From Oscillospiraceae bacterium (lineage in GTDB: Bacteria > Bacillota > Clostridia > Oscillospirales > Ruminococcaceae), in assembly GCA_017468865.1 (NCBI GenBank), contig JAFUHM010000054.1:3252-67251 (forward strand): a DNA stretch of 64,000 nucleotides, read 5' to 3'. Position 1 is the first letter of the stretch. Each line of letters opens with the position of its first letter. This document shows positions 1-64,000 of this stretch, piece after piece. The translations under genes were made by a program, and so were the position numbers. The notes under the pieces are model-generated. The model did not search any database, had not been told where the DNA came from, and saw nothing but the letters and a program-made list of their open reading frames with translations.

Positions 1-1872
1 TCCATTGCCATGATGTATTTCAAGGGAGTGGCGGATCACTACGGATATAGCGTGGACGAGCCCCTTGAAAACTGGTCGGAGGAGGCTGTGAACGCCATCC
101 TTTACGGCACGGGGGATACAAAGCTGACTTTGCACCGTACCACCTCATACGGGGGCGGCACATACACCCAGGCATTTGAGGGAGTGGTACACAACCTTGA
201 ACGGCGGTACCGTGAGTCGAACAGCGACTGGAGCAAGGCGGACATAGAGCAGTATATGTCCGAGGAGCCCTGTCCCGACTGCGGCGGCAAGCGTCTGAAA
301 AAGGAGATACTCAGCGTCACCGTGGGCGGAAAGAATATCGCAGAGGTGACGGATATGTCCGTCAGGGACTGCAAGGCATTCTTTGAGGAGACGGTCTTTA
401 CGGAGCGGGAGAAGTTCATCGCAGACCGCATCGTGAAGGAGATAAACGGCAGGCTCGGATTTCTCGATTCGGTGGGACTCGACTACCTCACCCTGTCACG
501 TTCGGCAGGCACTCTGTCAGGCGGAGAATCCCAGCGTATAAGGCTTGCCACCCAGATAGGCTCTTCCCTGGTGGGAGTGCTGTACATACTGGATGAACCG
601 TCCATAGGTCTTCATCAGCGTGACAACGACAAGCTGATAGGCACGCTCAAACGGCTCAGAGACCTCGGCAATACCCTCATCGTGGTGGAACACGATGAGG
701 ACACCATAAGGGCTGCGGACTTCATCGTGGATATCGGTCCCTACGCAGGGGTGAACGGCGGTGAGATCATAGCGGCAGGCACCCTTGATGACATAATAGG
801 AGCGGAGCGCTCCATAACGGGGGCGTATCTCTCGGGGAAGAGGAAGATCCCCGTGCCGGCGCAAAGGCGCAAGGGCAGCGGGAAGATGCTCACCTTCAAG
901 GGGTGCGGTGAGAACAACCTGAAGAACATCACCGTATCCATACCGCTGGGGACATTCACCTGCGTAACGGGAGTGTCAGGGTCGGGCAAGTCCTCCCTTG
1001 TAAATCAGATCATATACAAGTACCTTCAGGGGAAGCTCAACCGTGCCCGCACCCGTCCCGGGAAGTTCACATCCTGCACGGGAGTATCCCAGCTCGACAA
1101 GGTCATCGCAATAGACCAGTCACCCATCGGGCGCACCCCCAGATCAAACCCTGCCACATACACAGGCGTGTTCAACGACATAAGGGATCTGTTTGCACAG
1201 ACCAACGACGCAAAGGCGAGAGGCTACACGTCGGGGCGGTTCTCCTTCAATGTCAAGGGCGGCCGCTGCGAGGCGTGCGAGGGAGACGGCATAATCAAGA
1301 TAGAGATGCACTTCCTGCCTGATGTGTATGTCCCCTGCGAGGTCTGCGGAGGGCATCGGTACAACCGTGAGACACTTGAAGTCAGGTACAGGGGAAAGAA
1401 CATCTACGATGTGCTGGAAATGACCGTTGATGAGGGCGTGACATTCTTTGAGAACCATCCGAAGATTTACCGCAAGCTCCTCACCCTTCAGGATGTGGGA
1501 CTGGGCTATATCAAGATAGGTCAGCCTGCGACCACCCTTTCGGGAGGCGAGGCGCAGCGTGTGAAGCTGGCGACCGAGCTGTCAAAGCGCTCCACGGGGA
1601 AGACCATATACATCCTTGATGAGCCTACCACGGGACTTCATACGGCGGATGTGCATAAGCTGCTGGAGGTGCTTGACCGTCTGGCTGATGCGGGCAATAC
1701 CGTGCTTGTGATAGAGCATAATCTTGATGTCATCAAGTGCGCCGACTACATCATCGACCTGGGGCCAGAAGGCGGCGACGGGGGCGGCACCCTCGTGGCG
1801 AGCGGCACTCCGGAGGAGGTAGCGAAGGTCAAGAAGAGCTACACCGGCAGGTATCTGAAGAAACTTTTATGA
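1..1872 (+). CDS. uvrA: Excinuclease ABC subunit A (5'-truncated by window edge)
   Basis: Frame open from base 1; [24 protein letters not shown] Walker A, CEACEGDG...CEVC zinc finger, [22 protein letters not shown]. Confidence 0.98.
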
Positions 1873-1929
1873 CGGAGAACACGGGATAAGGTGAGAGCAT
1901 CCTCTGTCTTTGTGTTTGAGGAACGGAAT

Positions 1930-4632
1930 ATGAAATTACATGAAATAACGGGGAAGTATCTGAAAGGGCAGAAAAAGCACACCCTGATGACCATCATCGC
2001 CGTAACGGTGTCTGTGGCATTCCTGACGGTGCTCCTGAGCGCATTGTCCGTGTACAGGGCATCGAACCTTGCGGTGGTGCAGAAGAACGGCACTTACCAT
2101 GTGGTGTTCAACGGCATCACCAAGGAAGAGCTTCTGACCATACGGAATATGCCCTGCTTTGAGCAGACTCAGAACTACGGCATATCGAGCTATTCGTCAA
2201 GGACGGACATAGATTTCGGCGCCGTTGACAAGAATGCGGATATAGAGTATCTGTGCAGGAGCGGAAATCTCATGGATGCCACATTCCTGCGGATGAACGG
2301 CACTCCCGATATGCTGCCGCAGTCGATGTACACGGTGTCCGAGGGGCGGCTCCCCGAAAAGGACGGAGAGATCACCCTTTCGTACAGCTCCTCCTATATG
2401 TGGGGATATCCTGCCGTGGGGGATACGGTGACGGCGGTGCTTGTCACCTGCGGCTCTCCAGACAGGGAGGATGCGGCGCAGTTCAGGGACGGCATCTGGT
2501 TCGACATCACGGATGAACAGGCTGCAAACGGCGTGGAGGGCGACGTGAACGGGTGGTATATCCCGGAGGAACTGTCCTCGGCACTGAGCATACAGAGGGC
2601 GAACGAAGTCTCCTTTACGGTGGTGGGCTTTACCCCGGAATACTCATTTGTCACCTATGACGACACAAGGCTGAGGGCGCTCTCATCGAACAAGGATCAG
2701 CTCCTGTGCAGATTTCCCTCCACCATGTCCGACCCATACTGGGATATGGAGCCCCTTTTCCGTGAAGCGGGGATGGAGCTGGACGACTTTGACTACGGCG
2801 TGAATGACGACCTTCTCAATGCGGAGGGGCTTGGCACGGACGCCAAGTTCAACACGGCGAGGTTCTTCGCTGTGATGTATCTGTTCATTATCTTCATCAT
2901 GTTCTGCGCAAGACTGGTGATAGATGACTCCTTCGAGATATCCGCCAAGGAGAGGATAAAGCAGTTCGGCCTGCTCAAAGCCGTGGGCGCATCGAAGAAG
3001 CAGATATTCTCCATGCTGGTGACGGAGGCTGTCTATCTGGCGGTGCCGGGCATCATCATGGGACTTGCCCTTGGCATCGGACTTGCACGCCTCATCTTCG
3101 GGCTGATAGTCAGCATGGGAGTGACAGGCTCGGGCAAATATGACGTGGCTGACATGGTATTTGAAGTGCAGCCCTATGTGTATATCTCCGCAGTGGTCAT
3201 GGGTCTGCTCTGGGTCATCATTTCTGCGGTGGCTACGGGAATGAGATCCATAAAGTCCACACCCGTGGAGGCTCTGCGCTCGGCAGGCAGACAGGATGCT
3301 GTGCGCATACCCGCTAAGCCTACCGCCATAGCACGGGGCGGCTCATTCATCCCTGCCTATGCCTCCCTCTCCGTAAAGAGGAATACCAAGAGATTTATCA
3401 TAACCATAGTATCAATGGTCATGAGCATCACGCTGTTCACGGGATTTTCCTACGGGGTGAGCCTGCTTGAACAGGGAACGGCAAACGAATACGACGTGCT
3501 GCGTGAGCCCTTTGACTATGCGCTCGAATATGCGTCCACCGACCCGGTGGCGGCATTCGACACGGCACGCTCCCTGGCAGAGTCGGAGGGGAAGTTCACC
3601 TCCGCACTGGTAAACTCACGGTTTTTGGTATATGCCTCAAAGGAGGAACTGGGGACTGAGACACTTGAGTCGGATACTGCTCTGCTCAATATCGTGCCTG
3701 TCAACAAAGCTGAATTTGATGCGCACATCACGTCGGACGTATCCTACGAGGAGCTTGACAAGTGCGGTCTGATGCTGTGCAGCAAGATATACGGCGACAA
3801 CTATGCCTTCCTCTACGATCTGTACACGGCAGCTCCGCAGAAGGTGTCGGGAAAGTATTTTTATTCAAGCACCATGAGCTTCGAGCAGGAGTGCGAATTT
3901 GAGGTGAAGGGGCTCTACACATCGGATATCCATACCTTTATGGGACAGTATCAGATGCCTGTTGCCATCGTGTCCGAGAACACATACAGGACGCTCCTTA
4001 CCACTGTGGGGAAGGATGACAACACCGTTGTCAGCACAGCCGACGACGGTACGGAGTACAAGGTGTATTATTCAAAGATACTGCTCTCCTCCTCCGATCA
4101 GACCGTGTCGAAGAACTACCTGGACAAGTACTTCTACGGACAGTACACCAACAATGCGGGCGACAGGGCGGATGCAGAGATGCTCCTGCGTGTGATAAAG
4201 CTGGTGGGATACTTCATCATCGCTGTGGTGTCCCTGATAGCCGTTATAAATATCGTGAACATAATCTCCGCAAATGTGCTCAACCGCACATCGGAGCTTG
4301 CGATGCTGCGTGCCTGCGGTATGTCGGACAGGCAGATATACTCTCTGCTGTTCCGTGAGAGCACGATCTATGCGGGGCTGTCGGGGATAATATCCGCTGT
4401 GCTTGTCGAACTTGCGGTGCTGGTGATACAGCTGCCGTTCATGACGAATTTCAATGACCTTGACTTTGATGACCTGCCGTTCACATTCAGCTACACGGAG
4501 CCGCTGGTCTACCTTGTCATCGGCATCGCCTGCGCATTTGTAATAGCGGCGGCGGCATCTTTTGCTGCGGCAAGGCGCACGCTTTCTTCCACCATAGTGG
4601 AAAATCTGCGCAGTATGGAACAGTATACATGA
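1930..4632 (+). CDS. FtsX/MacB-family ABC permease (two FtsX-type TM blocks, large extracytoplasmic loops)
   Basis: ERIKQFGLLKAVGASKKQI and RTSELAMLRACGMSDRQI FtsX motifs; likely ATG 1930 (ORF track starts at GTG 1891). Confidence 0.88.
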   Translation: MKLHEITGKYLKGQKKHTLMTIIAVTVSVAFLTVLLSALSVYRASNLAVVQKNGTYHVVFNGITKEELLTIRNMPCFEQTQNYGISSYSSRTDIDFGAVDKNADIEYLCRSGNLMDATFLRMNGTPDMLPQSMYTVSEGRLPEKDGEITLSYSSSYMWGYPAVGDTVTAVLVTCGSPDREDAAQFRDGIWFDITDEQAANGVEGDVNGWYIPEELSSALSIQRANEVSFTVVGFTPEYSFVTYDDTRLRALSSNKDQLLCRFPSTMSDPYWDMEPLFREAGMELDDFDYGVNDDLLNAEGLGTDAKFNTARFFAVMYLFIIFIMFCARLVIDDSFEISAKERIKQFGLLKAVGASKKQIFSMLVTEAVYLAVPGIIMGLALGIGLARLIFGLIVSMGVTGSGKYDVADMVFEVQPYVYISAVVMGLLWVIISAVATGMRSIKSTPVEALRSAGRQDAVRIPAKPTAIARGGSFIPAYASLSVKRNTKRFIITIVSMVMSITLFTGFSYGVSLLEQGTANEYDVLREPFDYALEYASTDPVAAFDTARSLAESEGKFTSALVNSRFLVYASKEELGTETLESDTALLNIVPVNKAEFDAHITSDVSYEELDKCGLMLCSKIYGDNYAFLYDLYTAAPQKVSGKYFYSSTMSFEQECEFEVKGLYTSDIHTFMGQYQMPVAIVSENTYRTLLTTVGKDDNTVVSTADDGTEYKVYYSKILLSSSDQTVSKNYLDKYFYGQYTNNAGDRADAEMLLRVIKLVGYFIIAVVSLIAVINIVNIISANVLNRTSELAMLRACGMSDRQIYSLLFRESTIYAGLSGIISAVLVELAVLVIQLPFMTNFNDLDFDDLPFTFSYTEPLVYLVIGIACAFVIAAAASFAAARRTLSSTIVENLRSMEQYT

Positions 4633-4646
4633 TAGGGGCGAGGATA

Positions 4647-5864
4647 ATGAAGAAAGAGATACTTGCCGTCCTGATGGCGGTGATGCTCACGGGCTGCGGC
4701 GACAAGGTCGGGGAGTTCATGGACATAGATGCCAACATCGGCATGAATGCTCCCGCACTGGGGTCGGTGACTTCCGTGACAAATGCGGAGACGACCGTCA
4801 CGGAGGCGGAGACGACCACCGTAACCACGGCAAAGACCCGTGAGCAGCTCCTTGATGAGCGTGCCGACGAGATCGCAAAGGGAATGAAGATCGACGAGAA
4901 GATAGGTCAGCTCATTCTGGGACGTGCATCCTCAGACCCTGCGGCGGATATGCAGACGTATCATCTTGGGGGCATTACATTTTATGCTGAGGATTTTAGG
5001 AACAGTGACCCCGATGCTTTTCGGGGAAAGATAGCCGACATCACGGAGAATGCCGCCGTTACGCCGTTCTTTGCGGTGGATGAAGAGGGCGGCAGCATAG
5101 TCAGGGTAAGCAAGTACAGGCAGTTCCGTGATGAGCCTTTCGCATCGCCGAGGGAGCTTTTCAACAGGGGCGGCACGGAGCTCCTGGCTGTGGATACACA
5201 GGAGAAGGCGGAGCTTCTAAAGAGCATAGGACTTAATCTCAATCTGGCACCCGTGGCGGACGTATCCGAGGATGAGGGGAGCTACATCTACGACCGCACC
5301 CTTGGACAGGACTGCGAAACGACTGCCGAGGCGGTGGCACAGATAGTACACACCGCAAACGAGAACGGGCTTGCTTCCTGCCTCAAGCACTTCCCCGGCT
5401 ACGGAGAGAATGTGGACACACATACGGGCGTGGCTCATGACCCGACCGAGGCGCAGGTGATCTACTACAATGACCTCACCGTTTTTTCCGCAGGCATTGC
5501 CGCAGATGAGGAGCGCACCCCTGCTGTGATGGTGGCGCACACCATATATGACGGCATCGACCCCGAGCATCCCGCATCCCTTTCGCCTGAGATACATAAG
5601 GTGCTGCGTGAGAGGGCAGGGTTTGACGGCGTTGCCATAACGGACGATCTGGGGATGGATGCCATAAAGGAATATGCGTCAAGCGGCTCTGTCTATGTGG
5701 AGGCGCTCCTTGCGGATAACGACCTTCTCTGCGTGACGGACATCCACACGGCATACAATGACCTTGTATATGCCTACAACGACGGCATCATCAACGATGA
5801 GATCATAGAAAAGCACCTTCACCGCATACTTGTGATGAAGCTGGAATACGGCATCATCGAATGA
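4647..5864 (+). CDS. GH3 beta-N-acetylhexosaminidase (NagZ-like), lipoprotein
   Basis: Lipobox MLTGC, Thr/Glu linker, VDEEGG, APVADV, KHFPGYG..DTH, ITDDLGM. Confidence 0.88.
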   Translation: MKKEILAVLMAVMLTGCGDKVGEFMDIDANIGMNAPALGSVTSVTNAETTVTEAETTTVTTAKTREQLLDERADEIAKGMKIDEKIGQLILGRASSDPAADMQTYHLGGITFYAEDFRNSDPDAFRGKIADITENAAVTPFFAVDEEGGSIVRVSKYRQFRDEPFASPRELFNRGGTELLAVDTQEKAELLKSIGLNLNLAPVADVSEDEGSYIYDRTLGQDCETTAEAVAQIVHTANENGLASCLKHFPGYGENVDTHTGVAHDPTEAQVIYYNDLTVFSAGIAADEERTPAVMVAHTIYDGIDPEHPASLSPEIHKVLRERAGFDGVAITDDLGMDAIKEYASSGSVYVEALLADNDLLCVTDIHTAYNDLVYAYNDGIINDEIIEKHLHRILVMKLEYGIIE

Positions 5865-5885
5865 GCTTCACGAACATGGAAACAG

Positions 5886-5917
5886 CTGCCCCGGACATTG
5901 TCAGGGGCAGTTTATTT
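5886..5917 (+). terminator. Rho-independent terminator
   Basis: CTGCCCC/GGGGCAG stem followed by TTTATTT. Confidence 0.7.
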
Positions 5918-5970
5918 CTGCTGCGGTGCGGGGCAAATAAGTACAGATTGTGAACTTTTTGGGATACCTC

Positions 5971-5999
5971 TTGTATTTTCAGCGGAGGTGTGTTATAAT
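5971..5999 (+). promoter_or_regulatory. SigA promoter of obgE
   Basis: TTGTAT-17bp-TATAAT with extended TGn. Confidence 0.7.
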
Positions 6000-6046
6000 C
6001 AAAGAGTGTTTGTTTATTGAAGAAATTTCCGTGATCGGAGTATCAT

Positions 6047-7324
6047 ATGTTTGTAGATAAAGCCATAATCAATATTAAGGCGGGTGACGGGGGAGACGGC
6101 GCTGTTTCCTTCCACCGTGAAAAATATGTGGCGGCAGGCGGACCCGACGGGGGTGACGGCGGCAAGGTCGGCGACATCGTATTCGTTGCCGATGACTCAC
6201 TGTCAACGCTTATCGACTTCCGCTACAAGCGCAAGTATCATGCGGAGAAGGGGCAGAGCGGCGGCGGAGGCAACCGCACCGGAAAGAACGCTCCCGACCT
6301 TGTGATAAAGGTGCCCAGAGGCACGGTGATAAGAGAGCGTGAGTCGGGGCGCATCATCGCCGATATTTCGGGTGATGAGCCTGTGGTCGCTGCAAAGGGC
6401 GGCAAGGGCGGCAAGGGCAATGCAAGATTTGCCACCCCAACCAGACAGATACCCCGCTTTTCAAAGCCGGGCTTTCTCGGAGAGGAATTTGAGGTCACTC
6501 TCGAACTCAAGTTCCTGGCGGATGTGGGACTTGTAGGCTTCCCGAATGTGGGAAAGTCCACCCTTATCTCCGTGGTGTCAGCCGCAAAGCCCAAGATCGC
6601 AAACTATCACTTTACCACCCTTTCGCCTGTGCTGGGCGTGGTCCGTGTGGATGAGGGCAACTCATTCGTAATGGCGGATATCCCCGGACTTATCGAGGGG
6701 GCAGCAGACGGTGTGGGTCTGGGGCATGAATTCCTGCGGCACGTTGACCGATGCAGGCTCATAGTCCATGTTGTGGACGTATCGGGCAGCGAGGGGCGTG
6801 ATCCGAAGGAGGACTTCGAGATAATAAACAGGGAGCTGGCGAACTTCTCCGATGAGCTTGCGGCACGGCCTCAGATCGTGTGCGCAAACAAGTCGGATAT
6901 GGCGACCCCTGAGCAGATAAAGGACTTCACCGACTATGTGAAGGCGAAGGGCTGCGATGTGTATACCATATCCGCCGCCACTACCACGGGCACAAGGGAG
7001 CTTGTGGACAGGATCGCCGAGGAACTGGCGAAGCTCCCGCCCATAAAGAGATATGAGCCTGAGCCTCCCGCAGTCGTTCTTGATGAGCACGCAGGCGACG
7101 GGCAGAAGTTCGAGATCACCAGAGGGGACGATGCGGTATTCTATGTGGAGGCTCCCTGGCTCGAACATATCATACGCACGGTGGACATGGATGACTATAT
7201 GTCGCTCCAGTACTTCCAGAAGGTGCTGCGCACATCGGGCATCATCGCAAAGCTGGAGGAAATGGGCATAGATGAGGGCGACACGGTCAACATCTTCGGA
7301 TTTGAGTTCGACTTCGTATTCTGA
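6047..7324 (+). CDS. obgE: GTPase ObgE/CgtA
   Basis: MFVDKAII..AGDGGDG Obg fold, GFPNVGKST, DIPGLIEGA, NKSD, C-terminal OCT domain. Confidence 0.97.
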   Translation: MFVDKAIINIKAGDGGDGAVSFHREKYVAAGGPDGGDGGKVGDIVFVADDSLSTLIDFRYKRKYHAEKGQSGGGGNRTGKNAPDLVIKVPRGTVIRERESGRIIADISGDEPVVAAKGGKGGKGNARFATPTRQIPRFSKPGFLGEEFEVTLELKFLADVGLVGFPNVGKSTLISVVSAAKPKIANYHFTTLSPVLGVVRVDEGNSFVMADIPGLIEGAADGVGLGHEFLRHVDRCRLIVHVVDVSGSEGRDPKEDFEIINRELANFSDELAARPQIVCANKSDMATPEQIKDFTDYVKAKGCDVYTISAATTTGTRELVDRIAEELAKLPPIKRYEPEPPAVVLDEHAGDGQKFEITRGDDAVFYVEAPWLEHIIRTVDMDDYMSLQYFQKVLRTSGIIAKLEEMGIDEGDTVNIFGFEFDFVF

Positions 7325-7334
7325 TGAGGCGGCT

Positions 7335-7733
7335 ATGGATATCTTGACTCCACATCAGGCAAAGCAGTACAGTCCTGCGGCGATGGCTTTTCTGGGGGAT
7401 GCGGTGTACAGCGAACTTGTCAGGCGGCATCTTCTGCTTGACGCCAATATGCCCATAGGCAAGCTCCACAAGCAGTCGGTGGCACTTGTCCGTGCCGCTT
7501 CACAGTCAAGGGCGTATGAGCTGATACTCCCCATGCTCGGTGAGGATGAGGCGGATATACTCAGACGGGGACGCAATGCCACGCATACTCACAACACGCC
7601 GAAAAGCTCGGATATTGAGGAATACACGAGGGCTACCGCTCTTGAGGCTCTGTTCGGCTATCTGAAGCTTATGGGAAATGACGGTCGGATAAACGATCTT
7701 TTCAATACAATATGGGAAAACTTTACACGATAA
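7335..7733 (+). CDS. mrnC: Mini-ribonuclease III
   Basis: AFLGDAVY, RRGRNA, YTRATALEALFGYL; start ATG 7335. Confidence 0.9.
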   Translation: MDILTPHQAKQYSPAAMAFLGDAVYSELVRRHLLLDANMPIGKLHKQSVALVRAASQSRAYELILPMLGEDEADILRRGRNATHTHNTPKSSDIEEYTRATALEALFGYLKLMGNDGRINDLFNTIWENFTR

Positions 7734-7746
7734 CAGGAGGATACAT

Positions 7747-8490
7747 ATGTCCGGACATTCAAAATGGAACAATATCAAGCGCAAGAAAGAGGCTACCGAC
7801 GGTGCCAAGGCAAAGATATTCACCAAGATAGGCAGAGAGATAGCCGTGTGCGTGAAGGAGGGCGGCGGAGATCCCAACAACAACGCAAAGCTCCGTGATC
7901 TTATCGCAAAGGCAAAGTCAAACAACGTCCCCAACGACAACATAGACCGCATCATCAAGAAGGCTATGGGCGATTCGGACAAGACCAACTATGAGGCAAA
8001 TGTCTATGAGGGATACGGTCCTTCGGGCGTGGCAGTCATAGTCGAGACTCTTACGGACAACAAGAACCGCACGGCAGGCGATATACGCCACTACTTCGAC
8101 AAGTTCGGCGGGAATCTGGGCACTTCGGGATGCGTTTCATTCATGTTCTCCGACAAGGGCATCGTTATAGCCGAGAATACGGGGCTTGACGAGGACAAGG
8201 TGATGGACGACGTATTTGAATGCGGCGCAAACGACTTCACCATGGACGATGATGAGATAGAGATAGAGACAGATCCCAATTCCGTGGGTGCGGTGCGTGA
8301 GGCTCTTGAGGCAAAGGGCTACAAGGTGCTTTCCGCCGAGGCTGTGAAGATACCTTCCACCTACACCACCCTTACCGATGAGGATGCCATCCGCAAGATG
8401 AACCTCCTGCTGGAGAACCTTGAGGACAACGATGACGTTCAGAACGTGTATCACAACTGGGATATGCCCGAATCCGACGAGGAAGAATGA
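7747..8490 (+). CDS. yebC: YebC/PmpR family protein
   Basis: MSGHSKWNNIKRKK, YEGYGPSG, TDNKNRT, DDVQNVYHN. Confidence 0.96.
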   Translation: MSGHSKWNNIKRKKEATDGAKAKIFTKIGREIAVCVKEGGGDPNNNAKLRDLIAKAKSNNVPNDNIDRIIKKAMGDSDKTNYEANVYEGYGPSGVAVIVETLTDNKNRTAGDIRHYFDKFGGNLGTSGCVSFMFSDKGIVIAENTGLDEDKVMDDVFECGANDFTMDDDEIEIETDPNSVGAVREALEAKGYKVLSAEAVKIPSTYTTLTDEDAIRKMNLLLENLEDNDDVQNVYHNWDMPESDEEE

Positions 8491-8620
8491 TATAAAGAGC
8501 AGGCGCAGGGAGCGGCGCTGATACAATAGTTTTGCGCCATAGTATTTCTGATGCAAGGTCAGAAGTGTTGTGGCGTTTTTATTGACAACAGTGATGCGGC
8601 GCTGTAATAGTTACTGACGT

Positions 8621-9610
8621 AAATCGGAATTTTACGGAGCAATGTTCATATGAAAAAAGCATTTAAGATAATCGGAAAGGTATTTCTTGTAATCATAATA
8701 TTACTAATCATTTTCTTGCTAATAGTGTTCATATACAATAAAATTATGATGAATAAGGAAAAGGCACTATTGGACGAACCTCTCGGCGAAATGATAGAGG
8801 TTGACGGACACAATATGTGCATATACTCTGAGGGTGAAGGTGAACATACATTAGTATTTCTTTCAGGATCGGGAACTGCTTCTCCTATACTTGATTTCAG
8901 AAGTCTTTATAGTTTATTGGATGATGATTATAGGATAGTAGTTGTTGAAAAATTTGGCTACGGTTTAAGTGATGTAGTCAATACTGAAAGGTCATTTGAT
9001 ACAATACTTAGGCAGGACAGAGAAGCACTTTCAAAGGCTGGAATTGATGCTCCGTTTATCCTCTGTCCTCATTCAATGTCCGGACTTGAAGCGATACTTT
9101 GGACACAAGAATATCCGGATGAAGTTGAAGCAATCGTAGGCCTTGATATGTCTCTGCCACGCTCTTATGACAACTTTAATTATTCAAAAACAGAGCGATT
9201 TGAAAGAATTGCAGCTATTGGACGAGATTTGGGGATCATCAGATTTTACTATTCTGACAGCTCACTTCCTCAAGGACTTTCAGAAGATGAGAAAGATTTA
9301 TACCGAGCAATAGCCTGTAAAATAGCTGTAAACGATGACGTTATAAATGAAGGTCTTGCTATCCCCGATGCCGTCAAAAAGATCGACGGAGCGCCTAAGC
9401 CTGATATACCAATGTTAATGTTTGTATCTGACGGAAAAGAAACAGGCATTGAAAAGTGGTCGGAGATACAAAAAGAGTATGCTTCTGAACTGTCAAATGC
9501 AACTGTTGTTGAACTGGATTGCGGACACTATGTTCATAATTATAAGCAGGAGCAAATAAGTGAAGAAATGAAAGAATTTATTGGAAATATTAAGTGATAA
9601 ATTCTGATAT
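8621..9610. repeat. Imperfect 12-bp inverted repeat pair flanking the hydrolase gene
   Basis: AAATCGGAATTT (8621-8632) vs AAATTCTGATAT (9599-9610); 10/12 match to reverse complement. Confidence 0.5.
8650..9597 (+). CDS. Membrane-anchored alpha/beta hydrolase, AT-rich
   Basis: N-terminal TM, VFLSGSG, EKFGYGLS, PHSMSG nucleophile elbow, GHYVH; markedly lower GC than flanks. Confidence 0.85.
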   Translation: MKKAFKIIGKVFLVIIILLIIFLLIVFIYNKIMMNKEKALLDEPLGEMIEVDGHNMCIYSEGEGEHTLVFLSGSGTASPILDFRSLYSLLDDDYRIVVVEKFGYGLSDVVNTERSFDTILRQDREALSKAGIDAPFILCPHSMSGLEAILWTQEYPDEVEAIVGLDMSLPRSYDNFNYSKTERFERIAAIGRDLGIIRFYYSDSSLPQGLSEDEKDLYRAIACKIAVNDDVINEGLAIPDAVKKIDGAPKPDIPMLMFVSDGKETGIEKWSEIQKEYASELSNATVVELDCGHYVHNYKQEQISEEMKEFIGNIK

Positions 9611-9636
9611 AGCTTAGTATCCGAATAATAACAATG

Positions 9637-9664
9637 CCCCGAAGCACTTTGAAGTGCTTCGGGG
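9637..9664. terminator. Perfect 13-bp hairpin, probable terminator
   Basis: CCCCGAAGCACTT-TG-AAGTGCTTCGGGG; no clear U-tract. Confidence 0.6.
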
Positions 9665-9759
9665 GTAAAACTTCTGTATGGGTATCTTTCTAAAAGCCTG
9701 CTCTTTTTTGATATCAGATTAGAATTTGATTAAAAGCAGTTTACAAATTAAAAAAACGC

Positions 9760-9788
9760 TTGCAATATCCCAAAGAGTATGTTATACT
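9760..9788 (+). promoter_or_regulatory. SigA promoter
   Basis: TTGCAA-17bp-TATACT with extended TG. Confidence 0.6.
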
Positions 9789-9822
9789 AACATCTGATGA
9801 CACATACAGGGAGGGTAATAAT

Positions 9823-11028
9823 ATGTGGACAATAAAAGAACTTAAAAGCAATGCGTGGAACCTTCTGAAAAACTTCTACTGGAAGGCTCTTCTTGCATCG
9901 CTGATCGTGTGCTTCTTTACGGGGCAGCTGAGCCTTGGTGCGCTCGACCGCAACAGGGGACTCAATTCCTACAGCGACCTTGAGGAGAGGATAGAGGAAT
10001 ATGTCAACAGTCAGAACGGCGGCAAGGGCGACTATGACTTTGACATAGACTTTGACAGCTCTGACTTCAACTTTGACTACGATACCAACAAGAAGGTGGT
10101 CATCGCTGATGACATGGCTGCGGCAAGCAGTTCATCCTCGAATGCGTATGACTTTATGGCGGCAGGAGTTGCTGCCGTGGTGTTTGTCATAATCCTGATA
10201 GCCATTGTGATCGGATTCGGATGGAGCACATTCGTATCGAACATCGTGGTGGTAGGTCACAGGAGATTTCACCTGGATGCGAGGTACGGCGACTATAACG
10301 TGGGGAACGTATTCAGTATGTTCTCGGGCGGAAATTACAAGAACGTGTGCTGGACGATGTTCCTGTACAACCTGAAGATATTCCTGTGGTCGCTGCTGTT
10401 CGTGATCCCCGGCATCATAAAGACATATGAATATGCACTCGTTCCCTATATACTGGCAGACAATCCGAACATCGACCAGAAGCGTGCATTTGAGATCTCA
10501 CGCCGCACAATGGAAGGCGAGAAGATGAACCTCTTCGTATTCCAGCTTTCCTTCATCGGCTGGGGCATCCTTGCAGGGATCGTTCCTTTGGGTCAGGCTT
10601 TCCTCACACCCTACACCACTGCGGCTTACACCGAATTCTATGTGTGCATGAAGGCTAAGGCTATGGCAAACGGCTACGCTATGCCCGGTGAGCTTCCTGC
10701 GGACGGTGAGAGACAGGCTTATTCCGCATATCCTGCGGGCGGTTACGGTGCATCACAGCCCTACGGCGCTCAGCCTTACGGCGGACAGCCTACGCAGCCT
10801 TACGGCGGTCAGCCTTATGGCGGACAGACGGCACAGCCCTACGGCGGTCAGCCCTATGGCGGTCAGACGGCACAGCCTTACGGCGGTCAGCCTTATGGCG
10901 GACAGACGGCACAGCCTTACGGCGGTCAGCCCAATATTTATGACCCCAATGCACAGCCTCCTTCTGCGGCTCCCAATTCCATGGATGACATTTCCGCAGA
11001 TGACCTTTATCCTCATGACGAGAACTGA
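9823..11028 (+). CDS. DUF975-family membrane protein with QPYGG-repeat C-terminal tail
   Basis: ELKSNAW, LWSLLFVIPGIIKTYEYALVPYILADNP, SRRTMEGEKMNLF..LSFIGW; start ATG 9823 after GGAGGG. Confidence 0.85.
   Translation: MWTIKELKSNAWNLLKNFYWKALLASLIVCFFTGQLSLGALDRNRGLNSYSDLEERIEEYVNSQNGGKGDYDFDIDFDSSDFNFDYDTNKKVVIADDMAAASSSSSNAYDFMAAGVAAVVFVIILIAIVIGFGWSTFVSNIVVVGHRRFHLDARYGDYNVGNVFSMFSGGNYKNVCWTMFLYNLKIFLWSLLFVIPGIIKTYEYALVPYILADNPNIDQKRAFEISRRTMEGEKMNLFVFQLSFIGWGILAGIVPLGQAFLTPYTTAAYTEFYVCMKAKAMANGYAMPGELPADGERQAYSAYPAGGYGASQPYGAQPYGGQPTQPYGGQPYGGQTAQPYGGQPYGGQTAQPYGGQPYGGQTAQPYGGQPNIYDPNAQPPSAAPNSMDDISADDLYPHDEN
10756..10932 (+). repeat. Coding tandem repeat: 15-bp QPYGG units in a 39-bp higher-order period
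   Basis: 9 CAGCCYTAYGGCG[GC]N units interleaved with 9-bp CAGACGGCA/CAGCCTACG linkers. Confidence 0.92.
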
Positions 11029-11035
11029 CAACTCC

Positions 11036-11068
11036 GATCCCTTCCCATTCGGGAAGGGGTCTTTTTTT
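11036..11068 (+). terminator. Rho-independent terminator
   Basis: GATCCCTTCCC/GGGAAGGGGTC stem plus T7. Confidence 0.85.
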
Positions 11069-11133
11069 GCGTCTGTTCGCTAAAAGATGCGCTTTTGACA
11101 AACATGGAGAGAGATATTTGTGCATATCGGCAA

Positions 11134-11162
11134 TTGACAAGGTAACAAAAAAATGGTACAAT
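11134..11162 (+). promoter_or_regulatory. SigA promoter
   Basis: TTGACA-17bp-TACAAT with TGn. Confidence 0.75.
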
Positions 11163-11194
11163 GGATACGGAATACAAGGGAATGAGGTGTGAGA

Positions 11195-11416
11195 ATGGCT
11201 CGCAAACGTGTTTCGGAGGCTCAGAAGAAGGAAGTTCACAGGCGCAACAACGTCAAGTGGGACCGTGAGAATATGCGCTCCCTTACCTGTAGGATAAAGG
11301 CGGAGGATGCCGCCGTATTCAAGGAATACTGTGCGGCGGCAGGCACTACACCCGGCAGGGTGCTCAAGGACTATGTGATGGGCATCATAGACGGACGCAC
11401 GGCTGATGCGGACTGA
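11195..11416 (+). CDS. Small basic protein, probable ribbon-helix-helix DNA-binding/antitoxin-like
   Basis: Own promoter, GAGGTG RBS; KWDRENMRSLTCRIKAEDAAVFKEYCAAAGTTPGRVLKDYV has a strand-helix-G-helix pattern. Confidence 0.6.
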   Translation: MARKRVSEAQKKEVHRRNNVKWDRENMRSLTCRIKAEDAAVFKEYCAAAGTTPGRVLKDYVMGIIDGRTADAD

Positions 11417-11440
11417 TGCTCTTCCCCGATATGTACGCTG

Positions 11441-11482
11441 ATGCGCCCGAAAGCCTGCGCCTGCGGCTTTCGGACGCATTTT
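11441..11482 (+). terminator. Hairpin after the small gene
   Basis: ATGCG.CCGAAAGCC / GGCTTTCGG.CGCAT then TTT. Confidence 0.5.
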
Positions 11483-11523
11483 CCGTTTGGCGGAGGGAAG
11501 ATGAGCTTAATTTTTCAAAACCC

Positions 11524-11552
11524 TTGCATTTGACCGCCGACTATGGTATAAT
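11524..11552 (+). promoter_or_regulatory. SigA promoter of GH5 gene
   Basis: TTGCAT-17bp-TATAAT with TGn. Confidence 0.75.
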
Positions 11553-11578
11553 TATAAGATGTGGACAGGAGGTGCCTT

Positions 11579-13477
11579 ATGAGGAAGACGTTATATTCGC
11601 TTCTGGCGGTGATGATGCTCAGCTCGTGCGCCGCAGGGAAGACAGCGGAGGAGACATCAGTGCAGACCGACGGTACGGTCACAACAGTGACTTCGGCAGG
11701 CACGGTGACGACGAAAGATATGTCCGACCCTTACGGGGACGGAGGAGTGCATACACAGGCAGTCACGCCTGAACTTGATGAGAAGGAAGATACGCAGGAG
11801 ACTTCCGTGCAGACTTCACAGACCGAAAAGGCACCTGCGGAACAGACCTCACAGACAAAGACCGAACCTCTTTCGGCGTCTGAGAGCGTACAGAGCGGTG
11901 ACGTTACGGTGACGCTCACACGCACGGGAGGCTGGAACGACGGGAAGAACGACTTTGCACAGTTCGACGTGTCGGTGAAGAACAAGGGCAAAAAGGACGT
12001 TTCGGGCTGGACAGTTACCATCCCTTCGGGGGCGGCAGTGATAGATCAGTCCTGGAATACGCAGATAAAGGCTGAGGACGGCGTGATAACCGCAGGCCCG
12101 GTGGACTTCAATACGGTCATATATCCGGGTTCGGATGCTTCCTTCGGCATGATAATCAAAGACCCTGCGGATATAGATGCGGCTGCGGCGGCAGTGGTAT
12201 GCACCTTCGGTGCGGTCTCACAGAATTTGGGGGGCAACGGAGGACAGACCGTGACTCCCGCAAAGGATGTGCCCGAGCCTACGACGGATGACTGGCTCTA
12301 TGTCAAGGGCAACAAGATAGTTGACAGCAAGGGCAGGGAAGTGTGGATGACAGGTGTCAACTGGTTCGGCTACAACACGGGAACGAACACCTTTGACGGG
12401 CTGTGGGCGTGCGATCTCAACACATCGGTGAACGCCATCGCCGATCACGGCTTCAACCTGCTGAGGATACCCTTCTCGGCGGAGCTCATCAACAAATGGG
12501 CGGCAGGGGAGTATCCCGAGGCTAATTACAACCACGCATACAACTCTTATCTCAATGACATGAATTCCCTGGAGATCTTCGACTACGTTGTGGGTCAGTG
12601 CAGGGCGAACGGTCTGAAGATAATGATAGACATACACTCCGCAAAGACCGACTCCATGGGGCATATGAAGAATATGTGGTACGAGGGGGACGTGAGCGCA
12701 GAGGACTACCGTGACGCCCTTGCGTGGATGGCGGAGAGATATAAGGATGATGATACCATCATCGCATTCGACCTGAAGAACGAGCCTCACGGGAAGGCGA
12801 ATGAGTCGCCCCGTGCCAAGTGGGACGGCTCGAAGGATGAGGACAACTGGAAGTACCAGGCGGAGCTGGCAGCGGATGCGGTGCTCAGCGCAAATCCCAA
12901 TGTGCTTATCATGGTGGAGGGCATCGAGATATATCCCAGGGACATAAAGTCCAACGGGGACTTCTCCTCAAAGGACCCTTCGGACTACCTGAGCACATGG
13001 TGGGGCGGCAACCTCAGAGGGGTGAAGAATGACCCTGTGGATCTGGGGAAATACAACAACAAGCTGGTCTATTCACCTCATGACTACGGCCCTGCGGTAT
13101 ATCAGCAGGAGTGGTTCAAGGGGAAATATACATATGAGTCCCTCAAAGAAGATGCGTGGAACGATAACTGGCTGTACATCCATGACAGCGGCACGGCTCC
13201 CATCCTTATCGGGGAGTGGGGCGGCTTCATGACGGAGCCTAATCTGACGTGGATGAAGTATCTGCGGCAGCTTATCGGGGAGAAGCACCTCAATCACACG
13301 TTCTGGTGCTTCAACGCAAACTCGGGGGACACAGGCGGACTGGTCAGGGATGACTTTGTTACCTGGGACGAGGAGAAATATTCATTTGTCAAGGAAGTAC
13401 TGTGGCAGGAGGACGGGAAGTTCGTCGGGCTTGACCATCAGATACCCTTGGGGGAAAACGGCAAGGCTCTCGGATGA
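11579..13477 (+). CDS. Lipoprotein endoglucanase: Thr/Glu/Gln linker + CBM2-like + GH5 (subfamily 1-like)
   Basis: Lipobox LSSC; GGWNDG..FDVSVKN..GWTV..SWN (CBM2); [38 protein letters not shown]. Confidence 0.9.
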
Positions 13478-13508
13478 GTGCTTTGTCCGCTGAGAACGGA
13501 GGTCATTT

Positions 13509-13778
13509 ATGAAGGCAGTAGTAACTGTGATAGGCAAGGATGCTGTGGGCATACTTGCGAAGGTGAGCGGCATATGCGCCCAGAACAATGCAAACGTGAC
13601 GGATGTTACGCAGAGCGTGCTCCAGGATATGTTCGCCATGATAATGCTGGTGGATATCAGCAGTCTCAACGGCTCATTCGCCGCACTTCAGGACAAGCTG
13701 ACGGAACTCGGGGATGAACTGGGACTGAAGATCCACACCATGCACGAGGACATATTCAACACCATGCACAGCATATGA
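13509..13778 (+). CDS. ACT-domain protein (UPF0237)
   Basis: [44 protein letters not shown]; typical partner of DUF711. Confidence 0.92.
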
Positions 13779-13791
13779 TCGGAGCTACGCA

Positions 13792-15146
13792 ATGATAAAC
13801 GTCTACGATATACTTGAAACTATTCGGATGATACAGGATGAGTGCCTGGATATACGCACCATCACCATGGGCATCTCGCTCCTGGACTGCATCGACAGCG
13901 ATATTGACCGTGCCTGCGAAAAGGTATATGACAAGATATGCAGATGCGCAGGCAGGCTCGTCCCCGTGGGGGAGGAGATAGAGAAGGAATACGGCATCCC
14001 CATCATAAACAAGAGGCTGTCGGTGACACCTATCGCCATGATCTCGGCTGCCTGTGATGCGGATCCCGTGAAGTTTGCGCACACTATGGAGCGTGCTGCA
14101 AAGGAGTGCGGCGTCAATCTGATAGGAGGATATTCCGCACTGGTGCAGAAGGGATTTTCCGCAGGAGACGAAAGGCTCATCAGATCCATACCCCGTGCGC
14201 TGGCGGAGACTTCCTGCGTATGCTCATCGGTGAACATCGGTTCGACCAAGACGGGCATAAACATGGATGCGGTGGCTCTTATGGGACACATCGTCCGTGA
14301 GGCGGCTGAGGCTACGGTGAAGGACAGGTGCTTCGGTGCGGCAAAGCTGGTGGTGTTCTGCAATGCGGTGGACGACAATCCCTTTATGGCGGGTGCGTTC
14401 CACGGCATGGGTGAGCCCGACTGCATGATAAATGTGGGAGTATCGGGACCCGGAGTGGTGCGCAGTGCGCTGTCAAAGTACCCTGATGCTGACATTTCAC
14501 AGCTGGCGGACATCATCAAGAAGACGGCTTACAAGATAACCCGTGTGGGTCAGCTGGTGGGCGTGACCGCATCGGAGAGACTGGGCGTGCCTTTCGGCAT
14601 AGTGGATCTTTCCCTTGCGCCTACTCCTGCGGTGGGCGACAGCGTTGCCTACATACTGGAGGAGATGGGACTGGAGAAGTGCGGCTGCGCAGGAACGACT
14701 GCCTGCCTTGCGATGCTAAACGACGCTGTCAAGAAGGGCGGCGTTATGGCCTGCTCACGCATCGGCGGACTTTCGGGCGCATTCATCCCCGTATCGGAGG
14801 ATGCTGGCATGATAGCGGCGGCTGAGTGCGGCTCCCTTCGCATAGAGAAGCTTGAAGCCATGACCGCTGTATGCTCGGTAGGCCTTGATATGATAGTTAT
14901 TCCCGGCGATACCTCCGCAGAGATAATCTCAGGCATCATTGCTGATGAGGCGGCTATCGGCATGGTCAATTCCAAGACCACCGCTGTCAGGGTGATCCCT
15001 GCCATAGGGCATGAAGTAGGGGATACGCTTGACTGGGCGGACTCTTCGGAAAGGGGCCTGTGATGCCCGTGAACACATATTCGCCGTCTAAGTTCATCTC
15101 CAGAGGAGGACAGATACCTGCTCCCCTTCACAGCTTGAAGAATTAG
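13792..15146 (+). pseudogene. DUF711/UPF0210 (PFL-like) protein with a 1-bp frameshift near 15035-15037
   Basis: [27 protein letters not shown]; called ORF stops at 15063 but the conserved tail GGLFG..PVMPVN...[14 protein letters not shown] continues in another frame to 15146; may be a sequencing error. Confidence 0.8.
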
Positions 15147-15154
15147 GTGATAAT

Positions 15155-15469
15155 ATGGGACAGCTCAAAGATGTTATCGAGGCGGACAAGGAAGCTACCC
15201 GCATCGTTGAGGAGGCTCGCACGCAGAGCGTGAAGATGATCGCAAAGGCGAAGGCGGAGAAGGAAGAAGTGATCGCCAAAGCCGTTGCACAGGCTGATGC
15301 CCGGATCGAGAGACGGGCGCAGGAGGCTCAGGCAAAGGCGGAGGAGAGGCGCAGAGCCCTTGAGGAACGGAAAAATTCCAGTGAAGCCAGGATCTCCGCT
15401 GTCTTTGACCAAAACCGTGACAAGTGGGAAGAGGAGATCTTCAACAGGGTGATAAAGACTGTCGGGTAA
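15155..15469 (+). CDS. V/A-type ATPase stalk subunit G/H
   Basis: Ala/Glu/Lys coiled coil heading the V-ATPase operon. Confidence 0.7.
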   Translation: MGQLKDVIEADKEATRIVEEARTQSVKMIAKAKAEKEEVIAKAVAQADARIERRAQEAQAKAEERRRALEERKNSSEARISAVFDQNRDKWEEEIFNRVIKTVG

Positions 15470-15546
15470 GGGCTTGACAGCCGATACAGAAGGGCGGTGT
15501 TGATATAAAGGCTCATGATTTTTACAGCGGCAGCGGTACTGCTACG

Positions 15547-16545
15547 GTGGCAAAGCTCCATGCGATAGTCGGGGCGAAACTCAGGGACAGCGACTATCAT
15601 CAGCTCATGTCATGCAGCAATGTGGCGGATGCGGCGGATTATCTGAAAAGGCGCACATATTATTCAAGGGTGCTTGAAAACACCGATACCGACAAGATTC
15701 ACAGAGGCATACTTGAAAACCTGCTCAGGCGTGGGTTCTATGAGGACTGCTATCGGATAACCAACTTCGAGAAGCTGGGGGATGATGAGGTGTATAACCA
15801 CATCGTCCTCAAGACTGAGGTGGATGAGATACTCATATGTATCACCCACATAAATGCGGGGACGGACGATCAGATAAGCACCATACCCATCTACATGAAC
15901 AGGTACACCTGCTTTGACCTGATGGAGCTTGCGAAGGTGAGGAGCTTTTCCGAACTTCTCAAGCTGCTGGCGAAGACCCCGTATGCGGCTCTGCTGAAGA
16001 AGTATTCCCCGAAGGCGGGGGAGAAGATAAACTATCAGGCGTGCGAACTTGCGCTGCGCTCCTACTTCTACGAAAGGCTCCTGGGGTCACGGACCGCCGC
16101 CGGGGACAAGGATATACAGGCTTATATCTGTGCGCAGATAGATATGATAAACATCATCAATGCGTACCGCCTGAAGAAATACTACTATGCGGACTATGAG
16201 CAGATAAAGTCTCTTATGATACCCATTTACAGGCGCATCCCGGAGCGGGCGTTCGATCAGCTGTACTCTGCGGTGGACAGCGAGGACTTCATAAGGATAC
16301 TGCGCTCTACCTTCTACGGGCGAAAGCTGGATGAGGCGGAGCTGATGAAGTCGCCTGAAAGGGCTCTGCAAAAGGAGAGGTACCGCTCGGCAAAGCGCTC
16401 CTTTGCACTGGCGAAGTCCCCTCCTGCGGCTTATCTGACATATGTATACCTGGCAGAGACGGAACTTAAAAATATCATAAGGATCATAGAGGGCATACGC
16501 TATTCCCTCCCTGTGGAGGAGATAGCTTCCCTGCTTATACTGTGA
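15547..16545 (+). CDS. ntpC: V/A-type ATPase subunit C (true start may be upstream, about 15505)
   Basis: Operon position; DMINIINAYRLKKYY; ELKNIIRIIEGIRYSL. Confidence 0.85.
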   Translation: MAKLHAIVGAKLRDSDYHQLMSCSNVADAADYLKRRTYYSRVLENTDTDKIHRGILENLLRRGFYEDCYRITNFEKLGDDEVYNHIVLKTEVDEILICITHINAGTDDQISTIPIYMNRYTCFDLMELAKVRSFSELLKLLAKTPYAALLKKYSPKAGEKINYQACELALRSYFYERLLGSRTAAGDKDIQAYICAQIDMINIINAYRLKKYYYADYEQIKSLMIPIYRRIPERAFDQLYSAVDSEDFIRILRSTFYGRKLDEAELMKSPERALQKERYRSAKRSFALAKSPPAAYLTYVYLAETELKNIIRIIEGIRYSLPVEEIASLLIL

Positions 16546-16559
16546 GGAGGGGTGATAAG

Positions 16560-18518
16560 GTGTCATCGGTTGAAAAAATGCTGATCGCCGAAATAACGGG
16601 CGATGAGCCGATGCTGGATCTGGCACTCGGCCTGATAAGCGACAGCGGCTGCTTCCACATGGAGAACGCTCCCGTGAAGCAGAACATGGCCAGCAGATCT
16701 GCCAAGGGGGATAATCCCTACATAAGGCAGATGAAGATGCTGTCGGAGATAGCGGCGCTCAGCGGCGTAAAGTACGGGAAGACGGAGGTAAAGGAAAGTG
16801 CCGCCCAGACTTCCCGATGGGTCACGGAGAACAATGCTTCGGAGGAGATAGAGAAGATACACGCTGAGATCTCCGCCATGGCGGATGCCGTGCAGAGCTC
16901 GGAAGGCGAGATGGCGATACATGAGGCGGCGCTCGAACAGATAAGCCACCTGAAGGGGAATGCGGATCAGTCCTTCGATGTGGACTTTGCGGAGGTATTC
17001 GCCTGCAAGAACCTGAAGGTGAGATACGGACGCTTTCCGCTGGACAGCTATGAACGGCTTTCCTACTACGAGGACAAGGATATATGCTTCCTCACCTTCG
17101 GAGAGGATGAGGGATACAAATACTGCTTCGTGTTCGCTCCCGTCGAGGAGGGAGATATGCTCGACGAGATACTGGCAGGGCTGTACTTCGAGAGGATACA
17201 TATCCCCGAATTCGTTTCGGGAAATATCGTGGAGTCCGCAGGACAGCTTGAGAAGGACATAGCATCCGACAGGGAGAATACGGAAAAGCTGAGGACGAAG
17301 CTCGCCAGGTATGCGGAGGACAAGAAGGATTTCCTCTCACAGTGCTATACCAGGCTCAAGACCATGTACGATCTGTATGAGCTGCGGCAGAATGCGCTCC
17401 TTGACAGCGGCTCGTTCTACATCATGGGATTTATCCCGGAAAGCAACAAGAACAGCTTTGCAGACCCCTTTACCAAGGCGGGGCTTGCGGTGGAGATACG
17501 GGAGATGACGAAGAAGGAAGAGGAGGATGCACCTGTCAAGCTGAAGACCTCACGCTTTGCGGAGCCTTTCTCCATGTTTGTCAATCTCTACGGCGTACCC
17601 TCTCACACGGACGTAAATCCCACCACGATAGTGGCGCTCACATATACTCTGCTGTTCGGCATAATGTTCGGCGATCTGGGACAGGGATTCGTGCTGATGC
17701 TGCTGGGATTTTTCCTGCATCATAAGAACGGCAAGCCCCTGGGCAGGATAATGGAGAGACTGGGCGTGTCGTCCATGATATTCGGCACCCTGTACGGCAG
17801 CGTGTTCGGCGTTGAGGATGCCCTCGATCCCGTGTATGAACGGCTCGGGATAAGCTTCCTGCCCTTCAAGACGATAGAGAACATCAATACCGTCCTGTAT
17901 GCCGCCATCGGCATAGGCGTGGTGCTCATCATCATATCCATAATCGTGAATATGATACAGGGCATACGGGAAAGGGACTGGGCAAGAGCGCTGTTTACTA
18001 ACAACGGACTTGCGGGGCTCGTGTTCTATGTATCTCTCCTGCTCATGCTCATAGGCCCCATGGCCGGCATAAAGGCAGGGGGAGCGGTCTATGTGATATG
18101 CCTGATCGTACTGCCGCTGCTGGTGATGTTCATGCATGAACCCCTGGGAGAGCTGCTTTCGGGGAACGGTTTCAAGATACACGGGAGCTTGGGTGACTTT
18201 ATCGCCACCAACTTCTTTGAGTGCTTTGAATACCTGCTGGGCTATGCCACCAATACACTGTCATTCGTGCGTGTGGGCGGATTTGTGCTGTCCCATGCGG
18301 GCATGATGAGCGTGGTGCTGGCGCTTGCACAGATGGCAGGCAAGGGCTCGGTCATCGTCATGATACTGGGCAATATATTCGTAATGGGACTGGAAGGACT
18401 GCTGTCGGGCATACAGGTGCTCAGGCTCGAATTCTACGAGATGTTCTCCCGATACTACACGGGAGGCGGCAAGTCCTTTGAGCCTGTCCGCATCGATCTT
18501 GATGAAATGATAGAATAA
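16560..18518 (+). CDS. ntpI: V/A-type ATPase subunit I (a)
   Basis: YGVP...VNPT, LFGIMFGDLGQG, NTLSFVRVGGF, LRLEFYEMFSRYYTGGG. Confidence 0.95.
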   Translation: MSSVEKMLIAEITGDEPMLDLALGLISDSGCFHMENAPVKQNMASRSAKGDNPYIRQMKMLSEIAALSGVKYGKTEVKESAAQTSRWVTENNASEEIEKIHAEISAMADAVQSSEGEMAIHEAALEQISHLKGNADQSFDVDFAEVFACKNLKVRYGRFPLDSYERLSYYEDKDICFLTFGEDEGYKYCFVFAPVEEGDMLDEILAGLYFERIHIPEFVSGNIVESAGQLEKDIASDRENTEKLRTKLARYAEDKKDFLSQCYTRLKTMYDLYELRQNALLDSGSFYIMGFIPESNKNSFADPFTKAGLAVEIREMTKKEEEDAPVKLKTSRFAEPFSMFVNLYGVPSHTDVNPTTIVALTYTLLFGIMFGDLGQGFVLMLLGFFLHHKNGKPLGRIMERLGVSSMIFGTLYGSVFGVEDALDPVYERLGISFLPFKTIENINTVLYAAIGIGVVLIIISIIVNMIQGIRERDWARALFTNNGLAGLVFYVSLLLMLIGPMAGIKAGGAVYVICLIVLPLLVMFMHEPLGELLSGNGFKIHGSLGDFIATNFFECFEYLLGYATNTLSFVRVGGFVLSHAGMMSVVLALAQMAGKGSVIVMILGNIFVMGLEGLLSGIQVLRLEFYEMFSRYYTGGGKSFEPVRIDLDEMIE

Positions 18519-18554
18519 AGTGTTGACGCAAACAATGTTATGGAGGTTTTTGAT

Positions 18555-18989
18555 ATGTACATTTTTCTCTTTCCGCTGGCGATCGTGATCCTGCTTTCTC
18601 TTCCCGTGATCGCTCGTATAAAGAAGTTCACTGACGGCAAAAAGTGCCGCAATGCGATAATACTCAATCTCTGCTCCTTCTTCGGAGTGATGCTCCTGGC
18701 ACTGGTGCTTCCCGTGGGGGATCTGGTATCGGCTGAGCCTGAGGCTGCGGCGGCTGTGGCAGGCGTGGCAGAGTATGCAGGTCTGGGCTATCTTGCTGCC
18801 GCACTGGCAGTAGGACTCGGTTCCATCGGATGCGGCATCGCAGTCGGAAACGCAGCTCCTGCCGCTATCGGTGCGGTAGCTGAGGAGCCTGAATGCTTCG
18901 GTAAGGCTATGATCTTCGTTGCGCTTGGCGAGGGCGTTGCACTCTACGGCTTCCTTATCGCATTCCTTATCATTCAGGCTCTCGCATGA
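18555..18989 (+). CDS. ntpK: V/A-type ATPase proteolipid subunit K (c) with N-terminal extension
   Basis: GLGSIGCGIAVG..AAIGA; FVALGEGVALYG with essential Glu. Confidence 0.92.
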   Translation: MYIFLFPLAIVILLSLPVIARIKKFTDGKKCRNAIILNLCSFFGVMLLALVLPVGDLVSAEPEAAAAVAGVAEYAGLGYLAAALAVGLGSIGCGIAVGNAAPAAIGAVAEEPECFGKAMIFVALGEGVALYGFLIAFLIIQALA

Positions 18990-19027
18990 TGCCTTCGGGC
19001 GCAGGGAACTAAGCCCGGGGAGAGAAT

Positions 19028-19336
19028 ATGAAATTCTATCTTATAAGTGATAATATCGATACGCTTACGGGGATGAGGCTCGCCGGAATCGAAGGCGTAT
19101 GCGTCCATCAGAAGAAGCACGTCCTTGCGGCACTTGATGAGGCAATGGAGAGGGAGGACGTGGCTGTCATCCTTATGACGGAGAAGCTTATCGATCTGGT
19201 GGAGGACACGGTGAACCTGTATAAGCAGACCCGTAAGACACCGCTCATATCCGAGATACCCGACCGCCATGCGGAGTCGGATGTTACCGCATCTATCTCC
19301 CGCTATGTGCGTGAGGCTATCGGGATAGAACTGTAG
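19028..19336 (+). CDS. V/A-type ATPase subunit F
   Basis: ISDNIDTLTGMRLAGIEG, EIPDRH. Confidence 0.92.
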   Translation: MKFYLISDNIDTLTGMRLAGIEGVCVHQKKHVLAALDEAMEREDVAVILMTEKLIDLVEDTVNLYKQTRKTPLISEIPDRHAESDVTASISRYVREAIGIEL

Positions 19337-19343
19337 GTGAACT

Positions 19344-19901
19344 ATGAACGAGAACGAGAAATTCGGACGATTCCTCAGCGGCATAAAGAAGCGCTCTGAG
19401 GCGAAGGCAAGGCAGATACTCAAAGAGGCCGAAGAGGAGAGCAGGAATATCCTGGACGGAGCGGAAAAAGCTGCCGAGAATGCGGCGTCAAGGCATCTGC
19501 GTGATGCCGAAAGGCTCAAAGCCGGGCGCTCCGTTCACAATATGTCACAGATCGAGACGGATGTGAAGCGTGCGGAACACGCCGCAGCCGAACGGCTGAC
19601 GGGCGAGATGTTCGGTGATATAGCACGCAGGCTCTGTGACTATGCACTGACGGACAACTACAAGACAAAGCTCAGGGCGGCTGTTGCCGCAGAGGATACG
19701 AACGGCGGAGAGGTGCATCTGTCTCCCCGTGATGTGTCCCTTGTGGAGGGGGCAGTCCCCGATGACAGCATCAGCCTGGGCGGATATATGATAGTCTACC
19801 GTGATACGGGAGTATGTATCAACAAGACATACGACTTTGCCCTTGAATCCGAAAGGGAGAGCTTTTCATCACGCAATATAGGCGAGGGGGGCAGGCAGTG
19901 A
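19344..19901 (+). CDS. ntpE: V/A-type ATPase subunit E
   Basis: N-terminal coiled coil, SISLGGY..INKTYD; operon position. Confidence 0.8.
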   Translation: MNENEKFGRFLSGIKKRSEAKARQILKEAEEESRNILDGAEKAAENAASRHLRDAERLKAGRSVHNMSQIETDVKRAEHAAAERLTGEMFGDIARRLCDYALTDNYKTKLRAAVAAEDTNGGEVHLSPRDVSLVEGAVPDDSISLGGYMIVYRDTGVCINKTYDFALESERESFSSRNIGEGGRQ

Positions 19902-21640
19902 ATACAGTCTATTCCATAAACGGACCCGTTGTGAAGGTGCGGGATACTTCCGACTTCTCCATGCTGGAAATGGTATATGTGGGCAAGGACGAGCTTATCG
20001 GGGAGGTCATCGGCGTCACCGCACAGGAGACGACCATACAGGTGTATGAGGTCACGACGGGTATGCAGCCCGGTGAGCCTGTAAGGGGGACGGGTGCGCC
20101 TGTATCGGCTGTGCTGGGCCCCGGCATAATCTCAAATATATTTGACGGCATCGAGCGTCCCCTGCAGGATATAGCAGCCATCGACGGAGCATTTATTTCC
20201 GCAGGCATCCGGGTGGAGAACCTGGACGGCAGGCGCAAATGGAAGGTCACTCTGAAGGTGGCCGAAGGAGATGAGGTGACGGGCGGTCAGATATATGCTG
20301 TGTGCCCCGAAACGAGCGTGATAGAGCATCGCTGCCTTATCCCTCCCTATATGGCGGGAAAGGTCACGTTTGCCGCTCCTGACGGGGAATATACGGTAAA
20401 CGATCATATCATCACCGTTGCTGACGGGAATGGTGAGGAGCATGAACTGACCCTCTGTCAGAAGTGGGCGATAAAGACACCCAGACCATTTGCAAGGAGA
20501 CTTCCCATAGACAGGCCCCTTGTGACGGGACAGAGAGTCATAGACAGCGTGTTCCCCATTGCAAAGGGAGGAACTGCCGCTATCCCCGGCGGATTCGGCA
20601 CGGGCAAGACCATGACGCAGCATCAGCTCGCAAAGTGGTGCGATGCGGATATCATCGTATATATCGGATGCGGAGAGCGTGGGAACGAGATGACTCAGGT
20701 GCTTGAGGAGTTCTCCGGACTTATCGACCCCAAGACCAACCGTCCCCTTACCGACCGCACCGTGCTTATCGCAAACACATCGAATATGCCTGTGGCTGCC
20801 TGTGAAGCGTCCATATATACGGGTATCACCATTGCGGAGTATTACCGTGACATGGGCTACCATATAGCTATCATGGCGGACTCGACTTCACGCTGGGCGG
20901 AGGCTCTGCGTGAGATAAGCGGCAGACTGGAGGAAATGCCCGCAGAGGAAGGCTTCCCTGCATATCTTCCTTCGAGGCTGGCGGCATTCTATGAGCGTGC
21001 AAGCTATGTGGAGACTCTGTGCGGCACGGAAGGCTCGGTCACGGTCATAGGGGCTGTATCTCCCCAGGGCTCGGACTTCTCCGAACCTGTGACACAGAAT
21101 ACGAAGAGATTTGTCCGCTGCTTCTGGGCGCTCGACAAGTCCCTTGCATATGAGAGACACTATCCCGCTATCAACTGGAATGACAGCTATTCCGAATATA
21201 CGGACGATCTGACAGGATACTACTATGACAACGTGGACAAGGAATTCATGCCCTGCCGTCAGAGGATAGCGGCTATGCTGTCGGCGGAGAACAAGCTGAT
21301 GGAGATAGTCAAGCTGATAGGTTCGGACGTGCTTCCCGATGATCAGAAGCTGGTGATCGAGACTGCCCGTGTGATAAGAGTGGGATTTCTTCAGCAGAAC
21401 GCATATCACAAGGATGATACCTATGTGCCGCTGGAGAAGCAGTTCCGCATGATGAGCACGATACTCAAGCTCTATGATGAGGCAGCCGCAGCCATTGCGG
21501 GAGGCAGGGTGTTCTCGGATATACAGGCGACGGGTATATTTGACACCGTTGTCAAGATGAAATACGACATTCCCAATGACAGGCCTGAGATGTTCCACGA
21601 ACTTCAGGCGAAGATAGAACAGGCTGTCAGGGGCGAGTAG
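19898..21640 (+). CDS. ntpA: V/A-type ATPase catalytic subunit A
   Basis: [47 protein letters not shown]. Confidence 0.97.
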
Positions 21641-21648
21641 GAGGGACT

Positions 21649-23067
21649 ATGGCTGTACAGTATCTTGGATTAAAGGAGATAAGCGGCTCCCTCATCGCTC
21701 TTGACCATGTGAAGGATGTCGCCTACGATGAAGTGGCGCAGATAAAGCTGAGCGACGGCACCGTGAGGACGGGAAGAGTAGTCGAGGTGGACGGCGAGCG
21801 TGCGGTGCTCCAGGTGTTTGAGGGAACGAACGGTCTTTCGCTGGAAAACACACGCACCACCTTTACGGGCAGACCTATGGAAATGGCGCTGTCGGAGGAT
21901 ATACTCGGACGTGTGTTCTCGGGCGCAGGCGAGCCCATCGACGGGCTCGGGGATATATATGCGGAAAAGTATATCGATATAAACGGCAGACCTCTCAATC
22001 CTGTTTCCCGTTCGTATCCCAGAAACTACATCAACACGGGCATTTCATCTGTGGATGCGCTGATGACCCTGATAAGAGGGCAGAAGCTGCCTATATTCTC
22101 GGGATCGGGACTTCCCCATAACAAGCTGGCGGTGCAGATCGTGCGTCAGGCCAAGATAGCGGATGAGACGGGGAGCGACTTTGCGGTGGTGTTTGCCGCA
22201 ATGGGCGCAAAGAATGACGTGGCGGACTACTTCCGCAGATCCTTCGAGGAGAGCGGAGTGCTCTCACGAGTGGTGATGTTCCTCAACCTTTCGGACGATC
22301 CCATCATAGAGAGGATACTTACCCCGAAGTGCGCACTTACCGCTGCGGAGTATCTGGCATTTGAGAAGAATATGCACATCCTCGTTATCCTCACGGACAT
22401 GACAAGCTACGGCGAGGCGCTCCGTGAATTCTCCTCATCAAAGGGAGAGATACCTGCAAGAAAGGGATACCCGGGCTACCTCTATTCGGACCTGGCATCG
22501 CTCTATGAGCGTGCGGGCATCGTGGAGGGGTCGGAGGGCAGCGTGACCCAGATACCCATACTCACCATGCCCAATGACGATATCACCCATCCCATGCCCG
22601 ACCTTACGGGATACATCACGGAGGGGCAGATAGTCCTTGACCGCTCACTTGCGCAGAAGGGCATATATCCGCCTGTTTCCGTGCTCCCGTCCCTGTCAAG
22701 ACTGATGAAGGACGGCATAGGCGAGGGCTACACGAGGGCGGATCACTCGGACTGCGCAAACCAGCTCTTTGCGGCATACGCAAAGGTGCAGGATGCACGT
22801 TCGCTGGCATCGGTCATCGGCGAGGATGAACTGTCGCCTCTGGATAAGGCTTATATGCACTTCGGGGAGCTGTTCGAGAAATACTTCCTGGGGCAGGGCT
22901 TTGATGAGGACAGGACCATAGATCAGACACTTGATCTGGGGTGGACGATACTTTCGGCACTTCCCCGAAATGCCCTTGACCGTGTCAATGACAGGCTGCT
23001 CGATGAAAAATACGATCCCGAAGCCGCACGGCGGCTCGAGGAGACCGGGGTGATAGATCTTGGCTGA
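21649..23067 (+). CDS. ntpB: V/A-type ATPase subunit B
   Basis: [55 protein letters not shown]. Confidence 0.97.
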
Positions 23068-23686
23068 TCAGGTATTCCCCACGAAGGGCAATCTGCTGAA
23101 GATAAAGCGTTCGCTTTCCCTGGCAAGGACGGGATATGAACTGCTCGACCGCAAGCGCAATGTCCTGATAAGGGAGCTTATGACGATGGTGGCGGAGGCA
23201 AAGAAGCTCCGCTCCTCCATAGCGCAGACTTACAAAAGCGCATATGATGCCCTTGCCCGTGCCAACATCACCCAGGGCATAATAAGCCGCACGGCGGAGG
23301 GCATCCCCATAGATGATTCCGTGTCGGTGACGATGCGCTCCGTCATGGGATGCGAGATACCCCGTGTGGATACGGCGCCCCATGAGATGTCGATACCCTA
23401 CGGCTTCGGCAACACGGATGAGAACGTGGACATCGCCTATTTTGCCTTCAACAGGGTGAAGGAACAGACTGCCCGGCTTGCAGAGATAGACACGGGCGTG
23501 TTCAGGCTCGCCCTTGCCATAAAGAAGACGCAGACCCGTGCAAATGCACTGAAGAATATCGTTATCCCGCGGTATGAGTCGAACTACCGCTTCATATCCG
23601 ACAGCCTTGAGGAAAAGGAACGTGAGGAGTTCTCACGTCAGAAGGTCATCAAGCGGCAGAAAGAGAAACGATACAAAGTAAAATAA
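23060..23686 (+). CDS. ntpD: V/A-type ATPase subunit D
   Basis: [45 protein letters not shown]. Confidence 0.95.
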
Positions 23687-23754
23687 ACATATGCACAAAC
23701 AGGACTTGGCATACAACGCTTGTCAGGTCCTGTTACCGTATAGGAGCGGCGAAT

Positions 23755-24213
23755 ATGGACAGATTCATGAAAGCGGCGATAGATGAGGCTCGCTCGGGCA
23801 TACAGGCACATCACGGCGGCCCCTTCGGAGCGGTGGTGGTCAGGGACGGTGAGATCATCGGAAGGGGTCACAATTGCGTGCTCAGGGAGAACGACTCCAC
23901 ATGGCACGGCGAGATCGCAGCTATCCGTGATGCGGAGAGAAACATCGGCTCATACGACCTGTCGGGATGTGAGATATACACCACGGGAGAGCCGTGTCCA
24001 ATGTGTCTGTGTGCGTGCCTGTGGGCGAATATAGGGCATATCTTCTACGGATGCACCATTGAGGACAATGAGAAGATAGGGTTCAGGGACAGGAAGTTCG
24101 ATGCCCTCACGGGCGGACGGGAAGCACTTTCGGGTTACCTTTCCGAGACTGACAGGGATGAATGTCTGAAGCTGTTCGGTGAATACTGCGAAAGTGATGG
24201 GGTAAGGTACTGA
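23755..24213 (+). CDS. guaD: Nucleoside/guanine deaminase (cytidine deaminase fold)
   Basis: GGPFGAVVV, HGEIAAIR, EPCPMC zinc motif. Confidence 0.85.
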   Translation: MDRFMKAAIDEARSGIQAHHGGPFGAVVVRDGEIIGRGHNCVLRENDSTWHGEIAAIRDAERNIGSYDLSGCEIYTTGEPCPMCLCACLWANIGHIFYGCTIEDNEKIGFRDRKFDALTGGREALSGYLSETDRDECLKLFGEYCESDGVRY

Positions 24214-24451
24214 CGACGCAGCCTCCCGAAGCAGGGAATGGGTAAATATTAAGCGGACGGGTCATTATGCTGACGGCACCACCGCAGGGGCAGTGCGGAT
24301 GATCTTTGTTTGTCTGCGGTATTTATGGAAATTGTTAAATTTATATTAAAGGCTGCGGAAAATTTAACCTATATGTACAAAGATCCCCATCAATACTTGG
24401 CGTTTTGCACAAATTAGTTAAAATTAAATATACACAAAGTTTTATGTTTGG

Positions 24452-24482
24452 ACTTGACAAATTTTGGTCAAGTTGTTATAAT
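24452..24482 (+). promoter_or_regulatory. Consensus SigA promoter with an inverted repeat overlapping the -35
   Basis: TTGACA(24454)-17bp-TATAAT(24477), TGn; ACTTGAC-N8-GTCAAGT at 24452-24473. Confidence 0.8.
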
Positions 24483-24679
24483 GTTTATACGGGCAATTGT
24501 TTTTTCATAATCCTTACAGAAAATTTCTGCCGTTTTTTTTGCCGTATCATCATCCTGCTGACACAAAGCGCACCGATGCGGCATCGAGGGGAACGGAAAT
24601 ATAGATCGAGAGACACGAAAAAATATGTATGTCTGAATTTAGGATACCATGTATCCCGTGAAGAAAGGTGGTCTGTCTT

Positions 24680-27574
24680 TTGTCAGGAAACAGAGGTCTG
24701 AAACGGCTGCTGTCCGGTCTGATGGCTCTGGTGCTGTGCTCGGGGGCGTTCGCCATACCTCCCGCAACATCGGCGGAAAACTATGTCATGCCGACTATCA
24801 GCTACACCAAGCAAAAGACCTATGCAGAGTACTTTGAAGATGTCAGGAATGCCCAGAAGCCTGCGGGCGATGTGCTGATGACATATAAGGAGTGCGGCGA
24901 CGAAGCCCAGGTCGAAGTGAAGAACTTCGAGTCGAGAGATGCAGTCGTATGGAGCAATGAAGACGGATATGTGACCTATACCGTCGATGTGCCTCAGACA
25001 GGCGCATACAACATCGAGGCTTGCTACTATCCCATCGTGGGCGGCAATACCACGACGGAGATATCCCTGCTCATAGACGGCGAGAGCCCCTATGACACGG
25101 CATCAAGAATAGAGCTGCCCCGCAGATGGCATTCAAAGACGGCCATCGAGAAGAACAAGAGGGGCAACGAGACACGTCCTCCGCAGGTGGAAGAACCGGA
25201 CTGGGTGACTTCACCGTTCAAGGATGCGGACGGCCTGTTCAACGAGCCGCTGTACTTTATCCTTGAAGAGGGCACTCATGAGATTACCCTCAAGTCCGAA
25301 AGGGCATCTCTTGCGTTCGAGTACATCAAGCTCTATCAGTATGAGAATGCGGAGGCTTATGTACAGCCTTCCGAGGCGGAACTTGCGAAGAATGCCGGCA
25401 CGCCCATGATAAGGCTGCAGGGCGAGAACTTCACGTCTACAAGTTCGCAGGAGCTGTTCCCCACCTACGACAGAGGAAACTACCTCACGGAGGATCACGA
25501 GGGCAATTCCACCGACCCTGTAAAGGAGCGGTACAACACCGTAGGCTCGGATACATGGGATACGTCCGGTCAGACTATCACATGGACTATGGATGTCCCT
25601 GCGGACGGCTGGTATAAGGTGGGCATAAAGGCTCGTCAGGATGATATGCGAGGCTTTTACTCGAACCGCCGCCTCTATGTTGACGGCAAGGTTCCCTCCG
25701 CACCCTTCGAGCAGATAAAGTTCTACTATTCCAACGACTGGGAGATGACGTCTCCCGTGGATGAAACGGGCGCACCTGCCTATATGTATCTTACCAAGGG
25801 GACACATGAGCTCTCCCTCGAGGCAGTCCCCGGTGAGATAGGCGAGTCCATGATGAGGCTTGATGCGGTAGTGGAAGAGGCAAACGACCTCTACCTCAAG
25901 ATCCTCATGATAACAGGACCCAACCCCGATAAGTACACGGACTACTATGTACACAAGGAGATCCCCGAACTCGTAGATTCCTTCACAAGGCTGTCCGATG
26001 CGCTGAGGAGCGAGCAGGAGAGGATAGAGTCCCTGTCCAACTCCACCGGTTCCGAGGCTACCACCCTTGCGAGACTTGCCGATGTCCTCGACAAGTGCGT
26101 AAAGAAGCCCAACAAGATCCCCAACTACATCTCAAACGGTTCCATCAAGGATAACATCGCATCCGTATCTTCATGGATGAAGCAGTACCGTATGCAGCCC
26201 CTTGAGATCGATTTTATTGAGATAGCACCTTCGGATGCACAGTTTTCTCCCACCAAGGAGAGCTTCTTCAAGGCGATAGGCTATGCGGCAAGAGGCTTTG
26301 TAGGCTCATTCTTTGAAGACTATACCGTGCTTTCGGACTCCACGGAGAACTCCGTCATCGTATGGTGCGGGCTCGGCCGTGACCAGACCACCGTTGTAAA
26401 GCAGCTCACCGAATCGGAGTTCATCCCCGAATCGGGCGTGGATGTTTCCATCAACCTGGTACAGGGTACCATCATGGAGGCTGTGCTTGCGGGCAAGGGC
26501 CCTGACGTGGCTATGTTCGTGGGCGGTGAATTCCCCGTGAACCTTGCCATCAGAGGACTTGTAAAGCCCCTTGACGATATGGAGGGCTTTGATGAGGTGG
26601 CAGACAGGTTCCAGGAGAAGGCTCTTGTGCATTATCAGTACAACGGCTCTACCTACGGCATACCTGTTTCACGAAACTTCCCCATGATGTTCTACCGCAC
26701 GGATACCCTTGCGGAACTGGGCATCACCGCTCCTCCCGAGACATGGGACGACCTTATAGATATGCTTCCCGCACTTCAGCGAAAGTATATGCAGCCCGGC
26801 CTTATCCTTCCCGTCAATGTGGGAGGTACTTCCGTCGCTCCCGCTACGGAGGCAGGCCATACCTTTGCCATGCTCATGCTCCAGTCGGGTACGAACTACT
26901 ATAATGATGAGCAGACGGCTACCACCTTTGACTCGGTGGAGGCGGTCAATGCCTTCGACAAGTGGACGAAGTTCTACACCACATACCAGTTCGACCAGGC
27001 ATATGATGCGTTCACACGTTTCAGAACGGGTGAGGCACCCATCGTTATTCAGAACTACAACTCCTTCTACAATCAGCTCAACGTGGCTGCTCCCGAGATA
27101 AGCGGAGAGTGGGACTTCTGCCCCGTACCCGGCACACGCCGTCCGGACGGCACCGTATCCCACGCTGCCAACTCCAGCGGCTCCGGCATCATCGTGCTCA
27201 AGGACTGCGACAATGTTCAGGGTGCATGGGAGTTCATCAAGTGGTTCACCTCCGATGACGTCATGGTGGAATACGGTCAGAACGTAGAGGGCGTTATGGG
27301 ACCTCTGGGACGCTTTGACTCAGCAAATGTCAACGCTCTCCAGAAGCTCAACTGGTCCAAGTCTGACCTTGAGAAGATAAACGCACAGCTCAATGAGCTG
27401 GATGAGATCCCCATAACACCGTCGTCCTACGTTGTTACGAGATCTCTGATGAATGCGTTCCGCTCCGTAGTAAACGAGAATGAGAATGCAAGAGAACAGC
27501 TTCGCTGGTATAACAGAGACATCAACGCCGAGATCGCAAGAAAGCGCAAGAACTTGGGTCTTGACGAAGATTAA
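24680..27574 (+). CDS. Very large extracellular solute-binding protein with N-terminal CBM6/35-like beta-sandwich repeats
   Basis: Signal peptide without lipobox Cys; repeats YTVDVPQTGAYNI and WTMDVPADGWYKV; C-terminal SBP (GKGPDV, MFYRTD, WDDL, AWEFIKWFTS); likely TTG start 24680. Confidence 0.88.
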   Translation: MSGNRGLKRLLSGLMALVLCSGAFAIPPATSAENYVMPTISYTKQKTYAEYFEDVRNAQKPAGDVLMTYKECGDEAQVEVKNFESRDAVVWSNEDGYVTYTVDVPQTGAYNIEACYYPIVGGNTTTEISLLIDGESPYDTASRIELPRRWHSKTAIEKNKRGNETRPPQVEEPDWVTSPFKDADGLFNEPLYFILEEGTHEITLKSERASLAFEYIKLYQYENAEAYVQPSEAELAKNAGTPMIRLQGENFTSTSSQELFPTYDRGNYLTEDHEGNSTDPVKERYNTVGSDTWDTSGQTITWTMDVPADGWYKVGIKARQDDMRGFYSNRRLYVDGKVPSAPFEQIKFYYSNDWEMTSPVDETGAPAYMYLTKGTHELSLEAVPGEIGESMMRLDAVVEEANDLYLKILMITGPNPDKYTDYYVHKEIPELVDSFTRLSDALRSEQERIESLSNSTGSEATTLARLADVLDKCVKKPNKIPNYISNGSIKDNIASVSSWMKQYRMQPLEIDFIEIAPSDAQFSPTKESFFKAIGYAARGFVGSFFEDYTVLSDSTENSVIVWCGLGRDQTTVVKQLTESEFIPESGVDVSINLVQGTIMEAVLAGKGPDVAMFVGGEFPVNLAIRGLVKPLDDMEGFDEVADRFQEKALVHYQYNGSTYGIPVSRNFPMMFYRTDTLAELGITAPPETWDDLIDMLPALQRKYMQPGLILPVNVGGTSVAPATEAGHTFAMLMLQSGTNYYNDEQTATTFDSVEAVNAFDKWTKFYTTYQFDQAYDAFTRFRTGEAPIVIQNYNSFYNQLNVAAPEISGEWDFCPVPGTRRPDGTVSHAANSSGSGIIVLKDCDNVQGAWEFIKWFTSDDVMVEYGQNVEGVMGPLGRFDSANVNALQKLNWSKSDLEKINAQLNELDEIPITPSSYVVTRSLMNAFRSVVNENENAREQLRWYNRDINAEIARKRKNLGLDED

Positions 27575-27588
27575 GGGAGGGTAAGATT

Positions 27589-28551
27589 TTGGCAGAACAG
27601 ACCGCTAAAAAGGAAATTCTGCTCCCTTCGGAGAGGAAAATGAGCCGTAAGGAAAAAAGAGACTATACTCTCCACGAGATGAAGAGGAACTATATGTGCT
27701 ACGTCATGTTGGCACCGTTTATGATCTTCTTCCTCATCTTCACGGTCATTCCCGTTATAATGTCGCTCCCCATGGGCTTTACGAGCTTTGATATGGCGAG
27801 CTTCCCGAAATGGGTAGGATTCCAGAATTTCTACACTTTGTTCCTGGACGACGACGTATTCATGAAGGCGATCAGGACGACACTCATATTCGCAATATTC
27901 ACAGGACCTCTGAGCTATGTCATGAGCTTCATGCTGGCGTGGCTGATAAACGAACTCCACCCCACGCTCAAGACGCTCTTCACGCTGGTCTTCTATGCAC
28001 CGTCCATGGCGGGCAACATCTACTTCGTGTGGCAGCTGATATTCTCCGGCGACCAGTACGGCTACCTCAACGCATTCCTTATGGAGCTGGGCTTCACCTA
28101 TGCGGCAAAGCAGTGGCTCACCGACGGTACTCTCGTGCTCGGATGCGTTATCGTTGTACAGCTGTGGGTGTCCATGGGCGCAGGCTTCCTTGCGATGCGT
28201 GCAGGCTTCCAGGGCATAGACAAGTCCATGTATGAAGCAGGCGCTATCGAGGGTATCAAGAACCGCTGGCAGGAACTGCTCTACATCACCATCCCTTCAA
28301 TGGGACCTTCGCTGATGTTTGCCGCAGTTATGCAGATCGTATCAGCATTCACCTGCGATATCGTGGGACGTACTCTCGCAGGATTCCCTTCAACGGACTA
28401 CAAAGTGCATACCATCATGACCCACGCCTTCGACTACGGCTGGGTAAGATATGAGATGGGCTATTCGGCTGCGATATGTTTCGTGCTCTTCGTGGTGATG
28501 CTCGTGTGCAACAACCTTGTCGGCAAGGTGCTCGGCAAGTACATCGACTAA
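27589..28551 (+). CDS. Carbohydrate ABC permease
   Basis: WVGFQNF; EAGAIEG EAA-loop; YEMGYSAA. Confidence 0.93.
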   Translation: MAEQTAKKEILLPSERKMSRKEKRDYTLHEMKRNYMCYVMLAPFMIFFLIFTVIPVIMSLPMGFTSFDMASFPKWVGFQNFYTLFLDDDVFMKAIRTTLIFAIFTGPLSYVMSFMLAWLINELHPTLKTLFTLVFYAPSMAGNIYFVWQLIFSGDQYGYLNAFLMELGFTYAAKQWLTDGTLVLGCVIVVQLWVSMGAGFLAMRAGFQGIDKSMYEAGAIEGIKNRWQELLYITIPSMGPSLMFAAVMQIVSAFTCDIVGRTLAGFPSTDYKVHTIMTHAFDYGWVRYEMGYSAAICFVLFVVMLVCNNLVGKVLGKYID

Positions 28552-28560
28552 GGGGTGAGC

Positions 28561-29544
28561 TTGATTTTGGCAAAGAAAAGAAAAGATTTGAAGCCTTCAG
28601 AGCTCGCCGCTATGCAGGCTGCGGAGAATGCCGCAGCACTGGAGGCACTGAGAAAGCGAAGAGAAAAAGAGCATAAGAAGATGCTCAAATCAAAGGGCTC
28701 CAACAAGAGAGTCGGCAAGTCGTGGACAAATGACATAGGCATTTTTCTGCTGCTGGCATTCTTCGGGCTCTTCATGATATTCCCTATTTACCTTGCAGTG
28801 GTAAACTCCATCAAGCCCGTGCAGGAAGTGTTCCTCATGCCGCCTAAGCTCTATGCGATGGATCCTACCACGGACAACTTCCGGGATCTGTTCAAGATCG
28901 CCAACAACTCATGGGTGCCTTTCTCCAGAAACATATTCAACTCCGTATTTGTTACGGTAGTGGCTACGGTGCTCCATGTGCTGTTCGCATCCACAGCGGC
29001 GTTCGTACTTTCAAAGTGCCGCTTCCCCGGGAACGCATTCCTTAATCAGGTCGTTGTCATCGCCCTCCTGTTCAACTCCACTGTCCTGTACATCATGCAG
29101 TACATGGTAATGGCTACTCTGGGCATGATAAACACCTATTCCGCACTCATACTTCCCATTATTTCCACATCTATGGGTCTTTACCTCATGCGACAGTCCA
29201 TGACCACCATACCCGATGCCATGATAGAGGCTGCCAAGGTGGATGGTGCAGGACTTATGAGGATATGCTGGGGCATAGTGATGCCCAACTGTAAGCCCGC
29301 TCTCATGACGATAATCATCTTTGAGTTCCAGACAGCGTGGAACGCCAATGGCGGCGGTCTTGTTTACGATGAAGCACTCAAGACCATTCCCGTTGTGGTC
29401 CAGCAGATAGCTGCGGCAGGTATTGCACGTCAGGGTGCGATAGCTGCATCTGCGGTAGTGCTGATGGTACCTCCTCTGCTGGTATTCGTGCTTGCTCAGA
29501 GGAACGTAATGGAAACGATGGCACACGCAGGCATGAAGGATTAA
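28561..29544 (+). CDS. Carbohydrate ABC permease
   Basis: IPDAMIEAAKVDGA EAA-loop; basic N-terminal extension. Confidence 0.93.
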   Translation: MILAKKRKDLKPSELAAMQAAENAAALEALRKRREKEHKKMLKSKGSNKRVGKSWTNDIGIFLLLAFFGLFMIFPIYLAVVNSIKPVQEVFLMPPKLYAMDPTTDNFRDLFKIANNSWVPFSRNIFNSVFVTVVATVLHVLFASTAAFVLSKCRFPGNAFLNQVVVIALLFNSTVLYIMQYMVMATLGMINTYSALILPIISTSMGLYLMRQSMTTIPDAMIEAAKVDGAGLMRICWGIVMPNCKPALMTIIIFEFQTAWNANGGGLVYDEALKTIPVVVQQIAAAGIARQGAIAASAVVLMVPPLLVFVLAQRNVMETMAHAGMKD

Positions 29545-29575
29545 CGTGCAATATCTGAATAAAAAGGGTGATCAT

Positions 29576-31138
29576 ATGTCAGACATGAAAACATCCTTGA
29601 AAAGGATGATTGCTGCGGCAGGTGCGGTAGTCATGATGACGAGCATCGCAGGCAGCGTGTCCGCTATGGAAAGCTATGACCCTTACAGCTATGACCGATG
29701 GGGAGATGCAGTCTCCTCTCAGGTGGGATACAGCGCAGAACGGTTTGTGGACGGCAAGCTCATTGACGGCCTTGCCGCCAAGATAGAGGCTATGGAAGGC
29801 TATGACTATGACAAGGAGGAGTGGAAGCAGCTCCTCCAGCTCAAAGAGCCGCAGGACATCTTTATCGACCACAATCAGCTGATGTATATAGTTGACAAGG
29901 GAAATAACAGAGTTATCGTAACGGACCTTGAATTCAATATGGTGAATTATCTCGATAAGTTCACCTATAACGGCGAAACGCTCACACTGAGCTCTCCCCA
30001 GGGCGTGTTCGTCGATCCCGAGACCGATATGGTGTATATCGCAGATACGGAGAACAGCCGTGTCATCAAGTGCGACTATGAAGGCAATGTGGACAGGCTT
30101 TTCGAGAAGCCCGCTTCCGAGATCTACACTCAGGAACTTACCTTCAAGCCTGAAAAGGTAGTCGTGGACAAGGCGGGAAATGTCTACATCGTTGTAGGCT
30201 CCGTCACCAAGGGTGCGGTAATGTACGATGCGAACGGCGAGTTCCTCGGATTCTTCGGTGCGAACCGAGTAGAGGCTACCGCAGAGATCGTGGTCAACGC
30301 ATTCTGGAACACAATAGCTACCGAAGCACAGCGTGAACATATGACAAAGTCCACCGCTATCGGCTTCGACAACTTTGACATCGACGACGAGGGCTTTATC
30401 TTCACCGTTACCGAGTCCCAGGACGTGGAGACGGATACGGTCAAGAAGGTAAACCCCGAGGGCACCAACATCCTCCACACCATAATAGATGAGGATACGG
30501 TGTTCGGCGACCATAACCCCGCATACTGGTCTATCTACTCCAAGCGTTCATCCATCGTGGATATCGACATCGGAGAGAACGGCTACATCAATCTCCTGGA
30601 CTTCGTACACGGACGTGTGTTCCAGTACGATGAGAAGACAAACCTCATGTTCGTCTTCGGCGGCACAGGCAACCAGCTCGGCACATTCCTTTCGGCAGTC
30701 GCACTTGAATCCTATGACAACAGGATGTATGTCCTGGATTCCCGCAAGAACGGCATCACCATATTCAAGAGGACGCAGTTCGGCGAGATAGTTACGGAGG
30801 CTACCAACAAGTACAACGACGGCCTGTACGATGAGTCGGAACAGCCCTGGCGTGATGTCATAAAGTATGACGGCAACTACCGCAGGGCATACATAGGCAT
30901 CGGAAATGCTCTCCTCAACCGCAACGAGTACAAGGAGGCAATGAAGTATTTCAAGGTGGCTATCTCAAGAAAGCGCTATAACAGAGCATTTGAGGGCTAC
31001 CGTGATCAGCTCCTCCAGAAGTATCTCACACCCTGCGTTGTCATCATCATCGTGCTGGCAGTCGTGATAAAGGTGCTTCAGATACTGGAGAAGAAGGCAA
31101 TAATCACATTCCCGTGGACAAGAAGGAGAGGTGGATAA
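29576..31138 (+). CDS. Secreted NHL-repeat beta-propeller with C-terminal TPR-like region and TM anchor
   Basis: PQDIFID..MYIVDKGNNRV, PQGVFVD..VYIADTENSRV; AYIGIGNALL..EYKEAMKYF; C-terminal hydrophobic helix. Confidence 0.85.
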   Translation: MSDMKTSLKRMIAAAGAVVMMTSIAGSVSAMESYDPYSYDRWGDAVSSQVGYSAERFVDGKLIDGLAAKIEAMEGYDYDKEEWKQLLQLKEPQDIFIDHNQLMYIVDKGNNRVIVTDLEFNMVNYLDKFTYNGETLTLSSPQGVFVDPETDMVYIADTENSRVIKCDYEGNVDRLFEKPASEIYTQELTFKPEKVVVDKAGNVYIVVGSVTKGAVMYDANGEFLGFFGANRVEATAEIVVNAFWNTIATEAQREHMTKSTAIGFDNFDIDDEGFIFTVTESQDVETDTVKKVNPEGTNILHTIIDEDTVFGDHNPAYWSIYSKRSSIVDIDIGENGYINLLDFVHGRVFQYDEKTNLMFVFGGTGNQLGTFLSAVALESYDNRMYVLDSRKNGITIFKRTQFGEIVTEATNKYNDGLYDESEQPWRDVIKYDGNYRRAYIGIGNALLNRNEYKEAMKYFKVAISRKRYNRAFEGYRDQLLQKYLTPCVVIIIVLAVVIKVLQILEKKAIITFPWTRRRGG

Positions 31139-31141
31139 GCT

Positions 31142-31771
31142 ATGTTGGATCTTACACAAGGTCAGTTCGTCAGACACGTAGTTATGCACCCCTTCGAGGG
31201 ATTTGAGGATCTGCGCTGGAAAAAGTCGGGCGACATGAGGATAGCGACCGCTATCGTGTGTCTCCTGTTCTTCCAGCAGCTGGCTTACAGCAGACTTTAC
31301 GGCTTCCAGTACTATTCAAGCTACGATAAGGTGTTCAACATCATACCCTTCTTCTTCCGCTCATTCGGCATATTCCTGCTGTACGTCGTGTGCAACTGGG
31401 CAATGTGTACGCTGTTTGACGGCGAGGGAGCACTGAAGAATATCTACATAGTCACGGCATATTCGCTCATCCCGTACATCGCAGGATCGCTTATCGGCAC
31501 GCTGCTGTCACACGTCCTGATAAAGGATGAATACATATTCATCCAGACGGTGGAATGGATAGGGCTCGGCTGGACAGTGGTGCTGTTCATATCGGCGATG
31601 AAAGCGGTGCATCAGTTCTCGTTCTTCAAGACGATACTGCTGATAGCGCTTACGCTGGTCGCCATGGTGCTGTGCATATTCCTGCTGGTGCTGCTGCTGA
31701 CACTCTTCCAGCAGGTGCTGATATTCATATTTACGATTTATACGGAGCTGTCTTATAGGCTTAGAGTATAA
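31142..31771 (+). CDS. YIP1-family membrane protein
   Basis: HPFEGFEDLR, NWAMCTLFDGEG, YSLIP, multiple TM helices. Confidence 0.82.
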   Translation: MLDLTQGQFVRHVVMHPFEGFEDLRWKKSGDMRIATAIVCLLFFQQLAYSRLYGFQYYSSYDKVFNIIPFFFRSFGIFLLYVVCNWAMCTLFDGEGALKNIYIVTAYSLIPYIAGSLIGTLLSHVLIKDEYIFIQTVEWIGLGWTVVLFISAMKAVHQFSFFKTILLIALTLVAMVLCIFLLVLLLTLFQQVLIFIFTIYTELSYRLRV

Positions 31772-31790
31772 ACAGAAAAGTGGTGATATA

Positions 31791-34088
31791 ATGGATCTTA
31801 AGTTTAAAAAGACAGCTGCATTCCTGCTTTCTCTGCTGCTTATCGCCCCCGTGACAGCAAGCGTATATTCCGAAGACGCTCCCGCTGAAGAAGAGGTCGT
31901 GGAAGAGGCGGAGGAAAAGGAAGATAAGGAAGAGAAAGAGGAAGACGAGGAAAAGCCCCGTACCGAGGAGGAGGCCTTCGCCCTGATGGAGAAGGTCGCT
32001 GAGAACGCCAAGCTCGAGCTGTGGGCGAATGAGAAGGAAGGCACCCTTTGCCTGAAGGATCTCAAGACCAATAAGCTCTGGTGGTCAAACCCCGTTGACC
32101 TTGAGACTTCCAACGCCAAGAAATCCCAGAAACAGGATCTGGCGTCCGGCATGACCCTTATCTATGCCGAGCCCCTGAACCGTGCCACGACTACCCAGAA
32201 CAACAAGGGCAAGGGCAAGTTCAAGATGAAGAAGATCACCAACGGAGTCCATTACGAGTATTCCTTCTCGGGACCGGGCATCACCGTTCCCGTGGATGTG
32301 ACTCTTGAGGACGATCACCTCAAACTCCATGTGACCACTTCGGAGATCGTGGAGGAGCATCCCTCGAATGTGCAGGGTCAGCTCGTTTCCAATCTTGCAT
32401 TCTTTACTACCTTCGGTGCGGCAGGACTTGATGAGAAGGGCTACTTCGTAGTTCCCGACGGCAGCGGTGCGGTGATAGAGTTCAACAACGGAAAGACCGA
32501 CCTGAGGACTTACTCCGGCAAGGTCTACGGCAGGGACATTACCGCTGTCAAGCAGACCAAGACGGCTGTCACACGAAATGTATCCTTCCCTATGTACGGC
32601 ATAGTCAAAGGCGACTCCGCACTTATGGTAGTCGCTGACAAGGGAGATACAGCTGCTTCGATAAACTCCTATGTTTCAAATCAGAACAAGACCGACTACA
32701 ACTCGACCTATTTTGACTTCGAGCTGAGGACATCGGATGAATACCTGATGGGCGGCGAATCCAACCCCCTCAAGGTATTTGAGAAGAGAGGCATACTCGT
32801 TCCCGAGATCGAGGTAAGATACTATCCCGTTTCCAACGACAACGGCGGCGACATCGACTATACCGACATCGCTTCTAAGTACAGGGAATACCTTATCAAT
32901 GACAAGGGCGTTGCCGATCAGACCATAGCAGCAACATCACCCATGTACGTTGACCTCTACGGCGGCACCCTGGAGAAGAAATCCATCCTGGGCATACCCG
33001 TCACCGTAAAGGCGCCTGCCACCACCTTCAAGACCGCAAAGTACATACTTGAGACCATGAAGGGCGAGCAGATAAACGACATGGTGGTCACCTACAATAA
33101 GTTCTCCAATGAGGATCTGGGCGAGAAGATAACCGATTCCTGGTCGCCCGCAGGCAAACTCGGCGGCAATTCGGACTGGAAGAAGCTGGAGTCCTATGCC
33201 GATGCCAACGGCATACCCCTCTATCCTTCCGTTGACAACACTCAGTTCAAGACGGGCAACGGCTACTGGGATATGACAAACACCTCCATCCGAGTATCCA
33301 ACGCATACGCAAAGCTTCCTGTATACGATCTGGCGCACGGCACAGAGAACAAGTACTATACGCCTCTGTCTCTGTTCTCGCCCGCATCCTACAAGAAGGC
33401 TTACAGCAAGCTGATAAACAGCTACACCAAGAAGGGACATACGAATTTCGCATTCGGTGCGCTCTCCAACACCATCTACGGCGACTACGGCAGACAGGCG
33501 ACATCAAGAGAGCTTGCCAAGGGCATCGTGTCCGACATCTATGCCGACGCAAAGTCCAAGGGCAGCGTGCTTGCCGACAATCCCGCATCCTATGTCATTC
33601 CCTATGTGGACTACATAACGAATGTGCCCGTGGACTCAAGCAAGTTCGACCTGTTTGACCAGGATATACCCTTCTATCAGATGGTGCTTCACGGCGTGAT
33701 CCCCTACTCATCCGTAGCGGTGAACTCCGAGCCCGATATCACACGCATCGTGCTTGACTCCGTAGCTTCAGGCAGCAACCTCAGCTTTGACTTTACGGGC
33801 ATCGAGGCATCCGAACTGAAGGATACCAAGCTTGATTCGTACTTCTATTCCTACTATGCAAACTGGATCGGTGAGGCAGCGGGGCTGTACGAACTGGCAT
33901 CGGCTGTCATCGCTCCCAATGCGGATTCCTACATCATAGACTACAACATCTATGATGACGGCAACAGGATAGAGACGATCTACGCCAACGGGAACAAGAC
34001 CGAGGTCGATTACGAAAAGGGCACCATAACAGCGAACAACACCGTATACGATGTTATGGAATATGTGGGAAAGGGGGCGAGTGAGTGA
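31791..34088 (+). CDS. DUF5696-like secreted protein
   Basis: Signal peptide, acidic stretch, LWWSNP, FVVPDGSGAVI, KVYGRD, IPFYQMVLHG; typical position in this cluster type. Confidence 0.75.
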   Translation: MDLKFKKTAAFLLSLLLIAPVTASVYSEDAPAEEEVVEEAEEKEDKEEKEEDEEKPRTEEEAFALMEKVAENAKLELWANEKEGTLCLKDLKTNKLWWSNPVDLETSNAKKSQKQDLASGMTLIYAEPLNRATTTQNNKGKGKFKMKKITNGVHYEYSFSGPGITVPVDVTLEDDHLKLHVTTSEIVEEHPSNVQGQLVSNLAFFTTFGAAGLDEKGYFVVPDGSGAVIEFNNGKTDLRTYSGKVYGRDITAVKQTKTAVTRNVSFPMYGIVKGDSALMVVADKGDTAASINSYVSNQNKTDYNSTYFDFELRTSDEYLMGGESNPLKVFEKRGILVPEIEVRYYPVSNDNGGDIDYTDIASKYREYLINDKGVADQTIAATSPMYVDLYGGTLEKKSILGIPVTVKAPATTFKTAKYILETMKGEQINDMVVTYNKFSNEDLGEKITDSWSPAGKLGGNSDWKKLESYADANGIPLYPSVDNTQFKTGNGYWDMTNTSIRVSNAYAKLPVYDLAHGTENKYYTPLSLFSPASYKKAYSKLINSYTKKGHTNFAFGALSNTIYGDYGRQATSRELAKGIVSDIYADAKSKGSVLADNPASYVIPYVDYITNVPVDSSKFDLFDQDIPFYQMVLHGVIPYSSVAVNSEPDITRIVLDSVASGSNLSFDFTGIEASELKDTKLDSYFYSYYANWIGEAAGLYELASAVIAPNADSYIIDYNIYDDGNRIETIYANGNKTEVDYEKGTITANNTVYDVMEYVGKGASE

Positions 34089-34984
34089 AGAAACTGAATA
34101 TGTCATATGAGAAAAAGAAAGGGCTGTACGGCTACGGCTTCATAGGCATCTGGTTCATAGGTGCGCTGATGTTCTTCATCATCCCCGTTATCCAGTCCTT
34201 CTGGTACTCGTTCCATGACGTGACTCCCGACGTAGGGCAGCTGATAAAGAAATGGGTAGGCATAGAGAACTTCCGCCGTGCCTTTACGGTAGACCCGGAC
34301 TTCCGTGTAAATCTTACGTCGGTGCTCGGTGACACCGCATGGCAGACACCTATCATCCTGATATTCTCCCTGTTCGTGGCGATAATCATCAACCAGGAAT
34401 TCAAGGGCAGGACGTTCGCAAGAGCGGTGTTCTTCCTCCCCGTTATCATCGCAACGGGTCCTGTGTATGCGATCATCACAGGTAACCTTTCCACTTCCGG
34501 TACTGCTGATGCAGAGCAGTTCTCCTCCATGTTCTCGGCCAACATGGTAGATGAGCTCCTGGAATTTGTCGGCATCTACGGATTCAACGACAAGCTGACG
34601 GAACTTTTGTCCACCATGACATCGGATATCCTGAACCTGGTATGGAAGTGCGGTATCCAGATAATCGTCTTCCTGGCGGCATTGCAGGGCATCCCCGCAT
34701 CCGCAAAGGAAGCAGCCAATATCGAGGGTGCGACTGCATGGGAATTCTTCTGGAAGATAACCCTTCCCTATGTATCCCCCATGATACTGGTAAACCTTGT
34801 GTACACCATCATCGACACATTCGTTGCTACCGACAACAAGGTCATGACACAGGTGCTGCAGATACAGGACGACTGGAAGTACGGACTGTCCGCAGCGATG
34901 GCATGGAGCTACTTCGTGATAGTCCTTGTGGTCGTGGGCATAATCTTCGCAATAATGAACAAGATCGTTTACTACGATGACTAA
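34085..34984 (+). CDS. Carbohydrate ABC permease
   Basis: EAANIEGATAWEFFWKITLP; YGLSAAMAW. Confidence 0.93.
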   Translation: MKKLNMSYEKKKGLYGYGFIGIWFIGALMFFIIPVIQSFWYSFHDVTPDVGQLIKKWVGIENFRRAFTVDPDFRVNLTSVLGDTAWQTPIILIFSLFVAIIINQEFKGRTFARAVFFLPVIIATGPVYAIITGNLSTSGTADAEQFSSMFSANMVDELLEFVGIYGFNDKLTELLSTMTSDILNLVWKCGIQIIVFLAALQGIPASAKEAANIEGATAWEFFWKITLPYVSPMILVNLVYTIIDTFVATDNKVMTQVLQIQDDWKYGLSAAMAWSYFVIVLVVVGIIFAIMNKIVYYDD

Positions 34985-34999
34985 GTCAGGAGAAAGACT

Positions 35000-36103
35000 A
35001 TGGCAACTGAAACAATGACAGCACAGGCTGTTGATCAAAAGGGTCTTAAGTCTTTCCTGGACAAGGTCAGACCTGAGAAGAAACCCAAAGAATCCAAGCG
35101 CAGCCGCAAGGAAGAAAAGGAGCGTTTCAAGAAGAGACTTTCCACCCTTACCCCGGCTGAGCAGAAATACCTCAAGCGCAAGCAGGCGATCGAAGCTGTA
35201 TGGCCCATAGCAAGAGGACTTCTCGTGTTCGGACTGTGCTTCGTCATCATATATCCTTTGCTGTATATGGTGACTACCGCATTCAGACCCCGTTCCGAGA
35301 TGAATGACCCTACAATAATCTGGCTTTCAAAATCCTTCACCCTCTCCAACGTCAAGGACGTTATAAAGGCGATGAGTTTCTGGAAGACACTGGGCAATAC
35401 CCTCTTTATCAACATCGGCTGCTCGATAATACAGGTCATCACCTGCGCACTCACGGGCTACGGCTTCGGACGATTCAAGTTCAAGGGCAAGAACATCCTC
35501 TTTGCGGTGGTCATCATGATGATCCTCATGCCTCCGCAGATCATACTGATCCCTCAGTATATGTTCTTCCGCTACTTTAATCCTCTGGGCATATGGCACC
35601 TTATCACTCACAATTACATCAACCTCATCAATAACCCTCTGACGATGTATATGCCCGCACTTACGGCCAACGGCATCAAGGCAGGTCTGTTCATATTCCT
35701 GTTCAGACAGGCATTCAGAGGCCTCCCCAAGGAACTTGAGGATGCCGCTTACCTTGACGGCTGCTCGCCTTTCAAGACATTTGTAAGTGTCATGATACCC
35801 AATGCAGGCTCTACATTCCTTACAGTTTTCCTGCTGTCTGTGGTATGGTACTGGAACGACTACTATGTTTCCACATCCTTCTTCACAGATAACTCCACCA
35901 TCGCACTTCAGCTCAAGAATCTGGACGCATCCCTTACCCGTATAATCTTCAACAACGGTAACGTAAAGGTCAACGCCCGTGAGCTTATCGTATGGCTCGA
36001 AGCAGGATGCCTTATATCCATCACGCCTATCCTCATTATGTATATCTTCCTTCAGAAGTACTTCACAGAGGGTATCGCAAGATCGGGTCTTACAGGCATG
36101 TAA
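35000..36103 (+). CDS. Carbohydrate ABC permease
   Basis: PKELEDAAYLDG; WYWNDYY; QKYFTEGIARSG. Confidence 0.93.
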   Translation: MATETMTAQAVDQKGLKSFLDKVRPEKKPKESKRSRKEEKERFKKRLSTLTPAEQKYLKRKQAIEAVWPIARGLLVFGLCFVIIYPLLYMVTTAFRPRSEMNDPTIIWLSKSFTLSNVKDVIKAMSFWKTLGNTLFINIGCSIIQVITCALTGYGFGRFKFKGKNILFAVVIMMILMPPQIILIPQYMFFRYFNPLGIWHLITHNYINLINNPLTMYMPALTANGIKAGLFIFLFRQAFRGLPKELEDAAYLDGCSPFKTFVSVMIPNAGSTFLTVFLLSVVWYWNDYYVSTSFFTDNSTIALQLKNLDASLTRIIFNNGNVKVNARELIVWLEAGCLISITPILIMYIFLQKYFTEGIARSGLTGM

Positions 36104-36121
36104 ACAGAATAATATCATGTA

Positions 36122-36215
36122 CGGCGGAACGGCTTGGCCGTTTCGCCGCATTGATATAACCGCAGGCTATGCCCTCATTCCAACGGACAGCAGGCTCATG
36201 CCGTCTGTTGGAATG
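36122..36215. other. Two intergenic stem-loops without U-tracts
   Basis: 12-bp stem 36122-36148; long imperfect stem CATTCCAAC..GTTGGAATG 36176-36215. Confidence 0.7.
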
Positions 36216-36332
36216 CAGACATACGCTGACAAATGAGATATCCCCGAGGCAGACAACGCATTTCCATGATCTTAAAAGCGCATAGTGAGCATCCTGTCGG
36301 GTGCCTTTATCAATGTTTACACGGTGAATGAT

Positions 36333-38612
36333 ATGAATGACAGACTTTATTATACTGCCCCCGCAAAGGAGTGGCACAATGCTCTCCCTCTGGGCAACGG
36401 ACGCATAGGCGCAATGATATGGGGCATCCCCCTCGACGAGATCGTTTCCCTCAATGAGGACAGCATCTGGTCGGGGAAATACCGTGACCGCAACAATCCT
36501 AAAGCACTTGCGAATCTGGAACGCATACGGGAACTGATCCGCACGGGTCAGACCGATGAGGCGAATGCCCTGTGCGAGACTGCCTTCTACGGCTGTGCGG
36601 AACAGCAGCGGCATTATATGCCGCTGGGGGATATGCACATACACACCGAGCTTGAAGGTGAGCCCGAAGGATACAGCCACACACTCTCCCTCTCATCGGG
36701 AGTGGATGAGGTCAGCTTCACCGCAGGGGACGTCACTGTGCGCCGCACATCCTTTGTCTCATACCCCGACGGCGTGATGGTCATGCGCCTTCAGGCAGAC
36801 AGCAGGACAGGCGGCAGGGTAAGGTATTCTGTCACCATCGACGGCAGGGATGACAACTACGACAGCATCAGGGGAGTAGGCCGTGAGACGCTGCTTTTCA
36901 CCGTAACAGACGGCATCCCCTATACCTGTGCCGTCACCGCCGTGGGCGGACAGTCAGCCGCCGTGGGAGTTTCGGGCAATATCCTTGAAGCTGAGACTGA
37001 CTTTGGCGAGGATGTGATCCTCATCATAGGCGTGCAGACGGGATACCGTGCAATGGATCACTCGGAGGCTGTCCTGGATGACACGGGGCGTGCCCTTCGC
37101 ATGGGGTACGCAAGGCTTTATGAACGCCACTTGCAGGATCATGCCGCACTGTATGACAGATGCAGGCTGTCCCTTGATGCGTCCGACAGCGGCATACCCA
37201 CCAATGAGAGGCTGGAACGGCTGCGCAGAGGAGAAAGCGACAGGGGACTTGCGGAGCTGTACTTCAACTACTCACGCTACCTCATGATCGCAGGCTCCCG
37301 TCCCGGCACCCTTCCCCTCAATCTTCAGGGCATATGGAACCATGATATGTGGCCTGCGTGGGGCTGCAAATATACCATAAACATCAACACCGAGATGAAC
37401 TACTGGGGAGCAGAGATGCAGAACCTCTCCGAATGTCATCTTCCTCTGCTGTGCCACATAGAGCGTATGCGTGAGCACGGCCGTGTCACTGCCCGTGAGA
37501 TGTACGGATGCAGGGGCATGGTATGTCATCACAATACGGACATATGGGGCGATACTGCTCCGCAGGACAGATGGCTCCCTGCCACGGCATGGGTCATGGG
37601 GCTTGCGTGGCTGTGCCTGCATATATATGAGCATTATCTCTTCACACGGGACAAGGATTTCCTGCGTGAGAAGATAGACACTATGGCGGAAGCAGCCGAG
37701 TTCTTCCTTGACTTCCTTATCGAGAATGAGGAGGGGTATCTCGTCACGTCTCCCTCCCTCTCACCCGAGAATACATATATCACTCCCGAGGGGCGCAAGG
37801 GCGTTCTCTGCGAAGGCTCCACCATGGATATCCAGATACTCCGCTCCCTCTTCACGGCGGTGCTCGAGAGCTTCGATGCCGTAGGCGGAGTGGATGAGCA
37901 GACCATTTCGCAGATAAGACAGGCAAGAGAAAAGCTGCCGCCGCTGAGGGTAGGCAAGTACGGTCAGATATGCGAATGGACATACGATTATGACGAGGCT
38001 GAACCGGGGCACCGCCATATCTCACAGCTGTTCGGACTCTATCCCGCAGCATCGATAACGCCCGATACACCGCAGCTCTATGAGGCGGCAAGGGCTACCA
38101 TCGAGCGCAGGCTTTCCCACGGGGGAGGTCATACCGGCTGGTCAAGGGCGTGGATCATCAATATGTGGGCAAGGCTCCATGACGGGGAGAAGGTAGGGGA
38201 GAACATAAAGGCGCTCCTTGCCAATTCCACCGCAGACAGTATGCTTGATATGCACCCGCCTTTCCAGATAGACGGCAATTTCGGCGGCGGTGCAGGCATA
38301 TGTGAGGCACTTATCCAGTCCGTGAACGGTGTGGTGGAGCTGCTCCCTGCACTTGTACCCGACTGGAAGAAGGGGAGCCTTGCGGGAGTGAGGGCAAGAG
38401 GGGGCTTCGAGCTGTCCTTTGAATGGGAGGACGGCAGGGTCATCCATGCCGAGGTGAAGTCGCTTGCAGGCGAGACCATGAAGCTGAGGTCTGAGACCGC
38501 CATCGCCGTAAACGGCAAGGTCTGCGAATCTAAGAACGGCATATGCGAATTTCAAACACAGGCAAACAGGGTATATGATATACATTTTGGCCATGAGGCC
38601 GAAGACTGCTGA
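36333..38612 (+). CDS. GH95 alpha-L-fucosidase/alpha-L-galactosidase
   Basis: ALPLGNGRIGAM, NEDSIWSG, NLQGIWN, YTININTEMNYW, HRHISQL, GWSRAW, PPFQIDGNFG; no signal peptide seen. Confidence 0.93.
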   Translation: MNDRLYYTAPAKEWHNALPLGNGRIGAMIWGIPLDEIVSLNEDSIWSGKYRDRNNPKALANLERIRELIRTGQTDEANALCETAFYGCAEQQRHYMPLGDMHIHTELEGEPEGYSHTLSLSSGVDEVSFTAGDVTVRRTSFVSYPDGVMVMRLQADSRTGGRVRYSVTIDGRDDNYDSIRGVGRETLLFTVTDGIPYTCAVTAVGGQSAAVGVSGNILEAETDFGEDVILIIGVQTGYRAMDHSEAVLDDTGRALRMGYARLYERHLQDHAALYDRCRLSLDASDSGIPTNERLERLRRGESDRGLAELYFNYSRYLMIAGSRPGTLPLNLQGIWNHDMWPAWGCKYTININTEMNYWGAEMQNLSECHLPLLCHIERMREHGRVTAREMYGCRGMVCHHNTDIWGDTAPQDRWLPATAWVMGLAWLCLHIYEHYLFTRDKDFLREKIDTMAEAAEFFLDFLIENEEGYLVTSPSLSPENTYITPEGRKGVLCEGSTMDIQILRSLFTAVLESFDAVGGVDEQTISQIRQAREKLPPLRVGKYGQICEWTYDYDEAEPGHRHISQLFGLYPAASITPDTPQLYEAARATIERRLSHGGGHTGWSRAWIINMWARLHDGEKVGENIKALLANSTADSMLDMHPPFQIDGNFGGGAGICEALIQSVNGVVELLPALVPDWKKGSLAGVRARGGFELSFEWEDGRVIHAEVKSLAGETMKLRSETAIAVNGKVCESKNGICEFQTQANRVYDIHFGHEAEDC

Positions 38613-38647
38613 CAGGGATGTGCGGCAGGATACAAAGGGGATAAATC

Positions 38648-39427
38648 ATGAGTGAATTCTACAAGGGCAACGGGGAATACTTTATGGGGAACGACCCGTC
38701 AAATGTGACAAACGGGTATTCTTCCGCTGAGGAGCGTTCGGGATACGGGGATACCATATATGCCGAGCCCTCTGATATCAATGTGGTGGTGGACGAGCCT
38801 GTTTTCTGCATACACTGCGGTGCGGAGAACAGAAAGGGGACGACCGTGTGTCAGTTCTGCGGACTGCGCCTTACCTCGGACACAGGGGATAACGGATACT
38901 ACGACCCCAAGTCCGTCACAAGGTACGCAGGCGCAGGGACATATCAGACCAGATCTCCCTATGACGTGCCGCCCGCAAACGATCAGAACTATTACGGCGG
39001 ACACTACAACGGTCAGGGATATAATAACTACACCACACGTCAGGCAGGGGCTCCCGGTCAGAACGGCGCACATGGGATGTTCGGCGCACCCGGGGGATAC
39101 GGCGGCTCACAGCAGTACAGCGATCCCCGTACCTACAATAATTCTCAGCCGTACAACAATCAGTACGGCCGCACCAATATCAACATCAATTTCAATCAGA
39201 ACAACAATCAGAATATGTATGTGCCTGCGGGTGCCAAGAACAAGTGGGTCACATTCTTCCTCACCCTTTTCCTGGGCTGGATCGGTGTACACAGATTTTA
39301 TGAGGGAAAGATAGGATCGGGGCTTCTGTGGATGTTCACGCTGGGACTGGGAGGCTTCGGCTATTTTGTCGATCTTATCATCAACTTTGTCCGCCTGTTC
39401 TCCAGGGGCGATTACTATAATCCTTGA
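38648..39427 (+). CDS. Zinc-ribbon + low-complexity + TM2-domain protein
   Basis: FCIHCG..CQFCG; G/Y/N/Q-rich middle; KNKWVTFFLTLFLGWIGVHRFYEGKIGSG. Confidence 0.85.
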   Translation: MSEFYKGNGEYFMGNDPSNVTNGYSSAEERSGYGDTIYAEPSDINVVVDEPVFCIHCGAENRKGTTVCQFCGLRLTSDTGDNGYYDPKSVTRYAGAGTYQTRSPYDVPPANDQNYYGGHYNGQGYNNYTTRQAGAPGQNGAHGMFGAPGGYGGSQQYSDPRTYNNSQPYNNQYGRTNININFNQNNNQNMYVPAGAKNKWVTFFLTLFLGWIGVHRFYEGKIGSGLLWMFTLGLGGFGYFVDLIINFVRLFSRGDYYNP

Positions 39428-39476
39428 TACGGTCTGCACACAGGTCAGACAGTACAATCTGTAAGGAGGCGATGTC

Positions 39477-41996
39477 ATGAAACTGCTGGCAATAGACGGC
39501 AACAGCATAATGAACCGTGCATTCTACGGGATAAAGCAGCTTTCCACCAAGGACGGTGTGTTCACCAATGCGGTAACGGGCTTTATGAACATATATTTCA
39601 AGGCAAAAGGGGAGCTGTCTCCGGATGCCTGTGCAGTCGCCTTTGATCTGAGGGAGCCTACCTTCCGTCACAAGGCAGACCCTGCATATAAGGCGAACCG
39701 TCACGGTATGCCCGACGAGCTGGCTATGCAGATGCCGTATATCAAGCAGATACTTGCCGCTATGGGTGTGACCGTGCTGGAATACCCCGGATTTGAGGCG
39801 GATGATATCCTGGGTACCCTTGCATCCGCTGCAGGGGACGGAGATCATGTGTATATCCTCACAGGCGACCGTGACACCCTTCAGCTGATAAAGTCCAATG
39901 TTACGGTGCTGCTGCACACCACCCGTGAAGTCATCCGCTTTACCCCCGAGAAATTCTCCGAGGTCTACGGCGGGCTCACGCCCATCCAGCTCATAGACGT
40001 AAAGGGGCTTATGGGGGACACCTCCGACAATATCAAGGGTGTCAAGGGCATAGGCGAAAAGACGGCTCTGGGGCTCATACAGACATACGGCTCCATAGAT
40101 GCCCTGTATAAAGCCCTTGACGCAGGGCAGACCGTAGGTACCAAGAGCGTGGAGACCAAGCTCTCCGAGGGGCGTGAAAGTGCGGAGCACAGCCGTTTCC
40201 TTGCCACCATCGTGACAGATGTCCCCCTCCAGAGGGATATTTCCGCATATGCGTACAGGGAGCAGAGACGTGAGGAACTGGCACAGGTGCTTTCCCGTCT
40301 GGAAATGTACAAGCTGCTGGACAAGCTGAAGATCAAGCCTGTGCCCGTGGTGCAGGAAGATGCGCCCCACGAGCCCATAGAGAAGATGGATTATACCCGT
40401 GTCTATACCGCTCCCGACGGCGACTATGCCTTCATCTTTTCGGGGAATATCCTGTATACTTCCTGCGGCGGCAAGGTGTACAGGACGGACGACAGGCAGG
40501 AGATACTCCGCATACTGAGTATGCCCTGCAAGAAGACTGCATACGGAGCAAAGGCTGCATACAGGCTATGCTTCGAGAACGGCATCACCCTTGAAAATGT
40601 GGTAGCCGATGCGGAGATAGCAGGGTACCTGCTTGACTCGAACTCCTCCGATTATACCATACAGACCCTTTGCTCACGCTTTGGAGCCTACGGCTATGCC
40701 GAGATGGAGGAGTTTGCGGATATATGCGCACTGAAAGGGCTTTGCACGGTGCTTGCCCGTCATCTTGAGCGCCTCGGGGGAATGGATCTGTATCTGAATG
40801 TGGAGCTCCCCCTTACGGAGACTCTCGCCTCAATGGAGTACTATGGCGTAGCCGTGGACAGACAGGGCATACTGGAATTCGGCGACAGCCTGATCTCCAC
40901 CATCGAGCGCCTCAAGACCAGGATATATATGCAGGCAGGGAAGGAGTTCAACATATCCTCACCCAAGCAGCTCAGCGAAGTGCTGTTCACCGACCTGGGG
41001 CTTCCCGCAGGGAAGAAGACCAAGACAGGCTATTCCACCGATGCCGATGTGCTGGAAGATCTTGAGAGCGCACATCCCATCGTGCATGATATCCTGACAT
41101 ACCGCCAGTATACAAAGCTCCTCTCCACCTATGTGGAGGGACTTACCAAGATGATCGCCCCCGACGGGCGCATCCATACATCCTTCAATCAGACCGAGAC
41201 CCGCACGGGACGCATCTCCTCAGCCGAGCCCAATCTCCAGAACATCCCCGTCCGCACGGAACTCGGGCGCAATATGCGCAAGTTCTTCGTGGCAGGGGAG
41301 GGCAATGTCCTTGTGGACGGCGACTACAGCCAGATAGAACTGCGCATCCTTGCAGCCATGAGCGGCGACAAGAATATGCAGGAGGCATTCCTCTCGGGCG
41401 GCGACATACATACCAAGACCGCATCCCAGGTGTTCGGCGTGCCCCTCGATGAGGTCACACGGGAAATGAGGACGGCGGCAAAGGCGGTGAACTTCGGCAT
41501 CGTCTACGGCATCAGCGCCTTTTCCCTTGCCAAGGACATAGGCATCACCGTCACCCAGGCGGACAGGTATAAGAAGAATTACCTTGCAAACTTCCCGGGT
41601 GTGCGTGACTTCCTCAAGGAGAGCGTGGAGAGCGCCGCCGAGAAGGGCTACTCGCTCACCCTCTTCGGACGCAGGCGCTACATTCCCGAGCTGTCCAACT
41701 CCAACCGCAATGTACAGGCATTCGGCAGACGTGTCGCCATGAACGCACCTGTACAGGGTTCAGCGGCGGATATAATCAAGATCGCCATGGTGCGTGTATA
41801 TAAGCGGCTCCGTGACGAGAAGCTCAATGCTCATCTTGTACTGCAGGTACACGACGAACTGATAATCGAGGCAGACAAGGCAAGTGCGGAGCGTGCCGCA
41901 CAGATCCTTGCCGAGGAGATGCCCGGTGCCGCAAAGATAGCAGTTCCCCTTGTCACCGATATAAAGACAGGCACATCATGGGCAGAGAGCCACTAA
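39477..41996 (+). CDS. polA: DNA polymerase I
   Basis: IDGNSIMNRAFY, EADDILGT, GDTSDNIKG, TGRISSAEPNLQNIP, DYSQIELR, KAVNFGIVYG, QVHDEL. Confidence 0.98.
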   Translation: MKLLAIDGNSIMNRAFYGIKQLSTKDGVFTNAVTGFMNIYFKAKGELSPDACAVAFDLREPTFRHKADPAYKANRHGMPDELAMQMPYIKQILAAMGVTVLEYPGFEADDILGTLASAAGDGDHVYILTGDRDTLQLIKSNVTVLLHTTREVIRFTPEKFSEVYGGLTPIQLIDVKGLMGDTSDNIKGVKGIGEKTALGLIQTYGSIDALYKALDAGQTVGTKSVETKLSEGRESAEHSRFLATIVTDVPLQRDISAYAYREQRREELAQVLSRLEMYKLLDKLKIKPVPVVQEDAPHEPIEKMDYTRVYTAPDGDYAFIFSGNILYTSCGGKVYRTDDRQEILRILSMPCKKTAYGAKAAYRLCFENGITLENVVADAEIAGYLLDSNSSDYTIQTLCSRFGAYGYAEMEEFADICALKGLCTVLARHLERLGGMDLYLNVELPLTETLASMEYYGVAVDRQGILEFGDSLISTIERLKTRIYMQAGKEFNISSPKQLSEVLFTDLGLPAGKKTKTGYSTDADVLEDLESAHPIVHDILTYRQYTKLLSTYVEGLTKMIAPDGRIHTSFNQTETRTGRISSAEPNLQNIPVRTELGRNMRKFFVAGEGNVLVDGDYSQIELRILAAMSGDKNMQEAFLSGGDIHTKTASQVFGVPLDEVTREMRTAAKAVNFGIVYGISAFSLAKDIGITVTQADRYKKNYLANFPGVRDFLKESVESAAEKGYSLTLFGRRRYIPELSNSNRNVQAFGRRVAMNAPVQGSAADIIKIAMVRVYKRLRDEKLNAHLVLQVHDELIIEADKASAERAAQILAEEMPGAAKIAVPLVTDIKTGTSWAESH

Positions 41997-42060
41997 ACGA
42001 TAGGGGGCATATGCAGGATGCCGGACAGCACTGCTGTCATCGGGCGATCCGTGATGTGAC

Positions 42061-42693
42061 ATGGATAATATAAAGCGTTTTTTCAGGAATTTCGCCGTTC
42101 CGGGGCTTGTCAACTATCTGGTGTTTGCCATGGGGCTGATGTATGTGGCAGATCTTCTGACAGGCGGAGGGATATGGGGACTGTTCATATTTGACCGGGG
42201 CGCTGTCCTTGCAGGTCAGGTATGGCGTCTGCTCACCTTCACGGTGATGCCTATAAATACCAATCCCTTCTGGGTGGTCATCACGCTGATACTTTACTAT
42301 CAGATAGGGCATGAACTGGAGTCGGCATGGGGAGCGCACAACGTGACCCGCTACCTGCTGCTGTCATGGGTGCTCACCGTGATAACGGGATTCATATTCG
42401 ACCATGTGGATAATTACAACATATATCTGGGACTGTTCCTTGCCTACGGCAAGGTGCTGCCCCGTATGCAGATGAGAGTGTTCTTTGCCGTCCCTGTGGA
42501 GGCAAGGGTGCTGGCGATAGCCGATGCCGTCATCATGCTGTTATCCCTGATAGTGTACAGAGAAGTATCCGTGATAGCTGCGTTTTTGACGTTTGCGATA
42601 TTCTTCGGCAGTGAGTATATCACCATATTCAGGAACCGCAGGCGCCACAGGGAATTCAGGGAAGCATTCAGGCACCGAAACGACGATAAGTGA
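42061..42693 (+). CDS. Rhomboid-superfamily/Derlin-like membrane protein, no catalytic motif seen
   Basis: GQVWRLLTF WR motif, IGHELESAWG; no GxSG. Confidence 0.65.
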   Translation: MDNIKRFFRNFAVPGLVNYLVFAMGLMYVADLLTGGGIWGLFIFDRGAVLAGQVWRLLTFTVMPINTNPFWVVITLILYYQIGHELESAWGAHNVTRYLLLSWVLTVITGFIFDHVDNYNIYLGLFLAYGKVLPRMQMRVFFAVPVEARVLAIADAVIMLLSLIVYREVSVIAAFLTFAIFFGSEYITIFRNRRRHREFREAFRHRNDDK

Positions 42694-42704
42694 TGGAGGT
42701 AAAC

Positions 42705-43163
42705 ATGAAGAAACTGGTAGCATATTTTTCCGCAGGCGGAGTGACCGCAAAGGTCGCAGCAAAGCTGGCTGAGCTTGCAGGAGCAGATCTGCACGAGATA
42801 CGCCCCGAACAGCCCTATACAGCGGCAGACCTCAACTGGACGAACAAGCAGTCCCGTTCAAGTGTGGAAATGAGCGATCTTTCATCCCGTCCCGCACTCG
42901 CACCTTCCGACCTCGATATAAGCGGCTATGACACCGTATATGTAGGTTTCCCCATATGGTGGTATGTTGCCCCCACCATCATAAATACCTTCCTGGAAAG
43001 CTATGACTTTTCGGGCAAGAGGATCATCCTTTTCGGCACATCGGGAAGCAGCGGCTTCGGAAAGACCGCAGAGAACCTGAAGGACAGCGCAAAGGGTGCC
43101 GAGCTCATCGAGGGGATGATAAACCCCAAGCCCGATGACATAAGAAAACTTGCCCAGATGTGA
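42705..43163 (+). CDS. Flavodoxin
   Basis: YFSAGGVT, VGFPIWW, FLESYDFSGK, TSGSSG. Confidence 0.92.
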   Translation: MKKLVAYFSAGGVTAKVAAKLAELAGADLHEIRPEQPYTAADLNWTNKQSRSSVEMSDLSSRPALAPSDLDISGYDTVYVGFPIWWYVAPTIINTFLESYDFSGKRIILFGTSGSSGFGKTAENLKDSAKGAELIEGMINPKPDDIRKLAQM

Positions 43164-43166
43164 TCT

Positions 43167-45143
43167 ATGGAGAAGAGCAAAAGACAGTTGGTCAGAGCAG
43201 CTGTCATCACGTTTATCCTTTTCCTTGCGGCATCCGCCATTATCGCCGGATCTGCGTGGTTTGTCTACTACGGTGAGTACAACGAGAGAGTGATCGAGAA
43301 CGGCAATGCCCTTAATCAGAATGTGAAGGCGATAGTCGAAGACTACAAGATACTCCCGTGGCTCATATCAGTGTGGTATTCCGATGATGATTTCACCGCA
43401 GAGCCCTCCGATGAGATAAAGGAGAAGTTCCGCTATACGGATTTCTCCTCCCTCACGCAGGAATATGTGGAGTCCCTCAGTCCGGAGGAACAGACTGCGG
43501 TGGCGAGGCTGGCATACTTTGAGATGGTCGATGATCTTCGCAAGGAGCTGGGATACAAGGCACTGCGCATAATGTATTACGGCAGCGATGACATGGAGGA
43601 TGAAGGATGCCTTGTCATCTGCTGTCAGTACGGCTCGGACGTGGGTTTGCAGGAAGACAGCGCATGGTTTGAGACATTCGTGGATTATGATGAATCCGAG
43701 CATCCCGTCATGACAAGGATACATGACAGCGGCGAGGATGACCCGAACTACGAGTTCTTTATGCCCAAAGGCTCCGACAAGACATATATGTACATCTACA
43801 CCCCCATCATAAGTGATACAGGGGTGATCGCCATAGTGGCATCGTGCAGGGAATGGGGCGAGGATGTCAGGAGCATCCTGATCTCAGCCGCAAAGATAAT
43901 CGCCATTGCCCTTGTGCTGCTGCTCATCATTTTCTCGGTAGTCTACTTTATGATAAGCAGGCATATCACAGAGCGCACAGGGCTTGCCATAGAGAGGGAA
44001 AGGCAGCATTCGGAAATGGAGATAGCCTCCAAGATACAGCTGTCCTGTATGCCCTCAGACCTGTCGGCATTTGACAGCCGCAGGGATATGTCGGTGTATG
44101 CCCTCATCCGTCCTGCGAAGGAAGTAGGCGGCGATTTTTACGACTGCTTTTTCATCGACGATGACCACCTTGCCCTGTGCATAGCGGATGTGTCCGACAA
44201 GGGCGTGGCAGCCGCAATGTTCATGATGATGGCAAAGGTGCTGATAAAGAACGAACTGAGCCGTGACAGATCTCCCGCCCTTGCCCTGACCAATGTGAAC
44301 CGACAGCTTTCCGAGAACAACGATGCCCAGATGTTCGTCACCGTATGGCTCATGGTGGCGGAGCTTTCCACCGGCAAGTGCAGGGAAGTCAATGCAGGTC
44401 ACGAAGACCCGGCCATGCGTCTGTCAGGCGGTGAATGGGAGCTCATCAGATATCCTCACGACCTTGCCTGCGGCATACTTCCCGACATAGCCTATCATGA
44501 GCGTGAGTTCGATATGCGCCCGGGAGATACGGTCTTTGTCTGCACCGACGGTATACCCGATGCAGAAAATACCGATAAGGAACGCTTCGGCACGGACAGG
44601 CTCATCACCTCCCTTTCGCAGGCAGGAGACAAGCCGAAGGATATGATAATGCGTGTGCTTTCCGATGCAGATGCCTTTGCAGGGGAGATGGACCAGTTCG
44701 ATGACATGACGATGCTCTGCTTCACCTACGAAGGGACAGACACCATAGAAGTCACGGCGGATGACGAACACCTCCCGATGGTCATAGGATTTGCCGACAG
44801 CAAGGCACGAATCGCAGGTGCGGACGACAAGCTGTGCGGTGACATCAGACTGTGTACCGAGGAGGTATTCGGGAACATCATCGACCATGCCTATGATGAT
44901 ACCGGGACAGCGGCAGTCTCCGCCTTCACGCAGGACGGGTATTTCTGCGTAAGGTTTGCCGACAGCGGCAGACCCTTTGACCCGGCTGAGGCAGACGCTC
45001 CCGACACGGACACCGAACTGTCCGCAAGGAAGGTAGGCGGCCTTGGTGTGTACCTTGTGCAGCAGCTCGCTTCCGATGTGCGTTACAGCAGGGAAGACGA
45101 TATGAATATACTGACCGTAATGTTTGAGATAAAGGAGAAATAA
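43167..45143 (+). CDS. Membrane sensor + SpoIIE/PP2C phosphatase + RsbW-like HATPase fusion
   Basis: Two TM; EVGGDFYD, IADVSDKG, VNAGH, TDG, DDMT; EEVFGNIIDHAY, DSGRPFDP, GGLGVYL. Confidence 0.9.
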   Translation: MEKSKRQLVRAAVITFILFLAASAIIAGSAWFVYYGEYNERVIENGNALNQNVKAIVEDYKILPWLISVWYSDDDFTAEPSDEIKEKFRYTDFSSLTQEYVESLSPEEQTAVARLAYFEMVDDLRKELGYKALRIMYYGSDDMEDEGCLVICCQYGSDVGLQEDSAWFETFVDYDESEHPVMTRIHDSGEDDPNYEFFMPKGSDKTYMYIYTPIISDTGVIAIVASCREWGEDVRSILISAAKIIAIALVLLLIIFSVVYFMISRHITERTGLAIERERQHSEMEIASKIQLSCMPSDLSAFDSRRDMSVYALIRPAKEVGGDFYDCFFIDDDHLALCIADVSDKGVAAAMFMMMAKVLIKNELSRDRSPALALTNVNRQLSENNDAQMFVTVWLMVAELSTGKCREVNAGHEDPAMRLSGGEWELIRYPHDLACGILPDIAYHEREFDMRPGDTVFVCTDGIPDAENTDKERFGTDRLITSLSQAGDKPKDMIMRVLSDADAFAGEMDQFDDMTMLCFTYEGTDTIEVTADDEHLPMVIGFADSKARIAGADDKLCGDIRLCTEEVFGNIIDHAYDDTGTAAVSAFTQDGYFCVRFADSGRPFDPAEADAPDTDTELSARKVGGLGVYLVQQLASDVRYSREDDMNILTVMFEIKEK

Positions 45144-45144
45144 A

Positions 45145-45441
45145 ATGACCATCAATACAGAAAAGAAGGACGGCACACTCATCGCAGCCATAGAGGGGGA
45201 TCTTGACAGGACCACGTCACCTGAACTGGAGAGCCGCATAACTCCCATGCTTGACAGCGTGACCGAGCTTGTCTTCGACCTTGCAGGGCTCAAGTACATC
45301 TCATCTGCGGGACTTCGTGTCTTCGTGAAGATGCAGAAGCTCATAGGAGGAGGAAAGATGACCCTCAGACACGTTGCTCCTGCCGTAATGGAAATATTCA
45401 GGCTCAGCGGTTTTACCAATTTCCTGAATATAGAGGAGTGA
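45145..45441 (+). CDS. STAS-domain anti-sigma antagonist
   Basis: IEGDLDRTTS, DLAGLKYISSAGLR with phosphoacceptor Ser. Confidence 0.92.
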   Translation: MTINTEKKDGTLIAAIEGDLDRTTSPELESRITPMLDSVTELVFDLAGLKYISSAGLRVFVKMQKLIGGGKMTLRHVAPAVMEIFRLSGFTNFLNIEE

Positions 45442-45449
45442 GGGAGCGG

Positions 45450-47636
45450 ATGAGATCACATACGGACAAGCTGTGTCTGGCGGCGATACTTCTCCTTTCG
45501 GGATGCACATCGCAGAATGTGCCGCTTCCCGATGAGATGACCACCACCACACTTGCAGTATCGGAAACAGCCCCGGAGGAGGTCGTCGAGCAGTCGCTCG
45601 ATGGCCTTGTCATTGAGGACGGCAAACTCATGCCCATACTCAGTATCAGCGATATGCGGGATGAGGCTTACACCAATGAGGGAAGTGATATACTCCGCTT
45701 CTGTGTCTATGTGGAAACAGACCACGACACGGACGGGGACGGCATGAACGACCTTGTCAAGGTGTTCATGCAGGTGCCCCATGCGGCATCAAAGGGGAAG
45801 TTCAAGGCAGGCACCATCTACGACCCCACCCCCTACAATGCTGGCACCGTCGAGGAACTCTACGACTCCGCCGAGCCCATGTACAATGAGAAGGAGTTTG
45901 ACTACGACAAGCTCTACGCATCGGGCGGCACCCGCATTCCCGATAAGGAGATATCCACCCTTGAACTGTCAAAGACCGCCGATCCGAATGACTGGAACTA
46001 TTCCGTTCCCTATTCGGGCGAAACAGGCTACATATACGGCAATATGTATGACTACTATCTTGCAAGGGGATATGCCGTTGCACAGTGTTCGGGCATAGGC
46101 ACCTACGGTTCGGAGGGGTTTGAGCTCTGCGGCATGGATCTCGAAAGAGACAGCCATAAGGCGGTAGTGGAATGGCTTGCGGGCAAGCGCACGGCATTTG
46201 CGGACAAGCAGGGCAAATATGCCGTCCCTGCGGACTTCTCCAACGGCAGGGTGGCAATGACAGGCTGCTCCTACGGCGGCACGCTCCCCTATGAGGTGGC
46301 TACCACAGGTGTTGAGGGGCTTGTCACCATCATCCCCTTTGCAGGCATCGCCAACTGGTATGACTATACCAATTCCCAGGGAGTGTCCACCAGATTTGAT
46401 ACCCACTACACGGATGACCTTGCCTCCTACAATGCAGGCGCCACGTTTGAGGATGACGGCTGGATGGTGCCGGGGGATGAGTACGGCTCCTACCTCTGGC
46501 AGGTGGCACAGGATGAGGAAGCATCCAACGGCAATTACTCCGATATGTGGAGCAGATTTGACTACTCCGACAAGTACGAGGATATAAAATGCTCCGCCCT
46601 CATAGTCCACGGCCTCAATGATTTCAATGTCCTGACCCGACAGGCAGACCTGATGATGCAGGCATTCGACAAGGCAGGCGCCAACGCCAAGCTCGTCCTT
46701 CACCAGGACGGACACAACTTCCTCAACGACATTGAAGTAAACGGTGAGCTTTGGCAGGATACCATGAACAAGTGGCTTGCCCACTACCTTTACGGCGTGG
46801 ACAACGGCATACAGGACATGGCAAAGGTCACTGTCCAGTCGAATGTGGACGGCAGCTTCAAAACATATGACAAGTGGCGTGACTTTGACTACAATGAATA
46901 TGAAGTCCGTTCATCAAGCGCCTACGCAGTCTCCACCCTCGACACCACCAATCTTGCTGAGACCGCATATCAGTATCTGACCGCACAGGGATCGGATATA
47001 GGCGGCATCGACTATCAGCAGACGTACTATATCGACCTTGAAGAGCCTCTCGGAGTGCAGTATGAGGTGGACATCCCCGAAGGCACCACCATCTACGGCG
47101 TGCCCGAGATCCATGTGCAGTTGGCGACCAATACCCTTGACAAGGACGGGATGATGGTCACCGCCACCCTTACCGACGTCACGGAGGACGAGAGCAGATT
47201 CAAGGCATTCATGGGCAAGCAGAGGATAAACTCATGTGTCCCCGTCTCCACCATAGGCACGGCAGAGGCAGGGGGAGGGCTTCCCGATGTGGAGATCAAG
47301 CAATTTGTGCAGTCCAACACATACAGCAAGGTCATCACCTACGGCTGGACAGACCTCTGCAATCCCGGCAAGGGCTATGATGCCAAGGAATACACCGACG
47401 TGGCTGAACTGGAGAACGAGAAATACTATGACTACACCTTCTATATGCAACCCACTGTCTACACCGTGGAGAAGGGGCATAAGCTGGTGCTGACCCTGTC
47501 CGCATGGGATCCATACCGTGCCTTCCTTGACGAGGACTACGAGCTTGATCCCGAGCATTACACGGAATACACTGACCATAAGTACACATTCTTTGTGGAT
47601 AACTATTCCGTGACCGCCAACATCCCTACCGTATGA
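45450..47636 (+). CDS. CocE/NonD (S15, PepX-like) hydrolase, lipoprotein
   Basis: Lipobox LLSGC; DTDGDGMNDLV, GCSYGG nucleophile, VHGLNDFNV, HQDGH, NKWLAHYLYG. Confidence 0.85.
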   Translation: MRSHTDKLCLAAILLLSGCTSQNVPLPDEMTTTTLAVSETAPEEVVEQSLDGLVIEDGKLMPILSISDMRDEAYTNEGSDILRFCVYVETDHDTDGDGMNDLVKVFMQVPHAASKGKFKAGTIYDPTPYNAGTVEELYDSAEPMYNEKEFDYDKLYASGGTRIPDKEISTLELSKTADPNDWNYSVPYSGETGYIYGNMYDYYLARGYAVAQCSGIGTYGSEGFELCGMDLERDSHKAVVEWLAGKRTAFADKQGKYAVPADFSNGRVAMTGCSYGGTLPYEVATTGVEGLVTIIPFAGIANWYDYTNSQGVSTRFDTHYTDDLASYNAGATFEDDGWMVPGDEYGSYLWQVAQDEEASNGNYSDMWSRFDYSDKYEDIKCSALIVHGLNDFNVLTRQADLMMQAFDKAGANAKLVLHQDGHNFLNDIEVNGELWQDTMNKWLAHYLYGVDNGIQDMAKVTVQSNVDGSFKTYDKWRDFDYNEYEVRSSSAYAVSTLDTTNLAETAYQYLTAQGSDIGGIDYQQTYYIDLEEPLGVQYEVDIPEGTTIYGVPEIHVQLATNTLDKDGMMVTATLTDVTEDESRFKAFMGKQRINSCVPVSTIGTAEAGGGLPDVEIKQFVQSNTYSKVITYGWTDLCNPGKGYDAKEYTDVAELENEKYYDYTFYMQPTVYTVEKGHKLVLTLSAWDPYRAFLDEDYELDPEHYTEYTDHKYTFFVDNYSVTANIPTV

Positions 47637-47745
47637 TCTAACGATTTACACAAAACATTACGGACAGACCGAAAGGATTGCGCTAATATAGAAGTTTTCC
47701 AAAAACTAATATGTAAAGACCTATACAGCGGGCTATGAAACAGAA

Positions 47746-47784
47746 CAGGCAGATACTTCAAACGAGTTATCTGCCTGCTTTTTT
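47746..47784 (+). terminator. Rho-independent terminator
   Basis: CAGGCAGATA/TATCTGCCTG stem plus T6. Confidence 0.8.
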
Positions 47785-47831
47785 ATAATAACGCTCGAAC
47801 GCTGAATGATCTGTTTTTTACAGATGACAGC

Positions 47832-47860
47832 TTGCTTTTTCAACTAAATTATGCTACAAT
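47832..47860 (+). promoter_or_regulatory. SigA-like promoter upstream of the remnant
   Basis: TTGCTT-17bp-TACAAT with TGn; GAGGTG RBS at 47889-47894. Confidence 0.55.
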
Positions 47861-47901
47861 ATGTATGTGCTATTCTATAATAATGGCAGAGGTGGCAATG
47901 T

Positions 47902-48073
47902 ATGAGTAAGCTCGGTAATACACTATATAGCATTGCAAGCTTTTCCTCGTAAACGGATCACATTGGAGGAACTCAGCAGATTATGCTCAAATTCGGAACT
48001 ACTTAACGAGCAGATCAACGAGCTTACCAATCAGGGTGTATTAGTGCCTGTCAGGTGCAGCGGAACAGCTTGA
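47902..48073 (+). pseudogene. Frameshifted, truncated 5' end resembling Firmicute Wadjet jetD
   Basis: Restoring 2 bp in TATATA (47924-47929) gives MSKLGNTLYIALQAFPRKRITLEELSRLCSNSELLNEQINELTNQGVLVPVRCSGTA*; similarity recognised from memory only. Confidence 0.5.
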
Positions 48074-48320
48074 ACAGGCGAAGAAAGTGAGTGAGCAAGC
48101 TGTTAAGCAGTATTCAGAAGCATCAACTTGCCATGCAAAAGCAGAAAGCAGACTGGAGCAGGCTAAGGAAAAGCTCGCAGAACTTCATACAGAACTTCTG
48201 CCCCGTTCCGAAGTTGGTTCGGATTTTGAAAGACGTATAAAAGAATGCAATGACAAATTAGCTGCCGCTGAGTCAGAGGACAGCGAATGTTCAAAAAGAT
48301 TGAATGACCTGGAGCCAGCC
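48060..48320 (+). pseudogene. Start-less coiled-coil fragment (SMC/JetC-like?)
   Basis: AEQLEQAKKVSEQAVKQY..LEQAKEKLAEL..RIKECNDKLAAAESE heptad pattern; runs into the murD promoter. Confidence 0.4.
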
Positions 48321-48342
48321 CCGACTTTTTTTCATATATCCA

Positions 48343-48371
48343 TTGCATTTTCCGTCATGATGTGGTATAAT
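48343..48371 (+). promoter_or_regulatory. SigA promoter of murD
   Basis: TTGCAT-17bp-TATAAT with TGn. Confidence 0.75.
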
Positions 48372-48403
48372 AAAAAAGATAGATTAATGAAAGGGTAATA
48401 GCA

Positions 48404-49792
48404 ATGGATAAGATACGTTCCTTCTTTGAGCAGATGAGAGATAAGCGGATAGCCTTTATCGGTGTGGGCGTCAGCCATACCGACCTGATAAAGCTTTTTC
48501 TTTCAAAGGGGCTTGATGTCACGGTCTGCGACAAGAAGACGAAGGATAAGATGAAGGAATATGAGGAACTCTCCGAGGCAGGCGCCAAGTTTGAACTTGG
48601 GGAGGGCTACCTTGACGATATAGCGGAAGGCAGATTTGATGTGGTGTTCCGCACTCCCGGTATGTACTATCTTTCGGATGTGCTGACAAAGGCAAGGGCT
48701 AAGGGCACTGCGGTCACCAGCGAGATGGAGGTCTTCTTCGACCTGTGTCCGTGTCCTGTCTATGCGCTTACAGGTTCAGACGGCAAGACCACCACTACCA
48801 CCATCGTTGCCGAGCTGCTTGCGCATGAGGGAAAGAGAGTGCATAAGGGCGGCAATATAGGACGTGCGCTCCTGCCTGTAATAGAGGATGTGCGCCCCGA
48901 TGATGTCGCTGTGGTGGAGCTTTCCAGCTTCCAGCTCATTTCCATGAGGTCATCGCCCGACTTTGCCGCCATCACCAACATCACTCCCAATCACCTCAAT
49001 GTACATAAGGATATGCAGGAATACATAGATGCAAAGGCGAATATCCTCCTGCATCAGAACGCATTCTCCGTGTCGGTGCTTTCATGGGACAACCTCACCG
49101 CAAGAGAGCTGGCTCCCCTTGCAAGAGGAGATCTGCGCTGGTTCAGCCGCTTTGAAAAGGTGGACAACGGCGCATACCTTGACGGGAATATGCTCGTATA
49201 CAGCGATCACGGCAAGGTTACTCCCGTTCTTGATATGCACGACATACGCATCCCCGGTATGCACAATGTGGAGAATTACCTGACTGCCATTGCCCTTACA
49301 TGGGGCAAAGTTTCGCCGGAAACAGTGCGCACGGTGGCAAAGGAGTTTGCGGGCGTGGAGCACCGCATCGAACTGGTGAGGGAGCTTGACGGGGTGAAGT
49401 ATTACAATAACTCCATCGCATCGAGCCCCACAAGAGTCATCGCCTGCCTGAATACCTTCAATCAGAAGCAGATAATGATAATGGGCGGCTCGGACAAGGG
49501 CATATCCTTTGATCCCATGGCTCACCTTGTCTGCGAAAAGGTAAAGCTCCTCATACTTCTCGGAGAGACCAAATACAAGATAAGGGACGCTGTGATGCGT
49601 GCGGACAACTACAAGGAAGGCGCTCCCGAGATCATCATCACGGACACGATGGATGAAGCGGTGAAGACTGCACATGACAGGGCTGAAAAGGGTGACATAG
49701 TATCCCTTTCCCCTGCCTGCGCAAGCTTTGATATGTACCGTATGTTTGAGGAAAGAGGAGATCATTTCAAGTCCCTCGTAAATGCCCTTTGA
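48404..49792 (+). CDS. murD: UDP-N-acetylmuramoyl-L-alanine--D-glutamate ligase
   Basis: TGSDGKTTTT, GGNIG, ELSSFQL, GVEHRIE, LSPACASFDMY..FEERG. Confidence 0.97.
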   Translation: MDKIRSFFEQMRDKRIAFIGVGVSHTDLIKLFLSKGLDVTVCDKKTKDKMKEYEELSEAGAKFELGEGYLDDIAEGRFDVVFRTPGMYYLSDVLTKARAKGTAVTSEMEVFFDLCPCPVYALTGSDGKTTTTTIVAELLAHEGKRVHKGGNIGRALLPVIEDVRPDDVAVVELSSFQLISMRSSPDFAAITNITPNHLNVHKDMQEYIDAKANILLHQNAFSVSVLSWDNLTARELAPLARGDLRWFSRFEKVDNGAYLDGNMLVYSDHGKVTPVLDMHDIRIPGMHNVENYLTAIALTWGKVSPETVRTVAKEFAGVEHRIELVRELDGVKYYNNSIASSPTRVIACLNTFNQKQIMIMGGSDKGISFDPMAHLVCEKVKLLILLGETKYKIRDAVMRADNYKEGAPEIIITDTMDEAVKTAHDRAEKGDIVSLSPACASFDMYRMFEERGDHFKSLVNAL

Positions 49793-49816
49793 TACTTACG
49801 ATAGAACGGATCATTT

Positions 49817-50842
49817 ATGGATATCACAAAATTCAAGGAACTGACGGCTCGCCTTGCCGATGCAAAAGGCGTATCGGGTTCGGAAGACGGCATCGCACAT
49901 ATGTGTGCGGAGCTGATGAGCAGATATACCGATCGGGTGGAGATCGTGAACGGGAATGTCTATGCTCATTTCGGTGAGCGCAGAGACAAGCCTCATGTGC
50001 TGCTCGATGCGCATCTTGACAAGGTAGGCCTTATATGCACGGATGTGCGTGACGACGGATTTATCTCGGCGGATATGGTGGGCGGCATCGACCTGCGCTC
50101 CATGCCTGCACAGCCCGTCATAATACACGGCAGGGAGGATATCTGCGGCGTAATCTGTACGCTGCCGCCCCATCTGAAAACATCCGATGAGGTCATGACA
50201 AAAGATCAGCTTTACATAGATACGGGGCTTTCTCCCGAGTCTGCAAAGGCACTCATTTCCCGCGGGGATCCCATTTCCTATGAGGCGGAGTGCAGGGAAC
50301 TCATAGGGGACAGGCTCTGCGGTGCGGCTCTTGATGACAGATGCGGCATATCCACCGTGATACAGGCGATAGACGAGCTGCATTATACCGACGATATGCC
50401 TTATACGCTGACGGTGATGTTCTCCACGCAGGAGGAGATCGGCGAAAGGGGTGCCTGCATAGGTGCCTTTACCGTGGATCCCGATATCTGCATCGAGGTG
50501 GATGTCAGCTTTGCCCTTGCGCAGGGCGAGGACAGGAAGAAATGCGGAACGCTCGGGGGAGGGTGCATGATAGGTGTTTCCCCCACCCTGGACAAGGCTC
50601 TTTCCGACGGCTTCATCGCCTTTGCAAAGGAGAATGATATCCCCTTTGATATAGAGGTGATGAGCGGTACCACCGGCACCAATGCTGACAGGTTCACCGT
50701 CAGCAGGGGCGGTGCGAGAGCGGTCACGCTTTCCGTCCCTCTCAGGAATATGCACCTTCCCTGTGAGGTCATAGATGCCAATGACTGTATGACCACAGCC
50801 AAGCTAATAACAGCGTTTTTAAGGGGTGATGTGAAATGCTGA
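49817..50842 (+). CDS. M42 family aminopeptidase
   Basis: AHLD, LDDR, QEEIG, EVDV, RNMH metal ligands. Confidence 0.92.
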   Translation: MDITKFKELTARLADAKGVSGSEDGIAHMCAELMSRYTDRVEIVNGNVYAHFGERRDKPHVLLDAHLDKVGLICTDVRDDGFISADMVGGIDLRSMPAQPVIIHGREDICGVICTLPPHLKTSDEVMTKDQLYIDTGLSPESAKALISRGDPISYEAECRELIGDRLCGAALDDRCGISTVIQAIDELHYTDDMPYTLTVMFSTQEEIGERGACIGAFTVDPDICIEVDVSFALAQGEDRKKCGTLGGGCMIGVSPTLDKALSDGFIAFAKENDIPFDIEVMSGTTGTNADRFTVSRGGARAVTLSVPLRNMHLPCEVIDANDCMTTAKLITAFLRGDVKC

Positions 50843-52104
50843 TGTCATCTGAAACAAAAACACTGTTTATGGAGATACTTCATGACCTGTGCGAGATAAA
50901 CGGCACATCGGGACGTGAGGAAAAAGTCCGTGAGTATATCCTTGACAGGATAGGGGACAAAGCCAGCTGTACGGTAAATCCGCTGGGATGTGTCATTGCG
51001 GAGTATAAGGCAAAGCCCGCGGACAGGAAGCTTATGATCTCCGCCCATATGGACGAGGTAGGCTTTATCATCACATATATAAACGACGACGGCACACTTT
51101 CCTTCGACTGCGTAGGCGGAGTTTCGCCGGATGCCTGTGCAGGACGACAGGTCACGGTGGACGGAAATCCTTCCGTAAGGGATACGGATAAGTGCTGCCC
51201 CGTGGGCACGTCCGATAAGGCACTCGATGTTGAGAGTGACCGTGCCGCAGATAGATATGTCAGCAGTAATGTATCAACGAAATCGCTCCGCCCCGTGGGC
51301 AATGACGAAAAGGCTCAAAACGGTGAGAGTGACCGTGCCGCAGATAGATATGTCAGCAGTAATGTATCAGCGAAACCGCTCCGCCCCGTGGGCGGCGGGA
51401 TAGGGACGAGGCCGATACATAACCTGAGCGCAGATGAGAGGAAGACTCCCGTCAGGTTCAGGGATCTGTATATAGATATAGGGGCTAAGGACAGAGAGGA
51501 AGCCGAAAGGTATGTGTCCATAGGGGACAGTGCCTATTTCCTCACGGGATGGAACGTGTCAAGGGACGGATATATCCGCTCCAAGGCGATAGATGACCGA
51601 ATAGGTTGTGCCGTTATGCTCACGATGATCATAATGGGGCTTCCCGAATATGACACAACATTCACCTTTGTCACCCAGGAGGAAGTGGGGCTGCGAGGTT
51701 CCCGAACAGCCGCATTTACGGTGCAGCCCGATATGGCGATAGTAATTGAAGCTACGACGGCGGCGGATATCCCCCTTTCGGAAGGGGCGCAGAGATGCTG
51801 TGAACTCGGAAAGGGTGCGGTAGTGTCCTACATGGACAGATCCACGCTGTATGACAGGCAGATGTACGATCTCTCCCGCCGGATAGCCGCTGAAAAGGGC
51901 ATAGGCTGGCAGACAAAGACCGTCGTTGCAGGCGGAAATGACAGCGGAGCGATACATATTTCGGGCAAGGGTGTCCGCACTATGGCGATATCGGTGCCCT
52001 GCCGCTATCTGCACACTCCCTCCTCGGTGGCATACGGGAAGGATATGTTTGACGTATTTGATCTGGTATGTGAAATGGAGCGTGCGCTGCGTGAAGAGAT
52101 CTGA
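50836..52104 (+). CDS. M42 family aminopeptidase with an in-frame insertion of about 75 aa
   Basis: AHMDEVG, KAIDDRIG, QEEVGLRG, GGNDSG, RYLHTP. Confidence 0.92.
   Translation: MLMSSETKTLFMEILHDLCEINGTSGREEKVREYILDRIGDKASCTVNPLGCVIAEYKAKPADRKLMISAHMDEVGFIITYINDDGTLSFDCVGGVSPDACAGRQVTVDGNPSVRDTDKCCPVGTSDKALDVESDRAADRYVSSNVSTKSLRPVGNDEKAQNGESDRAADRYVSSNVSAKPLRPVGGGIGTRPIHNLSADERKTPVRFRDLYIDIGAKDREEAERYVSIGDSAYFLTGWNVSRDGYIRSKAIDDRIGCAVMLTMIIMGLPEYDTTFTFVTQEEVGLRGSRTAAFTVQPDMAIVIEATTAADIPLSEGAQRCCELGKGAVVSYMDRSTLYDRQMYDLSRRIAAEKGIGWQTKTVVAGGNDSGAIHISGKGVRTMAISVPCRYLHTPSSVAYGKDMFDVFDLVCEMERALREEI
51197..51393 (+). repeat. 93-bp-period tandem repeat inside the M42 gene
   Basis: GCCCCGTGGGC at 51197, 51290, 51383; two 70-bp blocks with 2 mismatches, each preceded by a divergent 23-bp segment. 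Confidence 0.92.
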
Positions 52105-52780
52105 AAAGATCGCAAGACATATCCCCGATATCAGACCACAAAGCTACCATTCAGCCAAGATACGAGCCTATGCTGCGGCATACGGACATCGCTACCCTAA
52201 TGTGGCGTGCAGTATATACAGCGGATGCGGCATCTGCGCACTTATCTACAATTCGGATATGGTCATCTGCGGCAGACCTCATGATGAGGAAACGTTTCGC
52301 AGCTTTGCCGATACATTCGGCGAAGGCAAGACCATAGAGAGCGGCACTCTCCTTCCACTTGACGGATGGACTCGCACGGATACGTCCCATATGAGAGGGC
52401 GTGTGACGGGCGATGACGACGGGGTGCGGCCTGCGGACATATACCGTATGTCCGCATATATAGAGACTGTTTTCGGAGTGCCCCGTGATATGTGGTATAC
52501 GGATATGTCCCACAGAGTACGGCACAGGATATCCCGTGTGTACGAATGCGGCGGCTCCTATGCGGCAGTGGACTTTCAGAGCTTCGGGACGGCATATGTA
52601 TCGGCGGTGATGTCGCCGGGAGAGAGCGGCGGCAGGGGGAATATACGGCGCATCCTTTCACGGATATCCCGAAACTACATAATTGATCTGAGGTGCGGCA
52701 GTGAGCTTGTCGGCCTCTATGAACATCTTGGACTCAGACGGAGCGGTACACATTTTATGTATCATGACCGCAAGCTGTGA
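52091..52780 (+). CDS. Hypothetical protein, possibly GNAT-like C-terminus
   Basis: Long ORF filling the gap; SAVMSPGESGGRGN..LVGLYEHLG weakly GNAT-like; start uncertain. Confidence 0.5.
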   Translation: MKRSEKIARHIPDIRPQSYHSAKIRAYAAAYGHRYPNVACSIYSGCGICALIYNSDMVICGRPHDEETFRSFADTFGEGKTIESGTLLPLDGWTRTDTSHMRGRVTGDDDGVRPADIYRMSAYIETVFGVPRDMWYTDMSHRVRHRISRVYECGGSYAAVDFQSFGTAYVSAVMSPGESGGRGNIRRILSRISRNYIIDLRCGSELVGLYEHLGLRRSGTHFMYHDRKL

Positions 52781-52891
52781 GCCTGCGGATCAAAGCCTGC
52801 CGGGAGCAGGCTTTGAATACGGATCATCCCGTGACCGCTGACGGTATGGGATGAAATACAACGATCGTGTGATCTTGGGCGGAGGTAAGAT

Positions 52892-54631
52892 ATGAAACTT
52901 ATGCTTGGAAATCAGGCCGTTGCAAGAGGTCTGTATGAGGCGGGAGTGGACGTGGTATCTTCATACCCGGGCACTCCCTCTACGGAGATAACGGAATTTG
53001 CATCTAAGTATGACGAGATGCATTCGGAATGGGCACCCAATGAAAAGGTAGCCTGTGAGGTGGCAGTCGGCGCATCCATCGGCGGAGCAAGATCATTCTG
53101 CGGAATGAAGCACGTCGGACTGAACGTGGCTGCGGATCCCCTGTTCACGGCATCATACACAGGGGTGAACGGCGGTTTTGTCCTTGCGGTGGCAGACGAC
53201 CCGGGGATGCACTCATCCCAGAACGAACAGGACAGCCGCCATTATGCCATAGCATCAAAGGTGGCTATGGTGGAGCCTTCCGATTCGGGGGAATGTAAGG
53301 ACTTTACCAAAATGGCGTATGAGCTGTCGGAGAAGTTCGATACTCCCGTCATACTCCGCCTTTCTACCCGTGTGGCACATTCCCAGTCACCCGTTGATGA
53401 GTGCGAGAGAGTTCCTCACGACACGGGCAAGTATGAAAAGCATCCCGAGAAGTATGTAATGATGCCCGCCTATGCAAGGCCTAAGCATATCGTCGTTGAA
53501 GAGCGCATCAGCAAGCTGAAGGCATATGCGGAGGAATGTCCCTTCAACCGCATAGAGTGGAACTCCGATGAGATAGGAGTCATCACATCGGGCATATCCT
53601 ATCAGTATGCGAAAGAGGCTCTGGGGGACAAGGCATCCTATCTGAAGATAGGCCTTATAAATCCTCTTCCCGAGAAGATGATACTTGACTTTGCAGCAAA
53701 GGTGAAAAAGCTGTATGTCATCGAGGAACTTGACGATGTGATAGAGACACACTGCCGCAAGCTGGGGCTTTCACCCACAGGCAAGGAACTCTTCACCTTT
53801 ATAGGCGAGTATTCGCAGAGCTATATCAGGGAGAAGATATTCGGCGAGAAGGATGAGTTTGCCATATATCCCGAAAGCGTCCCCGTGCGTCCTCCCGTAA
53901 TGTGTGCGGGATGTCCCCACAGAGGCCTGTTCTTCATCCTCAAGAAGCTGGGCGTAATGGTAAGCGGCGACATCGGATGCTATACTCTGGGTGCGGCAGC
54001 TCCCCTGAGCGCAATAGATACCACCGTCTGCATGGGTGCGTCGGTCAGCGGTCTCCACGGCTTCAACCTTGCACGCAAGGGCGAATACGAGCATAAGGCA
54101 GTGGCGGTCATCGGCGACTCCACCTTCATCCATTCGGGCATAACAGGTCTTATCAATATCGCATACAATGCCACGAACTCCACCGTTATCGTGCTGGATA
54201 ACTCCATCACAGGCATGACGGGGCATCAGAACAATCCTGCCAACGGCTACAACATCAAGGGTGAGCCTGCATCGGCAGTCAGCATCGAGGCAGTCTGCAA
54301 GGCAGTCGGCATAGACCGTGTGCGTGTGGTGGATCCCAACGATCTGGCGGAGACTGAAAAGGTCATCAGAGAGGAACTGGCAGCGGATGCCCCCTCTGTT
54401 ATCATAACACGCCGTCCCTGTGCACTCCTCAAATCCGTCAAGCACAAGCCTCCCGTCTTCGTTGACCCTGATAAGTGCCGCTCATGCAAGGCGTGCATGA
54501 GGATAGGATGTCCTGCTATCTCTATGTCCACAGGCAAGGCGAAGATAGATGACACCCTCTGCGTAGGCTGCGGCCTTTGTGAGCAGATGTGCAAGTTTGA
54601 TGCGATACTCGATACCGCACCGCAGGCGTAA
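52892..54631 (+). CDS. iorA: Indolepyruvate:ferredoxin oxidoreductase alpha
   Basis: SYPGTPSTE, NEKVA, MKHVGLNVAAD, MCAGCPHR, GDSTFIHSG, two C-terminal 4Fe-4S motifs. Confidence 0.96.
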   Translation: MKLMLGNQAVARGLYEAGVDVVSSYPGTPSTEITEFASKYDEMHSEWAPNEKVACEVAVGASIGGARSFCGMKHVGLNVAADPLFTASYTGVNGGFVLAVADDPGMHSSQNEQDSRHYAIASKVAMVEPSDSGECKDFTKMAYELSEKFDTPVILRLSTRVAHSQSPVDECERVPHDTGKYEKHPEKYVMMPAYARPKHIVVEERISKLKAYAEECPFNRIEWNSDEIGVITSGISYQYAKEALGDKASYLKIGLINPLPEKMILDFAAKVKKLYVIEELDDVIETHCRKLGLSPTGKELFTFIGEYSQSYIREKIFGEKDEFAIYPESVPVRPPVMCAGCPHRGLFFILKKLGVMVSGDIGCYTLGAAAPLSAIDTTVCMGASVSGLHGFNLARKGEYEHKAVAVIGDSTFIHSGITGLINIAYNATNSTVIVLDNSITGMTGHQNNPANGYNIKGEPASAVSIEAVCKAVGIDRVRVVDPNDLAETEKVIREELAADAPSVIITRRPCALLKSVKHKPPVFVDPDKCRSCKACMRIGCPAISMSTGKAKIDDTLCVGCGLCEQMCKFDAILDTAPQA

Positions 54632-54644
54632 AGGAGGCAAAGTC

Positions 54645-55220
54645 ATGACTAAGTCTATCATGATAGTAGGTGTCGGCGGTCAGGGAACTCTTCTGGCGAG
54701 CCGCATACTGGGAAGTGTCCTGCTCGGACAGGGCTACGATGTCAAGGTGAGCGAGGTACACGGAATGAGCCAGAGAGGCGGTTCCGTGGTGACCTATGTC
54801 AGATTCGGGGATAAGGTGGCATCTCCCGTGATCGAAAAGGGACAGGCAGATCTTATAATAGCATTTGAGGCTCTTGAAGCCGCAAGGTGGGTATCCTTCC
54901 TTAAAAAGGGCGGCAGGATAGTCATGAATACGCAGGAGATAGAGCCTATGCCCGTCATCACAGGTGCCGCACAGTATCCCGAGGGGATAGTGGAGCATAT
55001 CAGGGGGCTCGGCATAGACGTGGTTGCCATAGATGCTCTTGATCTTGCAGTCAAGGCAGGCACCGCAAGGGCTGTGAACGTGGTACTGATGGGCGTTATC
55101 TCACATTCTCTCGATTTCGGCGAGGATGTATGGATGAAGGCTCTCGAGGACTGCGTCCCCAAGAAAGTGATAGATGTGAACAAAAAAGCGTTCGCACTGG
55201 GAAGGGCTGTAAATGAGTAA
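54645..55220 (+). CDS. iorB: Indolepyruvate:ferredoxin oxidoreductase beta
   Basis: GVGGQGTLLAS, EVHGMSQRGGSV, NVVLMG. Confidence 0.96.
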   Translation: MTKSIMIVGVGGQGTLLASRILGSVLLGQGYDVKVSEVHGMSQRGGSVVTYVRFGDKVASPVIEKGQADLIIAFEALEAARWVSFLKKGGRIVMNTQEIEPMPVITGAAQYPEGIVEHIRGLGIDVVAIDALDLAVKAGTARAVNVVLMGVISHSLDFGEDVWMKALEDCVPKKVIDVNKKAFALGRAVNE

Positions 55221-55635
55221 GACAAAGGCTGCGGGGAAGGCAGCGGCTCTGCTTTCCGCACTGCTGCTGGCTGTGACTCTTGTGTTCACCTCATACATTG
55301 GAGGTCAGCAAAGGGCGATAGACCGCTATGTTTCGAGCCTTGCCACGGGAAACCTTGACGACTACATCTCCGTGACCGGCGATGAGAGCTTTACCGACAA
55401 GGACAGTTTCAAGGCAGGGATGCGAGAAAGGCTCAACGAGAACGGGGACTTCCCCGATCTTGAGGAGAACAGTGTGATAGGAGCGACTGCCCGCATACAG
55501 GCACACGATATGGTAAGCTATGACCGATGGGTATGCAGGACGAAGGTCAGCTTTTACAGCGGAGCCATGAGCCGCACCATCGACACACAGTATACCGTTG
55601 TTTTCCGCGGCGGCAGATGGATGATAGAGCAGTGA
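55213..55635 (+). CDS. Hypothetical secreted/membrane-anchored protein
   Basis: N-terminal hydrophobic helix; overlaps iorB stop. Confidence 0.7.
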   Translation: MSKTKAAGKAAALLSALLLAVTLVFTSYIGGQQRAIDRYVSSLATGNLDDYISVTGDESFTDKDSFKAGMRERLNENGDFPDLEENSVIGATARIQAHDMVSYDRWVCRTKVSFYSGAMSRTIDTQYTVVFRGGRWMIEQ

Positions 55636-55665
55636 CCATCCCGTCGCATCGGTCAGAGAATGATA

Positions 55666-55699
55666 AATGCCCGTTCGTCAGGAACGGGCATTGTTTCTT
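55666..55699. terminator. Terminator between convergent genes
   Basis: AATGCCCGTTC/GAACGGGCATT stem. Confidence 0.75.
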
Positions 55700-55721
55700 C
55701 AGCCGTATGGGTCATTTGTCA

Positions 55722-56033
55722 TTATCTGGAAATGATATTGAATTTTTCGGGAACAGTGTTGTCAGCAATCAGTATCCCCATCATCCGCCTTGCAGTTCCG
55801 GCAGGAGTATTTGTTCCTTTTTCCCATGCCTCAACAGTTTTGTTGGACACTCCCATAACAGCGGCAAAAGTGCTTTGAGTCATATTGAGAGAGTGACGAA
55901 GCTCCTTTACTTCATCTGCTGATACTTCAGGCGGGGGAGTGATGGTGACATGAGCGGAACGGGCAGTCTTTTCGCCGTGCTCATGAGCAACAGCTTCCTC
56001 AAGCCCCTGCATAATGCTTTCATATACGTTCAT
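55722..56033 (-). CDS. HigA-like XRE-HTH antitoxin
   Basis: MNVYESIMQGLEEA..VKELRHSLNMTQSTFAAVMGVSNKTVEAWEKG. Confidence 0.88.
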   Translation of the reverse strand: MNVYESIMQGLEEAVAHEHGEKTARSAHVTITPPPEVSADEVKELRHSLNMTQSTFAAVMGVSNKTVEAWEKGTNTPAGTARRMMGILIADNTVPEKFNIISR

Positions 56034-56037
56034 AGTA

Positions 56038-56376
56038 TCACCCTTTCAATGATCTTTCGAGTTGTTCTATCATTTTAGCGATCGCATTTCTTTCGTCTTT
56101 ATTCAGGTTTTCCTTTTCATTCTTTGGGTAGGCGGTAATAAGGTATATCTTCTCATATACGGCAAAATCGACATAACATACACGTCCGCTGCCGCTCTTG
56201 CCTCTCCCTTCAAAGGCTATGCGCATCTTGCGCAGACCGCCTGTTCCTCTCATCAGGTCGCCTTTTGTCGGATCAAGGATCAGTTCTTCCTGAAGGGCTT
56301 TTAAATCATCGTCAGTCAGACCCATTGCTTTCCAATTCTTGTCAAATTCATGGGTAATAATGAAGGTTCGGGTCAC
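56038..56376 (-). CDS. RelE/ParE-family (HigB-like) toxin
   Basis: PTKGDLMRGTGGLRKMR..GKSGSGRVCY..IYLITAYPKNEKENL; toxin upstream of HTH antitoxin. Confidence 0.88.
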   Translation of the reverse strand: MTRTFIITHEFDKNWKAMGLTDDDLKALQEELILDPTKGDLMRGTGGLRKMRIAFEGRGKSGSGRVCYVDFAVYEKIYLITAYPKNEKENLNKDERNAIAKMIEQLERSLKG

Positions 56377-56396
56377 GGTGTTCCCTCCTTTACTAT

Positions 56397-56425
56397 ATTA
56401 TACCCTATCTGATAGGGTTTGTCAA
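56397..56425 (-). promoter_or_regulatory. Consensus SigA promoter with palindromic operator in the spacer
   Basis: TTGACA-17bp-TATAAT on minus; ACCCTATC-T-GATAGGGT at 56402-56418. Confidence 0.88.
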
Positions 56426-56557
56426 GAGGGAATTACATGAATATATCTGTTTTTCGGTAACACTGCGATGGGGTATCCGTGAGGAGGTCAAAAAACATGG
56501 AGCGCAGTTGTGACCGCAGGCTGCCTGCCCTCAGTATCTGCTCAAAGCAAGAGGTGA

Positions 56558-56592
56558 AAAGAACGGACAATGCACTGCACTGTCCGTTCTTT
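56558..56592 (-). terminator. Terminator after the GH5 gene
   Basis: AAAGAACGGACA/TGTCCGTTCTTT stem. Confidence 0.75.
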
Positions 56593-56612
56593 ATCAGTCA
56601 TTATTCGTAAAC

Positions 56613-58484
56613 TTACACGATAAGCTCAAATGTGATCTCTATCGTCTTTATGGTGCGTTTGTCGCTGACCTGAAGGGGAGTGGCTGTAATGCCCTCGGAT
56701 GAGCCGTCCGCTGTGCGTGCGGTGTCGGGCACCTTGCTCACCCACTGGTTGAACAGGTTCACACGGGTGCATTTTGAATCGTCGGATGAGGTGTAGGGCT
56801 TGCCCTCAAGCTGGACGTCCTCGCCGTTTATCTTTACCGACTTGATATCTATCACCGCATTGGGGTAAAGCTGTTCGCAGTTGGAGATACCGATAGCGGA
56901 GAATGCGATGCCCTTGGGCTTTCCTGCCTCAGTGAAATCAAGTCCTATGGTGTATTCGCCGGGACCCGTGATAAGTGCGTTGGTCGCCTTTGTGCCCTCA
57001 GCCTTGCTGGAGGGGTCGTACTTGTCGCCCACGCTGTATGCCACAGAGTAATCCGCCGACTGATACATGATCCATGCAACAGCCGTGTCATCGGAATAGG
57101 GTATGTCGTTGGGATCGGCAGCCTTTTCGGCAGCAGAAGCAAGACCGTCTTCCATCACCTTGCGTGCCTGTGCCTCTATCTCCTCATCGGTCATGTCTTT
57201 CCTTGCGGCATTGGAGTGGGAGAGGAAGAATTCCTTCACGTCAGGGTCGGTGATCTCATATTTGCGCTTGTTGTAGAGGTCGTTGCAGTCCCACAGAACG
57301 GGTACATAGTTGTACAGGTCACAGTTGGCGATGAAATTGTCGAACCACTTGTCCCAGTCCTCACGGGGGCTGCTGCCGCCGGTGGAAAGCACGCCGTATT
57401 CGCCGATGATGACACCGTAGCCTTCATTGGTGAATTTGGTCATCATTTCCAGGAGCTCGTTCATTTCCTCGTACTGTCTGACATTTCCCCAGTGGGTAAC
57501 GCTTCCGAACAGGCAGAAGTCCGAGGGAGTGTAGTAATGTACGGAAACGAGCAGCTTGTTTTTGGCTGTGTCCGTGGGCATATGATATGCACTGTTGCAG
57601 GTGCGCTGTATGTCCGTATTGTAGCCTGCGATCAGCAGGAAACGGTTGGCATTGTTGCCGCCCTGCGCCCTTATGGTGTCAACGAAGGTCTGGTTTATCT
57701 CATTTGTGACAGCGTAGCACTCTGCCCCCGACAGGCTTCCCGAATCCTTTGCTACATCCTTGTCGTTGAGGCGGTCGCCCAGTTCCTCATTGGCACTCTC
57801 AAAGATGAGGTAGTCCGAGTAATCCTTGAATCTCTCGCCTATCTGCTGCCACATGGAGATGTACATCTCCATCGCCTTGTCACGGGTCTCCTGTGTCGCC
57901 GAACCGAACATACCCCACCAGGAGCCGTCCCAGTGATCGTTGATTATCACATACATATCCGCATTGATGCAGTAGTTGACCACTTCCTCTATGCGGTCCA
58001 TGAATGCGGGATTGATGGTGTAGTCTCCGCTTTCGTAATTCATGGCATTGGTCCATGCCACAGGCACACGCACTGTATCAAAGCCTGCGTCCTTCATTCC
58101 GCTTATGATCTCCTGGGTGGTGGCAGGCTGACCCCAGAGCCCCTCAAATACGGTAGGCTCCGTATCCCACGGATGGCTCGTGTGACCATATGCTTCGTGG
58201 GTGTTGCCAAGGTCTATGCCGTTGCCCAGCACCTTTGAGAATTCAAGGGCTGTCATGGATGCGGTATCCACAGGCGGCTTTTTCGACTTCCCTGAAAGGA
58301 GGATCTCGGCGGATGATGTTACAGCCTCTGTCTCGGAAACCTCAGTCACCGTTGTGTCAGCTGCTGTTACCTGCTCCGTGACCGTCGTCTGTGATGATGT
58401 ATCTGTCGGTGCAGAGCCGCATCCGGCAACCGTACACATCATGACCACAGCTGCACAGGCAGCAAAAGTTCTGTCTTTAGTCAT
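56613..58484 (-). CDS. Lipoprotein GH5 endoglucanase/xyloglucanase (subfamily 4-like) with unassigned C-terminal domain
   Basis: Lipobox VAGC, Thr linker; GIDLGNT, RVPVAW, IINDHWD, FESANEE, SVHYYTP, IIGEYG, VLWD. Confidence 0.9.
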   Translation of the reverse strand: MTKDRTFAACAAVVMMCTVAGCGSAPTDTSSQTTVTEQVTAADTTVTEVSETEAVTSSAEILLSGKSKKPPVDTASMTALEFSKVLGNGIDLGNTHEAYGHTSHPWDTEPTVFEGLWGQPATTQEIISGMKDAGFDTVRVPVAWTNAMNYESGDYTINPAFMDRIEEVVNYCINADMYVIINDHWDGSWWGMFGSATQETRDKAMEMYISMWQQIGERFKDYSDYLIFESANEELGDRLNDKDVAKDSGSLSGAECYAVTNEINQTFVDTIRAQGGNNANRFLLIAGYNTDIQRTCNSAYHMPTDTAKNKLLVSVHYYTPSDFCLFGSVTHWGNVRQYEEMNELLEMMTKFTNEGYGVIIGEYGVLSTGGSSPREDWDKWFDNFIANCDLYNYVPVLWDCNDLYNKRKYEITDPDVKEFFLSHSNAARKDMTDEEIEAQARKVMEDGLASAAEKAADPNDIPYSDDTAVAWIMYQSADYSVAYSVGDKYDPSSKAEGTKATNALITGPGEYTIGLDFTEAGKPKGIAFSAIGISNCEQLYPNAVIDIKSVKINGEDVQLEGKPYTSSDDSKCTRVNLFNQWVSKVPDTARTADGSSEGITATPLQVSDKRTIKTIEITFELIV

Positions 58485-58501
58485 ACAGGATCATACTCCT
58501 T

Positions 58502-58549
58502 TGTAATCGTTTTCACTATCATTATATAACACACTGCCGCATTTGTCAA
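58502..58549 (-). promoter_or_regulatory. SigA promoter plus cre/LacI-type operator
   Basis: TTGACA-17bp-TATAAT on minus (58549..58521); TGTAATCGTTTTCA at 58502-58515 fits TGWNANCGNTNWCA. Confidence 0.7.
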
Positions 58550-58631
58550 GAGTTTTTTGTGAGCACATTTTGAACAAATGCCGATGTGACATGAGCTTTC
58601 GCAGGATGTCACACCGGCTTCATCAAAAGTA

Positions 58632-59516
58632 TCACTTATCGGCAGGCACGTCCGAATCAAATATGGCAAACGCCACCACATCAGGGCCCGCATTCGATGC
58701 GACCGCACCGCCCACACGGAAGGTGTGAGGCACGGGAGGATGCCCCGTCTTCTTTGTCAGCACCTTCGCCAGTTCGTCAGCGTACTTCATGTCGCTTCCG
58801 CCTATCACGGCATACTTCGCACCGGGGCGGATGTGTTCCATGCAGATGTCTGCGAGCTGCGGAACTACATTGGCATCGCCTCTTACCTTGCGGACGGTCT
58901 TCGTCCCCTTGCCGCTGAGGAGGATTATGGGACGAAATCCCAGAAGTTCCCCCGCAAAGGCGGTCGCTGCACTTATCCTGCCCGATTTCTTGCAGAATCT
59001 GAGGGTATAACAGGCAAGGTATACCTGCGCCCTTTCAAACCGTGAACGCAGCTTCTTCTCGATCTCCTCTGCGGACACGCCCTCCATAGCGGACTTTGCC
59101 GCCTCTATGACGGGATATCCGTAGGTAGCGGAGTAGGAAAGGGAGTCTATGACAACGATGTTCATCTGTCTGGCAAGGTCGGGACATTCGTCTGCGAACA
59201 TCTCCTTTGCACGGAGCGCATTGTTATAAGTGGATGAGCCGAATGAATTGATGGATACATATATGAGGTCGGTATACCCCTCTCTCGCATATTTTTTGTA
59301 CATATCCTCAAATTCAAATATGGTGATCTGCGAATGTACGGGAAGGGAATCGCAGTTCCTGATAAGCTCGTAGTATTCGTCGGGTGTCACGTCACGGTCA
59401 CGGAAACTCTTGTCCCCCACCGTGATGGGGAAGCACATGATGTGTATATTATATTTCTGCTCATCTTCACGGGAAATATCCGATGCGGAATCTGTCACTA
59501 TCTTTACCTTGGACAT
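58632..59516 (-). CDS. DegV family lipid-binding protein
   Basis: KIVTDSASD, IDSLSYS, LRFCKKSGRI, VASNAGP. Confidence 0.93.
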   Translation of the reverse strand: MSKVKIVTDSASDISREDEQKYNIHIMCFPITVGDKSFRDRDVTPDEYYELIRNCDSLPVHSQITIFEFEDMYKKYAREGYTDLIYVSINSFGSSTYNNALRAKEMFADECPDLARQMNIVVIDSLSYSATYGYPVIEAAKSAMEGVSAEEIEKKLRSRFERAQVYLACYTLRFCKKSGRISAATAFAGELLGFRPIILLSGKGTKTVRKVRGDANVVPQLADICMEHIRPGAKYAVIGGSDMKYADELAKVLTKKTGHPPVPHTFRVGGAVASNAGPDVVAFAIFDSDVPADK

Positions 59517-59590
59517 AGTATCTCCTTTCGATGCCGTCAGGCATTGTCCTCTTTATCCTTCCGAGCGTCATGCCGCAGGGCATGACTGTT

Positions 59591-60088
59591 TCAGGTCTCC
59601 CATGTGAATTTCGTCAGCTCGCCCCGCTCCGAGAGCCCGGGGTATCCCCACTGCCTGAGCACCTCATATGCGGCAATGGCAACGGAGTTTGACAGATTAA
59701 GGCTCCTGAGAGTCTCCCTCATGGGTATGCGTACACATTCATCAGGGTGGGAATACAGCAGTTGCTCCGGAAGACCTGCATCCTCACGCCCGAACACAAG
59801 GCATACGCCGTCGGGGTAGGATGTGTCCGAATGATTGCATCTTCCCTTCGTGGTGAAGAATACCTTCGGCATATCGGTCTTCATGAATTCATCAAGTCCG
59901 TCATAGTAGGTGATGTCCAGCTTATCCCAGTAGTCGAGCCCTGCACGCTTGAGCTTGCTGTCGCTAATCTGAAAGCCCATTGGCTTGACAAGATGGAGCC
60001 TTGCCCCCGTGACGGCGCAGGTGCGTGCGATGTTTCCCGTATTCTGGGGTATCTGCGGCTCCACAAGTGCGATGTTGAGTTCACTCAT
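59591..60088 (-). CDS. trmL: tRNA (cytidine(34)-2'-O)-methyltransferase
   Basis: EPQIPQNTGNIAR, RAGLDYW, FGREDAGLP, RSLNLSNSV. Confidence 0.95.
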   Translation of the reverse strand: MSELNIALVEPQIPQNTGNIARTCAVTGARLHLVKPMGFQISDSKLKRAGLDYWDKLDITYYDGLDEFMKTDMPKVFFTTKGRCNHSDTSYPDGVCLVFGREDAGLPEQLLYSHPDECVRIPMRETLRSLNLSNSVAIAAYEVLRQWGYPGLSERGELTKFTWET

Positions 60089-60933
60089 AGCAGTTCATAC
60101 CCTGATACGATATCATGCGTCAGATGAGAAAGGCATCTCTCAAGCATGATGCCCTCACGCACATCCGCATTATAGCTGAATGTCGTCATTATCGCAAGCT
60201 CAAGGAAATCCGAAGCCCTGCTCATGGCGATAGGCAGGGAATCCCCCGACAGAAGGGAACCCGTGAGCACCGATGCGAACACATCGCCCGTTCCGGGATA
60301 TGCCGCACTTATGGGTTTGTAGGCGACCTTCCAGTACTTGTTTGCATTCTTGTCATATCCCGCATTGTAAGCCTCATCGCCCGTATATACGCTGGTGATG
60401 ACCACGGTATCAGGGCCGAGGGCGGACAGCCTTGCCAGCATACTCTTCACATCGGCATGGGTCTTAGGAGTATATGAGGGATCCTCACCGAGAAGTATGG
60501 CAGCCTCCGTAAGGTTGGGCGTTATCACATCAGCCGCCGCCGCAAGATCCTTCATGCGGTGCCTGAGCTGGGGAGTGCAGGTCTTGTAGGGCTTGCCGTG
60601 GTCTGCCATCACCGGATCCACCACCTTGAGTGCATCTCCGTATGTGGACAGGAATTCCAGGCAGTGATCCACCTGTGCGGTTGATGCCAGAAATCCGCTG
60701 TATATGCAGTCAAATCTGATGCCAAGCCTCTTATAGTGTTCGAGTGCGGGAATGGTGTAATCCGTAAGATCACGCATCTCCACATCGCCGAATCCTCCCG
60801 TGTGCGTGGACAGTATCGCCGTAGGCACGGGACAAACCTCTATACCCATCACCGAGAGTGTGGGAAGTATCACAGTCAGCGAACATCTGCCCACTCCCGA
60901 CAGGTCATGTATCGCCGCAACTTTTTTTATCAT
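60085..60933 (-). CDS. pdxK: Pyridoxal/pyridoxamine kinase
   Basis: IHDLSGVGRCSL, VDPVMADHG, ITPNLTEA, GTGDVFAS. Confidence 0.88.
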   Translation of the reverse strand: MIKKVAAIHDLSGVGRCSLTVILPTLSVMGIEVCPVPTAILSTHTGGFGDVEMRDLTDYTIPALEHYKRLGIRFDCIYSGFLASTAQVDHCLEFLSTYGDALKVVDPVMADHGKPYKTCTPQLRHRMKDLAAAADVITPNLTEAAILLGEDPSYTPKTHADVKSMLARLSALGPDTVVITSVYTGDEAYNAGYDKNANKYWKVAYKPISAAYPGTGDVFASVLTGSLLSGDSLPIAMSRASDFLELAIMTTFSYNADVREGIMLERCLSHLTHDIVSGYELL

Positions 60934-60943
60934 AATTTCACCT

Positions 60944-61615
60944 TTACGCAGTTACTGCCGCCGCACAGACTACACGCACAGCTCCCATGCGCTTTAGTAT
61001 GTCCGCACAGGCGGAAAATGTTGCCCCCGTGGTAAGCACGTCATCCGCAAGAAGCACCGTCATGCCGCCAAGATCGGCATCCCTGCCGTGATACTGGAGC
61101 GCTGCCGCCATGCGTTCTTCCAGACCCAGATCATGCTGAGCCGTCTGCGGCTCGTCTCTGTACAGCAGATCAGTGCGAAGGGGGATATCCGTGTCCCTGA
61201 CAATCTCACGGGCGATGAGCTCCGCCTGATTGTATCCCCTTGCGGAAAGCCCGCTCCTGTGCATGGGGACGGGAACGGCTGCATCAATGGAATCAAGGAT
61301 GCCCCGTACTTTCAGCATATCACGCAGCACCCGTCCGAACACTGCCGCCGCAGAGACACCGTCCATGAATTTGAGCCTGATGACGGCAGCCTTCGCATTC
61401 CCCGTGTAATAGGCGGCGGCGACACATTCATCATATGTGACCTTGCCGCACCTGCATTCACGCATCACGGACTTTCCGCACACAGGGCATATGTTCTCAT
61501 CCGACCATGCGCAGGAGTCGAAGCAGCCGTCGCAGCACAGACGGTCATAGGGGATGAAGGCATCGCAGAAGGGACACCTGTTAGGCAGGAAGAGATCCGC
61601 CAGAAACATCTTCAT
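60944..61615 (-). CDS. comF: ComF family protein (zinc ribbon + PRTase)
   Basis: CPFC..CDGC, PVPMH..RGYNQAELIA, LLADDVLTTGAT. Confidence 0.9.
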   Translation of the reverse strand: MKMFLADLFLPNRCPFCDAFIPYDRLCCDGCFDSCAWSDENICPVCGKSVMRECRCGKVTYDECVAAAYYTGNAKAAVIRLKFMDGVSAAAVFGRVLRDMLKVRGILDSIDAAVPVPMHRSGLSARGYNQAELIAREIVRDTDIPLRTDLLYRDEPQTAQHDLGLEERMAAALQYHGRDADLGGMTVLLADDVLTTGATFSACADILKRMGAVRVVCAAAVTA

Positions 61616-61641
61616 GCCGCCCCCGTTTGACAGAGGGGGTC

Positions 61642-62697
61642 TCATTTTATATAGCTTTCAAGGGTATTTATCAGCAGATCGGTCTGTTCATCGGTACCCA
61701 CCGTTATCCTCAGATGATCGCTTATCCGCTCGGGGGAGCGGAAATACCGCACATATATGTCCTTTGATACCAGATACTTGTATATATCCTCCGCACGGTA
61801 CTTGTCGTGATGGGCGAATACGAAGTTCGTGCTGCTGTCGGGGAGCACGAATCCCATTTCACGCAGTTTCTGTGTGAGACGTGTCCGTGTGGCAATGACC
61901 TTCTCCACGGTCTGCTCAAAATATGCCTTATCCGCAAGGCTTGCGCATCCTGCCTTTATCGCCACGCTGTCAAGGGGGTAGGAATTATAGGAATCCTTTG
62001 CCGCACGCAGGGCGGATATGAGGGCATCGCCGCCCACGGCAAATCCTATGCGGCTGCCCGCCATGGAGCGTGACTTGGAGAATGTCCGTACCACGATGAG
62101 ATTCTCGTATTCCCCGAGCAGGGGAAGTGCGGTGTGTCCGCCGAAATCCACATATGCCTCATCCGATATGACCACGCTGTCGGGATTTTCCTCAAGTATC
62201 TGCCTCATGAAGTCAAGGTCACGTCCGATGCTTGTGGGGGCGTTCGGGTTTGCGATGACCACGCCGCCGTTTTCACGGGCGTAATCCGCCGCATTGATGT
62301 TGAAGTCCTCATCCACAGGGACAGTCTTAAAGGGGATGCCGTACATCCGACACCATACAGGATAGAATGAGTAGGTGATGTCGGGGAAGATAACGGGCTT
62401 GTCCGAATTGAAGAAGGCACGGAAGCACAGCGCCAGCACATCGTCCGAGCCGTTCCCCGTGAATATTCTGCTGCTGTCCGTCCCCAGATCATCGGCTATC
62501 GCCTTCATAAGGGGGACAGCGTCCGCACTCGGGTAACGCTTGAGGTCTTCTGCGTCAAAGTCTCTGATCGCCTTTGTCACAAGAGGGGAGGGGGGATAGG
62601 GATTTTCATTTGCGTTGAGTTTTACGAAGTCCTTTTTATCGGGCTGTTCCCCTGCCACATAGGGGGCTATTTTTATAAGATGATCTTTCCAGCTCAT
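61642..62697 (-). CDS. hisC: Histidinol-phosphate aminotransferase
   Basis: KLNANENPYPP, GNGSDD, NPNAPT, DEAY, RTFSKS, RITVG. Confidence 0.94.
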   Translation of the reverse strand: MSWKDHLIKIAPYVAGEQPDKKDFVKLNANENPYPPSPLVTKAIRDFDAEDLKRYPSADAVPLMKAIADDLGTDSSRIFTGNGSDDVLALCFRAFFNSDKPVIFPDITYSFYPVWCRMYGIPFKTVPVDEDFNINAADYARENGGVVIANPNAPTSIGRDLDFMRQILEENPDSVVISDEAYVDFGGHTALPLLGEYENLIVVRTFSKSRSMAGSRIGFAVGGDALISALRAAKDSYNSYPLDSVAIKAGCASLADKAYFEQTVEKVIATRTRLTQKLREMGFVLPDSSTNFVFAHHDKYRAEDIYKYLVSKDIYVRYFRSPERISDHLRITVGTDEQTDLLINTLESYIK

Positions 62698-63611
62698 TTT
62701 TCATCCGTCCTGTCTGAAATTATATATCTCGGCCTGCCCTTTATCTCGTCGTAGATGCGTGCCACATAGAAGCCGATCATGCCGAGGCTTATCATTATTA
62801 TGCTCGCAGAGAACAGCAGCAGTATATTAACGGTAGTGAAGCCGTCCGCCGCCTGCCCCATAAATTTCTGCACCAGTGAGATCGCACCGAACACCACGCT
62901 GACGGCCATCATGATAAGACCCAGTATGATTATCAGCTTCAGGGGTGCGGAGGAGAAGGAGCTTATGTTGTTCAGGGCGTATTTTATGAGGGATGCGGTA
63001 GACCACTTGCTTTCTCCCTCTGTCCGTTCCTGTACCCTGTACTTTACTTCTGTACGCCTGAACCCCACCCAGAAGGACAGCGCACGGAAGAACACGTTCT
63101 TTTCGGGCATCTTGTTGAGAGTGTCCACCACCTTGCGGTCCAGGAGCTTGAAGTCCGAGGAGGACGACATATCCACGCCCGTAGCGCCGCTTATCAGGCT
63201 GTAGAAGCGGTTCGCCGCAAATCTGTGGGCGGCGGATTCCTTTCCTCTGTCCTCCTTGATGCCCTCTATGACCTCATATCCCTGTTCCCAGAGACGGTAC
63301 ATCTCCACCAACTTTTCGGGAGGGTGCTGCAAGTCGCAGTCAAGCACCGCCGCACATTCTCCCCTCACGTCCGAGAGCCCTGCGAACATGGCAGCCTCTT
63401 TCCCGAAGTTTCGGGAGAAATGCAGTCCCCGCACCCCCTGTATACGGGAAGATGCGGACACGATCTCATCCCATGTGCCGTCCTTTGAGCCGTCATCCAC
63501 GAATATGATCTCGTATGCTATGTCTGCATCTGCGAGTATGCCGCTTATGGTGTCTGCCGCAGTGCCTATCATCTTTTCCTCGTTGTAGGCGGGGATAATC
63601 ACAGATAACAT
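62694..63611 (-). CDS. GT2 glycosyltransferase (GtrB/DPM-synthase-like)
   Basis: IPAYNEE, VDDGSKD, SRNFGKEAA, DCDLQHPP, two C-terminal TM helices. Confidence 0.92.
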   Translation of the reverse strand: MLSVIIPAYNEEKMIGTAADTISGILADADIAYEIIFVDDGSKDGTWDEIVSASSRIQGVRGLHFSRNFGKEAAMFAGLSDVRGECAAVLDCDLQHPPEKLVEMYRLWEQGYEVIEGIKEDRGKESAAHRFAANRFYSLISGATGVDMSSSSDFKLLDRKVVDTLNKMPEKNVFFRALSFWVGFRRTEVKYRVQERTEGESKWSTASLIKYALNNISSFSSAPLKLIIILGLIMMAVSVVFGAISLVQKFMGQAADGFTTVNILLLFSASIIMISLGMIGFYVARIYDEIKGRPRYIISDRTDEK

Positions 63612-63618
63612 ATCATCA

Positions 63619-64000
63619 TCACCCGATCATACCGTAGTTTCTCATGATGGCGTATGCCATGTATATCACATATGTCCCTGCCATGATGCCGCCCTGTATA
63701 CGACTGATCTTGCGCCCCGTGATGCAGCAGATGAAGACGAGGATGGTAGCACCCAGCAGGATGAAGCCGTCTATCATGGAATCGCTGATGGAAGCCGAAA
63801 GATCGATGGGGGAGATAAGTCCCGATACGCCCAGTATTCCTAAGATGTTGAACAGGTTGGAACCTACGACATTTCCCACTGCCATGTCGTTCTCGCCCTT
63901 CTTTGCCGCAGTAAGGGAAGTGACCAGTTCGGGAAGAGAAGTGCCCACAGCACAGATGGTAAGTCCTACCAGTGTCTCGCTCATGCCCGCCATAAGTGCG
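63619..64000 (-). CDS. Calcium/sodium antiporter (3' part, runs off the window)
   Basis: GLTICAVGTSLPEL alpha-repeat, GNVVGSNLFN. Confidence 0.9.
   Translation of the reverse strand, partial: ALMAGMSETLVGLTICAVGTSLPELVTSLTAAKKGENDMAVGNVVGSNLFNILGILGVSGLISPIDLSASISDSMIDGFILLGATILVFICCITGRKISRIQGGIMAGTYVIYMAYAIMRNYGMIG

Follow-up and report, generated by a model that had tools for sequence, protein, structure and literature searches.

The ABC importers with which Gram-positive fibre degraders from the gut, the rumen and soil import complex oligosaccharides from plants are seen as three-part systems composed of a binding protein, a permease pair and an ATPase. In Bacillus subtilis, it is established that one ATPase, MsmX, serves several importers (PMC5730181, PMC7658222). 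Bacillus also carries YknWXYZ, in which the Yip1-family protein YknW is combined with a MacB-type ABC exporter and a membrane-fusion protein, and which protects the cell against a peptide toxin (PMC4887032).

We analysed a stretch of 64,000 nucleotides of DNA from a gut Oscillospiraceae bacterium (hereafter the window) that carries a run of transporter genes whose content departs from the three-part design. This locus is probably a representative of an eight-gene cassette that is conserved among Gram-positive fibre degraders and encodes a composite importer for plant oligosaccharides. Our literature searches found no paper describing the eight-gene cassette, no paper under "DUF5696", and nothing relevant on combinations of Yip1, NHL repeats, an ABC transporter and a solute-binding protein.

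Organization of the locus

Nine open reading frames, all on the forward strand between positions 24680 and 38612, were confirmed where the initial annotation had placed them, and its description of a tightly packed, co-oriented run of eight genes followed by a GH95 gene was borne out. Successive gaps within the eight genes are 14, 3, 1, 3, 19, -4 and 15 bp, and 181 bp precede the GH95 gene. Upstream lies the sole perfect sigma-70 match in the locus, a TTGACA-17-TATAAT promoter with the TG extension of an extended -10 element (24454..24482, + strand; 12/12 matches). The gaps of -4 to 19 bp, together with this single strong promoter, suggest that the eight genes are translationally coupled. The promoter is followed by a 5' leader of about 190 nt (24483..24679, +), of which positions 24520-24671 are covered by an RNA contig; a search of the leader against Rfam returned no known RNA family, the best match being at chance level (E 0.42).

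The upstream flank consists of a V-type ATPase operon and tadA, and the downstream flank of genes for a TM2-domain protein and PolA. Pfam and NCBIfam searches of the locus, together with inspection of its flanks, revealed neither an importer ATPase nor a regulator gene, and no SusC/SusD pair. From the V-ATPase operon to polA there is likewise no regulator gene, the stretch holding the transporter and one CAZyme gene (GH95). This content agrees with the earlier count of two permease pairs, one solute-binding protein (SBP) and no ATPase for the locus.

Components of the cassette

The first gene encodes a giant binding protein (24680..27574, +), assigned from Pfam, an AF2 model, Foldseek and profile matches. 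Its start is likely, as had been proposed previously, the TTG at 24680 rather than the GTG at 24668, given the putative ribosome-binding site AAAGGTGG located 8 nt upstream of the TTG. Counting residues from GTG 24668, an N-terminal signal/anchor helix is followed by two CBM35/CBM6-like beta-sandwiches (about residues 72-223 and 248-387). Residues 391-508 form a helical bundle, and residues 513-962 make up a binding domain of CUT1 oligosaccharide type. The Pfam SBP_bac_8 and SBP_bac_1 matches (E 5e-30 and 7e-27) are confined to residues 590-870 of 968. The AF2 model (pLDDT 86.7) matches oligosaccharide-binding proteins in Foldseek with TM scores of 0.74-0.81 and, among the matches listed, the whole model retrieved binding proteins only. 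Both sequence and model identify it as an extracellular SBP_bac_1/8-type protein, the kind of binding protein used by CUT1 importers. The N-terminal domains were identified with a profile built from a sub-alignment, which matched the CBM35 domain of 5x7g with an E value of 2.7e-9. Pfam CBM_35 matches 33 of 49 homologues of the binding protein (best E 4.6e-8), and the protein in the window scores 19.6 bits against this model, below the cut-off of 28.

Four permeases form two MalF/MalG-type pairs with EAA loops, the arrangement of a CUT1 importer occurring twice. The first channel is composed of P1, a MalF/UgpA-type subunit (27589..28551, +; NCBIfam, hydrophobic segments and sequence), and P2, a MalG/UgpE-type subunit with a basic N-terminal cytoplasmic extension (28555..29544, +). 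The second is composed of P3, again of MalF/UgpA type (34085..34984, +; NCBIfam and hydrophobic segments), and P4, of MalG/UgpE type with a long basic N-terminal extension (35000..36103, +); P2 and P4 were assigned from sequence, Pfam, NCBIfam and hydrophobic segments. All four match BPD_transp_1 or UgpA/UgpE-like models, and the EAA-type coupling motifs, read from the sequence, are kept in 4/4, which argues that both pairs are working channels. P3 is 26% identical to P1, and P4 is about 20% identical to P2. Two MalK-type ATPase genes are present elsewhere in the genome, one of them inside the operon of a paralogous cassette.

Between the two permease pairs are genes for three further proteins. 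The first (29546..31138, +) is a predicted extracellular NHL beta-propeller with TPR repeats, an N-terminal signal peptide and, judged from its hydrophobic segments, one C-terminal membrane helix (residues 496-514). Its NHL score of 30.6 bits exceeds the Pfam cut-off of 20, and a PDB sequence search matched the sensor propeller of PknD (E 3.8e-10) and designed Pizza propellers (E 7e-17). The second (31142..31771, +) is a five-helix membrane protein of the Yip1 family (PF04893; 63.5 bits, cut-off 28.6; five hydrophobic segments), assigned also from an alignment of its family and from a distribution exclusive to the cassette. Residues H16, P17, N85, W86, G94, G96, I101, P111, H157, F195, E202 and R206 are invariant, and the conserved motifs HPFEGF, NW...GEG and HQ are predicted to face the cytoplasm, by a topology deduced from gene fusions and hydrophobic segments.

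In many lineages the NHL, TPR, membrane helix and Yip1 segments constitute a single open reading frame. At least 3,803 protein clusters (at 90% identity) have the fused length and a cassette-type Yip1, and in the domain sets listed for them every family is of the Yip1, NHL-type propeller or TPR kind. These natural fusions support an earlier proposal that the propeller is anchored by Yip1. One further apparent fusion, in locus L107, was discounted as evidence since it lacks the HPFEGF and NW motifs.

The third protein (31791..34088, +), whose stop codon overlaps the P3 start by 4 nt, was characterized by Pfam, AF2, Foldseek, a profile comparison with ZgGH129 and residue conservation. It had been labelled "DUF5696-like"; the family was correctly named, and with a Pfam E value of 1e-146 the protein is a true member, so the qualifier can be dropped. 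At 50% identity, and with E below 1e-30, this family falls into 1,853 clusters. The protein has a signal/anchor helix, an acidic linker, an N-terminal beta-sandwich, a TIM barrel and a C-terminal beta-sandwich. Its AF2 model (pLDDT 87.6, pTM 0.87) has a predicted GH129/GH101-like fold, with Foldseek matches to 5opq (E 2e-30), 5wzn (TM 0.72) and GH101 (E 1e-17 to 1e-19). By sequence comparison the relationship to GH129 is visible at profile level only (E 8e-9 against ZgGH129): a single-sequence PDB search gave nothing meaningful, whereas the profile and fold searches did match. Against Pfam, the protein in the window matches PF18952 alone and not Glyco_hydro_129 (PF11308), which also has no match in the source genome. 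The PF11308 proteins that we fetched had no phmmer match to NagBb.

The catalytic residues of GH129-family proteins, here deduced from motif and spacing rather than from a structure, are incompletely retained in DUF5696. In an hhalign comparison with an alignment probability of only 62%, the FIDCD motif of PF11308 proteins falls on DUF5696 residues 554-558, where column 555 is hydrophobic and column 557 is Ser in 22, Asn in 9 and an acid in 7 of 48 sequences. By this alignment, the position of the nucleophile Asp expected after barrel strand 4 is not conserved. The same 62%-probability alignment places D596 (Asp in 30/48, Glu in 2/48) at the acid/base position after strand 6. D249, conserved at 90%, aligns with Asp202 of ZgDagB, which mutagenesis found to be needed for activity (PMC5698469), and D565 (90%) lies within an IY(G/D)DY motif common to DUF5696 and GH129-family proteins. 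Alignment conservation across the barrel revealed no invariant acidic residue. With the nucleophile position hydrophobic or Ser/Asn in most members, hydrolysis would need another catalytic set-up.

The ninth gene (36285..38612, +) encodes a GH95 glycosidase, matched by models of the catalytic, N-terminal and C-terminal domains (565, 178 and 71 bits). It lacks a signal peptide and any hydrophobic segment and is predicted to be cytoplasmic.

Conservation and modularity

Related loci, the more distant relatives being sought with a narrow DUF5696 alignment, came from Huintestinicola, Ruminococcus callidus, R. flavefaciens, other Oscillospirales families and Paenibacillus. The core order SBP-P1-P2-NHL-(Yip1)-DUF5696-P3-P4 is constant over about 100 complete loci fetched, at 22-50% identity. 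It was seen in 20/20 loci of a first set and in 79/79 of a second, limited by contig ends alone; 18 loci of more distant families comprise 10 with the same order, 2 permuted and 6 half-cassettes. The eight-gene arrangement is therefore far beyond chance. Among 41 related genomes, DUF5696 and the Yip1 subfamily are both present in the same 34, always adjacent, and both missing from the other 7; the CBM-type binding protein is distributed likewise. Within the genomes that share them, none of these three occurs elsewhere. The initial annotation had named independent assortment of the accessory genes from the permeases as an observation that would count against it, and no such assortment is seen.

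The cassette is divisible into two modules, one composed of the giant SBP, P1 and P2 (module A), the other of NHL/Yip1, DUF5696, P3 and P4, often with a second SBP (module B). The latter also occurs alone, in half-cassettes whose binding proteins are of the ordinary kind. Downstream of P4, 9 of the 18 distant loci and the source genome's own paralogue have a second binding protein, which is absent from loci of the Huintestinicola-like clade. The GH95 gene adjoins the cassette solely in that clade. Cultured carriers include Huintestinicola butyrica, whose orthologous cassette is accompanied by GH95, Ruminococcus callidus ATCC 27760 and Paenibacillus odorifer. Several elements of the original proposal must consequently be revised: the conserved unit has eight genes in two modules rather than nine in one, with NHL/Yip1 and DUF5696 travelling with P3-P4 and not with the giant SBP-P1-P2; the GH95 gene is a lineage-specific neighbour outside the unit conserved in the 20/20 and 79/79 sets; and the single SBP beside two permease pairs reflects a lineage-specific loss.

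Copy number reaches 4-6 cassettes per genome, with differing CAZyme contexts. Other copies adjoin GH26, GH31, GH43, GH51, GH78, GH106, GH127-like or GH140 genes, and pectate lyase, GH5 and GH9 genes are further neighbours elsewhere; AraC-type regulators adjoin some copies. The neighbours suggest mannan as the candidate glycan of GH26 copies and arabinan as that of GH43/GH51 copies. In the source genome, the paralogous cassette heads an arabinan/arabinose operon, running into SBP2, GH43, the MalK-type ATPase, GH51 and araA-araB-araD. The link to glycans drawn from the outset is thus backed by CAZyme neighbours, in addition to the CBM35-like domains and the GH129/GH101-like fold of DUF5696. Sheep-gut metatranscriptome contigs that are 98-100% identical cover NHL, Yip1, DUF5696, P3 and P4, and one bridges the NHL-Yip1 junction, although contig depth is 1-4 and DNA could be included.

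Discussion

In the view that we favour, the locus specifies a composite ABC importer of CUT1 type that has new accessory subunits and takes up complex oligosaccharides of plant origin. In module A, the two CBM35-like domains would retain long glycans near the membrane, and the C-terminal binding domain would pass oligosaccharides to the P1-P2 channel. In module B, the P3-P4 channel is encoded with its putative partners, the NHL/TPR-Yip1 pair and the membrane-tethered DUF5696 protein. The propeller and TPR repeats, tethered through one membrane helix to five-helix Yip1, would act with it as a unit; Yip1 may dock the propeller and DUF5696 onto P3-P4, where both could bind, and possibly trim, glycan at the channel mouth. 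Both channels would be energised in trans by a MalK/MsmX-type ATPase from elsewhere in the genome. In the window copy, GH95 would finish imported sugars in the cytoplasm, and this neighbour gene, taken alone, suggests that the substrates bear alpha-L-fucose or L-galactose. The proteins may assemble into one physical machine, as initially envisaged, but since the modules can separate or permute, they need not form one obligatory machine.

The same observations could accommodate two ordinary, independent CUT1 importers that share an operon, with NHL/Yip1 and DUF5696 acting upstream on the polymer and away from the channels, for example with one as enzyme and the other as its anchor. The separation and permutation of the modules would fit such an arrangement, as would the 20-26% identity of P1/P3 and P2/P4, a sign of old, distinct lineages, and the second binding protein of many copies, with which each channel can be complete alone. 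However, in all loci examined NHL/Yip1 and DUF5696 are never away from the P3-P4 pair, the DUF5696 stop overlaps the P3 start, and the conserved Yip1 residues, which simple topology reasoning places on the cytoplasmic face, are hard to square with a mere anchor; we judge independent importers unlikely. Somewhat better placed, yet still doubtful, is the idea that DUF5696, as a new family akin to GH129/GH101, is a catalytically active glycosidase of the cell surface, cutting polysaccharide to importable pieces so that the cassette is an enzyme-plus-importer unit. Its confidently modelled three-domain fold, the ZgGH129 profile match and the conserved D249, D565 and D596 (an acid in 32/48) all speak for an enzyme. 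The mostly non-acidic residues aligned with FIDCD (at 62% alignment probability) and a barrel without an invariant acid speak against it, and one activity would be unexpected next to such varied CAZyme sets.

The NHL-TPR-Yip1 pair might instead be a transmembrane sensor or gate, its propeller detecting glycan outside and Yip1 relaying the signal to the channel or to a common ATPase. The resemblance to the PknD sensor domain, the cytoplasmic face predicted for the Yip1 motifs and the lack of a regulator in the locus are compatible with this role. Yet the pair has no recognisable output domain, its topology is a prediction, and AraC-type regulators beside some copies indicate that other proteins handle gene regulation, making a sensor improbable in our estimation. 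Far less plausible still is a function in recycling or remodelling the cell's own envelope glycans instead of nutrient uptake. The position of the window copy between housekeeping genes, with no regulator, and the GalNAc-type glycans targeted by GH129/GH101 relatives would agree with it; but other copies have CAZyme genes for plant glycans and genes of arabinose catabolism as neighbours, the binding domain is similar to domains that bind dietary oligosaccharides, and genomes with 4-6 copies place them in different CAZyme contexts.

Within the composite importer that we prefer, a more specific proposal can be put forward, albeit one that we hold with little confidence. NHL-TPR-Yip1 and DUF5696 could constitute a new class of accessory subunit for type I ABC importers, wherein a glycosidase-derived lectin and the propeller capture glycan outside the cell, and the helices of Yip1 dock both on P3-P4, maybe in a supercomplex with P1-P2. 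The conserved cytoplasmic face of Yip1 would contact the basic N-terminal tails of the permeases or the MsmX-type ATPase, so that capture controls which channel is powered.

The cassette adds a second channel and three conserved proteins to the three-part importer design, and is very common, occurring in Ruminococcus and Huintestinicola of the gut and rumen and in soil Paenibacillus. Once worked out, the roles of its components would show how monoderms link the capture of large glycans at the surface with their import, would give function to DUF5696 and a bacterial Yip1 subfamily, and would improve genome-based prediction of fibre use.

Comparison with known systems

Sus-like systems and other PULs of Bacteroidota, and Gram-positive PULs, resemble the cassette in that proteins for binding glycans at the surface, and possibly for processing them there, are encoded together with a transporter of their own and with glycosidases acting downstream; in both, a genome can carry several paralogous copies that differ in their CAZyme neighbours. 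The cassette differs from Sus-like PULs in having ABC channels, with no SusC/SusD or outer membrane and, in the window copy, no regulator, such that any resemblance to Sus complexes, as proposed by the initial annotation, would be functional only. DUF5696 shares with GH129 (NagBb, 5wzn; ZgDagB, 5opq) and GH101 the succession of beta-sandwich, TIM barrel and beta-sandwich (TM up to 0.73). Unlike these free enzymes, it lacks a Glyco_hydro_129 match and a conserved nucleophile position, and is tethered to the membrane and confined to a transporter operon.

To our knowledge, NHL/TPR, Yip1 and DUF5696 subunits are absent from every described CUT1 system. YknWXYZ also encodes a bacterial Yip1-family protein with an ABC transporter, YknW working with its own (PMC4887032). 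The partner in the cassette is a type I sugar importer, and the cassette Yip1 carries an extracellular NHL propeller and TPR repeats; beside it we found only type I importer permeases and no MacB-type exporter with a membrane-fusion protein. B. subtilis AraNPQ-MsmX, a CUT1 importer (TC 3.A.1.1), likewise combines an SBP and a MalF/MalG-type pair with EAA loops with an ATPase encoded elsewhere (PMC5730181, PMC7658222), and cytoplasmic glycosidases are nearby in both, a paralogue of the cassette heading an arabinan/arabinose operon. In contrast to importers of that type, the cassette has two permease pairs per operon and an SBP of roughly 970 residues whose two CBM35-like domains are accompanied by a helical bundle, and adds the NHL/TPR, Yip1 and DUF5696 proteins.

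Organization of the locus

The nine-gene arrangement described in the initial annotation is borne out by ORFs and by Pfam and NCBIfam matches, with nine co-oriented ORFs at 24668/24680-38612 of the + strand. The first (24680-27574; 968 aa from the GTG at 24668) encodes a giant binding protein (SBP) in which Pfam and NCBIfam recognize an SBP domain at residues 590-870 only. The previously chosen start, the TTG at 24680, 8 nt past AAAGGTGG, is the likelier of its two candidates. There follow permeases of MalF/UgpA type (P1, 27589-28551) and MalG/UgpE type (P2, 28555-29544), an NHL/TPR protein with an N-terminal signal peptide and a single C-terminal membrane helix (29546-31138), a Yip1 protein (31142-31771; 63.5 bits versus a cut-off of 28.6), a DUF5696 protein (31791-34088; E = 1e-146), and further permeases of UgpA type (P3, 34085-34984) and UgpE type (P4, 35000-36103). 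Intergenic gaps within this eight-gene cassette are 14, 3, 1, 3, 19, -4 and 15 bp, and 181 bp separate P4 from the ninth gene, a GH95 member without a signal peptide (36285-38612; 565 bits).

Housekeeping genes flank the locus, a V-type ATPase operon with tadA on the upstream side and polA with a gene for a TM2-domain protein on the downstream side, and therefore no ATPase or regulator gene belongs to the locus among the genes annotated here. The sole perfect sigma-70 promoter consensus in the region (24454-24482; 12/12 with TG) precedes a leader of ~190 nt (24483-24679) that has no Rfam match. Because the locus lacks a regulator gene, this leader between a strong promoter and the first gene may hold an undescribed regulatory element. 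Directly 3′ of GH95 (38648-39427, +) a 259-aa protein is encoded, with a zinc ribbon, a long low-complexity stretch rich in Gly/Asn/Gln/Tyr and a C-terminal TM2 domain. Short contigs in two sheep-gut metatranscriptomes are 98-100% identical to NHL, Yip1, DUF5696, P3, P4 and the leader, and one spans the NHL-Yip1 junction. With contig depths of 1-4 and possible DNA carry-over, they are weak evidence that the locus is transcribed in vivo.

Conservation and modularity

Relatives carry the names Oscillospiraceae, Huintestinicola and Ruminococcus, and Huintestinicola butyrica Sanger_06 has an orthologous locus. All 24 genomes of the genus have DUF5696, as do 9 of the 16 from other families of the order. 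All 20 regions fetched around DUF5696 hits share the order SBP-P1-P2-NHL-(Yip1)-DUF5696-P3-P4, with cassette identity outside the genus at 22-50%. As far as each contig extends, the same order recurs in every one of another 79 loci; these come from named genomes, among them Ruminococcus callidus ATCC 27760 and R. flavefaciens MA2007. Up to 4-6 copies occur per genome, and across these regions and loci GH95 lies 3′ of the cassette only in a Huintestinicola-like clade.

Independent assortment of the accessory genes, which the initial annotation had held would speak against a single machine, is not seen: across 41 genomes, Yip1, DUF5696 and SBP are present or absent together. A Yip1 profile matches exactly the 34 genomes with DUF5696 and none of the seven without, every match adjoining a DUF5696 gene. 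An SBP N-terminal profile finds 33 of these 34, on the same contigs, and in the one missed the cassette begins at a contig end.

More distant genomes separate the cassette into two CUT1-type importer modules. DUF5696 scores above cut-off in 23 of 301 genomes sampled from the phylum, the distant families including Paenibacillaceae (Paenibacillus odorifer, P. borealis and others). Among 18 distant-family loci, 10 have the full order, two are permuted (NHL/Yip1-DUF5696-P3-P4 ahead of SBP-P1-P2), and six hold NHL/Yip1-DUF5696-P3-P4 alone, five of these being adjoined by ordinary 430-460-aa binding proteins and/or CAZymes (Pfam). A second binding protein lies directly 3′ of P4 in nine of the 18, so the previously described design of two permease pairs with one SBP is true here but is not general, and reflects a clade-specific loss. 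Because of these half and permuted cassettes and the second SBP after P4, we assign NHL/Yip1 and DUF5696 to P3-P4, with which they go together in an obligatory genetic linkage; the giant SBP forms with P1-P2 another importer, usually attached. At one distant locus (L119, contig C1 of genome G172, ~3861-6720) the P2 gene is split, and the ~1.6 kb that separate its two pieces contain a 167-aa ORF, which may be an insertion disrupting the cassette.

P1 and P3 are 26% identical, and P2 and P4 ~20%. Since all four permeases retain EAA-type loops in their sequences, both pairs should be working channels. The N-termini of the MalG-type P2 and P4 (28555-28750; 35000-35215) carry an extension of 55-70 residues, with abundant Lys, Arg and Glu, that ordinary CUT1 permeases lack; these basic segments could be cytoplasmic docking tails.

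Surface components

The SBP, the propeller and DUF5696 are located at the cell surface. An AlphaFold model of the SBP (pLDDT 86.7, pTM 0.82) comprises an N-terminal helix (residues 10-25), two beta-sandwiches (72-223 and 248-387), a helical bundle (391-508) and a binding domain (513-962) resembling binders of sophoro-, manno- and cycloisomalto-oligosaccharides (TM 0.74-0.81). A profile of the two sandwiches matches the CBM35 of cycloisomaltooligosaccharide glucanotransferase (5x7g, E = 2.7e-9) and, weakly, other CBM35/CBM6 modules. Pfam CBM_35 is found in 33 of 49 SBP homologues; because the window's own sequence falls below the Pfam cut-off, we call its sandwiches only CBM35-like.

In many lineages a separate Yip1 gene is absent and the propeller protein instead has 680-915 aa, its C-terminal part carrying the Yip1 motifs HPF(D/E)GF, NW..T..GEG and HQ(Y/F). 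A search with the Yip1 part of a fusion matched at least 3,803 clusters of proteins as long as a fusion, whose listed domain sets are Yip1, NHL-type propeller and TPR families only. NHL and Yip1 thus appear to be one unit, and the fusions fix its predicted topology, in which the propeller and TPR lie outside and, after one helix, the Yip1 N-terminus lies inside. Together with the hydrophobic segments, this topology would place the invariant H16-P17, N85-W86, G94-E95-G96 and H157 of Yip1 on the cytoplasmic side. One candidate fusion (L107:7280-9355) was rejected, as it lacks HPFEGF and has an altered NW motif (GSRAV...DGSG); it resembles a deletion or decaying copy. The Yip1 part of another fused gene (genome G036, contig C11, 60082-60699) contains a single in-frame TGA, which could reflect pseudogenization, an error in sequencing or recoding.

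DUF5696 and GH129

In the DUF5696 model (pLDDT 87.6, pTM 0.87), an anchor helix and a disordered acidic linker precede a TIM barrel that stands between two beta-sandwiches, the second of them C-terminal. Some aligned homologues have lipoprotein-type N-termini, which argues that the protein is kept at the cell surface. Foldseek ranks GH129-like ZgDagB first (5opq, E = 2e-30), followed by GH129 NagBb (5wzn, TM 0.72), GH101 and then GH31/GH36. From sequence alone, a profile built on 48 DUF5696 proteins finds ZgGH129 (E = 8e-9) and NagBb (7e-4), and the relation to GH129 is therefore one of homology and not of shape alone.

Whether this fold is catalytic was judged by alignment. The VYG(R)D motif (Y246 invariant; D249 Asp in 90%) aligns by HMMER, with modest local confidence, with ZgDagB Asp202, which is among the four positions at which mutation abolishes the activity of ZgDagB (PMC5698469). 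The barrel was aligned, at 62% probability, with four members of the GH129 family (PF11308) from this phylum. Here IYDDY (D565, Asp in 90%) aligns with their IYGDY, which is preceded by FIDCD, likely the nucleophile motif because its 43-residue spacing to GSEGG equals that from Asp435 to Glu478 in NagBb. FIDCD falls on DUF5696 residues 554-558, where column 555 is hydrophobic and column 557 mostly Ser or Asn (acid in 7/48); the Glu of GSEGG aligns with D596, Asp or Glu in 32/48. DUF5696 probably lacks an intact set of the canonical retaining residues, and we read it as either a glycan-binding glycosidase derivative or an enzyme whose catalytic set has shifted.

Pathway context and ATPases

A divergent second cassette (24-41% identity) lies outside the window on contig C87 (L014) of the same genome. 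The C87 end overlaps the reverse-complemented start of C81 (L137) by 47 identical bases, and collinearity with a sister genome runs through this join. In the joined operon, P4 is followed by genes for a 559-aa binding protein and a 528-aa protein lacking Pfam matches, and then by GH43, a MalK-type ATPase (ABC_tran, OB_MalK and TOBE), GH51, araA, araB and araD. This copy, with its own ATPase, forms the import step of a pathway for arabinan/arabinose and offers the clearest functional context. On C10 there is another MalK-type ATPase, with no permease genes beside it. ATPases are thus available in trans, and it is established for B. subtilis MsmX that one such ATPase serves several importers (PMC5730181, PMC7658222).

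Other copies adjoin a GH127-like protein, GH31, GH78, GH106, GH9-dockerin, a GH140 apiosidase, pectate lyase, GH5, GH26 (two cases) and GH43-CBM6, as well as additional binding proteins and a regulator of AraC type. Several large proteins (650-860 aa) immediately next to other copies have no Pfam match (L017:5935-7893 and 2803-5067; L091:14280-16478; L052:1-2583). The context of the cassette is one of carbohydrate use, in which it resembles a reusable uptake chassis joined to varied plant-glycan pathways. For the window copy, the cytoplasmic GH95 suggests, from the known activities of its family, uptake of oligosaccharides with alpha-L-fucose or L-galactose.

Proposed mechanism and comparison with known systems

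We propose that the CBM35-like domains hold long glycans, which DUF5696 and the propeller would bind or trim at the P3-P4 channel. Yip1 would dock both onto this channel, might also relay a signal towards the cytoplasm, and GH95 would finish the imported sugars. Our literature searches turned up no description of DUF5696 or of this combination of genes; the cassette should interest workers on Gram-positive glycan uptake.

To our knowledge, YknWXYZ is the only precedent for a bacterial Yip1 protein partnering an ABC transporter. In that system, an exporter, the Yip1 protein works with the transporter (PMC4887032). The likeness of the cassette to Sus systems is functional only, and among described systems the CUT1 importers that share an MsmX ATPase come closest.

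What the first reader, a model, noticed from the sequence alone, without database searches (positions are those of the whole stretch)
47637..48342. Collapsed defence-island scar: jetD-like 5' end spliced to a coiled-coil fragment
Seen: an AT-rich ~700-bp patch with terminator, intact promoter and RBS, and an ORF broken by a 2-bp loss in TATATA. It switches frame near 48060-48067 (shared GCGGAACA, reading S-G-T in one frame and A-E-Q in the other) into ~85 codons of start-less coiled coil. From memory, KRITLEEL...INEL...GVLVPV..SGT resembles the N-terminus of Firmicute Wadjet JetD, encoded first in jetD-A-B-C loci whose last gene is SMC-like. Inference: a microhomology-mediated deletion removed most of an anti-plasmid Wadjet operon, marking pepX-murD as an accessory hotspot. 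The ORF track misses the first fragment.
Basis: partly seen in the sequence, partly recalled or inferred. Interest (0 to 1): 0.62.

Follow-up and report, generated by a model that had tools for sequence, protein, structure and literature searches.

The report
Deletion scar of Wadjet defence operon
The AT-rich patch between a peptidase gene and murD in this rumen Ruminococcus is the dead 641-bp leftover of a 7.75-kb type III Wadjet anti-plasmid operon, reduced by three deletions; this is ordinary decay of a defence gene.

Summary
Window 47674-48314 is what remains of a type III Wadjet cassette (jetD-A-B-C).

- **What survives:** the conserved left end with a terminator, the jetD promoter and RBS, jetD codons 1-56 and jetC codons ~997-1081.
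- **Three lesions:** a 2-bp loss at 47929/47930; a ~6.0-kb deletion joining jetD to jetC inside TGCAGCGGAACA (48056-48067); and a 3' deletion from jetC codon ~1082 that probably ends in the terminator upstream of the murD promoter.
- **Homology:** about fifteen related loci, ten of them with the whole operon, carry the two pieces about 6 kb apart. The jetD piece is 73% identical to a relative's JetD (E 7e-26). The jetC piece is 62% identical to a relative's JetC (E 6e-29).
- **Loss is complete:** the genome has no other jetA, jetB, jetC or JetD Toprim domain.

- The coiled coil is an internal jetC piece, so one deletion is not enough.
- Intact homologues share GGAACA plus GCAG (10 of 11 bases) at both breakpoints, not the exact 8-mer.
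- Nothing supports a pepX-murD hotspot or a defence island here.

This is an ordinary pseudogene relic of low interest.

The parts
45438..47636 (+). Left core flank: S15/PepX-type peptidase gene (732 aa)
   Evidence: Pfam Peptidase_S15 E 3.7e-40 and PepX_C. GC 0.543.
47674..47785 (+). Retained left end of the Wadjet cassette: a conserved ~100-nt module ending in an intrinsic terminator (hairpin 47746-47777, then a T-run)
   Evidence: Homology with the region upstream of jetD in related loci starts at 47683 in six of them and at 47670 in L023. Fold dG -18.2 kcal/mol, z -5.9. The hairpin is conserved in 12 copies. Solo copies also exist elsewhere.
47832..47860 (+). jetD promoter: -35 TTGCTT, 17-nt spacer, TG-extended -10 TACAAT
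   Evidence: Read from the sequence. The block CTTGCTTTTTCRACYAAATTATGCTACAAT is conserved in 13 of 15 aligned related loci. Function was not tested.
47888..47895 (+). jetD ribosome-binding site AGAGGTGG, 6 nt before the ATG at 47902
   Evidence: AGAGGTGGCAATGTATG is conserved in nearly all aligned cassettes.
47902..48067 (+). jetD pseudogene: codons 1-56 only, frameshifted by a 2-bp deletion at 47929/47930
   Evidence: 73% identity over 56 aa to G003 JetD, E 7e-26. PADLOC JetD3 E 1.8e-5. The 2-bp gap is seen against both intact relatives aligned. Only one of 23 invariant columns is changed, K52R.
48056..48067 (+). Junction 1: microhomology TGCAGCGGAACA where jetD codon 56 meets jetC codon ~997; about 6.0 kb is missing
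   Evidence: blastn matches to jetD end at 48067 in most loci. Five of the six strongest jetC matches begin at 48049-48056 and L010 at 48057. Intact homologues read AGCAG[C/T]GGAACA at the jetD site and TGCAGAGGAACA at the jetC site.
48057..48314 (+). jetC pseudogene fragment: internal coiled-coil arm, without start codon or ATPase heads
   Evidence: 62% identity over 85 aa to G016 JetC residues 997-1081, E 6e-29. 76-81% identity to Ruminococcus JetC in genome contigs. DNA homology ends at 48307-48314.
48315..48332 (+). Junction 2 and an orphan 3' half of a terminator (CCAGCCCCGAC followed by T7); the 5' arm is missing
   Evidence: No hairpin is left: dG -2.1 kcal/mol, z +0.95. In congeners a complete terminator sits at this position before the murD promoter. 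That the deletion ended inside it is an inference.
48343..48371 (+). Core murD promoter: -35 TTGCAT, 17-nt spacer, TG-extended -10 TATAAT
   Evidence: Alignable with the murD upstream region of G023 and four other congeners. It is not part of the Wadjet cassette.
48404..49792 (+). Right core flank: murD (462 aa)
   Evidence: Pfam Mur_ligase_M and Mur_ligase_C. 72-86% aa identity to congener MurD.

Best explanation
An ancestor of this rumen Ruminococcus acquired a ~7.75-kb AT-rich type III Wadjet cassette. The cassette comprised a terminator module, the jetD promoter and jetD-jetA-jetB-jetC. It lay between the pepX-like gene and the terminator and promoter upstream of murD. The system was later destroyed by three lesions, whose order is unknown.

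1. A ~6.0-kb deletion between two imperfect 11-nt direct repeats: GCAGCGGAACA in jetD codons 53-56 and GCAGnGGAACA in jetC codons ~995-998. This is typical of replication slippage or RecA-independent illegitimate recombination. It removed the JetD Toprim nuclease domain, jetA, jetB and two thirds of jetC.
2. A 3' deletion from jetC codon ~1082 through the rest of the cassette, which probably ended inside the terminator hairpin upstream of the murD promoter.
3. A 2-bp slippage loss in a TATATA run in jetD codon 10.

What is left (47674-48314, 641 bp) cannot encode any Wadjet activity and is an inert relic.

Shown here: the homology, the positions and sizes of the lesions, and the absence of all other Wadjet parts. 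Inferred: the slippage mechanism, the end point of deletion 2 in a terminator, the horizontal origin, and any benefit from the loss, such as tolerance of plasmids.
For: - Identity of the pieces.
- Intact jetD-A-B-C cassettes: PADLOC hits JetD3 8.5e-71, JetA3 1.5e-114, JetB3 5.6e-50 and JetC3 1.2e-133 in G016. The same order is seen in R. flavefaciens YAD2003, RUG213, UBA3665 and other loci.
- The two pieces lie 6012-6018 bp apart in L024, L023 and L010 (computed).
- Shared repeat at both breakpoints.
- 2-bp gap.
- jetC homology stops at 48314, and no terminator fold is left after it. Congeners have a complete terminator there.
- Scar GC 0.413 matches intact cassettes (0.39-0.44) and not the flanks (0.52-0.54).
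- The own genome, 97.8% complete, has no other JetA, JetB, JetC or JetD by tblastn and no JetD_C domain. Seven of 25 genomes of the genus have JetD_C, a patchy accessory distribution.
- Same sequence in three assemblies.
- Precedent: spontaneous loss of a Wadjet operon, and a deletion of a cas locus flanked by a 5-bp direct repeat, in Clostridium cellulovorans. There, targeted jetABCD deletion had what the authors call a huge effect on plasmid uptake by conjugation (PMC12287153).
Against: - No intact cassette was found at the pepX-murD site, and no empty site either. The nearest PepX homologue in the 5.8-billion-protein collection is only 64% identical. The ancestral arrangement and the exact ancestral repeat sequences are therefore inferred from cassettes at other loci in other species.
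- The extent and right end of deletion 2 cannot be measured.
- The remaining frames are little degraded: only one change in 23 invariant JetD columns. This fits recent decay but does not exclude some retained role.
Confidence: 0.9

Rival explanations
1. Exapted regulatory relic. The orphan jetD promoter, still intact, now transcribes through the scar into murD, because deletion 2 destroyed the only terminator in between. On this view the scar is kept because it contributes to murD expression.
For: The promoter and RBS are intact and match the conserved cassette consensus. No hairpin terminator lies between 47860 and 48404. The remaining frames are little degraded.
Against: murD has its own strong-looking promoter, homologous to that of congeners. 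Low degradation is equally expected from a recent deletion. There are no transcript data. The three available copies are one strain lineage, so they say nothing about conservation.
Confidence: 0.07
2. The fragment arrived already truncated. A decayed cassette remnant was transferred or recombined into this site, and no complete operon ever decayed here.
For: The conserved ~100-nt left-end module also occurs as solo copies elsewhere in this and related genomes. It could therefore serve as a patch of homology for recombination. No occupied site was found.
Against: The right junction runs into what looks like the core murD-upstream terminator. That is most simply explained by a deletion in place. 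No other copy of this jetD-jetC fusion was found in 41 related genomes or in the collections searched.
Confidence: 0.05
3. The frames still encode something: the 16-aa peptide from the jetD start, or the 103-aa GTG-started coiled-coil ORF (48087-48398).
For: The jetD RBS and ATG are intact. The ORF 48087-48398 is open.
Against: There is no recognisable RBS before the GTG at 48087. The tail of that ORF is simply the murD promoter and leader read in frame. No homologue of such a short protein was seen: all matches are to full-length JetC or JetD.
Confidence: 0.02
4. Assembly artefact: a collapsed or chimeric join made by the assembler.
For: The genome is a fragmented assembly of 95 contigs.
Against: Two independent metagenome assemblies from other samples give the identical 767 bp on 60-kb contigs. 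An 11-nt imperfect repeat is too short to collapse an assembly graph.
Confidence: 0.01

Closest known systems
Type III Wadjet (JetD3-JetA3-JetB3-JetC3; PADLOC models PDLC00592/00562/00576/00583; Wadjet types I-III distinguished by operon organisation, bioRxiv 10.1101/2025.03.10.642339)
   Same: The two coding fragments are homologous to JetD3 (N-terminus) and JetC3 (coiled-coil arm). The promoter, RBS and upstream module match those of intact jetD-A-B-C cassettes of rumen and gut Ruminococcus and Oscillospiraceae.
   Different: Only about 8% of the cassette remains. It has no Toprim nuclease domain, no JetA kleisin, no JetB and no JetC ATPase heads or hinge, and it carries a frameshift. It is a relic, not a working member.
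Spontaneous loss of defence loci in Clostridium cellulovorans (PMC12287153)
   Same: A Wadjet operon was lost by spontaneous chromosomal deletion in a Clostridia-class Firmicute. In the same strain a cas-locus deletion was flanked by a short (5-bp) direct repeat. Targeted removal of Wadjet greatly raised plasmid uptake by conjugation.
   Different: That was a 23-kb laboratory deletion removing the whole operon with its neighbours. Here a natural population carries an internal 6-kb repeat-mediated deletion plus two further lesions, and fragments are left behind.
Wadjet deletion scars noted earlier in this scan in other genomes (e1-1249695, e1-4012312, e1-114774, e1-4661470, e1-2830245)
   Same: These are jetC and jetD remnants left by one or two deletions, and each was read as ordinary decay.
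   Different: They are in other lineages, and the three whose Wadjet type the notes state are types I, II and III. I did not check those notes.

Membership tests
Type III Wadjet (functional system) | JetD with a C-terminal Toprim nuclease domain (Pfam JetD_C PF09983) | tested here: not met
   Only JetD codons 1-56 remain. There is no JetD_C match anywhere in the genome. The intact relative G003 JetD has it at residues 212-332.
Type III Wadjet (functional system) | JetA (kleisin-like) and JetB (KITE-like) genes | tested here: not met
   tblastn of G016 JetA and JetB against the whole genome gives no hit at E <= 0.01.
Type III Wadjet (functional system) | Full-length SMC-like JetC with N- and C-terminal ATPase head halves and a hinge | tested here: not met
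   Only a stretch aligning to JetC residues ~997-1081 of 1444 remains, all of it coiled-coil arm.
Relic derived from a type III Wadjet cassette | Specific sequence homology of both fragments to JetD3 and JetC3, not merely coiled-coil resemblance | tested here: met
   E 7e-26 and 6e-29 in pairwise comparison. 62-81% aa identity to nine genome loci. DNA identity 72-88%.
Relic derived from a type III Wadjet cassette | In intact relatives the fragments are collinear, in the same orientation and separated by the missing genes (order jetD-A-B-C) | tested here: met
   Every related locus long enough to show it has the order D-A-B-C. The two sites are 6012-6018 bp apart.
Microhomology (short direct repeat) mediated deletion | The same short sequence at both breakpoints in the undeleted form, with one copy left at the junction | tested here: met
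jetD site AGCAG[C/T]GGAACA, jetC site TGCAGAGGAACA in the closest homologues, junction TGCAGCGGAACA. The exact shared run is 6 nt, or 10 of 11 with GCAG. The direct ancestor is not available.
Accessory or defence hotspot at pepX-murD | Different accessory or defence cargo at the same core junction in related genomes | tested here: not met
   None of the 15 related Wadjet loci has pepX or murD in the sequence held, up to 10 kb each side. No PepX lies within 0.8-8 kb upstream of murD in 11 congeners. The nine upstream neighbours scanned are LCP, MurG, a phosphoribosyltransferase, YgjP-like, DUF218, a MatE-type flippase and two CPBP proteases, plus one protein with no Pfam match. Gene order there is simply not conserved.

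The most novel reading that the evidence does not exclude
The relic is not fully inert. Its intact jetD promoter may now read through the destroyed terminator into murD, so that a promoter from a defence cassette is captured by a cell-wall gene. Separately, the conserved ~100-nt terminator module forms the left end of many of these Wadjet cassettes and also occurs as solo copies after unrelated genes. It could be a portable boundary or landing pad by which recombinase-less defence cassettes move among rumen Ruminococcus.
Probability: 0.08. Interest if true: 0.45.

Novelty: new member of a known kind. Interest (0 to 1): 0.2.

Why it matters
The practical value is in annotation. The locus should be labelled as jetD and jetC pseudogene fragments, and the genome should be scored as Wadjet-negative.

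It is also a clean natural example of three points:
- A four-gene SMC-type anti-plasmid system can be lost by slippage between an 11-nt repeat lying in two of its own genes.
- Such losses leave promoters and terminators behind, next to essential genes.
- The type III jetD-A-B-C cassette circulates among rumen and gut Ruminococcus and Oscillospiraceae as a well-conserved ~7.75-kb unit with a conserved non-coding left end.

None of this changes what is known about Wadjet or about genome decay.

Tried and rejected
- **Rfam:** no family matches 47500-48500 at E <= 1. The ~100-nt left-end module shows only its terminator hairpin as a consensus structure, with almost no covariation. I therefore do not call it a structured RNA.
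- **PDB:** sequence search with the intact relative's JetD gave no hit, so the fold of the 56-aa piece is not assigned.
- **Occupied or empty site:** an exact-protein look-up of PepX found nothing. The MurD look-up found only the same strain lineage. A homology search with PepX gave a next-best hit of 64% identity. The closest species, G023, has a CPBP protease gene before murD, and its pepX fragments lie on other contigs.
- **Solo copies as empty Wadjet sites:** rejected. Solo-copy loci and cassette loci share no flanking genes.
- **Hotspot idea:** rejected.
- **Coiled-coil hits:** the Pfam, NCBIfam and PADLOC matches of the third frame (LmuB, SMC, Rad50 and others) are unspecific and were not used.
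- **Plasmid contigs:** no contig of the assembly has matching ends, so plasmid carriage could not be linked to the loss.

Full report
**1. What is in the sequence**

The spacer between a 732-aa S15/PepX-type peptidase gene (45438-47636) and murD (48404-49792) is 767 bp long. It is AT-rich, with GC 0.37-0.45 against 0.51-0.58 around it.

It holds the following, in order:
- a strong terminator hairpin (47746-47777 plus a T-run; dG -18.2 kcal/mol, z -5.9);
- a promoter-like TTGCTT-17-TACAAT with an upstream TG (47832-47860);
- an RBS, AGAGGTGG (47888-47895);
- an ATG at 47902.

Translation gives three consecutive frames:
- MSKLGNTLYSIASFSS*;
- one base on, ..IALQAFPRKRITLEELSRLCSNSELLNEQINELTNQGVLVPVRCSGTA*, with its stop at 48071-73;
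- one base further on, AAEQLEQAKKVSEQ...RLNDLEPAPTFF..., which runs on through the murD promoter to 48398.

The same 767 bp are identical in two ENA metagenome contigs from other samples. Those contigs are 99.8-99.94% identical to the window overall. They confirm the sequence but represent the same strain lineage.

**2. Identity of the fragments**

The second frame matches PADLOC model JetD3 (PDLC00592) at E 1.8e-5, over profile positions 7-55 of 346. The third frame gives only unspecific coiled-coil hits in the family libraries.

A DNA search of 40 related genomes was decisive. In G016 one contig matches window 47883-48067 and, about 6 kb further on, window 48057-48249. G003 matches 47815-48067 at 82%.

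The G016 locus is a complete type III Wadjet operon in the order jetD-jetA-jetB-jetC, directly after a type I restriction-modification system. Its PADLOC hits are:

| Gene | Model | E-value |
|---|---|---|
| jetD | JetD3 | 8.5e-71 |
| jetA | JetA3 | 1.5e-114 |
| jetB | JetB3 | 5.6e-50 |
| jetC | JetC3 | 1.2e-133 |

The rejoined first and second frames are 73% identical to G003 JetD residues 1-56 (E 7e-26). The third frame is 62% identical to G016 JetC residues 997-1081 of 1444 (E 6e-29).

Scans of genome and metagenome collections found 15 more loci. They include Ruminococcus flavefaciens YAD2003, RUG213, Ruminococcus spp. UBA3855 and UBA3665, and sheep, horse and rabbit gut MAGs. The JetC piece is up to 81% identical to them and the JetD piece up to 77%. 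Wherever the genes are visible they stand in the order D-A-B-C. The organism is therefore a rumen-type Ruminococcus.

**3. The lesions**

*(a) The 2-bp loss.* Against G003 and G016 the window lacks two bases in ACACTATAT[AA]AGCATTGCA, at 47929/47930. This explains the first frame change.

*(b) The ~6.0-kb internal deletion.* blastn matches to jetD end at 48067 in most loci. Matches to jetC begin at 48049-48056 in five of the six strongest jetC matches and at 48057 in L010.
- In intact homologues the jetD site reads AAG AGC AG[C/T] GGA ACA | AAY GG.
- The jetC site of the two closest (L022, L024) reads CA TGC AGA GGA ACA GCT TG.
- The window reads GG TGC AGC GGA ACA GCT TG.

The two sites thus share GCAG and GGAACA with one mismatch between them, 10 of 11 bases, and one copy is left at the junction. 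The distance between the sites is 6012-6018 bp in L024, L023 and L010. This is the signature of a deletion between short direct repeats. It is not present at the jetC site of any.

*(c) The 3' deletion.* jetC homology ends at 48314. Relatives continue ..DRKYTAKYAE.., with some 360 more codons and a terminator, CAGGGCATTGCC...GGCAATGCCCTGTTTT. The window continues CCAGCCCCGAC-TTTTTTT-CATATATCCA and then the murD promoter (TTGCAT 48343-48, TATAAT 48366-71).
- In G023 and four other congeners a complete terminator hairpin with its T-run sits in just this position before a homologous promoter.
- In the window the stretch no longer folds (dG -2.1 kcal/mol, z +0.95).
- I infer that this deletion ended inside that core terminator. 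Its full length is unknown.

**4. Extent and origin of the cassette**

Homology with related loci begins at window 47683 (47670 in L023). It covers a ~100-nt module with the terminator, then the promoter and the leader. Upstream of that point all loci differ.

Intact cassettes are about 7.6-7.8 kb with GC 0.39-0.44. The scar, 47674-48314, is 641 bp with GC 0.413, between flanks of 0.52-0.54. This fits a horizontally acquired cassette of which about 8% is left.

The genome is 97.8% complete. It has no other JetA, JetB, JetC or JetD and no JetD_C Toprim domain. Seven of 25 genomes of the genus have that domain.

**5. What is not supported**

- None of the 15 related Wadjet loci has pepX, murD or other window neighbours in the sequence held, up to 10 kb each side.
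- No congener has PepX within 0.8-8 kb upstream of murD.
- The nine upstream neighbours scanned are ordinary genes, plus one protein with no Pfam match. The ordinary genes are LCP, MurG, a phosphoribosyltransferase, YgjP-like, DUF218, a MatE-type flippase and two CPBP proteases.
- The window's own neighbours are also ordinary: a SpoIIE phosphatase, a STAS protein, PepX, MurD and M42 peptidases.

There is therefore no sign of a defence island or a hotspot, only poorly conserved gene order. No conspecific occupied or empty site could be found.

**6. Mechanism and standing**

The remnant cannot work as Wadjet. The nuclease domain, the kleisin, the KITE subunit and the SMC heads and hinge are all gone.

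The best explanation is decay in place by two slippage-type deletions plus one larger 3' deletion (confidence 0.9).

Loss of Wadjet is known to open a Clostridia-class Firmicute to plasmids. Spontaneous deletions of defence loci, one of them flanked by a short direct repeat, are described in C. cellulovorans (PMC12287153). Earlier notes of this scan list several comparable Wadjet scars in other genomes (not checked by me).

A minor open possibility is that the intact orphan promoter now reads into murD.

**7. Verdict**

- a second large deletion is needed;
- the microhomology is 6 exact bases, or 10 of 11, and not an exact 8-mer;
- there is no evidence for a hotspot or a defence island.

This is an ordinary pseudogene relic of a known system. 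Interest is low.

Noticed in passing
window 47674-47785; G000:C70:1883-1982 (L019, minus strand); G019:C208:9094-9192; G003:C80:12167-12276 and 47027-47097; G016:C40:9880-9932: A conserved ~100-nt module (..GGTCGGTACTAATATAGAAGTTTT..AAGACCTATACAGCGGGCTATGAAACAGAACAGGCAGATAC..GTATCTGCCTGTTTTT) forms the left end of many type III Wadjet cassettes. It also occurs as solo copies; in this genome one lies 30 bp after recG, acting as its terminator before a convergent ABC-ATPase gene. It has no Rfam match and no covariation beyond the terminator. Its nature is unknown: a portable terminator, a recombination patch or a small RNA.
   Followed up: partly
window 48321-48372; about 20 other places in the genome (for example C3:256-308, C74:8735-8794, C22:11681-11734): The murD promoter region (TTGCAT-17-TGTGGTATAAT with an A-rich tail) recurs at ~80% identity at many sites in this genome and in congeners. 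It most likely reflects a stereotyped strong housekeeping promoter rather than a repeat element.
   Followed up: partly
L031:7936-8320 (minus strand); fragments in L024, L027 and L029 just after jetC: A small convergent ORF ends 47-48 bp after the jetC stop (..AKAYFLELMMSMDGEEHERAECVYIQLLHGLEECSDEDE*). It is conserved or fragmentary next to several cassettes at different loci. It may be a fifth, unannotated companion gene or a common neighbour.
   Followed up: no
L031:5736-5739 (metagenome contig OCHE01002808.1): jetC of this otherwise complete cassette matches G016 JetC in two pieces that lie in different frames (residues 3-728 and 730-1444). This is an apparent frameshift, either another decaying Wadjet or a sequencing error.
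   Followed up: no
L010:304-6167 (G016:C2): The intact G016 Wadjet cassette lies directly after a type I restriction-modification operon whose specificity gene is split into two ORFs of 216 and 149 aa. That locus, unlike the window, is a true defence island.
   Followed up: no
window 51197-51393 and 52754-52814: There is a diverged ~93-bp-offset internal repeat in the M42 peptidase gene (87.5% self-match). There is also a length difference between the window (59 bp) and metagenome contig L012 (100 bp) at 52754-52814. The repeat was already noted by another reader (e1-5258313).
   Followed up: no
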